Shown piece by piece: positions 1-64,000 of a stretch of 64,000 nt of DNA; positions within the stretch are counted from its first letter, which is position 1; each line of letters starts with the position of its first letter. Under the pieces are notes generated by a model that saw only the letters and a list, made by a program, of their open reading frames with translations, had not been told where the DNA came from and made no database searches. The position numbers were made by a program, and so were the translations under genes. Source of the stretch: an uncultured Methanosarcinaceae archaeon (lineage in GTDB: Archaea; Halobacteriota; Methanosarcinia; Methanosarcinales; Methanosarcinaceae); the NCBI GenBank assembly GCA_963733675.1, contig CAVTET010000007.1, forward strand, positions 1 to 64,000, given 5' to 3'.

Positions 1-285
1 TCCCTGCCGGTATGCTTAATATATCATCACAGAGCGAGTCTCTGGATGTAGAGAGTGCATAAGTATAAAAAAAGTGTTGTAGATAAGTCTGCTTAGTAAA
101 TCCCAATTAGAGTAGTATCATTAGGATTTATTAAGCTGGCCTTTGTTAGACTGTATCAAATGCATTAAAAATTTCCAAATCGTTCAGGTGGGAACTTAAT
201 TACTCATGCAAAAAATTGTAATGACGATTTTTTTGTTTTAAATTTTTGAATAGGATCTTAATTATTATTCCCGCTTCTTATGACA

Positions 286-684
286 TTATTCCGTAGTCAC
301 GCCGTCGAATTCTGCTTCATTGGCTTCGGCTTCTTCCTTGGTAGAGCGAATGATTCCATTTTTGTGATGTGGTGGTGAATAAATTGTATAGAGTTTCAGA
401 TAATCCGTTTTCGAAGTGTTGATGATATTATGCTTCGCACCAGTCGGCACCACTACAGCAACTCCGTCACCGATATTATATTCGTTGCCGTCAATAATAC
501 ACTTCCCCTGCCCTTTCTCAAAACGGAAAAACTGGTCGTTTTCTTCATGAACTTCCATTCCGATCTCTTCTCCAGGTTTGAGACTCATAAGTACCAATTG
601 GCTGTGCTTTGAAGTGTAGAGCACCTTTCGAAAATTGCTATTTTCTAAGGTTGCTTCTTCGATATTAGTGGAAAATCCTTTCAT
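286..684 (-). CDS. Cupin domain protein
   Basis: Cupin motifs GEEIGMEVH...DQFFRFEKGQG and VVVPTGAKHNIIN. Confidence 0.85.
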   Translation of the reverse strand: MKGFSTNIEEATLENSNFRKVLYTSKHSQLVLMSLKPGEEIGMEVHEENDQFFRFEKGQGKCIIDGNEYNIGDGVAVVVPTGAKHNIINTSKTDYLKLYTIYSPPHHKNGIIRSTKEEAEANEAEFDGVTTE

Positions 685-902
685 GCATTTAGATAAATGA
701 CTAATTGTATATAATTATTCGCAAGTCAGATATGACCACCGAAGAGCGTGCCAGAGCGACTGAAAAATGAAATAATTTTGGATAATTGTTCCATTTCGCT
801 GTAAAATTTAAATGAATACTTTTTTACGGTAAAAAAATTTATTTATTATCTTAAGGCCTTACGTACCTGAGGTACAAAATAAAATTTCTTTGTTACACTG
901 AT

Positions 903-929
903 GCATAGGTTGCATCACAAAAACTATCT
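903..929. other. 27-bp palindromic 11-5-11 site (dif-like family)
   Basis: GCATAGGTTGC-ATCAC-AAAAACTATCT. Confidence 0.4.
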
Positions 930-1039
930 ACCCGTGATAATAAAAATAGAAGCTTTGTTCGTAAAAACTATTGGTTCTGCATCTTACTTCTTGCAGTGAA
1001 ATAAATGGATAAACAGCTAGTCACATTTTACAAAACCTA

Positions 1040-1387
1040 TTAACTTTTTTGAATTTTTTCGTCAATTTGCAGCTTATTATCCATTTGAGTACCGAAATCG
1101 CCTTCAAAATTATTTTTTGCTCTGTAATACCCAAGGAAGTAACCGATAATTATTGCACCGGTCGCTGCCTGAAGGCCAAAAAGCAGGCTTTCGATTTCAT
1201 CACTCGGAGGTTTCCAGATAGGTTTTGCAATAGGTTTGTAAGCCCCATCTGTAATTTGATCAATAACGCCTGCAGGTTTGTCATCAGCTCCACCATATTC
1301 GGCATGTGTAGTAGAAGACATATAAAAGAACTGGGCTGCAAAAATCAGAATTATAGCAATCACGATAAATTCAAGTTTCCTGCTCAT
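1040..1387 (-). CDS. cbiN: Cobalt ECF transporter component CbiN
   Basis: YGGADD...YKPI..PIWKPPSDEIESLLFGLQAATGA motif; overlaps the cbiM stop. Confidence 0.9.
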   Translation of the reverse strand: MSRKLEFIVIAIILIFAAQFFYMSSTTHAEYGGADDKPAGVIDQITDGAYKPIAKPIWKPPSDEIESLLFGLQAATGAIIIGYFLGYYRAKNNFEGDFGTQMDNKLQIDEKIQKS

Positions 1388-2091
1388 GCAGCAAGCCCCC
1401 TGATTTTGCGAACTAAAGATTCGGTCAATACGTTCATTTCAACAAGGATATCACTCTTAACTTCAATCACGTACTTGAAGAGTAGGGCACTAACAGCGCC
1501 TTCGATGATTGCCAGGGGTATCTGAGTAATTGCGAAGACTTCCAGAAATTTGCTGAATGAACTGAAGAAACCCGCATAATTTAAGAGTCCACCTGCAGGA
1601 AATGCCAAAGCAAGTTCCGTAGAAGTTGTAATATAAGTAGCCCAGTCTCCGAAAGCTGCAGCCAGAAAGACAATTAAATAAAAGTTGATTTTGGCTTTCA
1701 TTCCGGCCTTATAAATTAGGTATGATACCACCGGACCCACGATGCCCATGGAGAATACATTTGCTCCAAGGGTCGTAAGCCCACCATGAGCTAGAAAGAG
1801 AGCTTGGAAAATCAGCACAATCGTCCCAAGAACTGCAGTAATCGCAGGTCCAAAAATGATTGCACCTACCCCTGTTCCTGTAGGGTGGGAACAACTTCCT
1901 GTAACGGAAGGCATTTTCAAAGAGGAAAGTACGAAGATAAATGCACCTGCAACAGCAAGGATAGGTAATATCTCGCGTTTTTTGTTCACTAATTTATTCA
2001 TTTTGTGAACACCATATGCGATTACTGGTATTGATACTGCAAACCATACTATACACCAAAACATCGGTAAAAAGCCTTCCATTATATGCAT
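1384..2091 (-). CDS. cbiM: Cobalt ECF transporter S component CbiM
   Basis: N-terminus MHIMEGFLP, motif PSVTGSCSHPTGTG; GGTGAT RBS before the ATG at 2091. Confidence 0.93.
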   Translation of the reverse strand: MHIMEGFLPMFWCIVWFAVSIPVIAYGVHKMNKLVNKKREILPILAVAGAFIFVLSSLKMPSVTGSCSHPTGTGVGAIIFGPAITAVLGTIVLIFQALFLAHGGLTTLGANVFSMGIVGPVVSYLIYKAGMKAKINFYLIVFLAAAFGDWATYITTSTELALAFPAGGLLNYAGFFSSFSKFLEVFAITQIPLAIIEGAVSALLFKYVIEVKSDILVEMNVLTESLVRKIRGLAA

Positions 2092-2128
2092 AAGATCACC
2101 ATGAAATATCAAGTCAAGTAACTATGCT

Positions 2129-2246
2129 TAAGACTCACATGCTTGAAGTACAAAATCAATCGTAATCGACTATCTAATCTAAATTTGAATTTCAGACAAC
2201 AAATGATTTGATGCGATTGATTTTTCTGTTAACTGTGTGAGTTCTA
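2129..2246. mobile_element. ~120 bp MITE-like element (family with GGACTTA(C/T)GCAGTTGAACTGAAAA-like ends)
   Basis: Ends TAAGACTCAC / GTGAGTTCTA; homologous to 8151-8269 and 23999-24117. Confidence 0.5.
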
Positions 2247-3024
2247 CTATTATCCCAAGTAAAGATTAGTTAAGTTAAATCAAATTTAGTTGTTCTAATC
2301 CTAAATAAAGATTGTTATTTCAAAAAACCAAGTGCGTAAAAAATTATAAAAATAATTTAATGCAATCATTATACTCAATGTAAAATAAATTGTAGATTGG
2401 AACAAGTAAACTTAAATCTGCAGATATATCTCCTAAATACAACTATTTTTTTCTGTACTAAGTAATATAATTTTTAACATTAATATCATGAAATGTGATT
2501 AAATTAAAGAAAAATATTAAATATGAGTTTGTCATACATTCATATGTCTATCCAAAAAATATATGAACACCGGAATATCTGAAATCTATTCATCGAACCT
2601 GGAGTGGTGGAATTTTTGATCCGGAATTGCAGATCGGTGAAAAGTTTCAGGTTTATAAAACAAAATACCTAGTTTAATACCTAATTTTATGGAAGGGTTT
2701 TTCACATCTTACCTTCCATCTACTTCTTTTCAACTCGAACACTAGATCAAAACCCCTACCTAGATTTTAGTTTCTAAGTTATTATTCACTACATATTATA
2801 AATGTTTAATTAAATATAACCAAGTAAGTAGATATATATCTATATTGTCAATTAAATAATAATATATAATTATTTATCTACTTATTCCATTTATTTTTTT
2901 CAAATTAGACTATTCAGGATGGTAACAATTTTTACCGGTGATTTTCCGATTTGGAGTAAATGGGAAAAATAACAGCCTTATAACAATAATACAAAGTGAA
3001 AACAATTTCGGAGTGTATACAAAT

Positions 3025-3306
3025 ATGGGGAAACAAAAATTTGACAGAATGAAAACAGTACTTGGCATTCTCATGGTAGTCTTTGCAGCAGTGCCATTAA
3101 TAACTGTTTCAGCGAGCGCACAGAACTCTAATACTAGTTCTGTTGGACCAATGGGTGGACCTATGGTAGGACCGTTTGGATTTTATCCACCAGCTCCCTA
3201 TGGAGATAGTGGGGATAGTGAGGTAGTCTGTGGACCTTATGGATGCTACTGGAATGAAGCCACAGCATATATCCCGAAGGCTATAATAGCCGATAATGGT
3301 TGGTAA
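3025..3306 (+). CDS. Small secreted Gly/Pro-rich protein
   Basis: GGAGTG RBS, signal peptide MKTVLGILMVVFAAVPLITVSASA, C-terminal EVVCGPYGCYWN. Confidence 0.75.
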   Translation: MGKQKFDRMKTVLGILMVVFAAVPLITVSASAQNSNTSSVGPMGGPMVGPFGFYPPAPYGDSGDSEVVCGPYGCYWNEATAYIPKAIIADNGW

Positions 3307-3639
3307 AAATAAACAGTTATTTCGTCAACGATCTCAACCGCTGACTAATTAAGCATGAAAAGGAAACAACATTTAGTATCTGCTTGTAACCATAAAAATA
3401 AATTGGACTGAAAAAAAAGCTGATTTACTAAAAATTAAATACATCTACGTTTTGCTATACTTTTCAGTTTGTGGGTGTGGATACTAATGAATACAATATT
3501 AAAGGAAAGCTCATGCTTCGAACATATAACATTAAATCCCATACATCAATGGAAAAATAAGAAAAAGACATCTGTTAGTAAAGATATTGGCTTTTCATTA
3601 ATTTCAACGAAGGACAAAATAATAATTGCTGAACGAGAT

Positions 3640-3860
3640 CAAAAATCGGGTGATATTGATAGCCTTAAAGGATATTATTATTGCCCTGGAAAATTAGGTG
3701 ACCAACTCATTTAAATTATGCATGGAGATTACATCTATCAATATGAAATTAACAACAATAAAATATCGATTGTGTAATTAGTGAGATAACTAACCCGATG
3801 CTTTTAAGCTTATTTTTCCTAACTGTTTAACTCGTTTTGCTAATAGACTGACCACTGCGT
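3640..3860. repeat. ~250 bp dispersed non-coding repeat, copy 1
   Basis: TATTGCCCTGGAAAATTAGGTGACCAA...TAACTGTTTAACTCG is shared with 56993-57264 and 63652-63925. Confidence 0.85.
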
Positions 3861-4259
3861 ATTTTTCATTGGGAAGGAAAAGATACAGAATCAACTACAC
3901 TTTGCAGAACTTTCTGTACATTGGCAAAATTAGTGTGTGTAATCACTAATTTTTACTGTATCGCTAAGTGTCTTAACGATATAGTCTTTCATTGCTTGTG
4001 TATGAGTACATTGGAAACCTATGTGGGTGCCCTGAAGTATGCGAGAAGCCAACACAAGTGTTTCAGATCATTGTTTTCACTTCTAATTTTGTCAATTTGA
4101 GGTTTAATGATATTGATTTCTCAGTTCAACCTCATAAGTCCTATATCATAACCAAAGTCCTATATCATAACCAATTTAGTCTCATCTAGCTAGGTTAATT
4201 TATGATTCGACTAGTCAGCAATCGGCGATTAATATCATTGATGAAACGACTATTTGTTT

Positions 4260-4565
4260 TTACCAACCTTGCTCGGCTATGACAGCTTTCGGGATATATG
4301 CTGTGGCTTCATTCCAGTAGCATCCATAAGGTCCACAGACTACCTCGCTATCCCCACTATCTCCATAGGGAGCTGGTGGATAAAATCCTAACCCGGGTCC
4401 CCATCCACCGTAGCCGCCAGGACCATAGCCACCGTGACCATGATTGTCATGACCACTAGAAACATCAGCAGCTGTCACAGTAACAGCTGTCAAGGGCACT
4501 ACTGTAAAGATTACCATGAGAATGCCAAGTACTGTTTTCATTCTGTCAAATTTTTGTTTCCCCAT
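4260..4565 (-). CDS. Small secreted Gly/His-rich protein (paralog of 3025-3306)
   Basis: Near-identical N- and C-termini, different central segment. Confidence 0.75.
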   Translation of the reverse strand: MGKQKFDRMKTVLGILMVIFTVVPLTAVTVTAADVSSGHDNHGHGGYGPGGYGGWGPGLGFYPPAPYGDSGDSEVVCGPYGCYWNEATAYIPKAVIAEQGW

Positions 4566-5463
4566 ATTTGTATACACTCCAAAATTGTTTTCACTTTGCA
4601 TTATTGTTATAAGGCTGTTGTTTTTCGATTTACTTTAAACTAGGAAGTGCATTGGTAAACATTATTAACCAAACAAATCAGCAAGTTCAGTCAACGAAAA
4701 ACAAATCATTCCATTATTATTAATAATATGGTATTTAAAGACATATCTATGCTTATATATAGTTAATTTGGCTATTTTGATGTATATGTTAATAATATAT
4801 GTCGAAATACAACTAAGAAACTAATATTAGGTAGAATAACTTTTGACTAAAATTGGAATACGTAACACAATTTTTAATTTTTATATGATAAAATGCAATA
4901 TAATTAAGGAAAATAGTAAATACAAGTTTATCATAAATTCACATGTTTACCCAAAGGAAATCAAAAACATAATCCCAAAATCTGTGCATCGAACTTGTAA
5001 TGATGAAATTCATCATCCGGAAGTGCAAGTAAGTAAAAAGTTTCAGGTTTTGGGAACAAAATGCCAAGTGTTAAGGAAGGTTTTTATTACTCCTAATCTT
5101 CCTTTTCCTCTTTTTTGAATATATATAACATCAAACTTTTGTTTTAAATTTTAGTTTTAACTCCTCAAAGATTAAACCTTCTTATCCAATCACTATATCA
5201 GCAGGTTTGAGATGAACGCAGACATTTAAATTTTTTAAAGTTCATTCAATTTTATCGAATGAGGTTGTTCTTTATTGGAATATTTTTTATTGCTAGCCTT
5301 GTATCTACAAGATATTCTTTATTATTCAGTACTTCACTTATTTTCATTTCCACATTAACGACATGTTTTAAGTTAGCCTGCATTGCCCTCTCTTTTTGAG
5401 TCTTCTGCAGGTACTCTTTATTAGATATTTGTATAAAAAGTTAAAATGTGATTTTATAAGAAA

Positions 5464-5737
5464 CCGTAACCAGACCGTAACCAGTTACAGACGATTAGAC
5501 AAAAATTAGTAATCAGTAGAGATTATTTCCATTGATAACAAATAAATCCTTTTTATATTCACCTCTAATCATGGTTATCTTTGCACCATAATAAAAGAAG
5601 TAAAGTTGCTTTCTGATCAGACTTTCTTCTTTATTGCCAAAGTATTTCTTTTGATTAACTGGATTTCATGAGATCCAGATATTTTCCAAGAGTTACATTT
5701 TCTTATTGTCCGTAACTTAGTTACGGTTGGGTTACGG
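5464..5737. repeat. Iteron-like CCGTAAC repeats
   Basis: Five copies (5464, 5475, 5710, 5720 rc, 5731 rc) in both orientations. Confidence 0.6.
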
Positions 5738-6379
5738 TCTGAATATCAATCTTACATCCTTACGTCCAGTTGTTTTCTTATTCAACAAAACATTATCAGG
5801 ATACATTTTTCTAGCCTTTTCGAACACATCTTTTTTGACTTTTCGGATATTTTGGATGTCTCCTACTCTATAATCAATTGGTATTTCATTTTTCAAAAAA
5901 TGTACAATTTCTTTGGAACTTATAAATTTACTACCATGCCTTTCTATTACCTCGTTTTTTAAGTGCTCTACAAGTAAATGAGCTCTTATTTCAGTTTTAC
6001 TTGTCAGTATTGGAACAGGTTCAGGAATAGGTTCTCTTGGAACAAGCTCTGTGACATTATCAATTCTCTCTGCTAGTATGGAAAGCTGTTCTGGTATTGT
6101 TATCTCACGTTCTTCATTTTCAAAATTCGAATAATCATTAAGTCCCATTAACGTCTCGACAGCTGCAAGCCTTTTCAAAATTCGTAAATCTGAAGTCGCA
6201 ATTATATTTTCAATATAGTTCCTAAAAAAAGGCTGGATTTCTGGATCTTTCATCAACATAAGAAACTGATTTATTTTTTCAGTTTTAGAAGTCCTGAAAA
6301 TCGATTTAGTGTTCACAGAATCACTCCTTTGGATGTAAGCTCCTGGAATGTTCTGGTATTCATATAGCAAGCGAAACAT
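5732..6379 (-). CDS. Hypothetical protein with probable C-terminal winged-helix (mobile-element relic)
   Basis: 215 aa ORF; C-terminal helical segment then LNKKTTGRKDVRLIF wing; abuts the iterons. Confidence 0.55.
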   Translation of the reverse strand: MFRLLYEYQNIPGAYIQRSDSVNTKSIFRTSKTEKINQFLMLMKDPEIQPFFRNYIENIIATSDLRILKRLAAVETLMGLNDYSNFENEEREITIPEQLSILAERIDNVTELVPREPIPEPVPILTSKTEIRAHLLVEHLKNEVIERHGSKFISSKEIVHFLKNEIPIDYRVGDIQNIRKVKKDVFEKARKMYPDNVLLNKKTTGRKDVRLIFRP

Positions 6380-6599
6380 ATAAAATCTAAGATATCGTAG
6401 TAGCTATTACGCATAGTTATTCCTCTTATAGGGGGATTAGGTCTGGGGCGGTCACCCTGGATCTTTCAATATTGTTTTTTTCTAACTAAATGCAATTTAT
6501 CTATATGTAATCTATTTTTGTTATCTAAATTGAGTACAAAGGATCTCAAATTAGCTTTTTAAATTACTGATTTGTTCATGAAGTATATGGTATCCATGC

Positions 6600-6835
6600 A
6601 TACATAACATGCCTAATACGACTGCTATAATATATCTGATACTCTTATCGAGTCCAGAAAAGCTGTAGTCTGAGAATAGTGGCTTCCAGAGATCTGAAAG
6701 CTTGTCCAGTCTTTGTGACACAAAGCTTATGTTATCCGGAAGCTTTTCTGGTGTATATTAGTCATCTGCAGTGCCTGCTGCAAATGTATATACTAAAGCA
6801 AGTAATTGAGCTCTTTTCGACTCTCTAGTCCTCAT
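6600..6835 (-). pseudogene. Decayed PDGLE/NikN-like gene
   Basis: Homologous to 23537-23761; internal stops. Confidence 0.55.
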
Positions 6836-6893
6836 TTTCTTTCTTGAAAAAATTCAAATCTGGATCATGATGATCCAAAATTTGATAGATGTT

Positions 6894-7217
6894 TTAGTCC
6901 TTGGCCACTTTCTTTCCTATGAAATACAAGAACCCACCACCAACTATCATACCTATTACTGCGGACAGGATGTATCCTGCTGAAGCAACAAGCTTTGAAT
7001 CCTCGAAAGAAGGACCGTTGGGTATATTATAATCTTTCATTGGTGCATGCCATAAATCAGCGAGCTCTTCCAATCCATGTGGCACATACCCAATCTGATC
7101 CATAAGGTCCTTTGATTCCCATTCGCCATATGCAGTGCCTGATGCAATCAAACCTATAGGTACAAAAATCATCAGTACTACCAGACCAATCGCTAAGTTT
7201 CTTGTTAACTTATCCAT
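6894..7217 (-). CDS. PDGLE-domain ECF component (NikN-like)
   Basis: TAYGEW...GYVPHGLEELADLWHAPMKDY; two TM helices; directly after cbiM/nikM. Confidence 0.85.
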   Translation of the reverse strand: MDKLTRNLAIGLVVLMIFVPIGLIASGTAYGEWESKDLMDQIGYVPHGLEELADLWHAPMKDYNIPNGPSFEDSKLVASAGYILSAVIGMIVGGGFLYFIGKKVAKD

Positions 7218-7226
7218 ATTCTCACC

Positions 7227-7946
7227 TCAGGCTATGACTTCCCTCTTCATTTTGTTTATCTCCACTTCAGATTTCTCTCCGTAAAATACAGATGTGTCTG
7301 TTCTCTGGATATAGGCAAAAATAATTGCTGTAATCACTGCTTCAAGAATGCTGAATGCCAAAGCGTGTTCAAGTACCATGGCAGGAACAGTTACGCTCAA
7401 AGAATATGGCATATAAAGTGGAACTCCTTCAGCCGTGTGCTCCAAAATTGGCTGTATCCCTAATTCAATGCCAGCACAGAGCGATGCCAAGGTCAGAGAA
7501 ATCCAGCCAGCAATAGCTGCAGCAATAATTCTCGTAGAGGATGTAATCGCTGAATTTCCACTAATCAACTTATAAGTGTAATAAGCAACAAAGGAGACCA
7601 CCAATCCCATGTTAAAGCAATTAGTGGCTATAGCCGTTATTCCTCCATCACCAAAAATCAGCGCTTGCAATACCAAAGTTACAGAAATAGCTATAAGTGC
7701 TGCCCATGGACCTATGATTATGGCGATAATTCCACCTCCGACGGCATGGCCTGTGCTGCCTCCTGGAATAGGTACGTTGAACATCATTACTACAAATGAA
7801 AAAGCAGCTGATAGCGCTAGCAGAGGAACTTGTCTGGACTTGAGCTCTGCAGTCAGCTTCGTTCCTGCATGGTACCATATAGGGATCATGATAAGCCAAA
7901 ACGCAATATATGTATGCGGCCCTAAATATCCGTCTGGAATGTGCAT
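7227..7946 (-). CDS. cbiM: Ni/Co ECF transporter S component CbiM/NikM
   Basis: MHIPDGYL N-terminus, FNVPIPGGSTGHAVGG motif. Confidence 0.92.
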   Translation of the reverse strand: MHIPDGYLGPHTYIAFWLIMIPIWYHAGTKLTAELKSRQVPLLALSAAFSFVVMMFNVPIPGGSTGHAVGGGIIAIIIGPWAALIAISVTLVLQALIFGDGGITAIATNCFNMGLVVSFVAYYTYKLISGNSAITSSTRIIAAAIAGWISLTLASLCAGIELGIQPILEHTAEGVPLYMPYSLSVTVPAMVLEHALAFSILEAVITAIIFAYIQRTDTSVFYGEKSEVEINKMKREVIA

Positions 7947-8150
7947 TTTTCTCTTTTCCCTCAATTCATTTTCTGTGATTCTAAAACTGAAATCGTTATT
8001 TAGACTAAGTAATTCTTCATGATATTGAAAATTCTCCTTATTCTAAAAACAATTACACTTATTAAAAAAGCCTAAGGAGAGTGTTTTTCGGAAAATACCC
8101 GGTTTATTTAGATATTTAATAATGTGCTTGTTGATTATTTCTAGAAAATG

Positions 8151-8269
8151 TAAGACTCACGCACTTGAAACACAAAATCAAATTCAATAGGCTTTGTGGT
8201 GTAAACTTGGATTTTGGGCAGTTGAATCGTTAATACGATTGGTTTTTCAGTTTAATTGTGTAAGTCCTA
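8151..8269. mobile_element. ~120 bp MITE-like element
   Basis: TAAGACTCACGCAC...TTGTGTAAGTCCTA ends. Confidence 0.5.
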
Positions 8270-8297
8270 GAATGTTTTTAGAATAATAGATTGTTAT

Positions 8298-8325
8298 GTG
8301 TTACATATGTATCTTTTTATATTAC
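8298..8325. promoter_or_regulatory. Candidate NikR operator over the nikM promoter
   Basis: GTGTTA-N16-TATTAC, same geometry as E. coli NikR GTATGA-N16-TCATAC. Confidence 0.6.
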
Positions 8326-9079
8326 ATTTTTGGACGAATTTTAATTTTATTATTAAGTAAAGCTTTATTTTCATCTTATAGATATCCAAGAATGCTTTGT
8401 ATTTGAAATCAAAATATGAATTATAATATTTATTGGGTCCATGAAGAAGGGCGAGAGGCTTTTCCAGATATGTGAATAAAGTAATTCTCATAAAGATAGA
8501 GTAGCAATGTAAAGTTAAAAGAAAAGTAGCCGAGAATACAGATATTGGTCAATTGAAATTAATATAGTAGTCAAACTCCTTGATTTCTCTATATTGTCAT
8601 GTGCTTATAAATAATATATAACCGACTCGTAAAAAAGAGGTTCATCGAAATTCTCATGAGCCTATTTTTTTTCAAGAGAAAATTCTTATGATCAAGTTTG
8701 TTGATTCTATAAGGCATTAGCAGTTTTAAGAAAAAATGCCAAAAAAGATTTCATCGAGTAGCGAACCATAATTTTTCGTGTTCTTTCCGTACAGGTGAAA
8801 TTCCCTACCTGCCTGAATTTACAGGTGAGGAATATCCAGTGCTGCAAAGTTAAATAACAAATTTAGGAGTTTTTTTGTTTTTGTGTCTGTTCGTATAAAC
8901 ATATGTATGTATGATAAACTTGTATTTAATACTTTTTGTAACATTTGTTACATTTAATGTTATGATATTTTAAATTTATAACACATAATCTAAAAAAAAC
9001 ATTATTTAAGAATCGATATTGTAAATCTTTACCCCGAAGGATGGAAAGGACCGTAACTGCTTTCGAAGTTATGTGAAAT

Positions 9080-9540
9080 TCCAGCTTTTCTGTTTACAAT
9101 GTTATTAAAGAACTGGATGGAAAGGTAGTAAAATTCCTTTCAAAACGAATAGAACAAGTGGTCCCTTACTTGCTTATTGATGCTATTCATTTTAAGGCAA
9201 GAGATGGGCTTTACTATGAAAACAAGGCTCGCTCCATTCCAGCAACTATAAAGCGAGCCTTGTTTTCATAGGAACGATGGTTACTGTGAGATCCTTGGAA
9301 CAAGATTAGTGGACACTGAAGACTCTTTGTTTTGGAAAGATCTTTTTGATGATATGAAAGAAAGAGGTTTACGAGTTATTAAGTTAACAGCTTATGATGG
9401 ACACAAAGGGATACAGAAAGCAGTCAACGAATCCTTTCATGAATTAAGCTTGCAGATGTGTCACATACATCTGATAAGACAAGTAGGTGTCAAAGAAACA
9501 AATAGAAGCGGCTGAGAAGTTAAAAGAAGAATTGATAGAG
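9080..9540 (+). mobile_element. IS256-family transposase remnant
   Basis: Fragments PYLLIDAIHFKARDG and MKERGLR..LTAYDGHKGIQKAV...QMCHIHLIR. Confidence 0.8.
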
Positions 9541-10167
9541 CCATAACTTTTTCAGATGTCTGAAATTACTCACCTGTCTGTGAAGAGAGGTGGGAAGTTT
9601 AAGGTTCAAGTATGGAAAGGAAACAACTTATGGCGTTCTGTTCAGCTTTGAATCTTTTCTGAAATCCTTTCTTGTGTATCATCTGTAAAATTTCAAAATT
9701 TTTGGATTATTAAGTTCAATTGGTTTGGCCGAGTAACTGTTCAATAATTCACAGATATAAACTTTTTTTTCGGTGATTAATAACACAAATTTTAATTTTA
9801 ATATCATAAAATAAAATAAAATTAAAGAAAAATGTTAAATACGAGTTTGTCATACATCCATATGAGAATTTCGATAAACCTCCAATCTCAACAAATTGTT
9901 TATACGCACTTTATAACCAACCAGTCAAAAATTGAAATTTATCGAAATCCTCCAGTACTCCAAAAGATATTATTAATTTAAAAAAATCAAATCGTTTCTG
10001 AGATGTGATTGGTCATGTCTATTTGTTGTTGAAAACCGTAAACACAAGATTTTATCTACATTTCCCTCAAAATGAGAGATATACTTAGTTTGCAGATTTG
10101 ATTAATGATTCAAAGACACGATCTGAAATTGTATTATGTGAAAATATATGTAAGGAGATTTTTAAAC

Positions 10168-10386
10168 ATGCATGAAGAAATGTGTGAAGCACATCCAATA
10201 ATGCAGACTGTAATGGCTGAGATGTGGGAACTTCTGACTGAAGAAGAGAGAAAGAAAGTTGCAGTCATGAGAATGGATATGATAATACAATGGATGGAAG
10301 TAAAAATCCATGATATGGAAAAAATGATCGAGCTGAAGAAGAAAGCTATAGCAGACGTTCGAAAGGTCCAGGAAATGCTTAAATAA
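10168..10386 (+). CDS. Small hypothetical coiled-coil protein
   Basis: AGGAG RBS before ATG 10168; helical Met/Glu/Lys-rich sequence. Confidence 0.7.
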   Translation: MHEEMCEAHPIMQTVMAEMWELLTEEERKKVAVMRMDMIIQWMEVKIHDMEKMIELKKKAIADVRKVQEMLK

Positions 10387-10878
10387 AATACGTAAGTTAG
10401 ACAGATACACAATCTCGAAATTTGTTGGTATCTAGATTTTTTACATGGATACCAACATAATTAAAATCATCAGTTACATAACTATCTTTACTATGCTTCA
10501 ATGAACACATTTTGCAGGTTTTTTGTAACTGTCGATTATTGGTCCTTTTTCACTTGCCCACAATTTAATTATCAGAAGAATATAAATAAAAATATAAAAC
10601 TATAATAGGTACACTGCAACTTATTTTTTTTGTAAGTTGGATAGTTACCAAAAATATTTTTTTAAGGAATTTAAAACAAATGGACAGCTTTTTTGTGAAG
10701 TGTTCCAGAGAAAGAAATGATGCAAGCTGTTAATTAATTTGTCATAGATAGTCATAGGTCTAATGCAATTGATTTTTCAGTTTAGACTCGTGAGTCCGAA
10801 TTAAATTACTAGCAGTGGGATTTACCAAGCGGTCTCGTCTGCACCAGTGTTTGTTTGTTGCATTTGCAAAGCTATTGT

Positions 10879-12852
10879 TTATTTGACATTTGCACGCTCA
10901 ACATATAGAGAATCGCTCTGAGATGATATGTTAAGCATACTAGCGGGGATTATCACCTGATAATCAGACACGTTTTCTAAATCGGTTGGTACCACCTCAA
11001 TTTGAGTATATGTTCCCATATTTTTTGCATTTATTTTTGGTGTGTGACCTGTTTTATACCCCCAAATTTCATTGATTTCTCTTTTAACACCATGGCTTTC
11101 AGGGGCATCACCTTGTGATAGCATCCACTGTTTTGGAGTGTAGAGGTATTGTGTGTTTTGGATAGTCATAAGAGGAGCACGCTGAAATGTGAAATTTTTA
11201 ACTGTCCAGACACTATTTTCCTTAGTCGCTTGCGTATAAAACACAGTCCAAACTCCGATTGTATCATGTGCTGGGATCCAGAGATTCAAGATGTTCCCAT
11301 TATCGTTAAATATACCTGCGCCACGATATAATTGAACATCTTCATGTGTCGCAGATGATGAATCCTCGACTTTTAGAAGTGGTGAGCTTTGAACTGTGAA
11401 ATTATCTGTGTAATTGTTTGCAGTAGCTAGATGCAGATTACCGGTGAATCCTTCGTTACTGTACATTGTAAGTAATGCATAAATTGTCGATTTTCCTGGA
11501 TAATTCATTGTATTCATATGCCAGGGTTGGTAGTTGCTTGATTGATCCACAGCTTGCTTATCAGCAAAATGTACACCATCAGTGGATGTGTATCTGTATA
11601 TTACATACGGTTGAGGATCGATATCAACAATCCACATGTAATACGTTCTCGTAGCTCCATCATACAATACAGCTGGTGATACACCATGACCATTGACGTT
11701 TATTTCTGGTGAAACAGTAATACCATCATACGTTTTAACTTTAGGGCTTTCTATGGTTGCATTACCAATGGCATCCCCAATTACATAGTAGCACATGAAT
11801 TTTCCGGTATTAGGATTATATACGAGATCAGGATCAGAACCATAAGGATCGGAACCATAAGGATCGGAACCATAAGGATCAGAACCATAAGCATTTGATT
11901 CATACTCAGATTCTATTTGCGTTCCGATCGGATTTTTCACTCCTGGAGGTACACGCCAAATTAGTCCATCATCAGAATAGTACAAACATGCATTTTCATA
12001 TGTACCGTTCGAATATGCATATGGTGTAATAAGCATCCACCATTTATGACCAAATACGCCAGTCTCATTGAAATAGATCGATGGATGATTGAACTGATTA
12101 TACCCGTATGGATCAGGTATAGATAAAGGAAGACGATTTTGAGTTACATTTAGCATACACATGTTTGCATTACCAGAAGTATCATAACCATATGCCACTG
12201 TATGCGAAATATTCTCTTTGATATAATCACTTAACATGATTCCAGGCGTTGGCATCCCAACATCAGAACTGTTTGAGTTTGCCCAAATCATTGAATTATA
12301 AATTCCCTGACTTTGGAATGACCCACCACCATTGGCGAATCTTGTATGCCACCAATCTGCTCCTCTGAGCCCACCTACGGGTGCACCAGAACCAAAAGAA
12401 ACATCCGAAAACGTACCAACGTCATGAGTACCTCCTGCTAATGTTTCATTAACCGCCAGTTCAATGCCGTTAGTGAATGGTTTATTCAGCACAACATTCG
12501 CAGAAGATGTGTTACCAGAGCCTGACAACACAAGATGTCCATTCTGGACGCTTATTGTTGCATTATTACTTCCTTCTTTATAAGCTGTCCATTTTGATTT
12601 ATTTAAGCTGCCTGAGCTGAAGTTATCGTATTCCCACATGACCTTATCTCCATTGGGAGAATATCCAGAGGTATTGTACATATTGAAGTATTGTGCGTTG
12701 CCATTCATGTTGACGTTGAGCCACAAATTATGCTGAGGATCAATGTAATATGGTTGTGCAGCAGATTTCAAAGTCGAAGATGCTGCAAGTGTAATTGCCG
12801 ACAATAAAACCATGCTGATTAATACAAAGAAGATTTTGTATTTAATTTCCAT
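10879..12852 (-). CDS. Secreted/surface protein with a glycosidase-like beta-propeller and a DUF2341-like shell
   Basis: Signal peptide; HPSI, YSDDG..W, SDPDLVY, YTSTDG..F (Asp-box-like), PWH motifs. Confidence 0.7.
   Translation of the reverse strand: MEIKYKIFFVLISMVLLSAITLAASSTLKSAAQPYYIDPQHNLWLNVNMNGNAQYFNMYNTSGYSPNGDKVMWEYDNFSSGSLNKSKWTAYKEGSNNATISVQNGHLVLSGSGNTSSANVVLNKPFTNGIELAVNETLAGGTHDVGTFSDVSFGSGAPVGGLRGADWWHTRFANGGGSFQSQGIYNSMIWANSNSSDVGMPTPGIMLSDYIKENISHTVAYGYDTSGNANMCMLNVTQNRLPLSIPDPYGYNQFNHPSIYFNETGVFGHKWWMLITPYAYSNGTYENACLYYSDDGLIWRVPPGVKNPIGTQIESEYESNAYGSDPYGSDPYGSDPYGSDPDLVYNPNTGKFMCYYVIGDAIGNATIESPKVKTYDGITVSPEINVNGHGVSPAVLYDGATRTYYMWIVDIDPQPYVIYRYTSTDGVHFADKQAVDQSSNYQPWHMNTMNYPGKSTIYALLTMYSNEGFTGNLHLATANNYTDNFTVQSSPLLKVEDSSSATHEDVQLYRGAGIFNDNGNILNLWIPAHDTIGVWTVFYTQATKENSVWTVKNFTFQRAPLMTIQNTQYLYTPKQWMLSQGDAPESHGVKREINEIWGYKTGHTPKINAKNMGTYTQIEVVPTDLENVSDYQVIIPASMLNISSQSDSLYVERANVK
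11831..11890 (-). repeat. 15-bp in-frame tandem repeat x4 (YGSDP)
   Basis: GGATC(A/G)GAACCATAA x4. Confidence 0.95.
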
Positions 12853-13055
12853 AATATCCGATCTTGTAAGTATTATTTTGATAGTTTTACTGAGTGATAG
12901 GCTCAGTTACAAAATTGAGTGTTTTTTTAAGTTCATATATGACATTGGATTCTGAAAGCCCGCTGAATAGTATATATATTGACATATCTTTTTCCCATGA
13001 GTGCTTAAATAATATCCAGTTAAAAAAATAAAATCTATGTTCCAAAATGACTAAT

Positions 13056-13309
13056 TAGGAATTATGCAGTTGAACTGAAAAATCAATAGCATCAATTCAT
13101 TAATGATATAAGATCTAAATTTAATCCACAACGTCTGCTGTATTTGGTTATATCCTTTAGCTGAGTAAGTATTAACAGGATCATCAATCGTGGGACTGAC
13201 AAACTCGAAGAACAAAATCAAATGCAATGGGCTGTATTATTTCATTGTGAATGTTATATAGTTGAAAATTTAATGTTATTGATTCTTCAGTTCAATTGCA
13301 TAAGTTCTA
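13056..13309. mobile_element. 254 bp MITE with ~33 bp terminal inverted repeats
   Basis: TAGGAATTATGCAGTTGAACTGAAAAATCAATA ... TATTGATTCTTCAGTTCAATTGCATAAGTTCTA. Confidence 0.75.
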
Positions 13310-13337
13310 GAATACTTTTATAATACCATATTGATAA

Positions 13338-13365
13338 GTGTTACATATATATCTTTTTATATTAC
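13338..13365. promoter_or_regulatory. Candidate NikR operator in a duplicated nikM-type promoter
   Basis: GTGTTA-N16-TATTAC inside a ~250 bp block homologous to 8270-8500 and 24118-24350. Confidence 0.55.
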
Positions 13366-13698
13366 GTTGTTGGATAAATTTTAATTTTATTATTAAGTAT
13401 TCCATTTTACAGAGGTTCTGGAACGCTTTATATTTGGAGTCAAATTATGAATTATAACGACAAGTGTGTTCATAAAGACTAAATAGAGGCTTGTACAGAT
13501 CCTGGAAATAAATATCTACAATGATAGAATTACAAAGAAAGGATCAATGATAGCAACGTAGATTCTAAAATGGCTTGGTACATATTTGGAACTATTCCAA
13601 GCCATGAATCAAGCTGATTTTCTTAAGAAAAAATATTAAAATTGCCGATTTCACAATTAAGATATTTTATAAGATTTAGATAGAAAATATTGTCGCTG

Positions 13699-14736
13699 TC
13701 ATAGTACTAGTTTCCACTTGTACATTTTTTTGTTTTGGGCGATTGCAACTCCTGCAGGTCTCTTTTCTATAGGCACCGTGGCTTTAACAGTATTAGTACC
13801 CGTATCAATTACAGAAATATCGCTGCTCCCCAAGTTCGTTACATATAACTTTTTTCCATTTGGATCCACTGCAACTCCAAGAGGATAGGTTCCTACCTTC
13901 ATCGTGGATGTAACCTTGTTTGTTGCAGTGTCAATTACAGAGACATTTTGGCTGAAGAAGTTAGTCACAAATATCTTTGTTCCATCTGGATCAACTGCAA
14001 TTCCTTCAGGGTCATTCCCTACCTCAATAGTGGCTATAACTTCGTTTGTGTTTGCATCAATTACAGAAACAGTTCCTGGAACGTTGTGGCTGCCTGAATT
14101 CACCACATATACTTCTTTTCCACTAGGGATGACTACGACTCCCGAGGGTTTTTGTCCTACATTTACAGTAGCTGTAATTTCATTTGTGCTTGTGTCAATT
14201 ATAGATACATTGTTGCTACCATAGTTTACCACATATACCTTTGTTCCTGCTGGGTTGACTGAAACCCCACGAGGCCCTATTCCTACATTCACAGTAGCTG
14301 TAACCTTGTTTGTGTTTGTATCAATCACAGATAAAGTTTTGTCGCCGCTGTTCGCTACGTATACCCTTTTTTCATCAGGAGTGACTGCAATTCCTCTTGG
14401 ATGGGCTCCTACAGGCACATTGGCTATAATTCTGTTTGTAGATGTGCTAATTACAGAGACGATGTTGTCGATGGGGTCTGTCAAATATACCTTTGTTCCG
14501 CCATGGGCGGCCGCAACTTCAAGAGAAAAATGAGAGGATTCTAAGTTTACCGTGGCTGTAACTTTGTTTGTAGCAGTGTCAATTACAGAGACAGTGTTGC
14601 TGCCAGCGTTCGTAATATATGCAAATGGTACTGCGCCTGAGATACTCACCAACATTGAAAATGCTATCACTGATGTTACTAAAATTTTTAGGAGTGTATA
14701 TCTTTTGTGTATTTTATTCCATATAATTTTATTCAT
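13699..14736 (-). CDS. YVTN/YncE beta-propeller surface protein
   Basis: Signal peptide plus seven YV(T/A/V)N..S.TVSVIDT.TN.V.ATV.VG-type repeats. Confidence 0.92.
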   Translation of the reverse strand: MNKIIWNKIHKRYTLLKILVTSVIAFSMLVSISGAVPFAYITNAGSNTVSVIDTATNKVTATVNLESSHFSLEVAAAHGGTKVYLTDPIDNIVSVISTSTNRIIANVPVGAHPRGIAVTPDEKRVYVANSGDKTLSVIDTNTNKVTATVNVGIGPRGVSVNPAGTKVYVVNYGSNNVSIIDTSTNEITATVNVGQKPSGVVVIPSGKEVYVVNSGSHNVPGTVSVIDANTNEVIATIEVGNDPEGIAVDPDGTKIFVTNFFSQNVSVIDTATNKVTSTMKVGTYPLGVAVDPNGKKLYVTNLGSSDISVIDTGTNTVKATVPIEKRPAGVAIAQNKKMYKWKLVL

Positions 14737-15471
14737 TTTAAGCCTCAGGATATGAATTTCTATTGAGTAAGGTAAAAATTGACCGTAAAAAGGTGTGTCA
14801 TTGTGTACTTGCAGCTGAAATTCTCTACGGGCCTATTTTTTACAAATGGGAAATAACCAGTGCTGAAAGGTCAAGTAACAAATTTAGGATGCTTTTTTGT
14901 TTCTGCGTTTGTTCGCATAGAACATATATATGGTAAAATTATATTTTATATTTTTTGTAACATTTGTCATATTTAATATTACTATTCTTTAAAGTTATGC
15001 TATCTATCAAAAATAAATACAACATTTGAGGGCAGATGTTGTAATTTTTGAAAAGACTAGTGGTGAAGAACCACAGTTATTATAGATTTTTATATCTTTG
15101 ATGTGGCCATTTTTTTACTGGATAATTATTCACAACTCACATAAAACAACGAAGAACCCTATTTTCTTAATTGATAGATAGATAAAAATTTTGATAAATC
15201 TATGAGCTTCACGAATCATTTTATGTACCATTTTATAATCCTATGACGGAATGTAGGAGCTTATTGGAATCCTTTTAAGCATTTTTTTGAGATTCTTTTG
15301 ATTTGTATAAATGGTTTTTGGAATGAGTAGATTTGGAAATATTGGTAATATAAGAAGATTTTTATATCCTATTGCTCACATGGCTCTTAAATCTGAGAAT
15401 CAACTCAAGGAGTTCTAGATACGCTTATAAGTTTCATTTCATCAAGTTCAGTCCCTTCAGGTGCGCTACCA

Positions 15472-15669
15472 ATGATATCCACACCAGGGATTCCTGAGGG
15501 GGCTCCGGTGGTTACATTAACTTTGCTTTTGCTGCTTTTGCTCAGAGATCTCCTTCCATTGTCAAAACAGTGGGGAAATATGGTAAAAGTCTCTTTGCAT
15601 ATGGGAATTATTCCACTGTTATTTATCTTTGGTGCTAGCATTGTTTTAAAGCTCGTCGAGTTGTTTTAA
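15472..15669 (+). CDS. Small two-TM membrane protein
   Basis: 65 aa with two hydrophobic segments; AGGTG RBS. Confidence 0.5.
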   Translation: MISTPGIPEGAPVVTLTLLLLLLLRDLLPLSKQWGNMVKVSLHMGIIPLLFIFGASIVLKLVELF

Positions 15670-16665
15670 TGGCTATAATATTTTATATTTTTTAAGGATA
15701 TTTTTCAAGTGTCTGAATTTTATTGTATCCTATTTACTGAGTATTCTACTTATTTGGTTGATGTTATCCCATAATACTCTTAATGCTGTTTTCAAGTCTT
15801 TTTTGTTTCGCATTTTAGTTATATGGGAACAGACTTGTTTCAATGAATGAAAATGTAAGTTTTCGTTGCATGAAGGTTAATACTTAATAGCATATTCGAT
15901 AGGGATTATAAGCTGATCAGAAGATTAAAAACAACAACTGCATAGCTTCATGATTCGTATGTAGATTTATCCGAAAAAATGAGGTGTTGGCACAACACTG
16001 CCTCTGTAATTGACACTGCTACAAACAAAGTTACAGCCGCGGTAAATTTATAAAGGGATCGAGGATACTTTTGAGCAAAATCAAAAGGTTATAATGCAAC
16101 AATAAAAAGAGCAGTCAAAGAACATCTCCTGAAAATAAAGGATATATTAAGAAACAAGAGGACCAGCTCCAAAAAAGTTTCAGGGGAGTGAGTTTATGCA
16201 GTGACTGAAAAGATATCCAAAGCAGGAAAGGTTCTTGTAACTACTATCCAAAGAGCGAATCTGAAGATATTATGTAAAGCTTTTTATTATAATTTTTATC
16301 AATTAAGGACATTGAAAATAAAAGTAGTGCTTTAAGGATAGTGGAAGCTATCTTTAAAATCAGAGAATAATTAATACGAAAATAAAAAATCGGGTCAAAT
16401 ACGGAAATTCGCAGAAAAGATTTAAACAGGATTCTCACGAAGAAAAACAAAGGTGAATCGGAATTCTCCGAAGACTAAAATTTCTGATTTCGGTTAGAGC
16501 TTTAAAAATGGAGGATGTGTAGATTAAATAAAAAAAGAAATTTACTTTCAATACTATGAAAAATGGAAAAATGTTCTGATGACTTTAACAGTTCCCAATT
16601 CCTTTGGTCTTGGTTTTGATATTTTACCGTGTTTCTGATTTTTAAAGTCTTTCGAGGAAAATTTT

Positions 16666-17661
16666 TTATTGTATCCCGCTCTCAGAGCCCTGATTACTAT
16701 CAATCCTGTTATACAACGCTTCCAAATCTTTCTGAAGCCTGTCAATTTCCTGTTTCCAGAGCATTTTATTGGATTTCAGAGATTCGCCCAGCTTCAAAGC
16801 TGCGAGCTTTGCATAGTTTTGGGAAACTTTTTGATTGCTCCAGGAAAGGCCGAAAGCCATATCTGTTTTTTTGATACTGTATTTTTCGTGGATCAGAAAT
16901 TCATAAAGTTCAGGAACAAAATCTAGCTTTTTTTCGAAATTTGTGGAAAAGTTTGTGGTAAGATCAGCCAGATTTCGGAGACTAGACTGGACACCACAGC
17001 TTTCAGGACACCGTTTCTCCGAGTTTGCGAACTTGAGCATCTCTTTGAATTCAAGAAAAATATCAGTTTGCTCGAAACTTGATGGTAGAGTTTTTCCGAA
17101 GAAAATTAAGATATGGATGCATTCGTGAAAGAGAATTTTTGCAATCAGGAACTCGATTCTCTCCTGAAGGTTCCAGAACATTTCGACCAGTTCTTTTCCC
17201 CATAATTCATAGGGATTTATCAGGATAAGGGACCTGTAGATTATTTTGTTATTTTTTCTGGAAACGATCTTCTGTGGTTCGAAGGCTAAACCCGGCATCT
17301 TCCCAAAAAATTGTATTTGGATAGCTAGATCCCAGCAGTATTTCCATTTTATGGAACTTACACATTTTACCCTATAATATTTCCCATCAAAGTGCACTTT
17401 TTTTATTAACTGGTATAGATCATCACTTTGTTCTTTAATCAGAATTTTTATCATGGTCTCTCGATAAATGTTAAAGTCAAGATGAAGAAACCATGGATAA
17501 GAAACTGAGCAGTTTGGATCAGGATAAGAAACAGGGAAGAAGAATTTAGAAATAGGGGGAGTTGGTAATGATGCCGGGGATAACTTTCCCTGTTTCACAT
17601 ATATCTGCAAATTGTGATTCTGTTCCAGCAAAGCCTTTTTTGTTCTAATGTCTTGCATCAA
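16666..17661 (-). CDS. Hypothetical protein with HExxH zincin-like motif
   Basis: ILFHECIHI plus a downstream HEKY. Confidence 0.55.
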   Translation of the reverse strand: MMQDIRTKKALLEQNHNLQIYVKQGKLSPASLPTPPISKFFFPVSYPDPNCSVSYPWFLHLDFNIYRETMIKILIKEQSDDLYQLIKKVHFDGKYYRVKCVSSIKWKYCWDLAIQIQFFGKMPGLAFEPQKIVSRKNNKIIYRSLILINPYELWGKELVEMFWNLQERIEFLIAKILFHECIHILIFFGKTLPSSFEQTDIFLEFKEMLKFANSEKRCPESCGVQSSLRNLADLTTNFSTNFEKKLDFVPELYEFLIHEKYSIKKTDMAFGLSWSNQKVSQNYAKLAALKLGESLKSNKMLWKQEIDRLQKDLEALYNRIDSNQGSESGIQ

Positions 17662-18556
17662 GAATCCATCCTTTAAAATTCATCGTATTTTCTTATATTA
17701 TGGAGGTTAGTAGTACTAAATTTTATTTTTGTATCTATTTATGATAAAATAATATTGTAAATAGATACTTATTCATACAAATATAAAAATTAGTGTTAAC
17801 AGCTTTGATGGTAAAAAGGAACTTAAATTTTTTGAAAAATAGTAAATAAATGCAAATAATTAGTGTGAGAACTAGAATCTAGTACATTTGTTCAACTAAA
17901 ATCACAAGAATTTCTCGGCGGCTTCCTTCAATTACGTTTTTTTCAGAAAAATATTTCCCCATACTTTTTTGCAGTTATTGTAACATATTTTGTTCTCTTT
18001 AATCATACAAACTGCTATCCTTTTTTTACAATTTTCTGAACTCAAAAGCAAAAAACTCATACGTTAATTCCCAAACTGGCTTTTTACAGACGTTTTTGAA
18101 ATATTCATCTTTTTCAGAACATCAATCAGTTACCTCTTTGAATACATTAAAGCTATATTTTGGTATTATTTATATGAAATTATTTATCAGTTTTGTGTGT
18201 AATAAATATCAAATAGGAAATAATTTATCTTAAAAAAACTAACATTAATATGAATCAAAAGCTAAGAAAATACTGTTTAGCAAGGAAAGGAACAAAACAT
18301 GCCTAAGGAAGCTGCGAAAACAAAAATTTTTGGCTTAAAAAATACGCGCATACAAAGCTTGAAAATAAAATGTATAACGCCAAAACCATTCACCATAAAG
18401 AATTTGCGCTAAAGGAAGCTGCCTTCTATAGAGTCAAATCATAACAATGCACGAAAATTGATCCTAAATTCACATCAAATTTGCAATGTTGCCAAAAAGG
18501 GCTCTACAACTCTAACCTTTGGAAAATAGTGAGCTTACCCACCCAAAAGAAAAAAT

Positions 18557-19414
18557 TTGATACAAAAACATTCTGAAAATCAAACTAAGAGAGCAGGAAA
18601 AAGTTTTGCAAAAAAAGGGTCGGTAATACCTCTCTTTTTTGGATTTTTTGGAGGAATTTGCATAGACTGCAAGAAAGTTATTGCCAACTACTGGAATATA
18701 AGGTCTTCAACATACACAAATGGGATAAATGGTTTTGATGAAGAAGAACGCCGTGTCTGGAAACAAATATTTGAAAATTCTCTGCCTGCCAATGAGCGTT
18801 TGAAAATATTGGACGTCGGGACAGGTGCTGGTTTTCTTTCCCTTCTTTTTGCTGAGATGGGACATGAGGTAACAGGTATAGATCTTTCTGCAGGCATGCT
18901 CGAGAAAGCAAAGCATAATGCAGAAAACATGGGGCTCAAAATTGATTTTTTTCATGGTGATGCGGAAAATCTTTCATTCGAAGACAGTTCTTTCGACCTG
19001 GTTGTAAGCAAATTCTTGCTCTGGACTCTCCCAAAACCTTCTTGTGCGGTTAGGGAATGGAAGAGAGTCCTTAAACCGAACGGCAGGGTTTTTGCCATAG
19101 ATGGAGATTGGTTTGATCCCAGACCAAATAGACGAATAAAAAGAAAGATTTCTGAGTGGACAGGAAGACTTGTGAAAAAGAACCATAATTCGTTGGTTTT
19201 CAAAAATTATTATGGATCAATCCGAGATTTTTTGCCTCTCTATGAGGAAATAAGTCCGGAAAATGGTTCATTTCTTTTTTCACAAAACGGACTTGTAAAT
19301 ACTGCAGTCGATCCTCTTCTGGAGGTACAAAAATTTAAAAAAAATAGACAATCATTCACGCAGAGGTTTCTTGGGAACAACTCTATTTTTCTGATATCGG
19401 GTGAAAAAGGGTAA
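18557..19414 (+). CDS. Class I SAM-dependent methyltransferase
   Basis: ILDVGTGAG, GIDLS, GDAENL, RVLKPNG; the true start is probably near 18662. Confidence 0.88.
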   Translation: MIQKHSENQTKRAGKSFAKKGSVIPLFFGFFGGICIDCKKVIANYWNIRSSTYTNGINGFDEEERRVWKQIFENSLPANERLKILDVGTGAGFLSLLFAEMGHEVTGIDLSAGMLEKAKHNAENMGLKIDFFHGDAENLSFEDSSFDLVVSKFLLWTLPKPSCAVREWKRVLKPNGRVFAIDGDWFDPRPNRRIKRKISEWTGRLVKKNHNSLVFKNYYGSIRDFLPLYEEISPENGSFLFSQNGLVNTAVDPLLEVQKFKKNRQSFTQRFLGNNSIFLISGEKG

Positions 19415-19684
19415 GAATAAATTCATTTAGTACTGATATTTTTTGGGTTGGATCCTCCCTGAAAATGCCGTAACATGCCTTAATTTTCGCTGTTAACAAT
19501 GTCTTTTTTCCATTTTCGCACCTTTTTGAAATTTATTGCTAAGCCTTCTTAAGTTTGTTATTATATTTTTGATTTGTCAGATACGAATATTTTATTTATA
19601 CATACTTTTCTATAAAACTCACAAACTTTAAATATGGATTCTCTACAAAAAAGAATTATTGAAACTAGGCTATTATAAATCCAA

Positions 19685-19820
19685 CATTTTGCAGATGTAC
19701 ACGGATGTATAATTTGTTTGCCTCGTTGGCCACTGTTATTCGTTAAAAGTTAGATTAAATTTTAAGCTACTGCCATATTGAGTAAATAGATAGCATTTTT
19801 GTGTACATCTACGGAAAATG
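19685..19820 (+). promoter_or_regulatory. Long imperfect hairpin in the leader of the NAS operon
   Basis: AGATGTACAC/GTGTACATCT outer stem plus an inner stem with G-U pairs. Confidence 0.45.
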
Positions 19821-19874
19821 AAATGAACATAATATGAATTATATTTAACTGTGAGGAGTAGGGGATCGAACGGT

Positions 19875-20750
19875 ATGAGCATTGTACAGATAACTGAAAA
19901 TATTAATTTCCCAGCCTTATTTCAAGCTTCAGAGAAGCAACTGCAACTATATGATATAAGATCCCAGTTGTTACTTTTTTGCAGTAAAATCACAGAGTTT
20001 GATTTGACCAAAATGACAGATTCAAATCTGGCTGGACTTTATAAGATTTTTACAGAATTGGACGAACTAGGAAAGTTGAATGTTGATAACGAAATGTGTG
20101 AGTGTATTCTTCAAGATCCAGTGATTCAGTCTTTACTTCCTACAATCCATTCCAGCTACAGCAGCTTTTTCAGCTTGCATGAGACTCATCTTGCACAAAA
20201 AATACTGAACTATGAGAATCCCTGGGAAATGTTGCAATCGTTTCCCCTGTATCCTAAATACGAAAATCTGATCCGTGTCCATTTTCATAATTCCCCCAAA
20301 ATTGAAGTGTTGGCTTTTGTAGGTTGTGGTCCCATTCCTGTTACTCTGTTACTTTTCAGTAAATTATATGGCATCCCCTGCATTGGTATAGATCAGGATC
20401 CAGCAGCAGTAGCACTGGCAAAAATGTGTGTGAAGCACTTTGGCCTCGAAAAAGAAATCAGTATTATTTGCGGGGATGAAACATCACTTTCAAAAGTTGA
20501 ATGGAATTCTGTACTCATAGCAGGACTTGCTGAACCAAAACTACGAATTTTCCAGAACCTCCATAAAATAATTAAAAGAAAATCCGAGCCGATAAAATCA
20601 ATTTCTGTATGCTATCGTAACTATACCGGCATGAGACAGTTGCTCTACTGGCCTGTTCAGCCGAAGTGTACCGGAGGGTTTCGGAAAATAAATGAAATCG
20701 ATCCCACAGGTGGAGCAAACAACACTCTAGTCTTCCTGGAGTGTGAATAA
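19875..20750 (+). CDS. Nicotianamine synthase family protein 1
   Basis: FPLYPKYENL, FVGCGPIPVT and NNTLVF motifs. Confidence 0.82.
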   Translation: MSIVQITENINFPALFQASEKQLQLYDIRSQLLLFCSKITEFDLTKMTDSNLAGLYKIFTELDELGKLNVDNEMCECILQDPVIQSLLPTIHSSYSSFFSLHETHLAQKILNYENPWEMLQSFPLYPKYENLIRVHFHNSPKIEVLAFVGCGPIPVTLLLFSKLYGIPCIGIDQDPAAVALAKMCVKHFGLEKEISIICGDETSLSKVEWNSVLIAGLAEPKLRIFQNLHKIIKRKSEPIKSISVCYRNYTGMRQLLYWPVQPKCTGGFRKINEIDPTGGANNTLVFLECE

Positions 20751-21564
20751 TATCTTACAAGTCGAAGCTTCGTACTTAATTTCAGAACTTCGACAGATTC
20801 ATGCTCTGATAAAGGATATTGAAGAGGAAGAAGTTTTGGAGAGCTCCTCGGTAGAACTGCAGGTAGCTTTTAAGAGGCTGGATGAACTAGCTGCCCTTGA
20901 ACTAGATGAGGAATCTACAGACAGGATCATCAAAAGCCTGGAGCTTGAACCTTTGCTTATTTTTATTTCTAACTTTCGGTTCTCCTACAATTTGAAACTT
21001 GAAATCGAAAAAGCAAACAGCATCCTTGAAAGCCAGGATCCGTGGGAAACCCTCAAGAATTTTACATTTTATCCAAATTACCTGCAGCTCGCTAGGACTG
21101 AATATATAGGTTCCAACCTAAAAACAGGAGACTGCATTGTGTTTCTTGGCAGTGGTCCTCTACCCCTAAGTTTGATCATGCTCTGTCACGAGCATGGTGT
21201 TCGAGGAATTGGAATTGAGCAGGATGGACAAAGAGCAAGTATCTCACGGAAAGTAATTTCCCAACTCAAGCTTTCAGAAAAAATTAGAATAATTGAAGGA
21301 AATCACATCTGTCTTCCTCTCAAGGATAGATGCGAACTTTACATGATTGCTGTCCAAGCCGAACCCAAAAAAGAGATATTTGAGCACCTAGCAAAAGTTC
21401 TGCCCAAAGGAAGTAAAGTCTCCTATCGTCTATATGGAAAAGGCCTTAGAAGAATACTGGACGGCGGCATTTTCTTCGAACTGCCTGCAGAATTTGAAGA
21501 ATACCTTAGAGTTCAGCCAGAACCTCCAGTTAATAATACGGTTGTGTTTTTAGAAAAAAATTAG
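20743..21564 (+). CDS. Nicotianamine synthase family protein 2
   Basis: FTFYPNYLQL, FLGSGPLPLS, YR.YGKGLR and PPVNNTVVF motifs; overlaps the NAS1 stop. Confidence 0.88.
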   Translation: MNNILQVEASYLISELRQIHALIKDIEEEEVLESSSVELQVAFKRLDELAALELDEESTDRIIKSLELEPLLIFISNFRFSYNLKLEIEKANSILESQDPWETLKNFTFYPNYLQLARTEYIGSNLKTGDCIVFLGSGPLPLSLIMLCHEHGVRGIGIEQDGQRASISRKVISQLKLSEKIRIIEGNHICLPLKDRCELYMIAVQAEPKKEIFEHLAKVLPKGSKVSYRLYGKGLRRILDGGIFFELPAEFEEYLRVQPEPPVNNTVVFLEKN

Positions 21565-21719
21565 TAATTCAGTAGCCTCTATTTACCTTTTAGTTTTGCT
21601 GGGCATTTATTCCCCTCCTCTTGTCAATAACAGCTAAAATCGAGCAGTTGATAGGTCGCACGACAACTTGCAGCATCTAGATTTTTGTAATTTTGGATAT
21701 TGCCCGGTCAGTTACAACC

Positions 21720-22559
21720 TTAAGTCCCATGCTCGTGAATGTGCTCCTCATCAAGGGCAGGGTGCAGATGATCATGCACAAGCATGCCGTGAATGTGCAT
21801 GTGCTCATGGATCAAATTTGCGGAAAGAAGAAGTTCCAGGTTCTCAATCACTTTTTCAGATCTATCGTCCACTATAATCCTATGGTCTTCGCCCATGACT
21901 ATGGATCTTTTGCTAATCTGCTCGACGGTTTCAAGGTCATGAGTTGCACTAATTATTGTCTTTCCTGCAATCCCAAGATCTTGTAACAGCTCTATAAGCC
22001 ATAGTTGGGTTCTCGGGTCCAATCCAGCAGTAGGCTCATCCAGCAAAAGGACATCTGGGTTGTTAGCTAGAACAGAGGCAATGCAGACTTTTTTCTTTTC
22101 CCCACCACTCAGAGTGTGAGGAGATCGATCCTTAAGCTTAGTGATTTCTATCATCTCCATGACTTCTAGCACTCTTATCCTGACATCTTCGGGATTCATA
22201 TCAAGCTGCAAGGGTCCAAATGCAATCTCATCAAAGACGGTGGGCGAGAAGAGCTGCACATCAGAGTTCTGAAAGACAAATCCTATTTTTTTCCGGAAAT
22301 AGGACCTGAATTTATTATCCTTTATAGTATCGAAAACCTCTTCGACTATCTTATTATCAAAGGCATAGAATTCTCCCAAAGTAGGATATATAAGCCCATC
22401 TAACATAGCCAACAAAGTAGATTTGCCACAACCATTTGCGCCAATTATAGAAATCTGCTCACCGGGCTCCACTTTGAAGTTAATATCATTTAAGGCATTT
22501 ATCTTTCCTACATATGAATATGACACATTCCTTACGTCAAAAATCGTTTCCATATCCAT
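21720..22559 (-). CDS. cbiO: ECF ATPase CbiO/NikO with His-rich tail
   Basis: GANGCGKS, LSGGE, LLDEP; C-terminal HEHMHIH...HDHLH...HIHEH. Confidence 0.92.
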   Translation of the reverse strand: MDMETIFDVRNVSYSYVGKINALNDINFKVEPGEQISIIGANGCGKSTLLAMLDGLIYPTLGEFYAFDNKIVEEVFDTIKDNKFRSYFRKKIGFVFQNSDVQLFSPTVFDEIAFGPLQLDMNPEDVRIRVLEVMEMIEITKLKDRSPHTLSGGEKKKVCIASVLANNPDVLLLDEPTAGLDPRTQLWLIELLQDLGIAGKTIISATHDLETVEQISKRSIVMGEDHRIIVDDRSEKVIENLELLLSANLIHEHMHIHGMLVHDHLHPALDEEHIHEHGT

Positions 22560-22560
22560 A

Positions 22561-23496
22561 TCACCTAATGGTGTTCTGGGAAATCAACACCAAGGCTATG
22601 CTCAGAGATATTACCATTGTCCCTGAAATATAATCTCGGATATGCATTTTAAACTCCTGCATTGTTTTAACATCTCCATTGTAGCCCTTGGACTTCATGG
22701 CTTTATAAACCTCTTCACTCATTCCCAGAGATCTTATTAATGCATATCCTATTCGCCCCCCTACCCATTTTTGCTCCTCAAACATGCTTCTAGATTTAAT
22801 TGTCCTAGCTTTCTTTGCAATGTACATATCGCGAACCAGATTCGTTAAAACGAAAATATACCTGTAGGTCATACCCAACGTGAAAACATAGATTTTTGGA
22901 ACGCCAATACTGCGAAAGGACTTAAAGAGCATTTGCTGAGGTGTAGTAAGAAAAAGTAGAACTGTAGAAGAAACACATGTTGCAACACGCATTGTAAATA
23001 TTATGGCGGCATTAACGCCCTGGCTGGTAATATAGATACTTTCAGGTAGTGAAAATGGCCCCAGATGGGATCCAGGGCCAAGGTATGCTAACCTAATTAG
23101 AGGATCACCTGGTAAGAAGATATTGAAGATCATGGGTATAGCGATGATGCCTGAAAAGATGGGAATAAAAAGCCAGACTCGCTTGATGAAAAACATGACA
23201 TCTATTTTACTGAGATACGAAAATAACAGTGTAAGTGCATAAACAAAGATCAGTAATCTCAGATCTCTGATCAAACTCGTCGCGACTATCACGGTCAGAA
23301 TGGAAACCAGCTTGATCCTGGGATCCAAGCTCTGAAGCAGGCCTTTACGCCTTGAATAGGCTTCTGAAAAAAATGTATTTTCCATGAACCCGATTATTTC
23401 TTCAATCGTTCTACCTATGAAGCTCTTCTTACCATGATATACAGCAGAGCACCTGCAAGGTCCTACATTCACTTCTTTCATCCAGTCCGGGATCAT
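22561..23496 (-). CDS. cbiQ: ECF T component CbiQ/NikQ
   Basis: LDPRIKL, MTYRYIF, KKART and AMKSKGY motifs. Confidence 0.9.
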   Translation of the reverse strand: MIPDWMKEVNVGPCRCSAVYHGKKSFIGRTIEEIIGFMENTFFSEAYSRRKGLLQSLDPRIKLVSILTVIVATSLIRDLRLLIFVYALTLLFSYLSKIDVMFFIKRVWLFIPIFSGIIAIPMIFNIFLPGDPLIRLAYLGPGSHLGPFSLPESIYITSQGVNAAIIFTMRVATCVSSTVLLFLTTPQQMLFKSFRSIGVPKIYVFTLGMTYRYIFVLTNLVRDMYIAKKARTIKSRSMFEEQKWVGGRIGYALIRSLGMSEEVYKAMKSKGYNGDVKTMQEFKMHIRDYISGTMVISLSIALVLISQNTIR

Positions 23497-23536
23497 TTTG
23501 CCTCTAGTAAAAATAAATGAAGTACTATTATTTTGT

Positions 23537-23761
23537 TTAATCGTTGCAGCCTCTCTTGTTCATGATAACTGTATAGAGAGCAGGAAAGCTGGAGTCTGAG
23601 AGTAGCGCCTTCCAGAGATTTAAAAGCTTTTCCAGTCTCTCTGAAACAAAGCCTATTTTATCATTAAGCTCCTATTGTGCAAATTTTTCATCTGTAGTGC
23701 CTGCTGCAAATGCAGGCACCAGAGCAAGTAACTGAAGCCTTTCAAACTAGAGAGTCCCCAT
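23537..23761 (-). pseudogene. Decayed PDGLE/NikN-like gene
   Basis: IGFVSERLEKLLNLWKALLSDSSFP resembles 6894-7217; two in-frame TAG stops. Confidence 0.65.
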
Positions 23762-24144
23762 TTCCCTTTTTGCATAAGTCCAAATTGAGATTATGATTAT
23801 CCAGAATACAATAGATATATGTGGCCCTAAAAACTGAAATCTTTATTTTGATTGAATAATTTTTCATTATATGGAGAATGCTTCTTATGTAAAGAATCAG
23901 AACACTTTCAAAACAAGCTTTTTGAGAGTGGTTTTCACAGATGATTCAGCTTCTTCAAACATCTAATAATGTTCTTGTGAATTATTCTTGAAGAATATGG
24001 GAATTGTGCACTTGAGAAATGAAATGAAATACAACCGAAGCTGTTGTCTAAACATCTATTTTAGACAGTTGAAGATTAAATGATATTGATTTTTCAGTTC
24101 AACTGCATAAGTTCTAGAATACTTTTATAATACCAGATTGTTAA

Positions 24145-24172
24145 GTATTACATATGCATCATTTTATATTAC
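24145..24172. promoter_or_regulatory. Candidate NikR operator upstream of nikQO
   Basis: GTATTA-N16-TATTAC. Confidence 0.65.
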
Positions 24173-25112
24173 TTTGTTGGATAAATTTTAATTTTATTGA
24201 TAAGTATTCCATCTTACAGAGGTCCTAGAAATGCTTTGTATTTGGAATCGGAATGTAAATTATAACGACAAGTAAGTCCATAAAATAGAATGCAAAGCTT
24301 TTACAGATATTGGATTAAAAAATTCTCAAAGATAGAGTAGTAATATAAGATTAAAAAAGTAGCCGAGAATACAGATCTTGGGCAATTGAAATTGATGTTA
24401 TAGTTAAGCTCCTTGATTTCTTGGTATTATCTGTGAGTTTTCCACATAAATATGATACAATTCATGCATGTTACAACAGAATTACTCAATAGGTAGGCAG
24501 TATTGCAAATTTGATGTGAACTCGAAGTTAGATTTTGTTTATTGTGTGTAATTAGGTTTTCTGATATGGAACTTTTTTATTCAAGAACTTATTGAGAGTT
24601 GTGCTTTTACAGCAAATGAGACAATTTGATGTAATTTCTTCTTGTTTGTCCCGGTTTAGAGCTAGACATATGTCTATGTATTTCAGAACAGATTCTCCGG
24701 TTAAGTTTGTTGATTCTATAAAATATCCTAAAACATTAGCAGTTTTCAGAATAAATGAGGTGAAAGATTTCATTGAGTTAACCCTCTGCAGATGTGCACA
24801 AGAACACCATATATTTTTTAGATATGCCAGTAGCTTAAAAATTAATCTAACTTTTAATGAATAATAGTAACCAACTAGGCGAACAAATTATACATCATAT
24901 ACATCTTCAGAGTATAGAAGAGGGGAAATTAATCTCATTTAGCAGGCAACTTTTCAAAAAAAATAAGAAATATCTGTCAATTAGTATTACTCTATATTAC
25001 TTATTTTGCAAAAAGTATTTAACAAATAGCAATTATAATTTTATATATAGCCAAATGAAATTGAAGTCCTATAAAATTAAGGTTCTAATATTTTGGCTGA
25101 AAAATATAACAG

Positions 25113-25334
25113 ATGGTGACAGATGTGGAAGAAAAGGAAACGCACATACACGTACATAAGCCCGATGACCAGAAACTTGAGGAAGCACAAGTACACATAC
25201 ACTCACATGTGCACGAATATAAACATGAACATGAGCATGAACACGACGAAGAGACTCACATACAAGAGCATCCACATAAAATCGAACATGAACACGAGCA
25301 CGAGCATGGACACGAGCATGGGCATCAAAAATAA
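25113..25334 (+). CDS. His-rich small metal-binding protein
   Basis: 21 His in 73 aa with HxHxH/HEHEH repeats. Confidence 0.75.
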   Translation: MVTDVEEKETHIHVHKPDDQKLEEAQVHIHSHVHEYKHEHEHEHDEETHIQEHPHKIEHEHEHEHGHEHGHQK

Positions 25335-25930
25335 GGATAGATCATGACAGCAGTCTAGCTAGCCATGAATAATTGATGGACTGGCCAAAAACTTATTTTT
25401 ATAGGGATGCCCAGAGGACAGGAGAAAAACTTATAAGCAATCGAGAAAGGTTCATTTCATCTACGATCTAGACAGATATGATTTTCTTGATCTAGCTCAT
25501 TTGTATTTATTCTCTTATTGGGCATGGTTTTTTTAAATAATGCGTAATCAGATTCATTGATCATCTGTTGAAGAATTTTCAAGGAATTTTTCTTGTTATA
25601 TGTTAGCTATTTTTGCTCGAAAATACTGTCCAAACTTCTAACATTAAAACTTAAATCAACACTCTATTCCAGTCTCACATTACTGAATATCTTGAAGAAC
25701 TGTTGTGAAATAGGTGCAATTTACCATAATTCTCAAACCAAAAATGTATGAGTTGCGACTCAGTTTCAAAATGGTGGTCCAACAATAACAAGTTGATGTT
25801 TTTTTCAGAGCATTTACATATCCTCACACCCCGTCCCATAATAAATGCAGATGAAAAGGGGATATTCAAAAAAAATGTCAGTAGGCTAGTGGAGCACAAC
25901 TTGTTGCATTAAATAAGGAAGCTGGGAGAT

Positions 25931-28275
25931 ATGCAGACTACAAAGAAAGGAAATAATACTGATAGTTCCAAAATTCAAGTAACTGAGCCATCATCTAGCA
26001 ACAAAAAACATAATTATGGGAGAAAAATATTAAAAAATTCCCATAAATTTTATGAAGAAAGTGGGCATAAACCTGCTGAAAATATGCTGCATCATGATCA
26101 TTCGGAAGATCAAGAACAACATGCTGGCGAGAAATCAGGTCATGATCATCATGAAGAGGGAGAACATCGGAATCATGAACAGCAACCTTATCCCCAATTT
26201 GGAGAGATGAAGCATAAACAACATAAGGAAAGTAAACATGTAGCTCATGAGCAACACAAAGAAATAAAGCATCAAGGCCATGAAGGCCATGAGCCATCGA
26301 GAGGGAGAGACCATAGAGATCACCATGCGCATATGCTTGCAGATTTCAAAAAAAGGTTTACTGTTTCTTTTATATTTACTTTTCCGGTTTTACTCCTCTC
26401 TCCTACGATCCAGAGTTTTTTCGGCTTTGAGCTCCGTTTTCCTGGTGCGGATTTCCTCACGTTTCTGCTTTCTTCAGTTGTTTATTTCTACGGCGGTTAT
26501 CCGTTTCTCAAGGGGATAAAAGAGGAGCTTTCTGAGAAATCTCCGGGAATGATGACTTTGATAGCAGTTGCTATCAGTGTAGCTTATTTTTACAGCTCTG
26601 CTGTGATTTTCGGACTTCCTGGAGGTGTGTTTTTTATGGAACTGGTGACTTTGGTCGATGTAATGCTGTTCGGGCACTGGTTAAGATGCGTTCTATAATA
26701 GGGGCTTCAAGAGCCCTTGAAGAACTGGTAAAAATCATGCCATCGGTTTCTCATCTGAAAGACAACGGCGAAATCGTTGACGTGAGAGTTGACCAGCTAA
26801 AAATTGGGGATAAGGTTCTGGTCAAGCCCGGTGAAAAAGTGCCTGTGGATGGAACTATTGTAGAAGGAAAAAGCAGTGTCAATGAATCAATGCTTACGGG
26901 AGAGTCTAAACCTGTCACGAAAAAGCTGGGAAGTGAGGTTATTGGCGGTTCCATTAATGGGGAAGCGTCTTTTGTTGTGAAGGTGGAAAAAACTGGAAAG
27001 GATACCTATCTGAGCCGGGTTGTCGAGCTCGTCAGAGCTGCTCAGGAAAGCAAATCAAAAACTCAGGACCTCGCAAACAGGGCAGCTATGTATCTTACAA
27101 TCATAGCCCTGACTGTGGGAACTCTCACTTTTCTTCTTTGGATTTTCTTTGGCAAGGAACTTGTTTTTGCCCTTGAAAGGGCAGTTACTGTAATGGTTAT
27201 CACCTGTCCTCATGCCCTTGGGCTTGCAATCCCTCTGGTGGTTGCAGTTTCAACTTCCATTGCCGCAAAATCCGGGCTTCTGATCCGGGATCGGCAGGCA
27301 TTTGAAAGTGCACGTAATCTTCAAGCTCTCATTTTTGACAAAACAGGTACGCTCACAGAAGGAAAATTTGGGGTCACGGATATAATTTCATTTTCACCAG
27401 AGAACAATGAAAACAGGCAGGAAAAAGAAAGAATTCTGAGCCTGGCAGCTTCCCTTGAGGCCAATTCGGAACATCATATCGCAGCAGGTATTTTGGAAAG
27501 CGCCAAAGAAAGAGGATTGAAGATTCAATTAGTAGAAGGATTTAGTTCACTACCTGGAAAGGGTTTAGAAGGATTGGTGAATGGAAAGAAATTTCTTGTT
27601 GTGAGTCCAGGTTACCTTGAAGAAAAGAGAATTGTCCTGAAAGAAGAAAAAATTGAAGAAATCAAAGAACAGGGAAAAACAGTTGTTTACCTCCTTGAAG
27701 GAGAAAAGGTACTTGGAGCCCTTGGACTTGCCGATATTATCCGGAAAGAATCCAGAGAAGCAATCTCAAAACTCAAAGGTATGGGAATAAAATGTTTTAT
27801 GCTTACAGGGAACAACCGCTACGTTGCAGCCTGGGTAGCCAGAGAACTAGAACTCGACAATTACTTCGCAGAAGTTCTTCCTCATGAAAAGGTAGAAACG
27901 GTGAAAGAGATTCAAAAGCAGTATATTACCGGTATGGTAGGGGACGGAGTTAATGATGCGCCTGCACTAGCTCAGGCTGATATAGGGATTGCTATCGGAG
28001 CCGGTACAGATGTTGCAATCGAAACCGCAGATATAGTACTGGTTAAAAACGATCCAAGGGATGTTCTAAATATTATCGAGCTTTCCAGAAAGACCTATTC
28101 TAAAATGTATCAAAACCTTCTATGGGCAACTGGATATAATGTTTTTGCAATTCCTCTGGCTGCAGGGATACTCTATGGATCCGGGATTTTACTAAGCCCT
28201 GCTATGGGTGCAGCTCTTATGAGTCTGAGTACCGTAATCATAGCTATAAATGCAAGAACCTTAAAGATGGGGTGA
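25931..28275 (+). pseudogene. copB: Cu-transporting P1B-3 ATPase CopB, frameshifted near 26683
   Basis: His-rich N-terminus, TGES, CPH, DKTGT, GDGVNDAP, YN/MSLS; GHWLEMRS split over two frames; TGNN instead of TGDN. Confidence 0.88.
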
Positions 28276-28854
28276 TTTGATAATGGGAGAAATCTGCAGC
28301 TTGAATAAAATATTGGTTTTACTTGTATTGGCTTATGCAGGAATTTTGCTTTGTAGAAATATTCTCTAAACCAATATCATCAGATTAAATTTGAATCTAG
28401 AAACTTGACATTGCAAATTCGACTAAAAACATTTAATATATTATAATTTTTCCGATCTGCTGTAGTTCCTAATAACTAATTATGTTACTGATACTAAATA
28501 GTTCAGGGGAGGACACAGCAAGCAAGCTGTTTGTAGCTATATTGGATATGGAGCCATTTTTAGTGTCATATTAAGCGACTACATAATCTTCAATAAATGT
28601 TATAGTCACACCGTAACCTGTAAAAAAATAGAGTTCGAAACTAAAGAGGTCCAGCACTACTATTGTATAGTATAATGTGCGGATTTCTAAAGAGACAATA
28701 ATAAAATTAAGAGATTCTCTCCACCTTTCGGAAGATATGCTTGAATTTTCTACGCAAAAAATTTAATTGGAGAAATCAAGAGAAACTTCACCCATTTATC
28801 AAGTTTGACTTTCTTTGATAGTGGAGTACTAATTTACATCCTTACACTAAATAG

Positions 28855-29277
28855 TCACACTTTTTCGTTTGATGGTACAGTTGTGAGTTTTGAGAATTTT
28901 ACACCTTTTAGGGCCATTATAGATTCGTCAACCTCTTTAATTCTTTCACCATCTCCATCCAAAACAATTACTTCAAAACAGTTTTCATTATCGATGTGTA
29001 TATGCACGGATGACTTTATCAGGTGAGAGTATTGATGCTGGATATCTGCAAGGGCGTTTGAAAGACCTCTTTTATTGTGGTCATAAACAACGGCAATGGT
29101 TCCGATACGATGACCTTTAATACCACCCATCCACTCGTGATAGGAGATATAACTCCTAATGGCATCTCTTATGCCTTCTGAACGTGAAGAATAGCCTCTT
29201 TTTTTGGTAATCTCATCAAATTTACTCAAAAGGTTGTCAGGAAGGGAAACCCCTATCCTCATAAGTTCTGTTTCCAT
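28855..29277 (-). CDS. nikR: Nickel-responsive regulator NikR
   Basis: [25 protein letters not shown], Ni ligands H..SSVHIH....C. Confidence 0.95.
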
Positions 29278-30418
29278 CGTATCACCAAATAATCTGAATT
29301 TATCCATATGATAATACTTTATTATAACATAAGTATTACTATATATGCTTTATCTTTATAATAACCACATAAGATAATTAGTTATGATCCCACATTAGAA
29401 ATCAGTACTTCATAAACTCAGAAAGATGCTTTGAATCTGTTAAAGCTTCGAAAACTTCAATATTTAGCAATTGTTTATAGTTCAAAACATCTTCAATACC
29501 GTCTCTAAGTTTTTTTTTGTTTCGTCTTCGATGTGGCAAGGATAGAACTTCTTCGATATATGAAAATTCAAGCAATCGTTCCACTGTAAATTTATCATCA
29601 AAATGTTAGTTGTGTAGTGATTGACGACCAACACATTCAGAATCAATCAGGATTCTAAAGTCTATGATAGTGTTTTTCTAGGTGCTGATTTATGTTACTG
29701 GGTATTATAAATAACAAGTTTGATAATATTTAATGACATAATATTAATGAAAAGTGTTAAATACGATCTCATTATACATTCATGTATCATCCAAAAGACT
29801 CAAAAATACCAACGTCTCCGAAATCTACGACCTAAACTTCAATACTAGTAATTCCACACCTGCAATTGCGGACAGGTGGGGAATTTCTGGTGCGGCTTCA
29901 TTTCCATATAATTTCACAAAAATGCGATCTATTTTTTCACTGAAACAGCAACTTACAAAATCATATAACCTTTAATGCACAATAAATAGTTGACAAATAG
30001 GCAACTAAATTCTATACCCATGTACATCTATAGAATTTTGGTTTGAGTGATGTTTTTCCAAATATGATTTTCTTATATATCGGTTGATATCCTTCCTCTG
30101 CTTTTTCTTCTGATAACCTGTGCATACCTTAAGTTATCAAAAGAAGTAAGTTTTGGATTTTTGGGTCTCAAAACGTATAATTTATAAAAAAATAAAAGCA
30201 TATTTCAGTTTAAAATCTAATAATGCGTTTTGATTTTTGGCTACGTGCCTTTAAGCTCACTCATTGCATTATATATAGAAACACACTACTAGTGACCGAT
30301 TACATGCCCCGTAAATGCAAGACAGAAATAAATTCATGAAGACGATTAAAAAAGCGCTATCAACTTTGATTTATTTTTTGTATCCAAATTTTTATCGTAT
30401 TTTTTACGATTGATTGTA

Positions 30419-30719
30419 TCAAGAACTAATCTGATACTCGCAATATCTGAACTTTCTGCTGTAAGTGTAAAGCATCCTCCAAAAATGTTGAAACACTACT
30501 CTAAACTGGTTCGTTAGCCCATATTTGGTTTTGTATTCAACAGGAATCAGTTTTTTGGCAATTGGCTGCCCATAATGGACATTCTCCTTTATCAATTTCA
30601 CTTTCTGAAGGAATGCATTTAGGATTAATTCTTTCTGTTTTTGAGTCTGATGCCGTTTTCATGAAATTCTAATATGCACCTACAGCCACTGGGACAAGAA
30701 TTACCCTTACATGTTTCAT
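30419..30719 (-). pseudogene. Decayed RelE-like toxin-type gene
   Basis: Fragments HYGQPIAKKLIPVEYKTKYGLTN.FRV...WRMLYT with stops and frameshifts. Confidence 0.4.
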
Positions 30720-31077
30720 AGTTCAAGTCCTTGAATCACTGCCTTTCTTAAATTTTCATTTCTGCTGTGAATCCAAGTTATTCCCTTAAGCCCCACAACA
30801 ATTTTATTTCCTTGCTCCAGATAATTCAGAATAACCATCAGAGTATTGTGATTTACTTGTCTTGGCAGCATTTTTTAGTTCAGCAATTGTTACAACACTA
30901 TCCAGGCTAGTTTTTAGGGTATCTTCGACCATAAGTTTCGACGTAAGGTTTTTTAGATAGCCATGATCTATCAATTTTCTTGATGGCAACGAAGGTAAAA
31001 CGTTGCTGTTACGACGTGAATCTCTTAGATCGATTTTAAATTCAGTACCAAAACTACTCTCCATGAGGTTAAGAAAT

Positions 31078-31104
31078 GCATAGATTTCACTATAAAATCT
31101 ATGT
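31078..31104. other. 27-bp palindromic 11-5-11 site
   Basis: GCATAGATTTC-ACTAT-AAAATCTATGT. Confidence 0.55.
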
Positions 31105-31311
31105 ACAAAATAAAATTAAATTAATAACTATTTTTTTGAAAAAAGGGAATCCATTCACTAATATTAATGATTACCAATATATGATAGATCAAAGTAGATA
31201 TCTTTTAATATATATATAAATAGTCAAACTAAACTTCAAAAAAATAGATGTGTGGGGCGAAAGTCTCTATGCACCATTCTTAGGGGATAAAAGAGGAGTA
31301 CTTTTCTTAAC

Positions 31312-33129
31312 TTAACCGACAGTATCAAGGGACTCGGTTAAAAATTGCGAGGGCTTATTATAAAGTTTATGATACTCACACTTTAACTCAAGCAATTCCT
31401 CATGCTTTCCACTCTCAACAATCTCCCCGTTTTTTAACACATAAATAACATCCGCATTTTTTACAGTCGATAAACGGTGTGCGATGATTATTACTGTCAT
31501 ATCTTTTGAAATTCGATCAATTGCTTCCATCACACGCTGTTCAGCCCTGTTATCAAGTGAACTTGTTGCTTCATCTAAGAGCAGAATTTCAGGTTTTCGC
31601 AAAATTATCCGTGCAATTGCAATACGTTGCCTTTGTCCGCCAGAAAGTTTAATCCCTTGGTCGCCAACAATTGTATTATAACCCTCAGAGGTCGATTTAA
31701 TAAATTCATGAGCATCGGCAAGTTTTGCAGCTTCAATAATTTCATCATCAGTACAGTTCAGCCCGAATCTAATATTTTCTTTGATGGAATCATGATAAAT
31801 AAATGTCTCCTGCCCAAGATACCCTAGCCTCCTCAAATAATCTGAATACCGAAATTCATTAAGATTTATATCATCAACGAGGATTTCTCCAGATGTTGGC
31901 TGATACAAAAATGCTAATAAATTGGCAATTGTAGTTTTTCCAGCGCCAGAATTACCAACAATTGCAGTTTTTGTGGTTTTTTTGATTTTAAATGACAAAT
32001 TGTTGATAGTACATTTTTGAGTGTAATTATATCTGAAAAAAACATTTTTGAAGGTAATCGAATTTTGAAATAGAAAACTTCTCTTCAAAACATCATTCCT
32101 ATGGACACTTAAATCGTTTTTTTCCTGTAGAAAATTATACACTATTTCAATTGCAGGAAGCTGCTGTACTATTGAACCATATTGTGCCTGGCAACCGTTT
32201 AGGGCAGGTAATGTCCTATAAAGAGCAAGCAAAAGTGTTCCAAATATACCTATATACGGTAAAATACGACCATTAGTTGAATAATAAAGTCCTGCAGCAC
32301 CAAGTGATATAATCATAAAGATCAGAAGATTATTTACTGCAGCTGAAAGCCGTTGAAGAAATATAGATACTGTATAATTTCTTTTAAGTTTATCTACTGC
32401 ATTATTATAATTAATATTCCAGAAATCAATTGAATCGGTAATAAATATTGTTTTAATTCCTGAAATGAACTCATTATATAACACGGATTTTGCTCGTCCT
32501 AAGTTGTTCAAAATCAATGAATGTTTATAAATTTTCGAAAAAATCGTTTTTTTCACGAAAAAAGTATAAATGGCTCCAAAAATCAACAGAATAGCACTTA
32601 TCTTAAAAGATATAAGAAAAATAAAAGAAATGTAGAACAGACATAGCAGTATGTTCTGAAGAAACCCTATAATATTGAAAACAGCGAGTCCTGTTTGATC
32701 CACTGCTTGTTGTCCAATATATAGAATATCGCCTTGCTTATTTCTGGCGAAATATTCATAAGGTTGATTTTTCAGGATCTCAAAAACCGAACGATCAGTT
32801 GTGTCTCTTACAGTAGCAAATGTTTTGCTACCAAGATAAGCTACTCCCACCTCCACTCCTGCGCTAATTATACTCACAATAGCAAGCATGAAAGCCGATG
32901 CGAGAAATAAATTGAGATTTCCAAAGTTAAATAACTGATAAATCTTCTCAATAAAATTAGAATTTTGATGTACATTGAGTCCATAGTTTATGATAGGATA
33001 GATCAGAAATACTCTAAAAACATCCAAAAAGCTGAAAACAATAAGACTTATGAGGTAGATGATTAACAGTTTTCTATGTGGTCTGAAAAGGAAATAAAGT
33101 GTTTGAAGCGAATTTGTCATATTAATCAT
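31312..33129 (-). CDS. ABC exporter, fused permease/ATPase (MsbA-like)
   Basis: N-terminal TM domain, GNSGAGKT, LSGGQRQR, LLDEATS, IAHRL. Confidence 0.92.
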   Translation of the reverse strand: MINMTNSLQTLYFLFRPHRKLLIIYLISLIVFSFLDVFRVFLIYPIINYGLNVHQNSNFIEKIYQLFNFGNLNLFLASAFMLAIVSIISAGVEVGVAYLGSKTFATVRDTTDRSVFEILKNQPYEYFARNKQGDILYIGQQAVDQTGLAVFNIIGFLQNILLCLFYISFIFLISFKISAILLIFGAIYTFFVKKTIFSKIYKHSLILNNLGRAKSVLYNEFISGIKTIFITDSIDFWNINYNNAVDKLKRNYTVSIFLQRLSAAVNNLLIFMIISLGAAGLYYSTNGRILPYIGIFGTLLLALYRTLPALNGCQAQYGSIVQQLPAIEIVYNFLQEKNDLSVHRNDVLKRSFLFQNSITFKNVFFRYNYTQKCTINNLSFKIKKTTKTAIVGNSGAGKTTIANLLAFLYQPTSGEILVDDINLNEFRYSDYLRRLGYLGQETFIYHDSIKENIRFGLNCTDDEIIEAAKLADAHEFIKSTSEGYNTIVGDQGIKLSGGQRQRIAIARIILRKPEILLLDEATSSLDNRAEQRVMEAIDRISKDMTVIIIAHRLSTVKNADVIYVLKNGEIVESGKHEELLELKCEYHKLYNKPSQFLTESLDTVG

Positions 33130-33871
33130 AGAAATGAATTCATATAAAATGATTCCACTAAATTTAAGTCGAAGTCACCAAATATTACCTTGTTTTTACG
33201 TTCAGCAAAAAATGCATTTTGCAATAACAACTCTCCTAAACAATGACTAAGTTTATTTTTATACAGCATGCTTAAGCATATGTCCTCTTGATTCTTATAA
33301 CCCCGAAAAATTGAAAAGGCTAAATTCGGACTAGGTTCCAAAACGAACATGAAATTCTTCTAGTGAGAGAAATATTCGAAGCCGTCTTAAAATTTAATTC
33401 AATTTTAATCATATTTTACAGAACTTTCAGTCCACTGCAATACGTGGTAGTGTCGCTAATTTGCTGTAAACTGGAAGCAAAATTTTTATATACTGTGTGC
33501 AATTTTATTCCTTCGATAAGGAATTTTTTACATAATAACTATTGAAAAATAGGATTGAATAGACTCATTTCATTTGCTTACGTAGAGTCCTTAAATATTA
33601 ATATATATATCCAACAATATAATTTTCCATGTCTTTACAAATTTATTGGCTAGATTTCTGTTACGAAAAATTAATTCGAGCATCTATATATATATATGAA
33701 TATAATACCGTATTGTAACACATTTGTGACTAAACATATCGATAGCTTAATACAAAAATAATAATAAGTATACTTGTTAGAATAAATTTCTTCGATCATT
33801 TATTAAAGAAAATATATCTGAATTTTTTAGAAGAAACTATAGGCAAAACATATCAAAAGGGGAGAAAATAC

Positions 33872-34117
33872 ATGATAAGTAAACATAAGTTGTATAAAAT
33901 AACCTTAGTTTCAATGGTTATGGTTTTAATGTTGGTAAGTACCGCAAGTGCAATGAAATCTGGAAATGTAATATTGACAACAGATAATGCAACTCAATCA
34001 GTGGATTTCTTAAAATTCCCAACCTGTGGATGTGGATTTCCAACCGATGAATGTTTCTGTGACCATAGTGACAGAACCGGTGAGGGTTCCTATGGACATA
34101 GTAACGGAAACTGTTGA
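33872..34117 (+). CDS. Small secreted Cys-rich protein (possibly truncated by TGA)
   Basis: GGGGAG RBS, signal peptide, CGCGFPTDECFCDH core. Confidence 0.65.
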   Translation: MISKHKLYKITLVSMVMVLMLVSTASAMKSGNVILTTDNATQSVDFLKFPTCGCGFPTDECFCDHSDRTGEGSYGHSNGNC

Positions 34118-34549
34118 AGTAAAGTAACATTGAAAATCAATTCGGTAACTCAAACAATAGACTTGTTAAAATTTCCAGCTGGAAATGTACAATGATGGCA
34201 TATTCTATCAAACCTGCCATCACTATTTTTTACCAAAAAGTGGATAAACACTGATTGATATAGTAAATGCTATGATTAATGCTTTAAGTAACCAAATTTA
34301 GCAAGCAGAGGTTATTTGAATTAATTGAATATAGATAACAATTCCCAAGTAAGAATATAAAATCATTTTTTAGCTATTTTTTAACATGATTCATCACTTA
34401 ATCAAAGATGCATGGTGATTTTTTACAACATGTGTTATTGATTTTTCAAAAGTTTTTTAGAGAAAAAAATAGAGAGTAAAGTTTTTTTGGAACATTATCT
34501 ATATAGCCAAAAAATAGTTCCCTTAAGAAGTTGCCGATGTTCCTGAATC

Positions 34550-34942
34550 TCAAGGTGCCGATGAGCTTGGAGGAGCAGATGAATCTGGAGGTGCGGATGC
34601 TCCGGTAGCTGGGGATGTTCCTGAATCTTTTGATGGTGTTTCTGGAAATAGAGTTGCTCCTGCAAGATTTGGACTTGGATCTGGAGCTTTGGCTGGCTCG
34701 GCAGGTGCTGTAGTTTGAATGGTATATGGCATTCCAGATGTAAAATTGAATCCCGGGCAAAGCCAATTATTACCACCCACCCACCTACAACCAGGGCCAT
34801 AGCCCCAGCCCCAGCCATAGCCGCCCCAGCCACCACCGCCACCATGTGCACTAGCTGCCACAGCTGTCACAGACGCTATAAAAAGGACTGAAAGCAAAAT
34901 AGCAAGTACCTTTTTCATTCTACTAAACTTTTGTTTCAACAT
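34550..34942 (-). CDS. Small secreted Gly/Trp-rich protein with Pro/Ser/Ala tail
   Basis: GGAGTGA RBS, signal peptide MKKVLAILLSVLFIASVTAVAASA. Confidence 0.78.
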   Translation of the reverse strand: MLKQKFSRMKKVLAILLSVLFIASVTAVAASAHGGGGGWGGYGWGWGYGPGCRWVGGNNWLCPGFNFTSGMPYTIQTTAPAEPAKAPDPSPNLAGATLFPETPSKDSGTSPATGASAPPDSSAPPSSSAP

Positions 34943-35680
34943 TCAATTCACTCCTTTTTTATCAGGTTTGATACAATCTTAATCCGGCTATAAAACAATT
35001 CGTTGAGATCGAAGGTTTTTCTAAATTCCCATTTGGGTGTATGACAAACTTATATTTAATATTTTTCTTTTATTTAATTGCATTTTATGATATCAAAGTC
35101 AAAATTTGTGTTATTTGCGATAGATAAAAGAAATTATATATGTTACTGATTGAACAATCACTCGGCCAAATCAATAAGAATTAAAAATCCAAAGAGTTTG
35201 GTATTTTACAGATGAGAGCCAGAAAAGATCCCGGAAAATATTGAAATTTATCGATATCCATATTTTTTTACTTGGCTTCCGAAATATTTACGATTATAAG
35301 CCCGTAAAGGTTTGTTAATATACACTTATGTGTTGTCCCATTCATCACAAGGATGTAGTGTACTAAAAATTCTGTAGAAATGACTTTTCCATCCTTTTTT
35401 TTCATTAAAAAACAAGATTTCTCGGTTTCACTGAAGAATAGATTTTCTGACAAAAAGATTTATTCACGAAAGCTGGATTTATTCGGAATTTTATGGTCAT
35501 AAAAAGAAATCAATTTAGTTCTAAAAAAGAAACAAATTAAAGGTCTCATACGTACTTTTACGACCAATTGCTAGTGGACTTTTTTAAGTCATTTTGCGAA
35601 GAATTATAAAAGCGGCCAGACCTTGTTTACAGTTTAGATATAATTTTATTTCTTTAAGTTGTTGTGATCATTTTTTGGGA

Positions 35681-35992
35681 CTAAGACTGGACTGTGGGAG
35701 TAAAGTGATCTGAGATTGTGCCGGCTGGTATTTCACCCAAGTAGGGGAAGCTGGTTGCTGGAGAAGGACAAGACACAACCCAGGATCCTGTGCCATTAAA
35801 AACATACTGACAAGGGCCTGACCAGTTCCATCCCCCGCCAAGGCTGTCACCCCAGCTTCCTCCTCCGCCCCAAGGTCCACCACGGTACCAACCAGGACGT
35901 GCACTAGCTGACATAGCTGTAAACGATACTATAAAAAGGACTGCAAAAGAAATGGACAGTACCTTTTTCATTTTACTGGATGATTGTTTCAA
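35681..35992 (-). CDS. Small secreted Gly/Trp-rich protein
   Basis: AGGAG RBS, signal peptide MKKVLSISFAVLFIVSFTAMSASA, GPCQYV...VSCP. Confidence 0.75.
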   Translation of the reverse strand: MKQSSSKMKKVLSISFAVLFIVSFTAMSASARPGWYRGGPWGGGGSWGDSLGGGWNWSGPCQYVFNGTGSWVVSCPSPATSFPYLGEIPAGTISDHFTPTVQS

Positions 35993-36168
35993 TATTTTAT
36001 TACGCTCCTTTCATATTGTTCAACTTAGCACTAAATGCAGATAACACTTTTAGATATATAAATATATATGTATAATTTCTAGTTTATTGTGGATAAGCTT
36101 TTTGTGATATTTTGGTGGCGTTTACACAGGTACATTTTGTGGGTCATCAATACGGATATCTAAAATAT

Positions 36169-36195
36169 ACAGAGCTTTCATTGCAAAATCTATGC
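36169..36195. other. 27-bp 11-5-11 site (left arm degenerate)
   Basis: ACAGAGCTTTC-ATTGC-AAAATCTATGC. Confidence 0.4.
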
Positions 36196-36411
36196 ATCGA
36201 TGAAAATAATGGAAAAATTCTGTTTTGTCTGATGCGATAAAATTATACATAGTCAATCCGAATTTAGAGATCTTTAAGAATATAAAACATCAGACACCTA
36301 ATTGGAGAAAATGACGAGTAGATATAATAGATATTATGCATATTCTCGTTAGCTATAAATTCACTGTTCTACCATTATTAGTGTGGAGATGCTTGGAGGA
36401 CTTAATAGACA

Positions 36412-36720
36412 ATGCCTTCTCAAGAGCTAAAAAATTCGGAATTTTTTATTGAGATATTAAGACAACATCTACCCAAGTTAAGAGAAAAATATAGTGTAAG
36501 CTATCTTGGAATTTTTGGGTCTTACATTCGTGGAGAGCAGACCAAAGATAGTGACCTTGATGTACTAATACAATTTGATAAGAAGCCAGGACTTTTGAAA
36601 TACATTGAATTGGAAAACTATCTCAGCGACCTTTTAGGAGTAAAGGTTGACCTAGTAATGAAAAGTGCACTTAAACCCAATATTGGGAAGCAAATTTTGA
36701 ATGAGGTAAAAGCTCTATGA
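36412..36720 (+). CDS. Minimal nucleotidyltransferase (MNT antitoxin)
   Basis: GIFGSYIRGEQ..DSDLDVL and GVKVDLV motifs. Confidence 0.92.
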   Translation: MPSQELKNSEFFIEILRQHLPKLREKYSVSYLGIFGSYIRGEQTKDSDLDVLIQFDKKPGLLKYIELENYLSDLLGVKVDLVMKSALKPNIGKQILNEVKAL

Positions 36721-36812
36721 AAATAGAGAAAAGAAATCCTGTAGATTTTTTGATGGATATTTTTGATGGATATACTAGACTCGATTGAAAAAATAGAAAA
36801 TTTTGTTGAAGG
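36717..36812 (+). pseudogene. 5' stub of a HEPN/DUF86 toxin
   Basis: MKIEKRNPVDFLMDI/LDSIEKIENFVEG with a 13-bp duplication; cut off by the left inverted repeat. Confidence 0.8.
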
Positions 36813-37127
36813 GCTTCAAAGTGCAGTTTTATTGACTCCAGTAGGTCAGTCCATGACTCTTTTACTTGTCTGTTAGCTTTTGTTAAAGTGTGCCGATTTT
36901 TCTGTAAAATCAAAATACCTAAAAGTCATTGGGTAAAAAAGTTTATGCCCGAAGAACAAAATTTAAAACCATAAACAGAAATCCAACTTTGAATTTACAG
37001 TAAATCCACGACACTATCAATTTTTGCCTATGTGCCTGTAAACTCAATTATTCCATAGTTTATAGGAATATTCAAGATTCTACCGATTTATACCCTACTA
37101 AATGCAAAAAAATAGTGAGAACCACAT
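36813..37127 (+). repeat. Left terminal inverted repeat
   Basis: GCTTCAAAGTGCAGTTTTATTGACTCCA... is the reverse complement of 48498-48813. Confidence 0.92.
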
Positions 37128-37386
37128 CTATACTAAAGAATCATAATCCTTGGATTAATTTTACGGCTATATGTTATATTTTGTAGTTAATATGTGTGGA
37201 TTTCACCAGGAAACTTTTATAATAAATTATAGATTGATCCTCAGATCCTCTGTTTAATATTTAGGATATGGTTAGACTAATTATATTATGGATATTTTTA
37301 TATAATGAAGACGTGCTATGAGATATAAACTTAACAAATGTGTTCACTAATGGTAGATTATTTTCATAAACACAATTAATATATTC

Positions 37387-38595
37387 TCAAAACATACAAT
37401 CCATCTGCTTAATCAATGTGTATAAGTGATAATTATTTTGTTGTATAACAATTGGTTTATTTTGACATGTTGCACTTAACTCAGCCGCTCTCATTTTGTT
37501 GTTATACACAAAATCTCTTTCTTTATCCACTATATTTTTTTCTTTAGATACGACATCTTTTTCTTGGGGAGAAACAGTACCGTTTAGAATATCTTGATAA
37601 AAACAATGTTCGAGAATCATATATGGACTCCATTTGCGAGCCATACGTTGATACAATTTCAGTCCTAAGAAATAACAACACATGTCTTCTATATTTTCTT
37701 TCATGAGTCTTTTAAATATTTCATCGGATATTGCATTTAACAATTTTTCCGATATTTTTAGGAATTCTGTTGGCACTGCTGCCAATGTTTTCTGAAATAT
37801 TTCAGACGCAATTTTCAGGGATATTTCCCTTATAATCCTTTGTTCCAATTCTTCAGCAGAAACATCTTCCCAAGACATTATTGATATTTCTTCCAATAAT
37901 TTCCGGAATCTGTTTTCTGAAACTTCAACGTTAGAAGAGTATTTTTGAGAATTTGGATCAAAATATAATTTTGATGAATCGTTTGTATATTTATTGTTAC
38001 CAATCGGTTGAATATTGTAGTTCATTGAAATCCTTTTCATAAATTCAGTATAAAGATTTTTAACAAACTCTTTAACCTCTTGTGCCATCTCAAAGCCTTC
38101 ACGATGCTGGTAAATCTCTTCAGCTTTGGCATATAAAGCTCCAATATCAGTTTCGGTTTTCATGCATACATCAAAAAATGAAGTAGAGCTAGATAATTGC
38201 TTGATCAGGGTGCTTTTATTGTCTGGACTTACGTCAAAAAAGAGCTCTTTAATTATTATATTTACTGATTTTTTATATGTTTGCAACTCAATTTCCCTAA
38301 ACTGTTGTTTGATATTTTTTAAGTGTTTTAGTGACTTAATATCCCAATGATTTTTAAAACCACGTTTACTAGAAAATTTTTTAATACAATTCTCATCAAG
38401 TAAAAAGCTTAGATGTTCATCTATACTAGTTCTATCATGTAATCCATGTTTATTTTTCAAAAATGCTCTGATATTTGGCGTAGAAACTTTTGATGAGTTA
38501 TTTAAAATGTATTCCACTATATCTGTTTCAACTTCGCCTTCTTTCAAGCGTTTCCCTACACCCCTAATGTCTGTCTTTTTTATAGATTCTCTCAT
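37387..38595 (-). CDS. Hypothetical protein with N-terminal winged-helix (putative repressor)
   Basis: IVEYIL...STPNIRAFLK...TSIDEHLSFLLDENCIKK wHTH pattern; divergent from the replication operon. Confidence 0.6.
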   Translation of the reverse strand: MRESIKKTDIRGVGKRLKEGEVETDIVEYILNNSSKVSTPNIRAFLKNKHGLHDRTSIDEHLSFLLDENCIKKFSSKRGFKNHWDIKSLKHLKNIKQQFREIELQTYKKSVNIIIKELFFDVSPDNKSTLIKQLSSSTSFFDVCMKTETDIGALYAKAEEIYQHREGFEMAQEVKEFVKNLYTEFMKRISMNYNIQPIGNNKYTNDSSKLYFDPNSQKYSSNVEVSENRFRKLLEEISIMSWEDVSAEELEQRIIREISLKIASEIFQKTLAAVPTEFLKISEKLLNAISDEIFKRLMKENIEDMCCYFLGLKLYQRMARKWSPYMILEHCFYQDILNGTVSPQEKDVVSKEKNIVDKERDFVYNNKMRAAELSATCQNKPIVIQQNNYHLYTLIKQMDCMF

Positions 38596-38803
38596 CGTTT
38601 ATGACATATGCTATAAGGTATTTTAAACTTATTATTTGTTATAAATGTGTATAAATATGGTGTTAATAGAAATCATTTTTTAGAAAAATAATAAGATAAG
38701 TATAGGGTCTTTTTCAGAATAAAATCTGTTACTTCTATATAAACCCAGTCGCGCATGATATGTAGGTAGCATAGTCCATTATCGAAATTCAGGGTTAATT
38801 CTA

Positions 38804-38989
38804 GTGAGAATGATCAAAATGATTTCAAATCACAACCAAAGAAAAATCCAAAAGGTCCGTTATACGTACCTGTTACCGATTCCAATAAACCATGTGAGAA
38901 ACATGAAGATTAGAAAAGGAGACACACTAAATGTCGAACTTCAAGCAGATAATAGCCTTAGGATCACACAGGGCCGGAGGCTAGATTGA
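38804..38989 (+). CDS. AbrB/MazE-like DNA-binding protein
   Basis: RKIQKV..TYLLPIP...VRNMKIRKGDTLNVEL...SLRI. Confidence 0.75.
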   Translation: MRMIKMISNHNQRKIQKVRYTYLLPIPINHVRNMKIRKGDTLNVELQADNSLRITQGRRLD

Positions 38990-39619
38990 ATGCCACTTGA
39001 AACCGAAGAATTAACACCGGATAGAAAATTGTTCAATGTTATTGAGAAAGTTGTGATTGTAAAGGGTACGATCCCAAGCGATCCTACAATATGGGAATTT
39101 TACATACAGAATAAAGTTTTGAGAATAGATGCTACCAAATTGGAAAACATGACACAATTTAGGAAGGAGTATCTAAAAGTCTTTGACCATCCTGCTCCCA
39201 AAGTTACACCGGCCAGGTGGATTGCTGTCCTTGAAGCGTTGGCAGATGAAAAAGCAACCCATATACAAGCTCCGGAAGAATCGAGTCATGTATTTATAGC
39301 TAACAGTATTTTTGAAATTGTATGCGATCGTGAAGTCTCAGATGACCCAGATGAAGCATTTTCCGGGTTTGCTCTATATGAACATTTTTTCCAAGATGAT
39401 GAAAAGCCCTATTGTTGTGTGCCTTCAAAAGTTTTATTGTCGCTGGTTGATGGTTCAGGATTTAAAATTCCCCTGAATGATTTGTCTTCAACAATGACAG
39501 AGCTTGGAATGAAAAAAGAAGGGACACCACGCATTAGTTATTGTAATAAACAATTAAGATCCTGGTGTTTTTTTAAAGATGCTGTATTGAGAGAAAAGGG
39601 AGAAAAATTGGATGACTAA
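38990..39619 (+). CDS. Hypothetical replication-associated protein (possible origin-binding wHTH)
   Basis: Coupled in the operon; C-terminal LSSTMTELG..K....RI......RSWCF; followed by iterons. Confidence 0.55.
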   Translation: MPLETEELTPDRKLFNVIEKVVIVKGTIPSDPTIWEFYIQNKVLRIDATKLENMTQFRKEYLKVFDHPAPKVTPARWIAVLEALADEKATHIQAPEESSHVFIANSIFEIVCDREVSDDPDEAFSGFALYEHFFQDDEKPYCCVPSKVLLSLVDGSGFKIPLNDLSSTMTELGMKKEGTPRISYCNKQLRSWCFFKDAVLREKGEKLDD

Positions 39620-39622
39620 AGT

Positions 39623-39828
39623 AGACACCGAGACTCCTATATTGTATATTTCTCATGAGAAATGCAAAAAATGGTGTCTAGGTGTCTTGTTTATATATAC
39701 AGTTATTGTTTTTGGCAAGACACCACTAGACACCACAATTTATAGCAATGTCTCTCAATATGGATTAAGCAAGACACCACTAGACACCAATACATGGTTT
39801 TCTTACGATTTGATCAAAGGTGGTGTCT
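39623..39828. repeat. Iteron cluster AGACACC x8 (candidate element origin)
   Basis: Copies at 39623, 39673 rc, 39681 rc, 39718, 39728, 39772, 39782, 39822 rc. Confidence 0.7.
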
Positions 39829-41388
39829 ATTCTGACTGAAAAAATTAAAATATTTGGTGGTCCAGGGTGTGGTAAAACATCAATTATCAAGGATTTCTAT
39901 CAAAGGTATTTGTTCGATGGATACAAGCCAACTGAGATTACAGTGTTAACCTTCAGAAAAACTGCAGCAGCTGACTTAATCAGTGCCACGATTTCATATG
40001 CTAGAGTGGAAGAAAATGAATTAAAGAAGCATGTTGGAACTATCCATTCAATATGCTATCGATTAATAGGGCATTCTAAACTGATGGAACATTATGATTA
40101 TGCAGCTTTTGTGAAGAGACACAATTACGGAAAATATCTAAAGAACGGCAGTTTCAAAACTAAAATTGATGATATGGAAGAGTCGGTATACTCAGGTGAT
40201 TTGTTTGACCTTTATTCCTGGCTTCACAATACATGTACACCTGTCAACGAATGGAAGAAGTATCCAGGTGTAAATAATATAAAATGTATAAATATAGTTC
40301 CTGAATTTCTAAAAAATTACGGAGAATATAAAAAACAAATCGGTAAAATTGACTTTTCAGATATGCTGCAAATCGTGATTGATAAGCATATACTTCTCGA
40401 TACTCCAATTTTAATGGTGGATGAATTTCAGGATTTTACAGCTCAAATGTATAAGGTATTTGAAATGTGGGTACCAGATTGCGAATCTGTTTTGATTGCA
40501 GCTGATCCAAATCAATCAATCTATGAGTTTTTTGGTGGTTGCCCTGATTATTATTACCATTTTGAAGCAACTGAAATTGTAAGACATGAAACTTTCAGGC
40601 TATCTGAACAGATTAATAATTTTTCTCGTAAGATACTAAACAGTAATGGGATGTCCGCTCCCGAAACTAAGGCAAAAAAAGTGGCTTCCAGAACCATACA
40701 TCGTGTGAGATATGATTGTAAACTTCCTTTCTATGAAAATGAGTTGCACTTGGTACGGTGTAATTATCAGGCTCATGCAGTTGCATTAAGTCTTGCAAAA
40801 GAAGGTAGAGTATTTGGCGGGTTGTGTGGATGGACAGAAGATGAAGTTAATGCAGCAAACGCTATAATTTCAATACGTCAAAATAAAGCAATTTCTTTCG
40901 ATCAGATTAGAGAACTAATTAATTTATTTTCTGCAAAAATGCTATGTATAAGATGTACTAAAGAAGATTTTGTTAGCAGTCTTGAACAAAAATATGCTCC
41001 CCAATTGCATACCGGAACTGGGGTGCTCAACTGTAACATATTGGATATTCTTAACTCAACTGATCCTACAAAAGGAATGACCAGAAACAGCAAGTTGTTC
41101 AGAGTTAAGATAAATGGTATCAAAAACCGATTCAATTTGATAACTCTGCAAGAAGTAAAAAATCGGAATATATTAACAATTCATGGAGCTAAAGGACTGG
41201 AAGCCGAAGCTGTTTTTTTGCATACTGCAATAACTCCAAGAATTCAAAAGGCACTATTGCTACCTGGAAAAGAATCACAAGCGGAAACGAGGGTTTGGTA
41301 TGTTGGAGTTACTAGAGCTAAGAATGTGTTGTATCTAGTTATGGATGCAGGTAAAAATTATACCCTTCCTGGAGTTCCTTCATGCTAA
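39820..41388 (+). CDS. UvrD/Rep-like SF1 helicase
   Basis: GGPGCGKT, TIHS, VDEFQD, DPNQSIYEF, TIHGAKGLE, YVGVTRA. Confidence 0.92.
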   Translation: MVSILTEKIKIFGGPGCGKTSIIKDFYQRYLFDGYKPTEITVLTFRKTAAADLISATISYARVEENELKKHVGTIHSICYRLIGHSKLMEHYDYAAFVKRHNYGKYLKNGSFKTKIDDMEESVYSGDLFDLYSWLHNTCTPVNEWKKYPGVNNIKCINIVPEFLKNYGEYKKQIGKIDFSDMLQIVIDKHILLDTPILMVDEFQDFTAQMYKVFEMWVPDCESVLIAADPNQSIYEFFGGCPDYYYHFEATEIVRHETFRLSEQINNFSRKILNSNGMSAPETKAKKVASRTIHRVRYDCKLPFYENELHLVRCNYQAHAVALSLAKEGRVFGGLCGWTEDEVNAANAIISIRQNKAISFDQIRELINLFSAKMLCIRCTKEDFVSSLEQKYAPQLHTGTGVLNCNILDILNSTDPTKGMTRNSKLFRVKINGIKNRFNLITLQEVKNRNILTIHGAKGLEAEAVFLHTAITPRIQKALLLPGKESQAETRVWYVGVTRAKNVLYLVMDAGKNYTLPGVPSC

Positions 41389-42704
41389 CGAGACAGCAGA
41401 TTAAGGAACATTACAGCACAGCAGAAATAAGAGAGAATATTATTCGAGTTTCTGCAGACTGTGGCAGTTTTAGAGCAGGCAATGGTAATCGCTGCAAGTG
41501 GTATAAATATCAATATGGGAAAAAAGTAAAATGGTGCCTTGCTAACAATGCAGACTATATCAAAATGGCGCTCCGTTTTAGGACATTCTATTGGACTCTT
41601 AATGTTTTTGATTCTGAAATATTCGGTATTGATTACAATACAGTAAAGACGGAAGACAGTCCTGCAATAAGTCGTAAATATACTGTAGGTTACACTTTTG
41701 GAGTAGATATTGATAAGAAACCTGGAACTGACATCCATGATCTGGAAGTAAAAAAGGTAGTAGAAGATATGGCGCAGTATTTTTCAGATAAATTAAGAGA
41801 ATATGTTCCAAATTCGGTTTACTGCTTATATTCAGGTGGTGGAATTTACGTTATGGTACATCACAAGGTATTTGATCAATTCTGCGACCGATTTAAAAAC
41901 GATCCTAAAGAACCATGGGATAAAATGGCTAAGGTACTTGGAGATGCGTTAGACTATCTAATAGGACATCTAAATGATGAGTTCTTCGAGCTTCATCCAG
42001 AACATATCGGAAAAGTGAAAGCGGATCAACTTAATAACTCTCAGAGAATATTTAAAACACTTTTCAGTATTCATAATAAGCTTGATTATGCTGTTGTTCC
42101 CCTAGATCCTAAAAACATAGAGATTAACTTTGAGAATGCTTCAATTCCTTTGAAACCTGAAATAATCAAATTGGGAGATAATTGGTATACAAAATATGAC
42201 GATGGTGGATATCTTTTAACTAGTTTACTACAACCATTTTTTGTGCAATCATACAATAACATCAATAAAACATATCTTGAAGAAGGACAGCACGAATTTT
42301 ACTGTTCACCAATCCCAATAGAAGATATTGAGAAATGGCCCCCATGTATGCGAAATTTATACAATCTTGCGTGGTGTGGTGATGGGCAGACTAGAGCACT
42401 TGCAGCTTTTGCTTCATTTTTAGGGCAAATAGGGATTGAAGAGAATCAAGCATATATGATGTTTAATGAACTTGCAAATAGATGGGGAGCAAGAACAGAA
42501 AATATTTTTTTAAATTATTTTAGGAAAATGAAAGTGCCAACCTGCAAGCGTTTAATTTCAGATGATAATAGGGGTTTTCCTAAAGGCGTATCGATAAAAA
42601 TGCTTGGAGTTTGTAAGCCTGATATACAATGTATGAATGTGCCTTCTCCTTATTATTACACCGACAAAGAAGGAAACAGAAACAGATTGCTCACTCACTA
42701 CTAG
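41382..42704 (+). CDS. Fused archaeo-eukaryotic primase (PriS-like plus PriL-CTD-like 4-Cys domain)
   Basis: GVDID, YSGGGIY, RIFKTLFSIH; C-terminal WPPCM...PTC...GVC...QC...SPYYY. Confidence 0.8.
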   Translation: MLTRQQIKEHYSTAEIRENIIRVSADCGSFRAGNGNRCKWYKYQYGKKVKWCLANNADYIKMALRFRTFYWTLNVFDSEIFGIDYNTVKTEDSPAISRKYTVGYTFGVDIDKKPGTDIHDLEVKKVVEDMAQYFSDKLREYVPNSVYCLYSGGGIYVMVHHKVFDQFCDRFKNDPKEPWDKMAKVLGDALDYLIGHLNDEFFELHPEHIGKVKADQLNNSQRIFKTLFSIHNKLDYAVVPLDPKNIEINFENASIPLKPEIIKLGDNWYTKYDDGGYLLTSLLQPFFVQSYNNINKTYLEEGQHEFYCSPIPIEDIEKWPPCMRNLYNLAWCGDGQTRALAAFASFLGQIGIEENQAYMMFNELANRWGARTENIFLNYFRKMKVPTCKRLISDDNRGFPKGVSIKMLGVCKPDIQCMNVPSPYYYTDKEGNRNRLLTHY

Positions 42705-42905
42705 AAAAACCAATACCAGAAAAAGAGCGATAAAGGGGAAAGCAGAACATAAGTGGATCTTTTAATTTTGTAAAGAGACTATAAAAATGACAAAATGTTA
42801 TCTATTACCATTACCATCATCAACTAATAATAAACTATAAATATTAATAAATCGTATATAATAGCGTAGTTTCTTGAAAATTTACGGCTGGATAGACTGG
42901 GTAAT

Positions 42906-43129
42906 GTGAAAGGTGGTAAAACAAGATTTCAACAGAAATTTACGGAAGATATGTTCCTAAATGCTCTATCATTGACAGTATTAAGTCCACTACAACTATT
43001 ATGAATTTAGTAGGATGCAGCAGATCCGCTGCTAAAACCATGCTTTATAAGCTCGTAAATGAAGGTAAAGTAAATAAAATAGAGATTGAAGGTGAAGGTT
43101 ATGGTTGGCAGAAAGTGAAAGGTGATTAA
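42906..43129 (+). pseudogene. Small winged-helix protein, frameshifted
   Basis: STTTIMNLVGCSRSAAKTMLYKLVNEGKVNKIEIEGEGYGW; 5' part in another frame. Confidence 0.6.
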
Positions 43130-43453
43130 ACTGAGTTGGACAATGAAATTGTTTCTTGTCACAAATTTAATTTATCATTCATCACTCGCGATTCTTATGA
43201 GTACAATAAAGTGTGGCTCGTGCAACTCACGTTAGAAATACCGAATACAAAGAAAATGATGGTAAATGGCAATATTTAAAACGGAAATTGATTGGAGCTA
43301 CGTTTGCAACACATGTTCAAGCTTTTAAGGATATACTTTGGGTTCTGTGCTGATTTGCACGGTTAATGGGAGTTTGACCATGTATTACAAGTCTGTAATA
43401 GGCAGAAAACAAATAAAGGAATGTAAAGAAAAGCAAACCAAGGAGACAAAATT

Positions 43454-44074
43454 ATGAAATGTTGTTTACAAAAATGTGACGCAGCTTGTGGTGAATGTGC
43501 AGACAGAGTCCCTAGGGCAATGTTTATTGTATTTATAATAAAAAATTTAAATTATATTGCTGAAGATATTGGAAGTTTATTGCTTTCTGTTGGGCATTCC
43601 TTTTTTGAAAAAGGTTGTTCAGACCATGAGCTGAGAACTGTCATTAGTGAAAAAATAGACGATCTTGTTTCATCTGGTGCGTGCAAGTTTGGCACAAAAG
43701 AATTGCTCATAGCAAACTATGACATCTTTTACTTGGAAATGAGTCGTTGGAACACACAACCATCTAATCTAGATGGCGGTAATAATAACCTAAAGCATAG
43801 AATATGGCATACAACTTATCGAATTGATACGGACATCCTTAGAATGGAAGAGAGAATCAAATGGCATATCAACGCAATAGAATGCAGTAACAATGTTATA
43901 AATGCAATCGAAGCTTTATTAAAAGCATATCGACCTGACAAATCATGGGATGAAATTATAACCGATCCTTCAAATAGTGAATACATTGGTATTTGTCAAA
44001 ATCTTCACTACTCAATGGGTCTGTATCACGATGAAATTACGAACTTTCTTCTAACAGAATTACAAATTAACTAA
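43454..44074 (+). CDS. Hypothetical protein
   Basis: AGGAG RBS; 206 aa with Cys-rich N-terminus. Confidence 0.65.
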   Translation: MKCCLQKCDAACGECADRVPRAMFIVFIIKNLNYIAEDIGSLLLSVGHSFFEKGCSDHELRTVISEKIDDLVSSGACKFGTKELLIANYDIFYLEMSRWNTQPSNLDGGNNNLKHRIWHTTYRIDTDILRMEERIKWHINAIECSNNVINAIEALLKAYRPDKSWDEIITDPSNSEYIGICQNLHYSMGLYHDEITNFLLTELQIN

Positions 44075-44501
44075 TTTTTTCTTGATGTACATCTATTCTA
44101 CTCAAATAAGGCTTCAATCGCTTTACAAATGGTAATTTGTTTATTGCAGAGTAGTAGTGGGACAGAATTTTGCTTTTTTTGAAATCCCACAAAAAAGGCC
44201 CTTAACTTCGACTAGAAATCAATAAAGTAACCTAGGGAGAATAAAAGCGAAACTATCGATATTTCAAAAAATCCACTAACAATGAAGGATTAATTTTGTA
44301 GTGAATTACGAAAATACGGTAGCTATTGAATACCAATAACATATTGCCATATTAGGCTGGTAAAGTGGTACTGGAAGTTAATTGATCCGGCCTGACTTTG
44401 ACAGTAAAGACCGAATAAGCAAAAATAAATGACATTTAACAATATCGATCTTGTTTTACTTTACTTAATTAACTAAGGTGATCTGGATGATCTTGAATAT
44501 C

Positions 44502-44582
44502 AAAAAGGTGATCTTGTGAGCTGCGGGCGAAGGGGATGCCTACAGCTCGATCTAATGCCTACTTGATTATATGGGTTATCTA
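44502..44582 (-). ncRNA. Putative sRNA, copy 1
   Basis: GAGCUGUAGGC...GCCCGCAGCUC-ACAAGAUCACC-U5. Confidence 0.55.
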
Positions 44583-44867
44583 CTAATTATAATTAAATCT
44601 ACTTAATTATATATTTATATGAAAATATGTCCTAACTTAAACTAATTAGTATTAACATCACCTGTCCTAATCACGTGAATTATAAAATAGGGAAAGCCTT
44701 TTCATGCCCATCAATAACTGATTTCATCTAAGCCCCTCGAACCGGCTTATAATATATGAAAGGTAGAATAGATTCTACCCTACTCAAAAAATGCTTTAAA
44801 TCGTCCTAGAATCGATCTTCTTCAATTTTATTTAAGCAGTTTAGGCGACCAGGCTGATCTATAATAC

Positions 44868-44947
44868 AAAAAAAGTTGATCTTGTAAGCTGCAGGGGTGG
44901 TTACCTGCAGCCCGGTAGAGAATCTGTTCTAAGGTTTGAGAGCCTAT
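44868..44947 (-). ncRNA. Putative sRNA, copy 2
   Basis: GGGCUGCAGG...CCUGCAGCUU-ACAAGAUCAAC-U7; upstream BRE/TATA-like GCGAAAAATGTATGTA. Confidence 0.6.
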
Positions 44948-45312
44948 AAAATATAACTACATTTAAGTATACATACATTTTTCGCATATATTCTATATAA
45001 TGATAATTTAACTAAATAGTATTAGAAATATGTGGAATTATATCCCAAAATCGAAGCAAATGTCTTACTAAACTTAAATTATATAATTTCAATAATATAA
45101 AAATATATGGAAAAATATCTTGAAGGTACCTAGCGTGCAGAAGCATTCAAATTATGGGGTATTAGATTGGTCAAAAAGCGACTTAACCTGAGCTCACTAG
45201 TGAGACTTTTATAATAAGTTTGATGATTACCATTACCTTTTATAAAAAATGGCCCAGAACGCCTGAGAATGGCTCATCGTTGATCTGACGTAATTGGTTT
45301 AAGTAATGTGAT

Positions 45313-45438
45313 TTAAGACCATTTCACTAAGAGAAACAGAGTAAATATTCCTGCAAATATACCCACAAATACAACGCCAATCGTGACTTTAACTATAAAA
45401 TCTACTGATTGCTTCATCTTAATTTTGTCATCAAGCAT
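45313..45438 (-). CDS. 41 aa single-TM peptide (not in the ORF track)
   Basis: GGAAGTGG RBS; MLDDKIKMKQSVDFIVKVTIGVVFVGIFAGIFTLFLLVKWS. Confidence 0.6.
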   Translation of the reverse strand: MLDDKIKMKQSVDFIVKVTIGVVFVGIFAGIFTLFLLVKWS

Positions 45439-45502
45439 GTAAATAATAACCACTTCCTGGTCAAAAGTCATCAATTACTTCGTTTTTTATTGATTTAAAT
45501 GA

Positions 45503-45585
45503 TCAGGTTGATCTTGTGAGCTGCAGATGAAGAAACGCACAAGTCTGCAGCTCGATAGTAGGTATTGTTGCATGAAAGCACTGAC
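45503..45585 (-). ncRNA. Putative sRNA/leader, copy 3 (no U-tract)
   Basis: GAGCUGCAGA...UCUGCAGCUC-ACAAGAUCAAC-CUG. Confidence 0.5.
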
Positions 45586-45916
45586 ACAGTTGAGTTATAA
45601 ATAGATTTTATTGGTTATATATTGTTAAGAATATATTTTCCTAACTTAAACTAAGTAATACCACAATCATGTAGTCTTTATCTTTGGGCTGCTTAATGTC
45701 TTTGTATCTGCATGAATAGCAAACTTTTATGGGGATATAAACGTGAATATTTTGGATCTCTGGGTAAAAACGTTTGGTTCCGCCAAATAAGCCAAACTCT
45801 CTAAATAAATTTAAAAATACATCAATACTTATAGGTTGCAATTTATCTATATTGTACGGGTAATTTCTAAATATAAACCTGCATTAAATATAAAGAAGTA
45901 TATGGAGATATATAGT

Positions 45917-46054
45917 ATGATTCATTCAGATTCAAAAGTATTACCTATAATTAATAACGCTAACAATGCAGAAAAGATGGCTAAACCGGTGGCAGCTGAA
46001 TCGATCGTGAAAGCAGACTGTATAAAAACAGACTCTTCTACAAAGGCTGTTTAG
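45917..46054 (+). CDS. Conserved 45 aa small protein
   Basis: GGAG RBS; frame-preserving paralog at 62848-62985. Confidence 0.55.
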   Translation: MIHSDSKVLPIINNANNAEKMAKPVAAESIVKADCIKTDSSTKAV

Positions 46055-46490
46055 ATATAACATTAATCACTTTTTCTTTTGATAACCCTTTTTTTCGCAT
46101 ACTAGTTTAATACTTCATTGACATTTTGATCTTCACACTCTTACATAATAAATACGATATCTAATTATTTAGGAATAGCAGTTGTCATTTTTATTCCAGT
46201 ATTTACTTGATAAACCTGTGATGTTTAGAGAGTTTGATCTTTTTTAGATATATTCTCATTTCATGACTAAAACTAAGAACATTATGTAGTCATTATTTCA
46301 AAAAGTATACCAGTTGGGAATCTTCCTGATTATCAATAATTGACTGCATCTCAACCCCAACAGCATGTTTACAATTCCTGTAATAGGAGTTGAGTATCTA
46401 ATTCCTAAAAATGCCTAGATCGACCAATAATCGATCTTTGTATGCTTTATTTAAATGGTGTAGGTGAAACAGGGGCAAATCTGAAATGTC

Positions 46491-46572
46491 AAAAAAGTTG
46501 ATCTTGTGAACTGCAGGATGCCGGTTCCTACAGCCTATGAGTTGAGTGTAATTGAAGGTTTGAGAGAGTTTT
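46491..46572 (-). ncRNA. Putative sRNA, copy 4
   Basis: GGCUGUAGGA...UCCUGCAGUUC-ACAAGAUCAAC-U6; upstream ACAAAAACTATATAT. Confidence 0.6.
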
Positions 46573-47010
46573 GTAGTTATAATTATATTAGATTAGATAT
46601 ATATAGTTTTTGTATATATGGCAAATAGTATTCATGTGGACTAAATCGTACTAGATATATGTAAAACGTCATCTCTAAATCAAAACAACCACTTCCGGCA
46701 ACTTGGTTTATATATATTAAAAGTTATAAATATATATAGAAAATATCGTGAAGTCACTTACCGTGCAGTCAAATTTGGAACATGGGGAATTAAATTGGTC
46801 GAAAAGCGACTTAACCTGAGCTCACTAGTAAGACTTTTATTGTGAGTATTATGAACAACATTACCTTTGTAAAAAGACGTCTTAAAACGGCTGAGAATGG
46901 CTCACGTTGATCTAATGCGTATAAGCCCCGCTTCTATGCAAAACAAAACGAACTAAATATTAAAATACAAGACTAGCTGATATTTATTGTAAAGTAAAAA
47001 CGGTGATCAT

Positions 47011-47433
47011 ATGGTTCGTCCTTCAAAACTGACTCCTGATATACAAAAAAAAATCGGTGAAAATATTGCACTAGGGTTAACTTATAGATTGGCTGCCGAA
47101 TCGGCTGGTGTAACTTACAAAACGTTCAACGAATGGATGAACAGGGGCAAGACAGAGAAATCTGGAAAATATTATCTATTTTATAAGTACATTCAAAAGC
47201 GGAATGCTGATGCCGCAAAAGTCCTCCTGGAACGTTTAAACAAAGCAGCAGATGCTGGAAATTGTCAAGTTTGTATGTGGGTGCTCGAACGCCGTTTTAG
47301 TGACGACTTTGGAAGGCGGATCTATAGGAAAACAAATGTTATCTCAGAGAACATAAATGAAAATGTTGAACTAACGATCGAGGAAGGAGATCAAATAAGA
47401 AAACAAATTTTAGCGAAGTTTGATCGGAGTTAG
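47011..47433 (+). CDS. HTH protein resembling phage small-terminase-like proteins
   Basis: RPSKLTP...AAESAGVTYKTFNEWMNRG HTH; C-terminal WVLERRF.DDFGRR. Confidence 0.6.
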   Translation: MVRPSKLTPDIQKKIGENIALGLTYRLAAESAGVTYKTFNEWMNRGKTEKSGKYYLFYKYIQKRNADAAKVLLERLNKAADAGNCQVCMWVLERRFSDDFGRRIYRKTNVISENINENVELTIEEGDQIRKQILAKFDRS

Positions 47434-47542
47434 AAAAATCACCAGTTATTAGCTGATTAAGATTTTCTTATCTAAAACTGAGATGTTTTTAACAGAGAGT
47501 TATTCACTACTAATATAATCCTATGATCAATTGTAGCTGGAC

Positions 47543-48022
47543 TTACCAAAATCGCCACCATGGTTTACTTTTTTCTGCGGTCTCCGGAAGCAGCTTAATG
47601 TTTAGCCTGCTATTTTCTTGAATTACCGACTGCAAAGAAAACGCCTGTTTGTCTATCTGTTGATCCTTAATTGCTATTTGATTATCTTTTATCGCGATTT
47701 GCCCTTTCAAAAATTCCACTTGCGCCAATGCGTCAGAAAGTCTCGATTTCAATTCAATGGCGCCGTTGGTGTCATGGTTGTCACCATCGGCGTAATCGTT
47801 GGCGTCAACGTTGGCGTTACGGGCGTCTGTGCTTTTGTACGTGGTGCCACGGTTGGTGCCAGTGGTGCCGCTTGGCGCAATGGCGCCTTCCTTTATTTCT
47901 ACGAGAAGTTCTAAAGCTTCGTTTATAGCTTGCGCCGCACTGGCGTAATGCTGGCGTATCCTGGTGTCTAACTCTTTTGTTATTCTTGCTGACACACGTA
48001 TCCGGTCTTCTACTGGCGCCAT
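47543..48022 (-). CDS. RHH plus coiled-coil protein ending KPWWRFW
   Basis: RIRVSARIT strand-helix-helix, coiled coil, amphipathic tail. Confidence 0.75.
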   Translation of the reverse strand: MAPVEDRIRVSARITKELDTRIRQHYASAAQAINEALELLVEIKEGAIAPSGTTGTNRGTTYKSTDARNANVDANDYADGDNHDTNGAIELKSRLSDALAQVEFLKGQIAIKDNQIAIKDQQIDKQAFSLQSVIQENSRLNIKLLPETAEKSKPWWRFW

Positions 48023-48497
48023 AGTTGGATATATTTGGCGCCAGTTTTAAAAAGGTATCGTTTGTCATTAGTAAAGTAGCTTAGAAGATCGATATTGATC
48101 CACACGAGATATTTTTTATTTTCATAATGTATGCAATCATGTATTCAAACTGTAACAAATTATTTTTACAATATCAAAAGACTCTCTTAATCATATAAAT
48201 CAACGCTTGCCAAATTTAACAAACGCTGTTTTGGCGGTGGTGAGAGAATATAAAAAATGTAAATTGTCAGGATTATCTAAATAAAGATATAAATAAAAAA
48301 TATTTACTAGTTAACGATTGTTGGTCTTTAGTGCATTATTGTACAAAAAACTCATTGTAAGTGCGTATGAAATATAGGATTTTTTTTGATCATATAATAC
48401 AACACAGTATGTTTTAACAATAGATTATTATAAAAATAATTTTCTTGAATTCACTTAACTTAAAATCGATATTCAGTGGATGTATGACAGTTAACCT

Positions 48498-48813
48498 ATG
48501 TTTTTCTTACTATTTTTTTGCATTTACTGGGGGGTATAAATCGGTAGAATCTTGAATATTCCTGTAAACTATGGAATGATTGAGATTATAGACACATAGG
48601 TAAAAATTGGTAGTGTCGCGAATTTGCTGTAAATTCAAGGTTGGATTTCTGTTTACGGTTTTAAATTTTGTTCTTCGCACATAAACTTTTCTACCCAATG
48701 ACTTTTAGGTATTTCGATTTTACAGAAAAATCGGCACGCTTTAACAAAGTTAACAGGCAAGTAAAAGAGTCATGGACTAACCTATTGGAGTCAATAAAAC
48801 TGCACTTTGAAGC
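48498..48813 (-). repeat. Right terminal inverted repeat
   Basis: ...TGGAGTCAATAAAACTGCACTTTGAAGC. Confidence 0.92.
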
Positions 48814-49072
48814 TTTTTAAGCTTTTAAATAGACTCATATAGCTACCTGTATTGAAAGTCGTTTCCTCGCTTTTTTAACAACTAACTCAGAAGGAGGGAT
48901 AAGATCATCAGAGAAAATAGGTATCTATAACCAAGAGTAAAAATTTAAAATAACTACTTACATAATAGTATATTGTAGCATATACCAAATTGATCAAAAA
49001 AAGTAAGAAATATCGGCGGATTTGTACGATGAACCGAGAAATAAATATGAACGCAGAAAAGGAGATTGAGTA

Positions 49073-49562
49073 ATGGCAACTTTAACAGTTCTGAAGTTTG
49101 ACACCGCTGATGGTGCAGAAAATGAACTTGAAGTAATTGAAGATTTAAGTAAGCAACAAATGATAAAACTACACGATGCAGCTATAGTCACTTGGCCTGA
49201 GGGGAAAAATAAACCAAAAACAAAGCATTTGATCAATTTAACTCGCATAGGTGCACTGAGTAGCGCTTTTTGGGGGTTGTTATTTGGGATTCTCTTCTTT
49301 ATTCCTTTGGTTGGTATAGCCGCTGGGGCTGCGCTAGGTGCGGTAGTGGGTTCAATGAAACATGTGGGGATCGAATGAAGATTTCATAAAATCTATCCGC
49401 AGCAAGGTGACTGAAGGAACTTCAGCTCTCTTTCTTATGACTAGCGATGCCGTGGAAGATAGGGTAATAGAAGCTATGAAAAAATCCAAGTTTGAAATCA
49501 TTGCCACCAACATGTCAAAGGAAGAAGAAGAAAAGATGCGTGCAACCTTTGCAGAAGAATAA
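49073..49562 (+). pseudogene. DUF1269-like membrane protein, frameshifted
   Basis: DAAIVTW..., GALSSAFWGLLFG, then DFIKSIRSKV.EGTSALF in another frame. Confidence 0.8.
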
Positions 49563-49684
49563 AGTTCGCCAAAAAATTCAGTTTTACCAGGGAGTAAACT
49601 CTCTGGGAACTACTTTTGAAAATATACATTCTATGCACATCGTTTCACATAATTGCATTAAATGAGCTAAATTACTAATCGTGT

Positions 49685-49771
49685 GCGAGAGTAGCACAAT
49701 TAGTCGAACTACATCAGATTTAGAATCTAATTTTGTAGGAGTTCTGTGTTCAAATAGTACCTCTCGCACCA
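49685..49771 (+). tRNA. Degenerate tRNA-Leu(TAG), probable pseudogene
   Basis: GCGAGAG/CTCTCGC acceptor stem plus ACCA, TCAGA-TTTAGAA-TCTAA anticodon arm, long variable arm, GTTCAAAT; D and T stems disrupted. Confidence 0.7.
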
Positions 49772-49787
49772 AGTAGGAGTTGAGATT

Positions 49788-49937
49788 ATGGAAGAAACAA
49801 TCTGGTATCCTTCAGAATGGAAATGTAAATGCCCACACTGTGAAGCAACTAACACATGTTCTGTGCCTCAGAAAGATCTTGTGTGCACAGAATGTGGAAA
49901 AGCATTTGCAGTTTCTGTAGCGCATACAGAAGAGTAA
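49788..49937 (+). CDS. 49 aa zinc-ribbon protein (not in the ORF track)
   Basis: AGGAG RBS; CPHC...CTECG. Confidence 0.75.
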   Translation: MEETIWYPSEWKCKCPHCEATNTCSVPQKDLVCTECGKAFAVSVAHTEE

Positions 49938-50219
49938 TTAAGCCATATATCAGAGAAATCTAATTTGCTAGCAATAGGGCTTACACAGTTGAACTGAAAA
50001 ATCTATAGCATTAAACCACATTGTTTATTGTACTTAATTTTACATCTCAAATGTGTAGGGCCAAATAAGTATATTTCAACGACATGAAATTCCACTGCAA
50101 AAATGAAAATCTCATAATTTATGGTTGTGGTGCAAAAATAATATTTCTGCGGTTTGATACTATAATTTTTGCAACGGAACCATCAATCCTTCATAGAATT
50201 GCTGCTGAATTTGAATTGT

Positions 50220-50489
50220 TTAATCTTTTTCCCAGAATTCCTCAGCTTCTCTTTCCATCTTTTCCAGCCTGTCATAGTAATCCGGAAATTCATTCAGGTG
50301 CGCCAGAGCAATTTTTCCAATCATTAGAGGATCATCGTTTGTAACATTCGTTAAACTGTCCCTGGTGCCATGTTCAAGTTCCACGTCCATGCCACACCTG
50401 AACTGGTCAACATCGAATTTATCCCATTTCAGTCCCAGTTTTTCTCCAATTGCTTTTGCTTCTTCAGCCGTAAATACCAAAATTATCAA
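50220..50489 (-). CDS. Conserved small protein (DUF5661-like)
   Basis: GMDVELEHG...IALAHLNEFPDYYDRL. Confidence 0.75.
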   Translation of the reverse strand: MIILVFTAEEAKAIGEKLGLKWDKFDVDQFRCGMDVELEHGTRDSLTNVTNDDPLMIGKIALAHLNEFPDYYDRLEKMEREAEEFWEKD

Positions 50490-50635
50490 CTCAAATAACT
50501 AATAATACTTATTTTATAGATAAGGATACTCGCGCTAAAAATGAGTTGTATATATGGTCCAGTTGCAAAAATATTATTTATGCAATAACAGTATTAGTTG
50601 CTGTGTCTATAACTAAAACAATGTTATAAACAAAG

Positions 50636-51086
50636 TCAGCCACATATACTTTTTTTCCGTCTGCAGTTGCTGCAAATGCCAAATATGTTAAAATTCCATC
50701 CTCCAGCAGAAAAATCTACTTCATTTGATATCCGATCCACAATTTTAGAAATAAGGGGATATGTGCAGTCATTGATGCTTTTGCACTGGAGGCAAACCAA
50801 ATGCGTGTGTGGCTTCATATTGGGATCAAATCTGGCCTGATCTTTATCTAAATTCAATTTCTGGATCAAACCTGCCTCTTTCAAAATTTAGAACAGTTTT
50901 ATAAATTGTTGCAAGACTGACTGTTGGATAAACCTTCTTTACTTCACTATAAATTCCCTGAGCCGTTGGGTGGGCATGAGTGTGGAGAACAAATTGACCG
51001 ATCACTATTATCTGGGGCGTGGCCTTGTATCCTTTTTCGTGGAGAGCTTTGATTATGGATGAGTATGAGTCCTGAAGGCTATTCAT
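50636..51086 (-). pseudogene. Fur/PerR-family regulator, frameshifted
   Basis: HPTA..IY...VSLATIYK in one frame; HTHLVCLQC...GICSNC in another. Confidence 0.88.
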
Positions 51087-51523
51087 ATCCCATTATTATG
51101 TAATAATCAATATTAACTAGATATCCATGGTTATAGTAGTTGAATACTGAACTGGAATAAGTTCTTCAAGGATAGTAAAATATTAGTAATGATTAAAGGA
51201 GGAAATATAGATAAAATAGGAGTCATAAGATCTAAAGTAACAAACTTCCAGGATTGGAAAGTAAAATTCGACAAGAGGATGAAGATTTGAAAAAATAGCG
51301 AATGGGCTTTACATGAGCTGTATTATGATGAAGCCTATTAAGAGGCTTATGTCGTTCATATCTTAAAAGATGACAAATTGGACATGGCAAAACAGCATTT
51401 AAGAATTTCAAGCACGTGGGAAGCGAACCGAAATTAGGTCTTCTAGCAATCGGAACTCAATTCTTCCAAGAGGAGACAAGATTGAAGAGATTGCATACCA
51501 GAGATTTATTCTTGAATTTTTAG

Positions 51524-53737
<2,214 letters not shown>

Positions 53738-53765
53738 TCGTAGTATAAACGTCTTCAAGGGCTTG

Positions 53766-53969
53766 AAGATCTTCAAAACAAACGACTGTGCTCAGGCTGA
53801 AGAAAGGTATCGGTCGCTTGATAAGACAGGATAGGAACATATGATTGGCAACCTTGTGGCCGACCTGAGCCATGTCACCATTTTAGCTATTCAAAGATGT
53901 GCAATCGAAAACTTGCGGTAGGCTGATGAGACTTTGGCAACATATGCAGCAAAAGGGTTGAGCCTTTAG
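53766..53969 (+). pseudogene. 3' remnant of a monofunctional catalase
   Basis: NDCAQAEERYRSLDK.*EHMIGNLVADL...IQRCAIENLR*ADETL...AKGL resembles the KatE C-terminal domain. Confidence 0.65.
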
Positions 53970-54069
53970 ATGTTGAGTGGGGCCTGATAGACTTTACTGA
54001 TCTATGAAGAGACACAGATCATTCAAGTTCCTCTCGATTTATAAGTTTTGAATTAGAACTAGTGAGAGA

Positions 54070-54338
54070 ATGAAGAGCTTAAAGGGAACTAAGACCTAGA
54101 AGAATGTATTGCTGTCCTTCGCCGTAGAATCTCAGGCCAGGAATAGATAAAACTATTTTGAATTTCAGGCCAAAGAAGAAAGCCATGAGCAGATAGCAGC
54201 CAATTCCTGGACAGCAGACAATGAAAAAGAGCATGCTAAGATATTTTTCAAGCTTTTAGAAGGTGGAGAAGCGAAGATCACAGGTGCATTCCCTGCCAGA
54301 GTAATCGGGAACACCTTGGCAAATCTCAAAGCTGCTGG
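54070..54338 (+). pseudogene. Rubrerythrin 5' fragment
   Basis: MKSLKGTKT*KNVLLSFAVESQARNR*...TADNEKEHAKIFFK. Confidence 0.85.
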
Positions 54339-54474
54339 TGCCATGTTTTTACACTTCATTTTATTCCTCAAAGTAATAACACCCCCCACTCCCCAATATC
54401 AAAAAACCGATGCCTATTTACTTTTTTAACTTCTTTCTCTTTAACTAAGCTTTAAATGTGTACAGCCTATTTAT

Positions 54475-54501
54475 ACATAGGTTTTGTATCAAAATCTCTT
54501 T
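54475..54501. other. 27-bp 11-5-11 site
   Basis: ACATAGGTTTT-GTATC-AAAATCTCTTT. Confidence 0.5.
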
Positions 54502-54799
54502 ATTTCCTAAATTTCACAAGAAATAAAAAATATTGATTTAATTCTCATGGAACCCTTGGGACTCATAGAGCATAAACATATGAAGCGTTTTGTAGCTTAC
54601 ATCATAACTCAGACTAGCAAACATAAAAGCAAATTGAACTGAAAAAAACAGGATTATGAAACAACTTAGCGGATTGTTACAGATCCTAAATTTAAATTAA
54701 ATACTAATAATTTGACGTTAAAATACTTATCTGTATATATTATAAAATTTAACCGTTACTTTTTTTAAGTAGAAATAGTTTGAAAAATCAAATCCAAAA

Positions 54800-55190
54800 T
54801 TAAATGTCAAAAAACAAATTTTCGATATTAATAGATCCACTATAGACTGAAGTGGCACCCCCTCTATTGACATTTAAACATATAATTTTGTGCTGAAAAA
54901 AATCCAAATGGAAAGTTTTGATTTATAAAAAGTAAGAAGTCTCGTGTCATGTTTATGATTTACATATATAAATAATTTATTATTTTATCTAACATAATTG
55001 ATTTTTTACCTTCAATATTTTAATGTCAATTGGGGGGTGTATGCCAGCATTTCACTACTTAGCCGATATGGAATTAAATGTCAATCTGGCAAAAAATAGC
55101 TTTAATTTCTTAACATTTGGATTAAACGTCATAAATGTCTATAGTTGTCTCACAAAAATAGACATAATCTTACATACCTCAAATGACATT
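54800..55190. other. Candidate replication origin (G-string inverted repeats flanking an AT-rich core)
   Basis: CACCCCCTCTATTGACATTTAAA (54856) and TTTAATGTCAATTGGGGGGTG (55019) plus extra AAATGTC copies; upstream of cdc6. Confidence 0.6.
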
Positions 55191-55193
55191 TAA

Positions 55194-56453
55194 TTGATCA
55201 TGCAATCTGAAGACATAGTGACAGATCTTGATGATTTCTTTGGAGAAAACAATAATACAATAGTAAAAGATGCTCAAGCATTATCTTTAGATTACGTTCC
55301 TGAACAAATAGTTGGGCGGAGAGCCGAGATAACAGAACTTGTAAAAATCTTTAAACCAATAGAGTTTAAAGGATATCCTTCTAATGCGACAATATTTGGT
55401 AATTCTGGATATGGAAAGACTGTAGTTGCCAAGTTTGTTCTCCAAAAGCTTATGGAGCGTGTAGAGAAGAAAAAATTATTGAATCACACACTAAAATGGG
55501 TCTATATTCAGTGCAAAAAACATAAAACGGAGATAAAAGTCCTGTTTGAAACAATAACTCAATTAGATTCTAAAACAAAAGTGCCTAAAACTGGCTTGTC
55601 TCCAGGTGAATATTACGATGCTTTATGGGATCTAATCAAAGAGCAGAATATCTCTCTTATTGTAGTTCTCGATGAAATTGATAAATTGAAAAGTGGTGAT
55701 CTTTTATATAATTTAAGTCGTGCTGGTGAATCTCATCAACTTCCAGAACGTCATTTTCTAACTACGATAGGCATTTCAAACGATTTTGAATTTGGTAAGT
55801 ATCTTGACACTAGAACAAAATCATCAATGAATTTCAAAGATGTGGTTTTCTCGGCATATAATGCAGAACAGATAAAAATGATTCTTTTTGACCGTGTTAA
55901 AATTGCATTTAATCCGGGGGCAGTCTCCAACGAGACAATTGAGTTATGTGCTGCAATTTCAGCTAAGGCTCACGGAGATGCTCGCAAAGCTATCGATCTT
56001 TTAAGGGCAGCTGCTATCTATGCTGAAGAGAATGGATATGAGCAGGTACTTCCAGAACATATTGACAAGGCTTTTGAAGAACTGGATGGAGATAGAATGA
56101 TAAAATTTATTCCAAAACTTGCTTTGCATGATAAACTTGTCCTATTATCAATTGTGAAAACAACTAACTATAATAAACAAATTACAAATGTTAGACAAGT
56201 TACTGCAATGTATAATAAACTTTGTGATGAGATTCAAGAAAAAAGGAAAGGGAGAACAACTGTTTCAACTAAGATAGGAGAATTACTCACGATGAGCTAT
56301 ATTAAAGTTCTTTCTGTTAGAAAGGGACGTGGAGAAGGAGGACGAGAGGTAGAATTAAATGTTTCTTCGCGACGTGTTTTAGAAGATGTGTTGTATGAGG
56401 ATTATAACCTGGGAGACTTAAGAGATTTTAATCCAACGATGTTTTCCAATTAA
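55194..56453 (+). CDS. cdc6: Orc1/Cdc6 replication initiator
   Basis: DYVPE.IVGR, GNSGYGKT, VLDEID, GDARKAIDLL, C-terminal wHTH. Confidence 0.93.
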   Translation: MIMQSEDIVTDLDDFFGENNNTIVKDAQALSLDYVPEQIVGRRAEITELVKIFKPIEFKGYPSNATIFGNSGYGKTVVAKFVLQKLMERVEKKKLLNHTLKWVYIQCKKHKTEIKVLFETITQLDSKTKVPKTGLSPGEYYDALWDLIKEQNISLIVVLDEIDKLKSGDLLYNLSRAGESHQLPERHFLTTIGISNDFEFGKYLDTRTKSSMNFKDVVFSAYNAEQIKMILFDRVKIAFNPGAVSNETIELCAAISAKAHGDARKAIDLLRAAAIYAEENGYEQVLPEHIDKAFEELDGDRMIKFIPKLALHDKLVLLSIVKTTNYNKQITNVRQVTAMYNKLCDEIQEKRKGRTTVSTKIGELLTMSYIKVLSVRKGRGEGGREVELNVSSRRVLEDVLYEDYNLGDLRDFNPTMFSN

Positions 56454-56992
56454 TTCTTTTTGTAATCCATAAACGCACATGTTTTAAAGTGAAACATCTA
56501 TATTTTTTAATCTAGTGATAGCCTGCATACGATTCATTACTTAGTTCTAATGTCTTATGTTGATTAAGGATCCAGAAGTCCAACATTTTTTTAGAATGTA
56601 TATCTTAGACTATTTAGTTAGTATAATAAATACATATAAAAAATACTAAAAATATATATTCTTTGGTGTTCATTTAATATCTTAGGACCCATAAATGCAC
56701 TATGGCATAGATCTCAAAATAAAATGTCTTAGCGTGATTATGTGTCTAAAATGAAAAAGCATCAAGTAGCTCTTCGATGTATAGTGTATCTTACCCACAA
56801 CTTATAAAACTATTTTTTATCTATCTTTGAATATACGATATCAGTGGGATGCATGGTGTCTCAAGGATCATAGATGACAGTAAGCTTTTCTGGTAAATAA
56901 TTATTTTTTCTGGTAAATAATTATTATTTCTAAAATATTATATCTAATTTTAATAGGTCCTAGCCTTTTAACTTCCATAGACTCAAAACAGA

Positions 56993-57264
56993 AATAGGGC
57001 AATATCGATTAGTACAAAGAATATCGTTATTGCCCTGGAGATTCGGCGCCCAATTACTTAAAATTATCCATGGAGTTAACATGTATCAACATGAAATTAA
57101 CAACAATAAATTATTGTTTGTGCAGTTGGTGGGATGATCGATCCGATACTTTTAAGCTCATTTTCCCTAACAGTTTAACTTGTTCTGTTAATAGACTGAG
57201 TACTGCTCAATGGTATTGTGTTACATTGATCAAAAGCACATGTTTTACATTAAAACCTATGCAT
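56993..57264. repeat. ~250 bp dispersed repeat, copy 2
   Basis: Starts with an AGGGCAATA...TATTGCCCT hairpin and ends in the 11-5-11 site GCACATGTTTT-ACATT-AAAACCTATGC. Confidence 0.85.
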
Positions 57265-57274
57265 ATTGTCAACA

Positions 57275-57722
57275 TCACCCATAAATGTTAGTTTTTATTT
57301 GAAGATCTCTGTTGTTATTTATATTGTATATGTTTTTGATATTCTGTTCTACAACATTACGGCATGGTGAACAACATGGGCATTCACAGCAAGACTTGGA
57401 GGGCGTTATTGTTGCACTAGTATTGGGTGAAAATACTGGTTTGTAATTGTATGAACCTGTTGCATTCGCTAAATTGGTCACTGAACCATTATTAAAATCC
57501 GACTGTTTTATTGTGTAGGTAGCTGTTCCTGTAACACTGCTACCAGGTACAAGATCAGCGCTGGTTATATTGAATGTTCCAGTTATGTTGTCTGCAACAG
57601 TAATAGGTGCGGTGATATTCACATTTCCTGTGTTTGTTACATTATAAGTGTATTCGATAACCTGCCAGACAGCATTATAAGTTGATGGATATGCTGATTT
57701 TACTATTGTCAGAGCTGCAGCA
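57275..57722 (-). pseudogene. 5'-truncated surface protein with conserved Ig-like repeat (DUF11/DUF7507-like)
   Basis: LTIVKSA...YTYNVTNTGNV...LVPG....TATYTI.Q.D..NG.VTN.A.A.G; no start codon. Confidence 0.75.
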
Positions 57723-57941
57723 TGGATGATTTTCTGTAAAATCGTAAATCTCTATATTTGGAGTATTTTTTTTCTTCTCGTTTATTATGTTTTGATTTTA
57801 AATATGGCTTCTGCTATCCTTAAAATATTTCATTTATTTTTAATATCATCACTAACTAGCATTGATATTAATAAAATCTATGCATTTTCCGTTAAATAAG
57901 TGTAAAAAATGCTCTAGAATGTTGACTGAAACTGGAAAAAC

Positions 57942-57968
57942 GCACAGGTTTTGATACAAAAACTGTGC
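57942..57968. other. 27-bp palindromic 11-5-11 site
   Basis: GCACAGGTTTT-GATAC-AAAAACTGTGC. Confidence 0.6.
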
Positions 57969-58076
57969 ATCAGTTAAAATTAAAAAGAATACGATAAACC
58001 CCTAAATATTATGACAATATTTAAAACTATTACGAAGCAGTTAATATATAAATAGAAATAAGTAGACAGTGTTGAT

Positions 58077-58619
58077 ATGGCTGAACGGCAAGTAGAAAGT
58101 GTGGTTATCGAAATCCCAAAAGGAAGTCGGAACAAATACGAGTATGATAAAAAACAGAAAGTCATTAAATTTAACAGAATGCTTTATTCTTCAATGGTAT
58201 ATCCCTGTGATTATGGGTTTTTTCCCGATACTATAGCACTTGATGGTGATCCCTTAGATGCCCTTGTTTTAACATGGGAACCTACATTTCCAGGATGTGT
58301 AATAGATGTATACCCTATCGCATTGTTTGATATGGAAGATGATAAGGGAATAGATGAAAAGATACTCTGTGTTCCAAAGAGTGATCCATTGTGGAATTAT
58401 ATAGAAACAATTGAACAGGTTCCTCCTCACCTATTAAAGGAAATCACTCACTTTTTTGAAACTTATAAGAATTTAGAGAACAAACACGTGATAATTATTG
58501 GTTGGGAAGGTCTCAAAACAGCAGCCAATATACTCCAAGAAGCTAAATCTCGATATATTGAACAAAATGAAATTGCGGATGGTCACCTTACCCTTAACAA
58601 GCTGTCTGACAATTACTAG
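58077..58619 (+). CDS. ppa: Inorganic pyrophosphatase (family I)
   Basis: EIPKGSRNKYE, YGF.P, DGDPLD, DEKI, FFETYK. Confidence 0.95.
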   Translation: MAERQVESVVIEIPKGSRNKYEYDKKQKVIKFNRMLYSSMVYPCDYGFFPDTIALDGDPLDALVLTWEPTFPGCVIDVYPIALFDMEDDKGIDEKILCVPKSDPLWNYIETIEQVPPHLLKEITHFFETYKNLENKHVIIIGWEGLKTAANILQEAKSRYIEQNEIADGHLTLNKLSDNY

Positions 58620-58819
58620 CAATAATAAATATTAATCATCTATCAATTAGCTCGTTTTTATTAGTAAATCCATATTTCCATAAAGCATCAATGAAATGCG
58701 GAACAAAAAAACCGAAAAATGACTATACTTTTATTTTTGAAACAAAACCAACTAAATAATAGAGGACTATCCATGCTTGCATAAATTATTTATTTAATAT
58801 TGGTAAACTTCTCCCTGAA

Positions 58820-58879
58820 AGATGATGAAGTCCACCTAGATCTTTAAATCTAAACCGCTTATGCTAATGACTTCTACAC
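58820..58879 (+). ncRNA. Fluoride (crcB) riboswitch
   Basis: GATGATGAAGTCCACC...AAACCGC...GCTAATGACTTCTAC directly upstream of crcB. Confidence 0.85.
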
Positions 58880-58898
58880 AATCATCGAGGCTTTTGAC

Positions 58899-59297
58899 TT
58901 GTACATACTTCTATTAGTAGGCATAGGCGGTTTCATAGGCTCTATCTTGAGATATACTTTAAGTGGATGGGTACAGAGTAATCTTGTTAATTTCCCGGTT
59001 GGTACTTTGGCTGTAAATGTTAGTGGCAGCTTCCTTTTGGGGTTAATAATGTACCTTTCTGAGTATCAAGAACTCTTTGGCGAAGAAACCAGGATATTTC
59101 TGACAATTGGATTAATCGGTGGCTATACAACATTATCAACATTTAGTTATGAGTCATTCAGATTATTAGACGATTCAAAACTAACACTAATGGCAATAAA
59201 TTTGATGGCCACAGTATTATTTTCCATGTTTGCAGTGTATTTAGGGAAAATTGTGGCTTTGAACTTTTACACGTATCTGCTAAGGGGAATTAGATGA
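58899..59297 (+). CDS. crcB: Fluoride channel CrcB/Fluc
   Basis: GGFIGSILRY, GTLAVN, GLIGGYTTLSTF. Confidence 0.95.
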   Translation: MYILLLVGIGGFIGSILRYTLSGWVQSNLVNFPVGTLAVNVSGSFLLGLIMYLSEYQELFGEETRIFLTIGLIGGYTTLSTFSYESFRLLDDSKLTLMAINLMATVLFSMFAVYLGKIVALNFYTYLLRGIR

Positions 59298-59680
59298 AAA
59301 AAGAATCTCAGGCTATATTATTGAGAATATTCATTGGAGAGTCTGATAGGTATAACGGCAAATCGATGTATATACATATACTTGAGATGCTCAAAAATGA
59401 AGGAATCGCAGGGGCAACTGTCTTTAGAGGCATTGCTGGTTTTGGAAAACACAGCCGTTTTCATACAACATTTATATTGCAGTTATCCACTGACCTGCCA
59501 ATACTTATCGAAATAGCTGATCTCGAAGAAAAAATTGATAAGATCAAACCAAAATTGGACGAAATAATTACCCAAGGGTTGATCACAGAAAAAAAATTAA
59601 AATTGTATTTTATGACTACAACAAAGAGAAATGAAATCTTCGTTACAATATCCTTACGCAGTGAACTGGGAAATCAATAA
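59294..59680 (+). CDS. DUF190 family protein (C-terminus probably frameshifted)
   Basis: LRIFIGESD, GIAGATVFRGIAGFG, LSTDLPILIE. Confidence 0.88.
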   Translation: MKKESQAILLRIFIGESDRYNGKSMYIHILEMLKNEGIAGATVFRGIAGFGKHSRFHTTFILQLSTDLPILIEIADLEEKIDKIKPKLDEIITQGLITEKKLKLYFMTTTKRNEIFVTISLRSELGNQ

Positions 59681-59907
59681 CATCAAACCTTCAATTGTCT
59701 AAGAAATGATTTTAACCACACTATCTAAAGTACTTGATTTTATACTTCACGTGCTTAAATTATAATGAAATTGGCGATTAGACCCGAAGGAACCTTTGCT
59801 GATGTCAGTGTATTAAAATGTATACAGTATATCTAAAGTTCTGTAAATTCCGATAGATATTATCCCCTTTCTTTACAACAAAAAGAAGATTTATCGTTTT
59901 TATTGAT

Positions 59908-59934
59908 GTGGAAGTTTTCATACAAAACCTATCA
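59908..59934. other. 27-bp 11-5-11 site
   Basis: GTGGAAGTTTT-CATAC-AAAACCTATCA. Confidence 0.4.
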
Positions 59935-60041
59935 TCTCGGGATTAAGGGAATTCAAACCTTTGGACCAAAGCTATACTGCTGTTCAATAATTTTATCATG
60001 AAATCAAAGCACTTATAGCACTCATGACAGGCTATGAATTT

Positions 60042-60228
60042 TCACTGTCCCTTCGTTGCTCTGTCTCCTGCCTTATCCGCTTCTTTCTGACAAACATAAG
60101 CTCCGCTCTTGGTGTTCCCGTACCAATGTTGACCTTTGTAATGATAGATGCCTGTCGGAAGATTAAGCCACACAACAGTATCTGTTGGACAATGCCGTTT
60201 TTGTCTGCTTGAATGTTGGGTTTTTCAT
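60042..60228 (-). pseudogene. Fragment of a small conserved protein (bacterial-type family)
   Basis: HCPTDTVVWLNLPTGIYHYKGQHWYGNTKSGAYVCQKEADKAGDRATKGQ, out of frame with the ATG. Confidence 0.6.
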
Positions 60229-60512
60229 TTATTTAGACTCCAAAATTTTCTTATACATACAGTTAGAAATATATTTGATAATTAAAAAATTTTGGCGTAA
60301 TAAATAGTTTTAATTTGTTAGGCTGTAGTTGTAATATTTTTAACTTAGTAAGTTAAAGAGTGCTTTACTTTTAACCCTACTGCATAGTCAACTTCATGTA
60401 AAATTCACTACCCATTACCTTCATTCGCTAGAATGACCTGTTTTATTACAATAATGTATATTAGGTCTCAATAAATACAACAATTGGAAACAAATGGAAA
60501 TGTTTTTTAATT

Positions 60513-60986
60513 ATGTTTCCAAATTACCATAATATGCCGGAAACAAAGAGAAAAATTTGCGTATGGGTTTCTACTGATATGTATAACAGTGTAGTAAAAG
60601 CAGGTTATGATAGTCCTACAGTTGCCGTAATAAAAGGTTTTGAATTATTACTAGGAGAAGCGGAATGCCGGCAAAATGCCGGCAATTTGGAACAAGCTGC
60701 CGCACAAATTACGGCGGATAATCATAATTTAAAAAATGAAGTTCAGAGACTTACTTTAGCGCTTCAAGACACACCAGATCCTAGTGAACTTGCACAACTA
60801 AAAGCTAGGTATGAAGAGTTAAAAAAGCATAACGAAACTTTAAAAGCAGAGCTTGAGAGTACACGCCAGAGAGAGCAAGATCTTAAAAAGACGTTTGATA
60901 ATTATATGGTTCAAGTTCAAACCCTAATCAATCAAAAAGCAGTTGAAGCACCGGGATCTAAGAAACCATGGTGGCGTTTTTGGTAA
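60513..60986 (+). CDS. RHH plus coiled-coil protein ending KPWWRFW (paralog of 47543-48022)
   Basis: Same architecture and tail. Confidence 0.75.
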   Translation: MFPNYHNMPETKRKICVWVSTDMYNSVVKAGYDSPTVAVIKGFELLLGEAECRQNAGNLEQAAAQITADNHNLKNEVQRLTLALQDTPDPSELAQLKARYEELKKHNETLKAELESTRQREQDLKKTFDNYMVQVQTLINQKAVEAPGSKKPWWRFW

Positions 60987-61069
60987 GTTCAACTACAATA
61001 ATACAAACTGATAAAAATTGATAATAACTTAGTTTATATTAAAAATAAATTAAGTTAGAGTGAAAAATA

Positions 61070-61428
61070 TTAAATAGTTTGATACTTTTGATTTTCGTTA
61101 CCCAAATTAAACTTTTCTAGAATTTGTGCCCTAATGCCATCTGCATAATTGATTGCTATATCAACAATCACATTCTGATTCTCTGAAACCAGATTTGTTT
61201 TCTTAGTTCCAAAAGAACTTTTGCAGCCTCAGCATTACATTTTTGAATGTATTTATAGAACTGATAATACTTTCCTGATATCTCTGTCTTCCCCTTGTTC
61301 ATCCAGTCATTGAATGTCTTATAGATTATGCCGGCTGATTCAGCAGCAAGAGCATATGTCAATCCAAGAGACACACCATCGCCAATTCATTTGGTTACAT
61401 CAGACGTCATTTTGGTTGGTCTAGACAT
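61070..61428 (-). pseudogene. Decayed paralog of the TerS-like HTH gene at 47011
   Basis: MSRPTKMT..., LGLTYALAAESAGIIYKTFNDWMNKGK; frameshift and internal deletion. Confidence 0.8.
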
Positions 61429-61871
61429 GGTCGCACCGTTTTTTATTTATTGTAATTAATATTAGTGAATTTTGTATTTAATATTTAGTTAGTTTTGTTC
61501 TGAATGAAGGCGGGATTGCTACCAGCTAAATCAAAATAGAGCCACTCTCAGACGCTGTGAGCCAGTTTATTGACTAAGGCAATGGGTAAAAACATTAGAC
61601 TCTTCACAAAAGCCTTACTAGTAGCCCCAGAATAAGTCATTTTCCGACCAAATTAATTCCTCATGATTTAACTATCATTGCACGGTAAGTACCTTCACGA
61701 TATTTTTCCATATAGTTTTATAACATTATAATAATAAAAATTATGTTAACTAAGATATTTGCTTAGATTTTTAGCTAGAATTTCACTTCTATTCTATACT
61801 ATTTAGTTATAACTAATACTATTTAATATATATGCAAAAACTATATATTGGGTCAAATATAACTGTAAGTA

Positions 61872-61954
61872 TAGGATTCTCTCAAACCTTCAATTAAAAC
61901 CTACTCATGGACTGCAGGTAGCAACACCCTGCAGTTCACAAGATCAACTTTTTT
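61872..61954 (+). ncRNA. Putative sRNA, copy 5
   Basis: Promoter GCAAAAACTATATAT; GGACUGCAGG...CCUGCAGUUC-ACAAGAUCAAC-U6. Confidence 0.6.
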
Positions 61955-62204
61955 GACATTTTAGATTAGCCTGATCGCCTAAAGGGATTAAGTAAAAGAA
62001 CTTTCATTTCGGAATTTGAGCACATAATTGATCAATGTTAGCTCTTTGTGTTATATACTCTGCAAAAGTTTGCTGCTGATATTTGTGCAAAGATATTAAG
62101 TAGCACAAAAATCAGGATTACATAACTTATTAAAATTAGTTTAAGTTAGTACTATTTAGACTATATGCAAAAGAGATATAACAAATCAAACAGAATTGTA
62201 AAGT

Positions 62205-62281
62205 ATAGGTTTCCCCACCTTCTAATAGATTTTCCATTGGGCTGTAGGTATTCCCCCGCAGCTCATAATATCCACCTTTTT
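62205..62281 (+). ncRNA. Putative sRNA, copy 6
   Basis: Promoter GCAAAAGAGATATA; GGGCUGUAGG...CCCGCAGCUC-AUAAUAUCCACC-U5. Confidence 0.55.
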
Positions 62282-62847
62282 GATATTTTAGGTTAACCTG
62301 ATCACCTGAGCTAATAAAAATTTCTGTTTAAGATCAATATTTTTGCTCATGTTCGCCCTATTTAACTATATTAATTTCTAGTTGAAGTAAAGGGCCATTT
62401 TTTCTTGTAAAATTTAAAGAAGAACAAGGTTCTGTCCGACTTATTACCTTACAATAAACGGATTATCATTTGTTGAATGATTTAAGCCTTTTTAAGCACA
62501 ATGGGTAACCACCAGAGATAAATTAAAACAGAATGTGGAGACTGAGATTGAGTCATTTATTGATTATCGTGAAGACTCCCGGCTGTTGTAATTCTCGAGA
62601 TAATGACTGCATAATGTTCTGACTCTTTAGTTTTAGTCGTGAAATAAGAATAGATGTGAAAATATCCAACTGTCCAAACATCACAAGTTTATTAAGTGAA
62701 TACTGGAATAAAAATGACAACTGCTCTTCCTCAATAATTAGATATTGTATTTATTATGTAAGAGTATGAAGATCAAAATGTCAATGAAGTATTATGCTAG
62801 TATGTGAAAAAAGGGTTATCAAAAGAAAAAAGTAATTAATACTATAT

Positions 62848-62985
62848 TTAAATAGCCTTTGTAGAAGAGTCTGTTTTTATACAGTCTGCTTTTAAGATAG
62901 ATTCAGATGCCGCCGGTTTAGCCATATTTTCTGCATTGTTAGCGTTATTAACTATAGGTAATACTTTTGAATCTGATTTTGTCAT
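62848..62985 (-). CDS. Conserved 45 aa small protein (paralog of 45917-46054)
   Basis: MTKSDSKVLPIVNNANNAENMAKPAASESILKADCIKTDSSTKAI. Confidence 0.55.
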   Translation of the reverse strand: MTKSDSKVLPIVNNANNAENMAKPAASESILKADCIKTDSSTKAI

Positions 62986-63312
62986 ACTATATATCTTCAT
63001 ACAGTTTATTATATTTAATGCAGACTTATATTTAGTAATTACCTGTACAATATAGATCAATTGTAACCTATAAGTATTAATGTATTTTTTAATTTCTTTA
63101 TGAAGTCTAACTACTATATTTAAAAATAAAATACCTATATCTAGCAGTTTTATTTTGACAAAACTTAATTAATCAAAACAATTTAAGTACAAAACAAAAA
63201 GCTATCTCTCTAAGATGATTTATGTACATATACATATGTATATAGAAATTGCTTCAATAAGATATAGATAGATACTCTCACTCTTATAACAAAACTTACA
63301 AGCCCACAAAAG

Positions 63313-63461
63313 GGTTCTGTTGCAAAAATAATTTTACTGCTTTTGTAGGCTATAACTATTGCTTTTTGTATCATTATTGACCTGTTTATGGCGTGTAAAT
63401 ATCCTATTTGTGATGTTTTTTACTGGTTTTGTAAAATAGCCAGATTTTTTGCAACAGAACC
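63313..63461. mobile_element. IS6-family-derived MITE (149 bp)
   Basis: GGTTCTGTTGCAAAAA / TTTTTGCAACAGAACC ends match IS6-type inverted repeats; imperfect 8-bp flanks CACAAAAG/GAAAAAAG. Confidence 0.8.
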
Positions 63462-63651
63462 GAAAAAAGCATACATATTTAATTTTAAACAAACATGTTT
63501 ATTTCCAGTCTAACTTGCTTTTTTGTCTCAAGAGGTAGTAATTAATTTTGACGAAAGAGGTCAATGAGTACTTTTTTGAAGCTCAATATAAGTAATTTAA
63601 GCTTTGAATCCCAGAAAAGGGGGTTCAAAATATTCTATTATTTTTAAAAAA

Positions 63652-63925
63652 ATAGGGCAATATCGATTACCTTAAGAAATGTTATTATTGCCCTGGAAAT
63701 TAGGTGACCAACCATTTTAAATTATACATGGAGACTACATTTATCAACATGAAATAAACAACAATAAAAGATTGCTTGTGCAGTTAGTGAGATGATTAAT
63801 CCGATATTTTAAAGCTGATTTTTCCCTAACTGTTTAACTCGTTCTGTTAATAGACGGAATACTGCTTAATGGTATTGTGTTACATTGATCAAAAGCATAG
63901 GTTTTAATGTAACAAAACTGTGCAT
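63652..63925. repeat. ~250 bp dispersed repeat, copy 3
   Basis: Colinear with 56993-57264; ends in the palindromic site. Confidence 0.85.
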
Positions 63926-64000
63926 TAAAAAGAGTCAAGAAAAGGTTGTTACATTCTTTGATTATGGCTAGATATTATGTGAGATAATCCTTGTCAGAAA

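Follow-up and report, generated by a model that had tools for sequence, protein, structure and literature searches.

A clade-specific, interspersed family of candidate small-RNA genes with six copies in a 64-kb Methanosarcinaceae sequence

Comparison with described small RNAs and repeats

The small RNAs sRNA41 and sRNA154 of Methanosarcina mazei are reported in PMC5867862 to pair with ribosome-binding sites and so to mask them. They come from the same genus as the family described here and resemble it in being small RNAs from intergenic regions, each with a promoter and a U-tract end of its own, features that are predicted for the family, and in having pyrimidine-rich exposed stretches. Rfam finds a copy of sRNA41 in the window, by which we mean the whole 64,000-nt stretch analysed, and this copy has UCACCUG words similar to the loop and 3' arm of the hairpin that is most frequent in the family. 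However, neither RNA has sequence or model similarity to the family copies, and both are single-copy, conserved genes, whereas the family comprises about 55 decaying copies in one clade.

A second archaeal parallel is RNA-257(1-4) of Sulfolobus solfataricus, transposon-derived paralogous RNAs that PMC3674436 links to the 3' UTR of a phosphate-transporter mRNA. Like the RNAs proposed here, these are paralogous small RNAs spread with repeated DNA, and their phosphate link recalls the hairpin-tail module that other species carry in the 3' region of a gene for a phosphate-binding protein. RNA-257 is there antisense to the 3' UTR of its target, whereas the family's shared module is sense-oriented; it has four copies against about 55, and no transposon parent was found for the family.

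The interspersed repeats of bacteria, among them REP/BIME sequences and MITEs such as Correia elements, are likewise short, multi-copy, intergenic, hairpin-bearing and clade-specific. Such repeats may provide promoters or terminators and frequently give rise to transcripts. The family differs from them: terminal inverted repeats and target duplications were looked for and not seen, each unit combines a complete archaeal promoter with a U-tract, both in one orientation, and the units form head-to-tail arrays. CRISPR crRNAs and solitary repeat units share with it a variable part beside a conserved, hairpin-containing part and the placing of several units in a row. In contrast to these, the family has a period of 330-450 nt with a promoter for each unit, its variable part is structured and common to subfamilies, and it has neither a repeat-family match nor a cas neighbour in the ORF clusters.

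Distribution and anatomy of the module

The preliminary description saw a family of six copies, confined to one element or its relic. The positions of all six were borne out by sequence checks, and our covariance model (R1) matches exactly these six in the window (Table 1). The family itself is much larger, with 58 nhmmer matches spread over 10 contigs of the 3.9-Mb genome (52 distinct sequences), 56 matches to R1 and 60 to a hairpin-tail model (R2), the last being largely the same set as the nhmmer matches. Nor do the copies keep to one element, since many adjoin ordinary genes (for example seryl-tRNA synthetase, DnaJ and a phosphoglucomutase-family gene). Scanning further genomes, a check that had been proposed, showed the family to be concentrated in six related species, for which about 55 copies per genome are typical: there are 26-57 copies in each of five sister species of the same genus, 0-4 in 53 other species of the genus and none in 16 genomes of neighbouring families.

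Table 1. Features of the window; promoters are predicted
Feature	Position	Strand	Description	Parts
Copy 1	44489..44624	-	Promoter, 5' segment; covariance model 83.8 bits	Main hairpin 44518-44548; tail ACAAGAUCACC 44507-44517; U5 44502-44506
Copy 2	44856..44988	-	Promoter, CUCAAACCUU 5' hairpin region; 82.6 bits	Main hairpin 44886-44913; tail 44875-44885; U7
Hydrophobic ORF, 53 codons	45313..45474	-	Directly after copy 3
Copy 3	45492..45632	-	Promoter, long 5' segment; 53 bits	Main hairpin 45518-45553, loop 20 nt; tail 45507-45517
Copy 4	46478..46614	-	Promoter, CUCUCAAACCUU 5' segment; 63.6 bits	Main hairpin 46508-46536; tail 46497-46507; U6
TerS-like helix-turn-helix gene, 140 aa	47011..47433	+	phrog_4102, E 6e-22
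Coiled-coil protein, 159 aa	47543..48022	-	Convergent with TerS-like gene
Paralogue of coiled-coil protein	60513-60986	+
TerS-like gene fragment	61204..61428	-	Residues 1-75, one stop
Copy 5	61831..61967	+	Promoter, CUCUCAAACCUU 5' segment; 79.6 bits	Main hairpin 61909-61937; tail 61938-61948; U6
Copy 6	62164..62294	+	Promoter, UUUCCCCACCUU 5' hairpin; 79.8 bits	Main hairpin 62239-62264 (CUGUAG/CCGCAG; one G-U, one A-C); tail AUAAUAUCCACC; U5
sRNA41 (Rfam)	8785-8900	-

The unit is a module of about 300 nt, with conservation reaching from about -170 to +165; the 80 nt originally taken as its size corresponds to the predicted transcribed part. An upstream box (TTAGTTTAAGTTAG) precedes an A-rich BRE and TATA box, AUAGG stands some 25 nt beyond these, and then come a short 5' hairpin (AGGN.../...NCCU; AGG/CCU) and a linker. 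The main hairpin, of 9-10 bp, combines a stem of conserved sequence (GGCUGCAGG/CCUGCAGCU) with a loop that varies and is rich in pyrimidines, and leads into a conserved 11-nt tail (ACAAGAUCAAC), oligo-U (U5-7) and a GATCAG/CTGATC palindrome. A TATA-like box, first described for most of the copies, is present with an A-rich stretch at the same aligned place in all six copies in the window, and five end in U5-7, as had been described, the 45.5-kb copy being the exception. The conserved tail after the stem is likewise there, as an exact ACAAGATCAMC in five of the six and as AUAAUAUCCACC in the 62.2-kb copy; with at most one mismatch this motif has 9 matches in the window, against a shuffle mean of 2.9, a number reached in none of 100 shuffles. 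Units are solitary, arranged in tandem or placed divergently about 405 nt from a TerS-like gene. A further unit follows 11 of the 52 distinct copies, in head-to-tail arrays with the period given above, one promoter per unit and no ORF between units.

Could the module be simply a transcription end? In other species it is found without the promoter, predicted to end the mRNA of a phosphate-binding-protein gene: in L046, L050, L053 and L056, from four such species, it lies at most about 70 nt past the stop of a conserved PBP_like_2 (PstS-type) gene. Hairpin, tail and U-tract might on this evidence be a copied terminator or stabiliser, and the small RNA a by-product of a nearby promoter. This seems to us decidedly unlikely, because the module is not genome-wide in other species (R2 matches in five complete genomes number 5, 2, 4, 0 and 0), because 55 of the 58 nhmmer matches in the present genome have their start at profile positions 1-11 and so include promoter and 5' hairpin, and because a plain terminator would not call for the conserved sequence seen in the 11 nt that separate hairpin and U-tract.

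The module also occurs inside the long leaders of pentapeptide-repeat genes. Four copies in the present genome (C3_286429, C3_321341, C3_337417 and C3_375938) have a downstream leader sequence in common; the U-tract is broken in the second and third of these, and three of the four lead to pentapeptide-repeat or unassigned ORFs of 126-238 aa. Loci L047, L048, L049 and L060 of other species, and also L169 and L170, have no U-tract either and continue into a long conserved leader. The 53-codon hydrophobic ORF after copy 3, which has no Pfam family, recurs after three other copies (C1_389996, C3_391864 and C7_87027), in these four cases at +142 to +160; after a fifth copy, C3_325543, comes an ORF of 69 codons at +167. 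These arrangements would suit a cis-acting cassette, that is, a portable promoter and structured 5' leader with a premature U-tract terminator (attenuator), driving and tuning any ORF that follows, copies without an ORF being relics. We think this unlikely. A same-strand ORF of at least 50 aa starts at +100 to +450 in only 13 of the 52 distinct copies and is missing from the other 39, a T-run of at least 5 is retained in 40 of the 52, in the tandem arrays one unit succeeds another without an intervening ORF, and the downstream ORFs are unrelated to one another.

RNA structure, loops and 5' segments

The CUGYAG hairpin is the minimum-free-energy fold in all six copies of the window, with z-scores of -1.6 to -3.6. 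Absence of covariation had been named as evidence against an RNA; both the 5' hairpin and the main hairpin covary. When 48 copies are aligned with MAFFT, 82.9% of cells are paired and both sides have changed in 13 of 15 pairs, whereas slid partners pair in 31-49% of cells; with 133 copies, drawn from 15 genomes and aligned by means of the model, the figures are 86.5% and again 13 of 15. The score was reached in 0 of 500 shuffles for either alignment, a control that overstates significance where sequences are related. G-U cells are commoner than A-C cells on this strand in both helices (160 vs 59 in the main hairpin, 44 vs 28 in the 5' hairpin). The claim that stem changes are exclusively wobble or compensatory was too strong, A-C mismatches being present, for example, in the 44.5- and 62.2-kb copies.

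The 5' region, described at first as variable, does differ between subfamilies, but within a subfamily it is conserved and folds as a hairpin in which ACCU pairs with AGGU. Four of the 5' regions in the window contain ACCUU, as had been noted. An anti-Shine-Dalgarno role is a weak lead, given that the ACCU is paired and that few loops have CCUCC-type words (of 133, 9 contain CCTC and 4 contain CTCC). The main-hairpin loops, 4-20 nt long, are 37% C and 36% U (73% pyrimidine) and 6% G, with no G in 76 of the 133.

The layout of a variable 5' part and a hairpin handle had prompted the suggestion of guide-like RNAs. With a 5' guide and an effector-bound 3' handle, these might be lone repeat units of the crRNA kind, or else RNAs that serve a nuclease encoded by a transposon. 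That reading now appears very improbable. The 5' parts fall into few subfamilies and form a covarying hairpin, and their antisense matches in the genome are not in excess of sense matches; no Rfam family, CRISPR-repeat or other, matches the copies, even when E values up to 5 are admitted; effector-like genes do not recur next to them, and a simple search of this assembly turned up no CRISPR array.

A proposed gene family, its spread and its decay

We conclude, with moderate confidence, that the six copies are members of a clade-specific, interspersed, birth-and-death family in which each module of about 300 nt is an autonomous candidate small-RNA gene. The idea that each copy is individually transcribed is upheld at the level of prediction, with a promoter, a structured RNA with covarying helices and an oligo-U end. 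Archaeal RNA polymerase would begin near AUAGG and terminate at the U-tract, so that the RNA would measure about 80 nt; some transcripts may extend as far as a second hairpin and U-tract, or enter a downstream ORF. On the 3' side of copy 2, a GATCAG/CTGGTC block is followed by a second hairpin and T-run. The invariant stem and tail might act as a portable 3' module, a handle for 3'-end formation, stability or protein binding, while the subfamily-specific 5' hairpin and C/U-rich, G-poor loops could base-pair with stretches rich in purines, for instance ribosome-binding sites, the mode reported for the two M. mazei RNAs. Contigs of one peat metatranscriptome hold family members, one at depth 115, but point only weakly to transcription, as they include the promoter and may reflect DNA carry-over. 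Against the small-RNA gene stand, besides the rarity of canonical anti-Shine-Dalgarno words in the loops, these observations: antisense targets in the genome are not beyond chance, conservation past the U-tract and upstream of the promoter is unexplained by an 80-nt RNA alone, and orthologous copies are conserved no better than flanking spacer.

Since the promoter lies outside the transcript, the modules would multiply at the DNA level, and we propose that they spread by duplication and recombination, partly along with a TerS-like gene module. The TerS-like family has 42-43 matches in this genome, and the six genomes in which it has expanded are those in which the RNA units have done so. A divergent family copy lies 361-499 nt from 10 of the 43 matches, which supports the earlier link to a repeated, element-like module; two of the ten are in the window, beside copy 4 (408 nt) and copy 5 (414 nt), the latter being the gene fragment that constitutes the relic next to copies 5 and 6.

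Individual copies appear to decay after birth, so that most of them are probably dispensable. Orthologous copies share about 0.8 identity, like flanking spacer, compared with 0.93-0.97 for the neighbouring gene, and several carry disruptive changes (AA for GC in one stem, a 23-nt deletion of tail and U-tract in another), so most copies are seemingly under no constraint. In truncated copies the start falls in the loop or 3' arm of the hairpin (C4_274780, C4_168332) or coincides with the tail (C5_273309), and deletions between GATCA repeats occur. Copy 3 lacks the U-tract and following block, and its AAGATCAAC abuts CTGATCA, a junction that we read as such a deletion.

These truncations and deletions would also fit a DNA-level element, in which the hairpin, the GATCA direct repeats and the palindrome are sites in double- or single-stranded DNA and transcription is incidental; they could be recombination or transposition hairpins of the REP, PATE or attC type, or a DNA-binding protein, the TerS-like one or a different one, could bind them. 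Consistent with this are a stem sequence conserved beyond pairing with a loop of variable length, the fixed distance of about 405 nt to the TerS-like gene, and conservation past the U-tract. Folded single-stranded DNA also tolerates G-T wobble, and the genome has 70 matches to the Y1 transposase family PF01797. Y1 fragments, however, lie within 1 kb of 2 of the 58 copies against 2.1 expected, and the resident IS200-like elements have no similar hairpin. A search for recurrent terminal inverted repeats found none, and at three polymorphic loci the region was replaced each time, with neither target-site duplication nor clean empty site. With promoter and oligo-T kept at the right spacing in most copies, we hold a purely DNA-level role to be as unlikely as the cis-acting cassette. 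Among the neighbouring genes, the 159-aa coiled-coil protein, which matched no assigned protein family, belongs to a cluster of 8 ORFs near family copies.

Size and anatomy of the repeat family

A covariance search of the window returned exactly six copies, at the positions described for them from the sequence alone, and the CUGYAG/CYGCAG hairpin was the minimum-energy fold in all six when each was folded alone (z-scores -1.6 to -3.6). With at most one mismatch, the conserved 11-nt tail motif ACAAGATCAMC occurs nine times in the window, compared with a shuffle mean of 2.9, and none of 100 shuffles reached nine; the motif is exact in five copies, and the 62.2-kb copy has AUAAUAUCCACC. The U5-7 end ascribed to five of the six is present in five, the 45.5-kb copy being the one without the tract. 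The family itself, which the preliminary description had put at six members, is far larger. A strict regular expression located 12 copies in the genome of the window (G000) and a looser stem-only pattern added four, for a total of 16; an nhmmer profile built from 15 of these 16, leaving out one that had been read on the wrong strand, gave, at E below 1e-6, 58 matches on 10 of the 15 contigs, comprising 52 distinct sequences, with identical duplicates on contigs C2 and C13. A covariance model of both helices (R1, 48 copies) gave 56 matches, and a model of hairpin and tail alone (R2) gave 60. The copies had also been placed within a single element; this did not hold, since their neighbours include ordinary genes and 10 of 15 contigs carry the family.

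The ~80 nt first proposed for each copy is too short for the repeat, as pairwise similarity starts to rise at about -150 and drops sharply at +125 to +175. In an oriented alignment about half of the copies have the block GGGGCTGAGATTAAGTCATTTATTGA ... TTATAATTCATGAGATCAGGACCACGTAATGTTAATA at the unit start, and nearly all have the box CTAATTAGTTTAAGTTAGTAC, also given as TTAGTTTAAGTTAG, upstream of the promoter; a GATCAG/CTGATC palindrome is a further part of the unit. The promoter comprises an A-rich stretch and TATATA, followed ~25 nt on by AUAGG, and its A-rich stretch and TATA-like box align in nearly all of the 49 distinct full-length copies. By the usual promoter-to-start spacing of archaea, this BRE/TATA promoter is correctly placed relative to the first conserved base of the putative transcript, as in an independent archaeal sRNA gene. 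The predicted RNA begins with a 5' hairpin (for example AGGUAUU-CCAG-UACCUU, AGGUGC-UCAA-GCACCU or AGGU-UUCCCC-ACCU), joined by the linker gUAGAcuUUCC to the main hairpin, H2 (GGCUGCAGG-loop-CCUGCAGCU), which is followed by the tail ACAAGAUCAAC and U5-7. The 5' region, previously called variable, is conserved within subfamilies (CUCUCAAACCUU, UUUCCCCACCUU, GGUAUUCCAGUACC, caacugugucagugc and others), and its ACCU is the 3' arm of the 5' hairpin. Beyond the U-tract lies GAYAUYUAAGAUCAGCCUGAUCACCUAAGCUAAUUAAAU and, in one subgroup only, AAGAUCGAUUnnGGnnCGAUYU AAGGCAUUUUU, a second hairpin with a T-run.

T-runs of at least five are found in 40 of the 52 distinct copies, and of at least four in 44, as expected for oligo-U termination. 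A next unit on the same strand follows within 800 nt after 11 of the 52, and a same-strand ORF of at least 50 aa starts at +100 to +450 after 13; arrays repeat one subfamily order at three places in G000. One such downstream reading frame, of 53 codons and with a hydrophobic C-terminal half, lies directly 3' of a window unit. Its loci are in the window and at four other places in G000, the ORF following four units at +142 to +160 and a 69-codon ORF following a fifth at +167. Pfam has no family for the 53-codon ORF, which may encode a small membrane protein or a toxin-like peptide.

Paired helices and the folding strand

RNAalifold, run on a MAFFT alignment in which the loops are misaligned, recovers only six H2 pairs. 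Covariation was assessed on a stated structure of 5 + 10 pairs (5' hairpin and H2). In the MAFFT alignment of 48 copies, 82.9% of cells are paired, compared with 31-49% when the partners are slid by 1-3 columns; both-side changes occur in 13 of the 15 pairs, and none of 500 shuffles reaches the covariation score. The corresponding values for a model-fitted alignment of 133 copies from 15 genomes are 86.5%, 13 of 15 and 0 of 500, where it must be borne in mind that model-fitted alignments favour the structure and that kinship of the sequences inflates the shuffle test. Compensatory changes of the kind expected of an independent sRNA gene are thus present in both alignments, subject to this relatedness. 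G-U cells outnumber A-C cells in H2 (160 versus 59) and in the 5' hairpin (44 versus 28), an excess that speaks for this strand as the one that folds, as RNA or as single-stranded DNA. The H2 loops are of 4-20 nt, most commonly 10, and consist of 37% C, 36% U, 21% A and 6% G, with no G at all in 76 of the 133 copies.

The repeat family is genuine and well structured, and Rfam does not contain it. Its copies have no match there at gathering score, sRNA41, sRNA154, sRNA162 and CRISPR repeats included; eight copies are without match at E up to 5, and eight loci from other species at E up to 1. A search of the literature on Methanosarcina small RNAs, mobile promoters and intergenic repeats or MITEs found no such family, while the supplementary sRNA tables for M. 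mazei might list relatives. It is well supported that the units are gene-like and that their helices have been under selection, and their transcription as RNAs of ~80 nt is likely.

Distribution, turnover and neighbours

The family is matched in 23 of the 59 species genomes of the genus. Many copies are present in six, namely G000 (56), G019 (53), G055 (26), G064 (40), G066 (45) and G067 (57), the counts for G064 and G067 being upheld by single-genome searches; 17 genomes have 1-4 copies and 36 none. The models gave no copy in G013, G047 and G048, and the 16 genomes taken from five further families of the order gave no match either. Orthologous regions are 85-95% identical among the six high-copy genomes, which are close kin and count as one evolutionary event. 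Five complete genomes from other species gave R2 counts of 5, 2, 4, 0 and 0 for the hairpin-tail module, so in those species it is not a generic, genome-wide terminator.

Outside the high-copy clade the parts of the unit occur in other combinations. In four low-copy genomes (loci L046, L050, L053 and L056) a conserved solute-binding gene, PBP_like_2 (PstS-type), is followed no more than ~70 nt past its stop codon by the hairpin, tail and T-run, which lack their own promoter. Six further loci (L047, L048, L049, L060, L169 and L170) keep the promoter, 5' hairpin and H2 and have a long conserved leader in place of the U-tract, and L052 keeps promoter, 5' hairpin, H2 and tail before running into unrelated sequence. 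The same leader follows four copies in G000, of which two have lost the U-tract, and at two of the four it enters pentapeptide-repeat genes. A longer form in G044, G004, G001 and G016 runs for ~170 nt from a similar promoter, starting with GGAGGUAUCAAGUGAUCGAUUC; its indels are not multiples of three, which argues against coding. Tandem repeats of 17 or 19 nt sometimes follow the longer form, two of them replacing the U-tract. Rfam gave no match for any of these other-species forms. The comparison indicates that the hairpin-tail part is a portable RNA module, and the ~80-nt unit of the clade appears to be a shortened and multiplied derivative.

How have the copies spread? The copy beside the seryl-tRNA synthetase gene is positionally conserved in five of the six high-copy species, with ~0.8 identity to G000 in the copy and like values in the spacer around it, compared with 0.93-0.97 in the gene; its stem is damaged in G000 and G055 (AA for GC), and also in G067. 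The DnaJ-adjacent copy is kept in G055, G064 and G019. In G000 it has lost 23 nt between two AAGATCA repeats (3' arm end, tail and U-tract), and at this locus in G066 unrelated sequence replaces 648 nt. At two loci, the one upstream of the phosphoglucomutase-family gene and C1:779 kb, the spacers differ between species, with common break points. No clean empty site was found at the phosphoglucomutase-family, DnaJ and C1:779 kb loci, where the relative's whole spacer is unrelated sequence; one of these three polymorphic loci has a TGAAAG repeat at both junctions, also without an empty site. Truncated copies begin within the H2 loop, in the 3' arm or at the tail. The family therefore seems to turn over by duplication, recombination and decay, and since the promoter lies outside the predicted transcript the copying must be at the DNA level.

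An origin as a MITE, a REP sequence or an IS200/IS605-derived element was not supported, and IS200/IS605 parentage was rejected. No recurrent terminal inverted repeats are found at the unit ends, clean insertion polymorphism is lacking at the three loci compared, and a Y1 transposase match lies within 1 kb of 2 of the 58 copies, compared with 2.1 expected from 500 random placements. The resident IS200-like copies have neither a family match nor the CTGYAG hairpin. Four such copies of ~590 bp, ~95% identical among themselves, are present in G000, together with 70 matches to the Y1 transposase family PF01797, mostly fragments with stops. Other repeats, of ~450-500 nt and 66-82% identity, have 25-41 matches per related genome.

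Neighbours of the copies include genes for seryl-tRNA synthetase, DnaJ, a phosphoglucomutase-family protein and pentapeptide-repeat proteins, CstA fragments and IS240-type transposases. Among the 313 ORFs within 2.5 kb of copies, clustering picks out three recurrent families: a 140-aa TerS-like protein (10 ORFs), an IS240-type transposase (8) and a 159-aa coiled-coil protein (8). The 140-aa protein matches terminase small subunits (phrog_4102, E 6e-22). By tblastn, G000 has 43 TerS-like matches, some loci being split in two and many copies containing stops; a divergent family copy lies 361-499 nt from 10 of the 43, three of the ten being duplicated C2/C13 sequence, and two instances are in the window. 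The TerS-like repeat consists of the gene and ~300 nt upstream only. Across the six high-copy genomes it has 42, 47, 12, 29, 29 and 52 matches, compared with 0-3 in each of the remaining 53, in step with the copy number of the RNA family; this co-expansion suggests a mode of repeat proliferation, not previously recognised, in a methanogen lineage associated with peat. The family is best read as a set of interspersed, autonomous small-RNA genes that have multiplied in one Methanosarcina clade, partly alongside the TerS-like module, with most copies drifting.

Several further genes lie near the copies. The window has a gene pair, a UvrD-type helicase and a 440-aa protein without family, that is probably the 'element' of the preliminary description; the pair recurs on two other G000 contigs, in both cases with a family copy ~360 nt downstream. 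Copies C4_275067 and C7_68187 each have an IS240-type (IS6 family) transposase gene on the opposite strand, 450-560 nt downstream. At the equivalent position after window copy 1 is a 206-aa ORF without family, and tblastn gave no match to it elsewhere in G000. Peroxidase-family and Cdc6/Orc1-type genes lie between the two groups of window copies.

Coordinates of features in the window, in genome G000 (contigs C1, C2 and so on) and at loci (L) from other genomes
Feature	Position	Strand	Remark
TerS-like gene	window 47011-47433	+	408 nt from copy
TerS-like fragment	window 61207		414 nt from copy
Helicase/440-aa gene pair	window 39820-42704	+
Helicase/440-aa gene pair, recurrences	C2:3928-6335; C13:86-2076		33-39% identity
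53-codon ORF	window 45313-45474	-
206-aa ORF	window 43454-44074
Peroxidase-family gene	window 51527-53737	+	736 aa
Cdc6/Orc1-type gene	window 55194-56453	+
sRNA41 (RF02905)	window 8785-8900	-	58.9 bits, full length
Fluoride riboswitch (RF01734)	window 58812-58883	+	36.3 bits
ORFs after riboswitch	window 58899-59297; 59294-59680
IS240-type transposase genes	C4:275627-276331; C7:67092-67736		examples; six more
Copies added by stem-only pattern	C4:275133; C4:377151; C5:182453; C13:18120
Arrays of one subfamily order	C4:377087/377514/377862; C3:324860/325185/325543; window 61842/62175
Copies followed by leader	C3_286429; 321341; 337417; 375938
17-nt tandem repeat	L163 1408-1512 (G044)		6.2 copies
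19-nt tandem repeat	L168 1570-1664 (G004)		5 copies
Other repeats	L144:340-790 (C12:248640-249090); L061:604-1117 (C1:485408-485921)

Expression and possible roles

One peat metatranscriptome run, in contig form, contained 9% of the sampled words. Much of 44-63 kb is covered by these contigs, among which are paralogous family members; they carry no information on ends, strand or level, with DNA carry-over possible, and uncovered parts mean nothing in such contig data. One hairpin-bearing contig has a depth of 115, and a contig of 682 nt spans copy 3 and its ORF. If the units are transcribed, related structured RNAs are expressed by the dozen in the clade, from dispersed sites as well as tandem arrays, which would offer a natural system for the birth, spread and death of archaeal sRNA genes and for the role of the hairpin-tail 3' module in termination, stability or protein binding. 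Small-RNA repeats that are multi-copy and bear a promoter have, to our knowledge, seldom been described in archaea. Without transcription of the units, the family would be an ordinary interspersed repeat, if an unusually well-structured one.

What roles might we infer for such RNAs? A crRNA-like guide was not supported, as the 5' parts are common to subfamilies, are self-paired and show no antisense excess in the host genome: of the blastn-short matches found beyond the family loci, 2940 were antisense and 3072 sense, with like length distributions. A k-mer scan of the 92%-complete assembly found tandem repeats only and no CRISPR array, and the ORFs up to 2.5 kb from copies include no cas-like cluster. 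Mimicry of the 3' end of 16S rRNA was also considered, the block after the U-tract (CCUGAUCACCUAAGCUAAU) and the hairpin-tail resembling by eye helix 45, the tail and the first spacer bases in the 16S gene of G000 itself. The family consensus aligns locally to the 16S 3' region with a score of 17, and since 56% of 3000 random genome windows score at least 17 the idea was dropped as unsupported.

A more elaborate proposal, which we consider improbable, is that the 140-aa TerS-like DNA-binding gene and the ~80-nt hairpin-handle RNAs form an undescribed selfish system of the clade, co-multiplied to 40-55 copies each, with RNAs that act in trans by soaking up a host factor or masking ribosome-binding sites. 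The factor would be one that recognises the hairpin-tail module, which ends a phosphate-uptake mRNA in other species; alternatively, the C/U-rich loops would do the masking. Were this so, the RNAs would make up a large archaeal sRNA regulon, fast-evolving and derived from a mobile repeat. Masking of ribosome-binding sites is reported for M. mazei sRNA41 and sRNA154 (PMC5867862). The commonest H2 loop and arm resemble UCACCUG words in the sRNA41 of the window; CCUC and CUCC are rare in the H2 loops (9 and 4 of 133, respectively), and anti-RBS action of the loops, suggested by this analogy, is a lead only. Interspersed small-RNA genes that are mostly drifting remain our preferred reading.

Two known RNAs also lie in the window. 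The sRNA41 gene is full length and contains two of the UCACCUG-type words, and a fluoride riboswitch is located directly upstream of two small ORFs.
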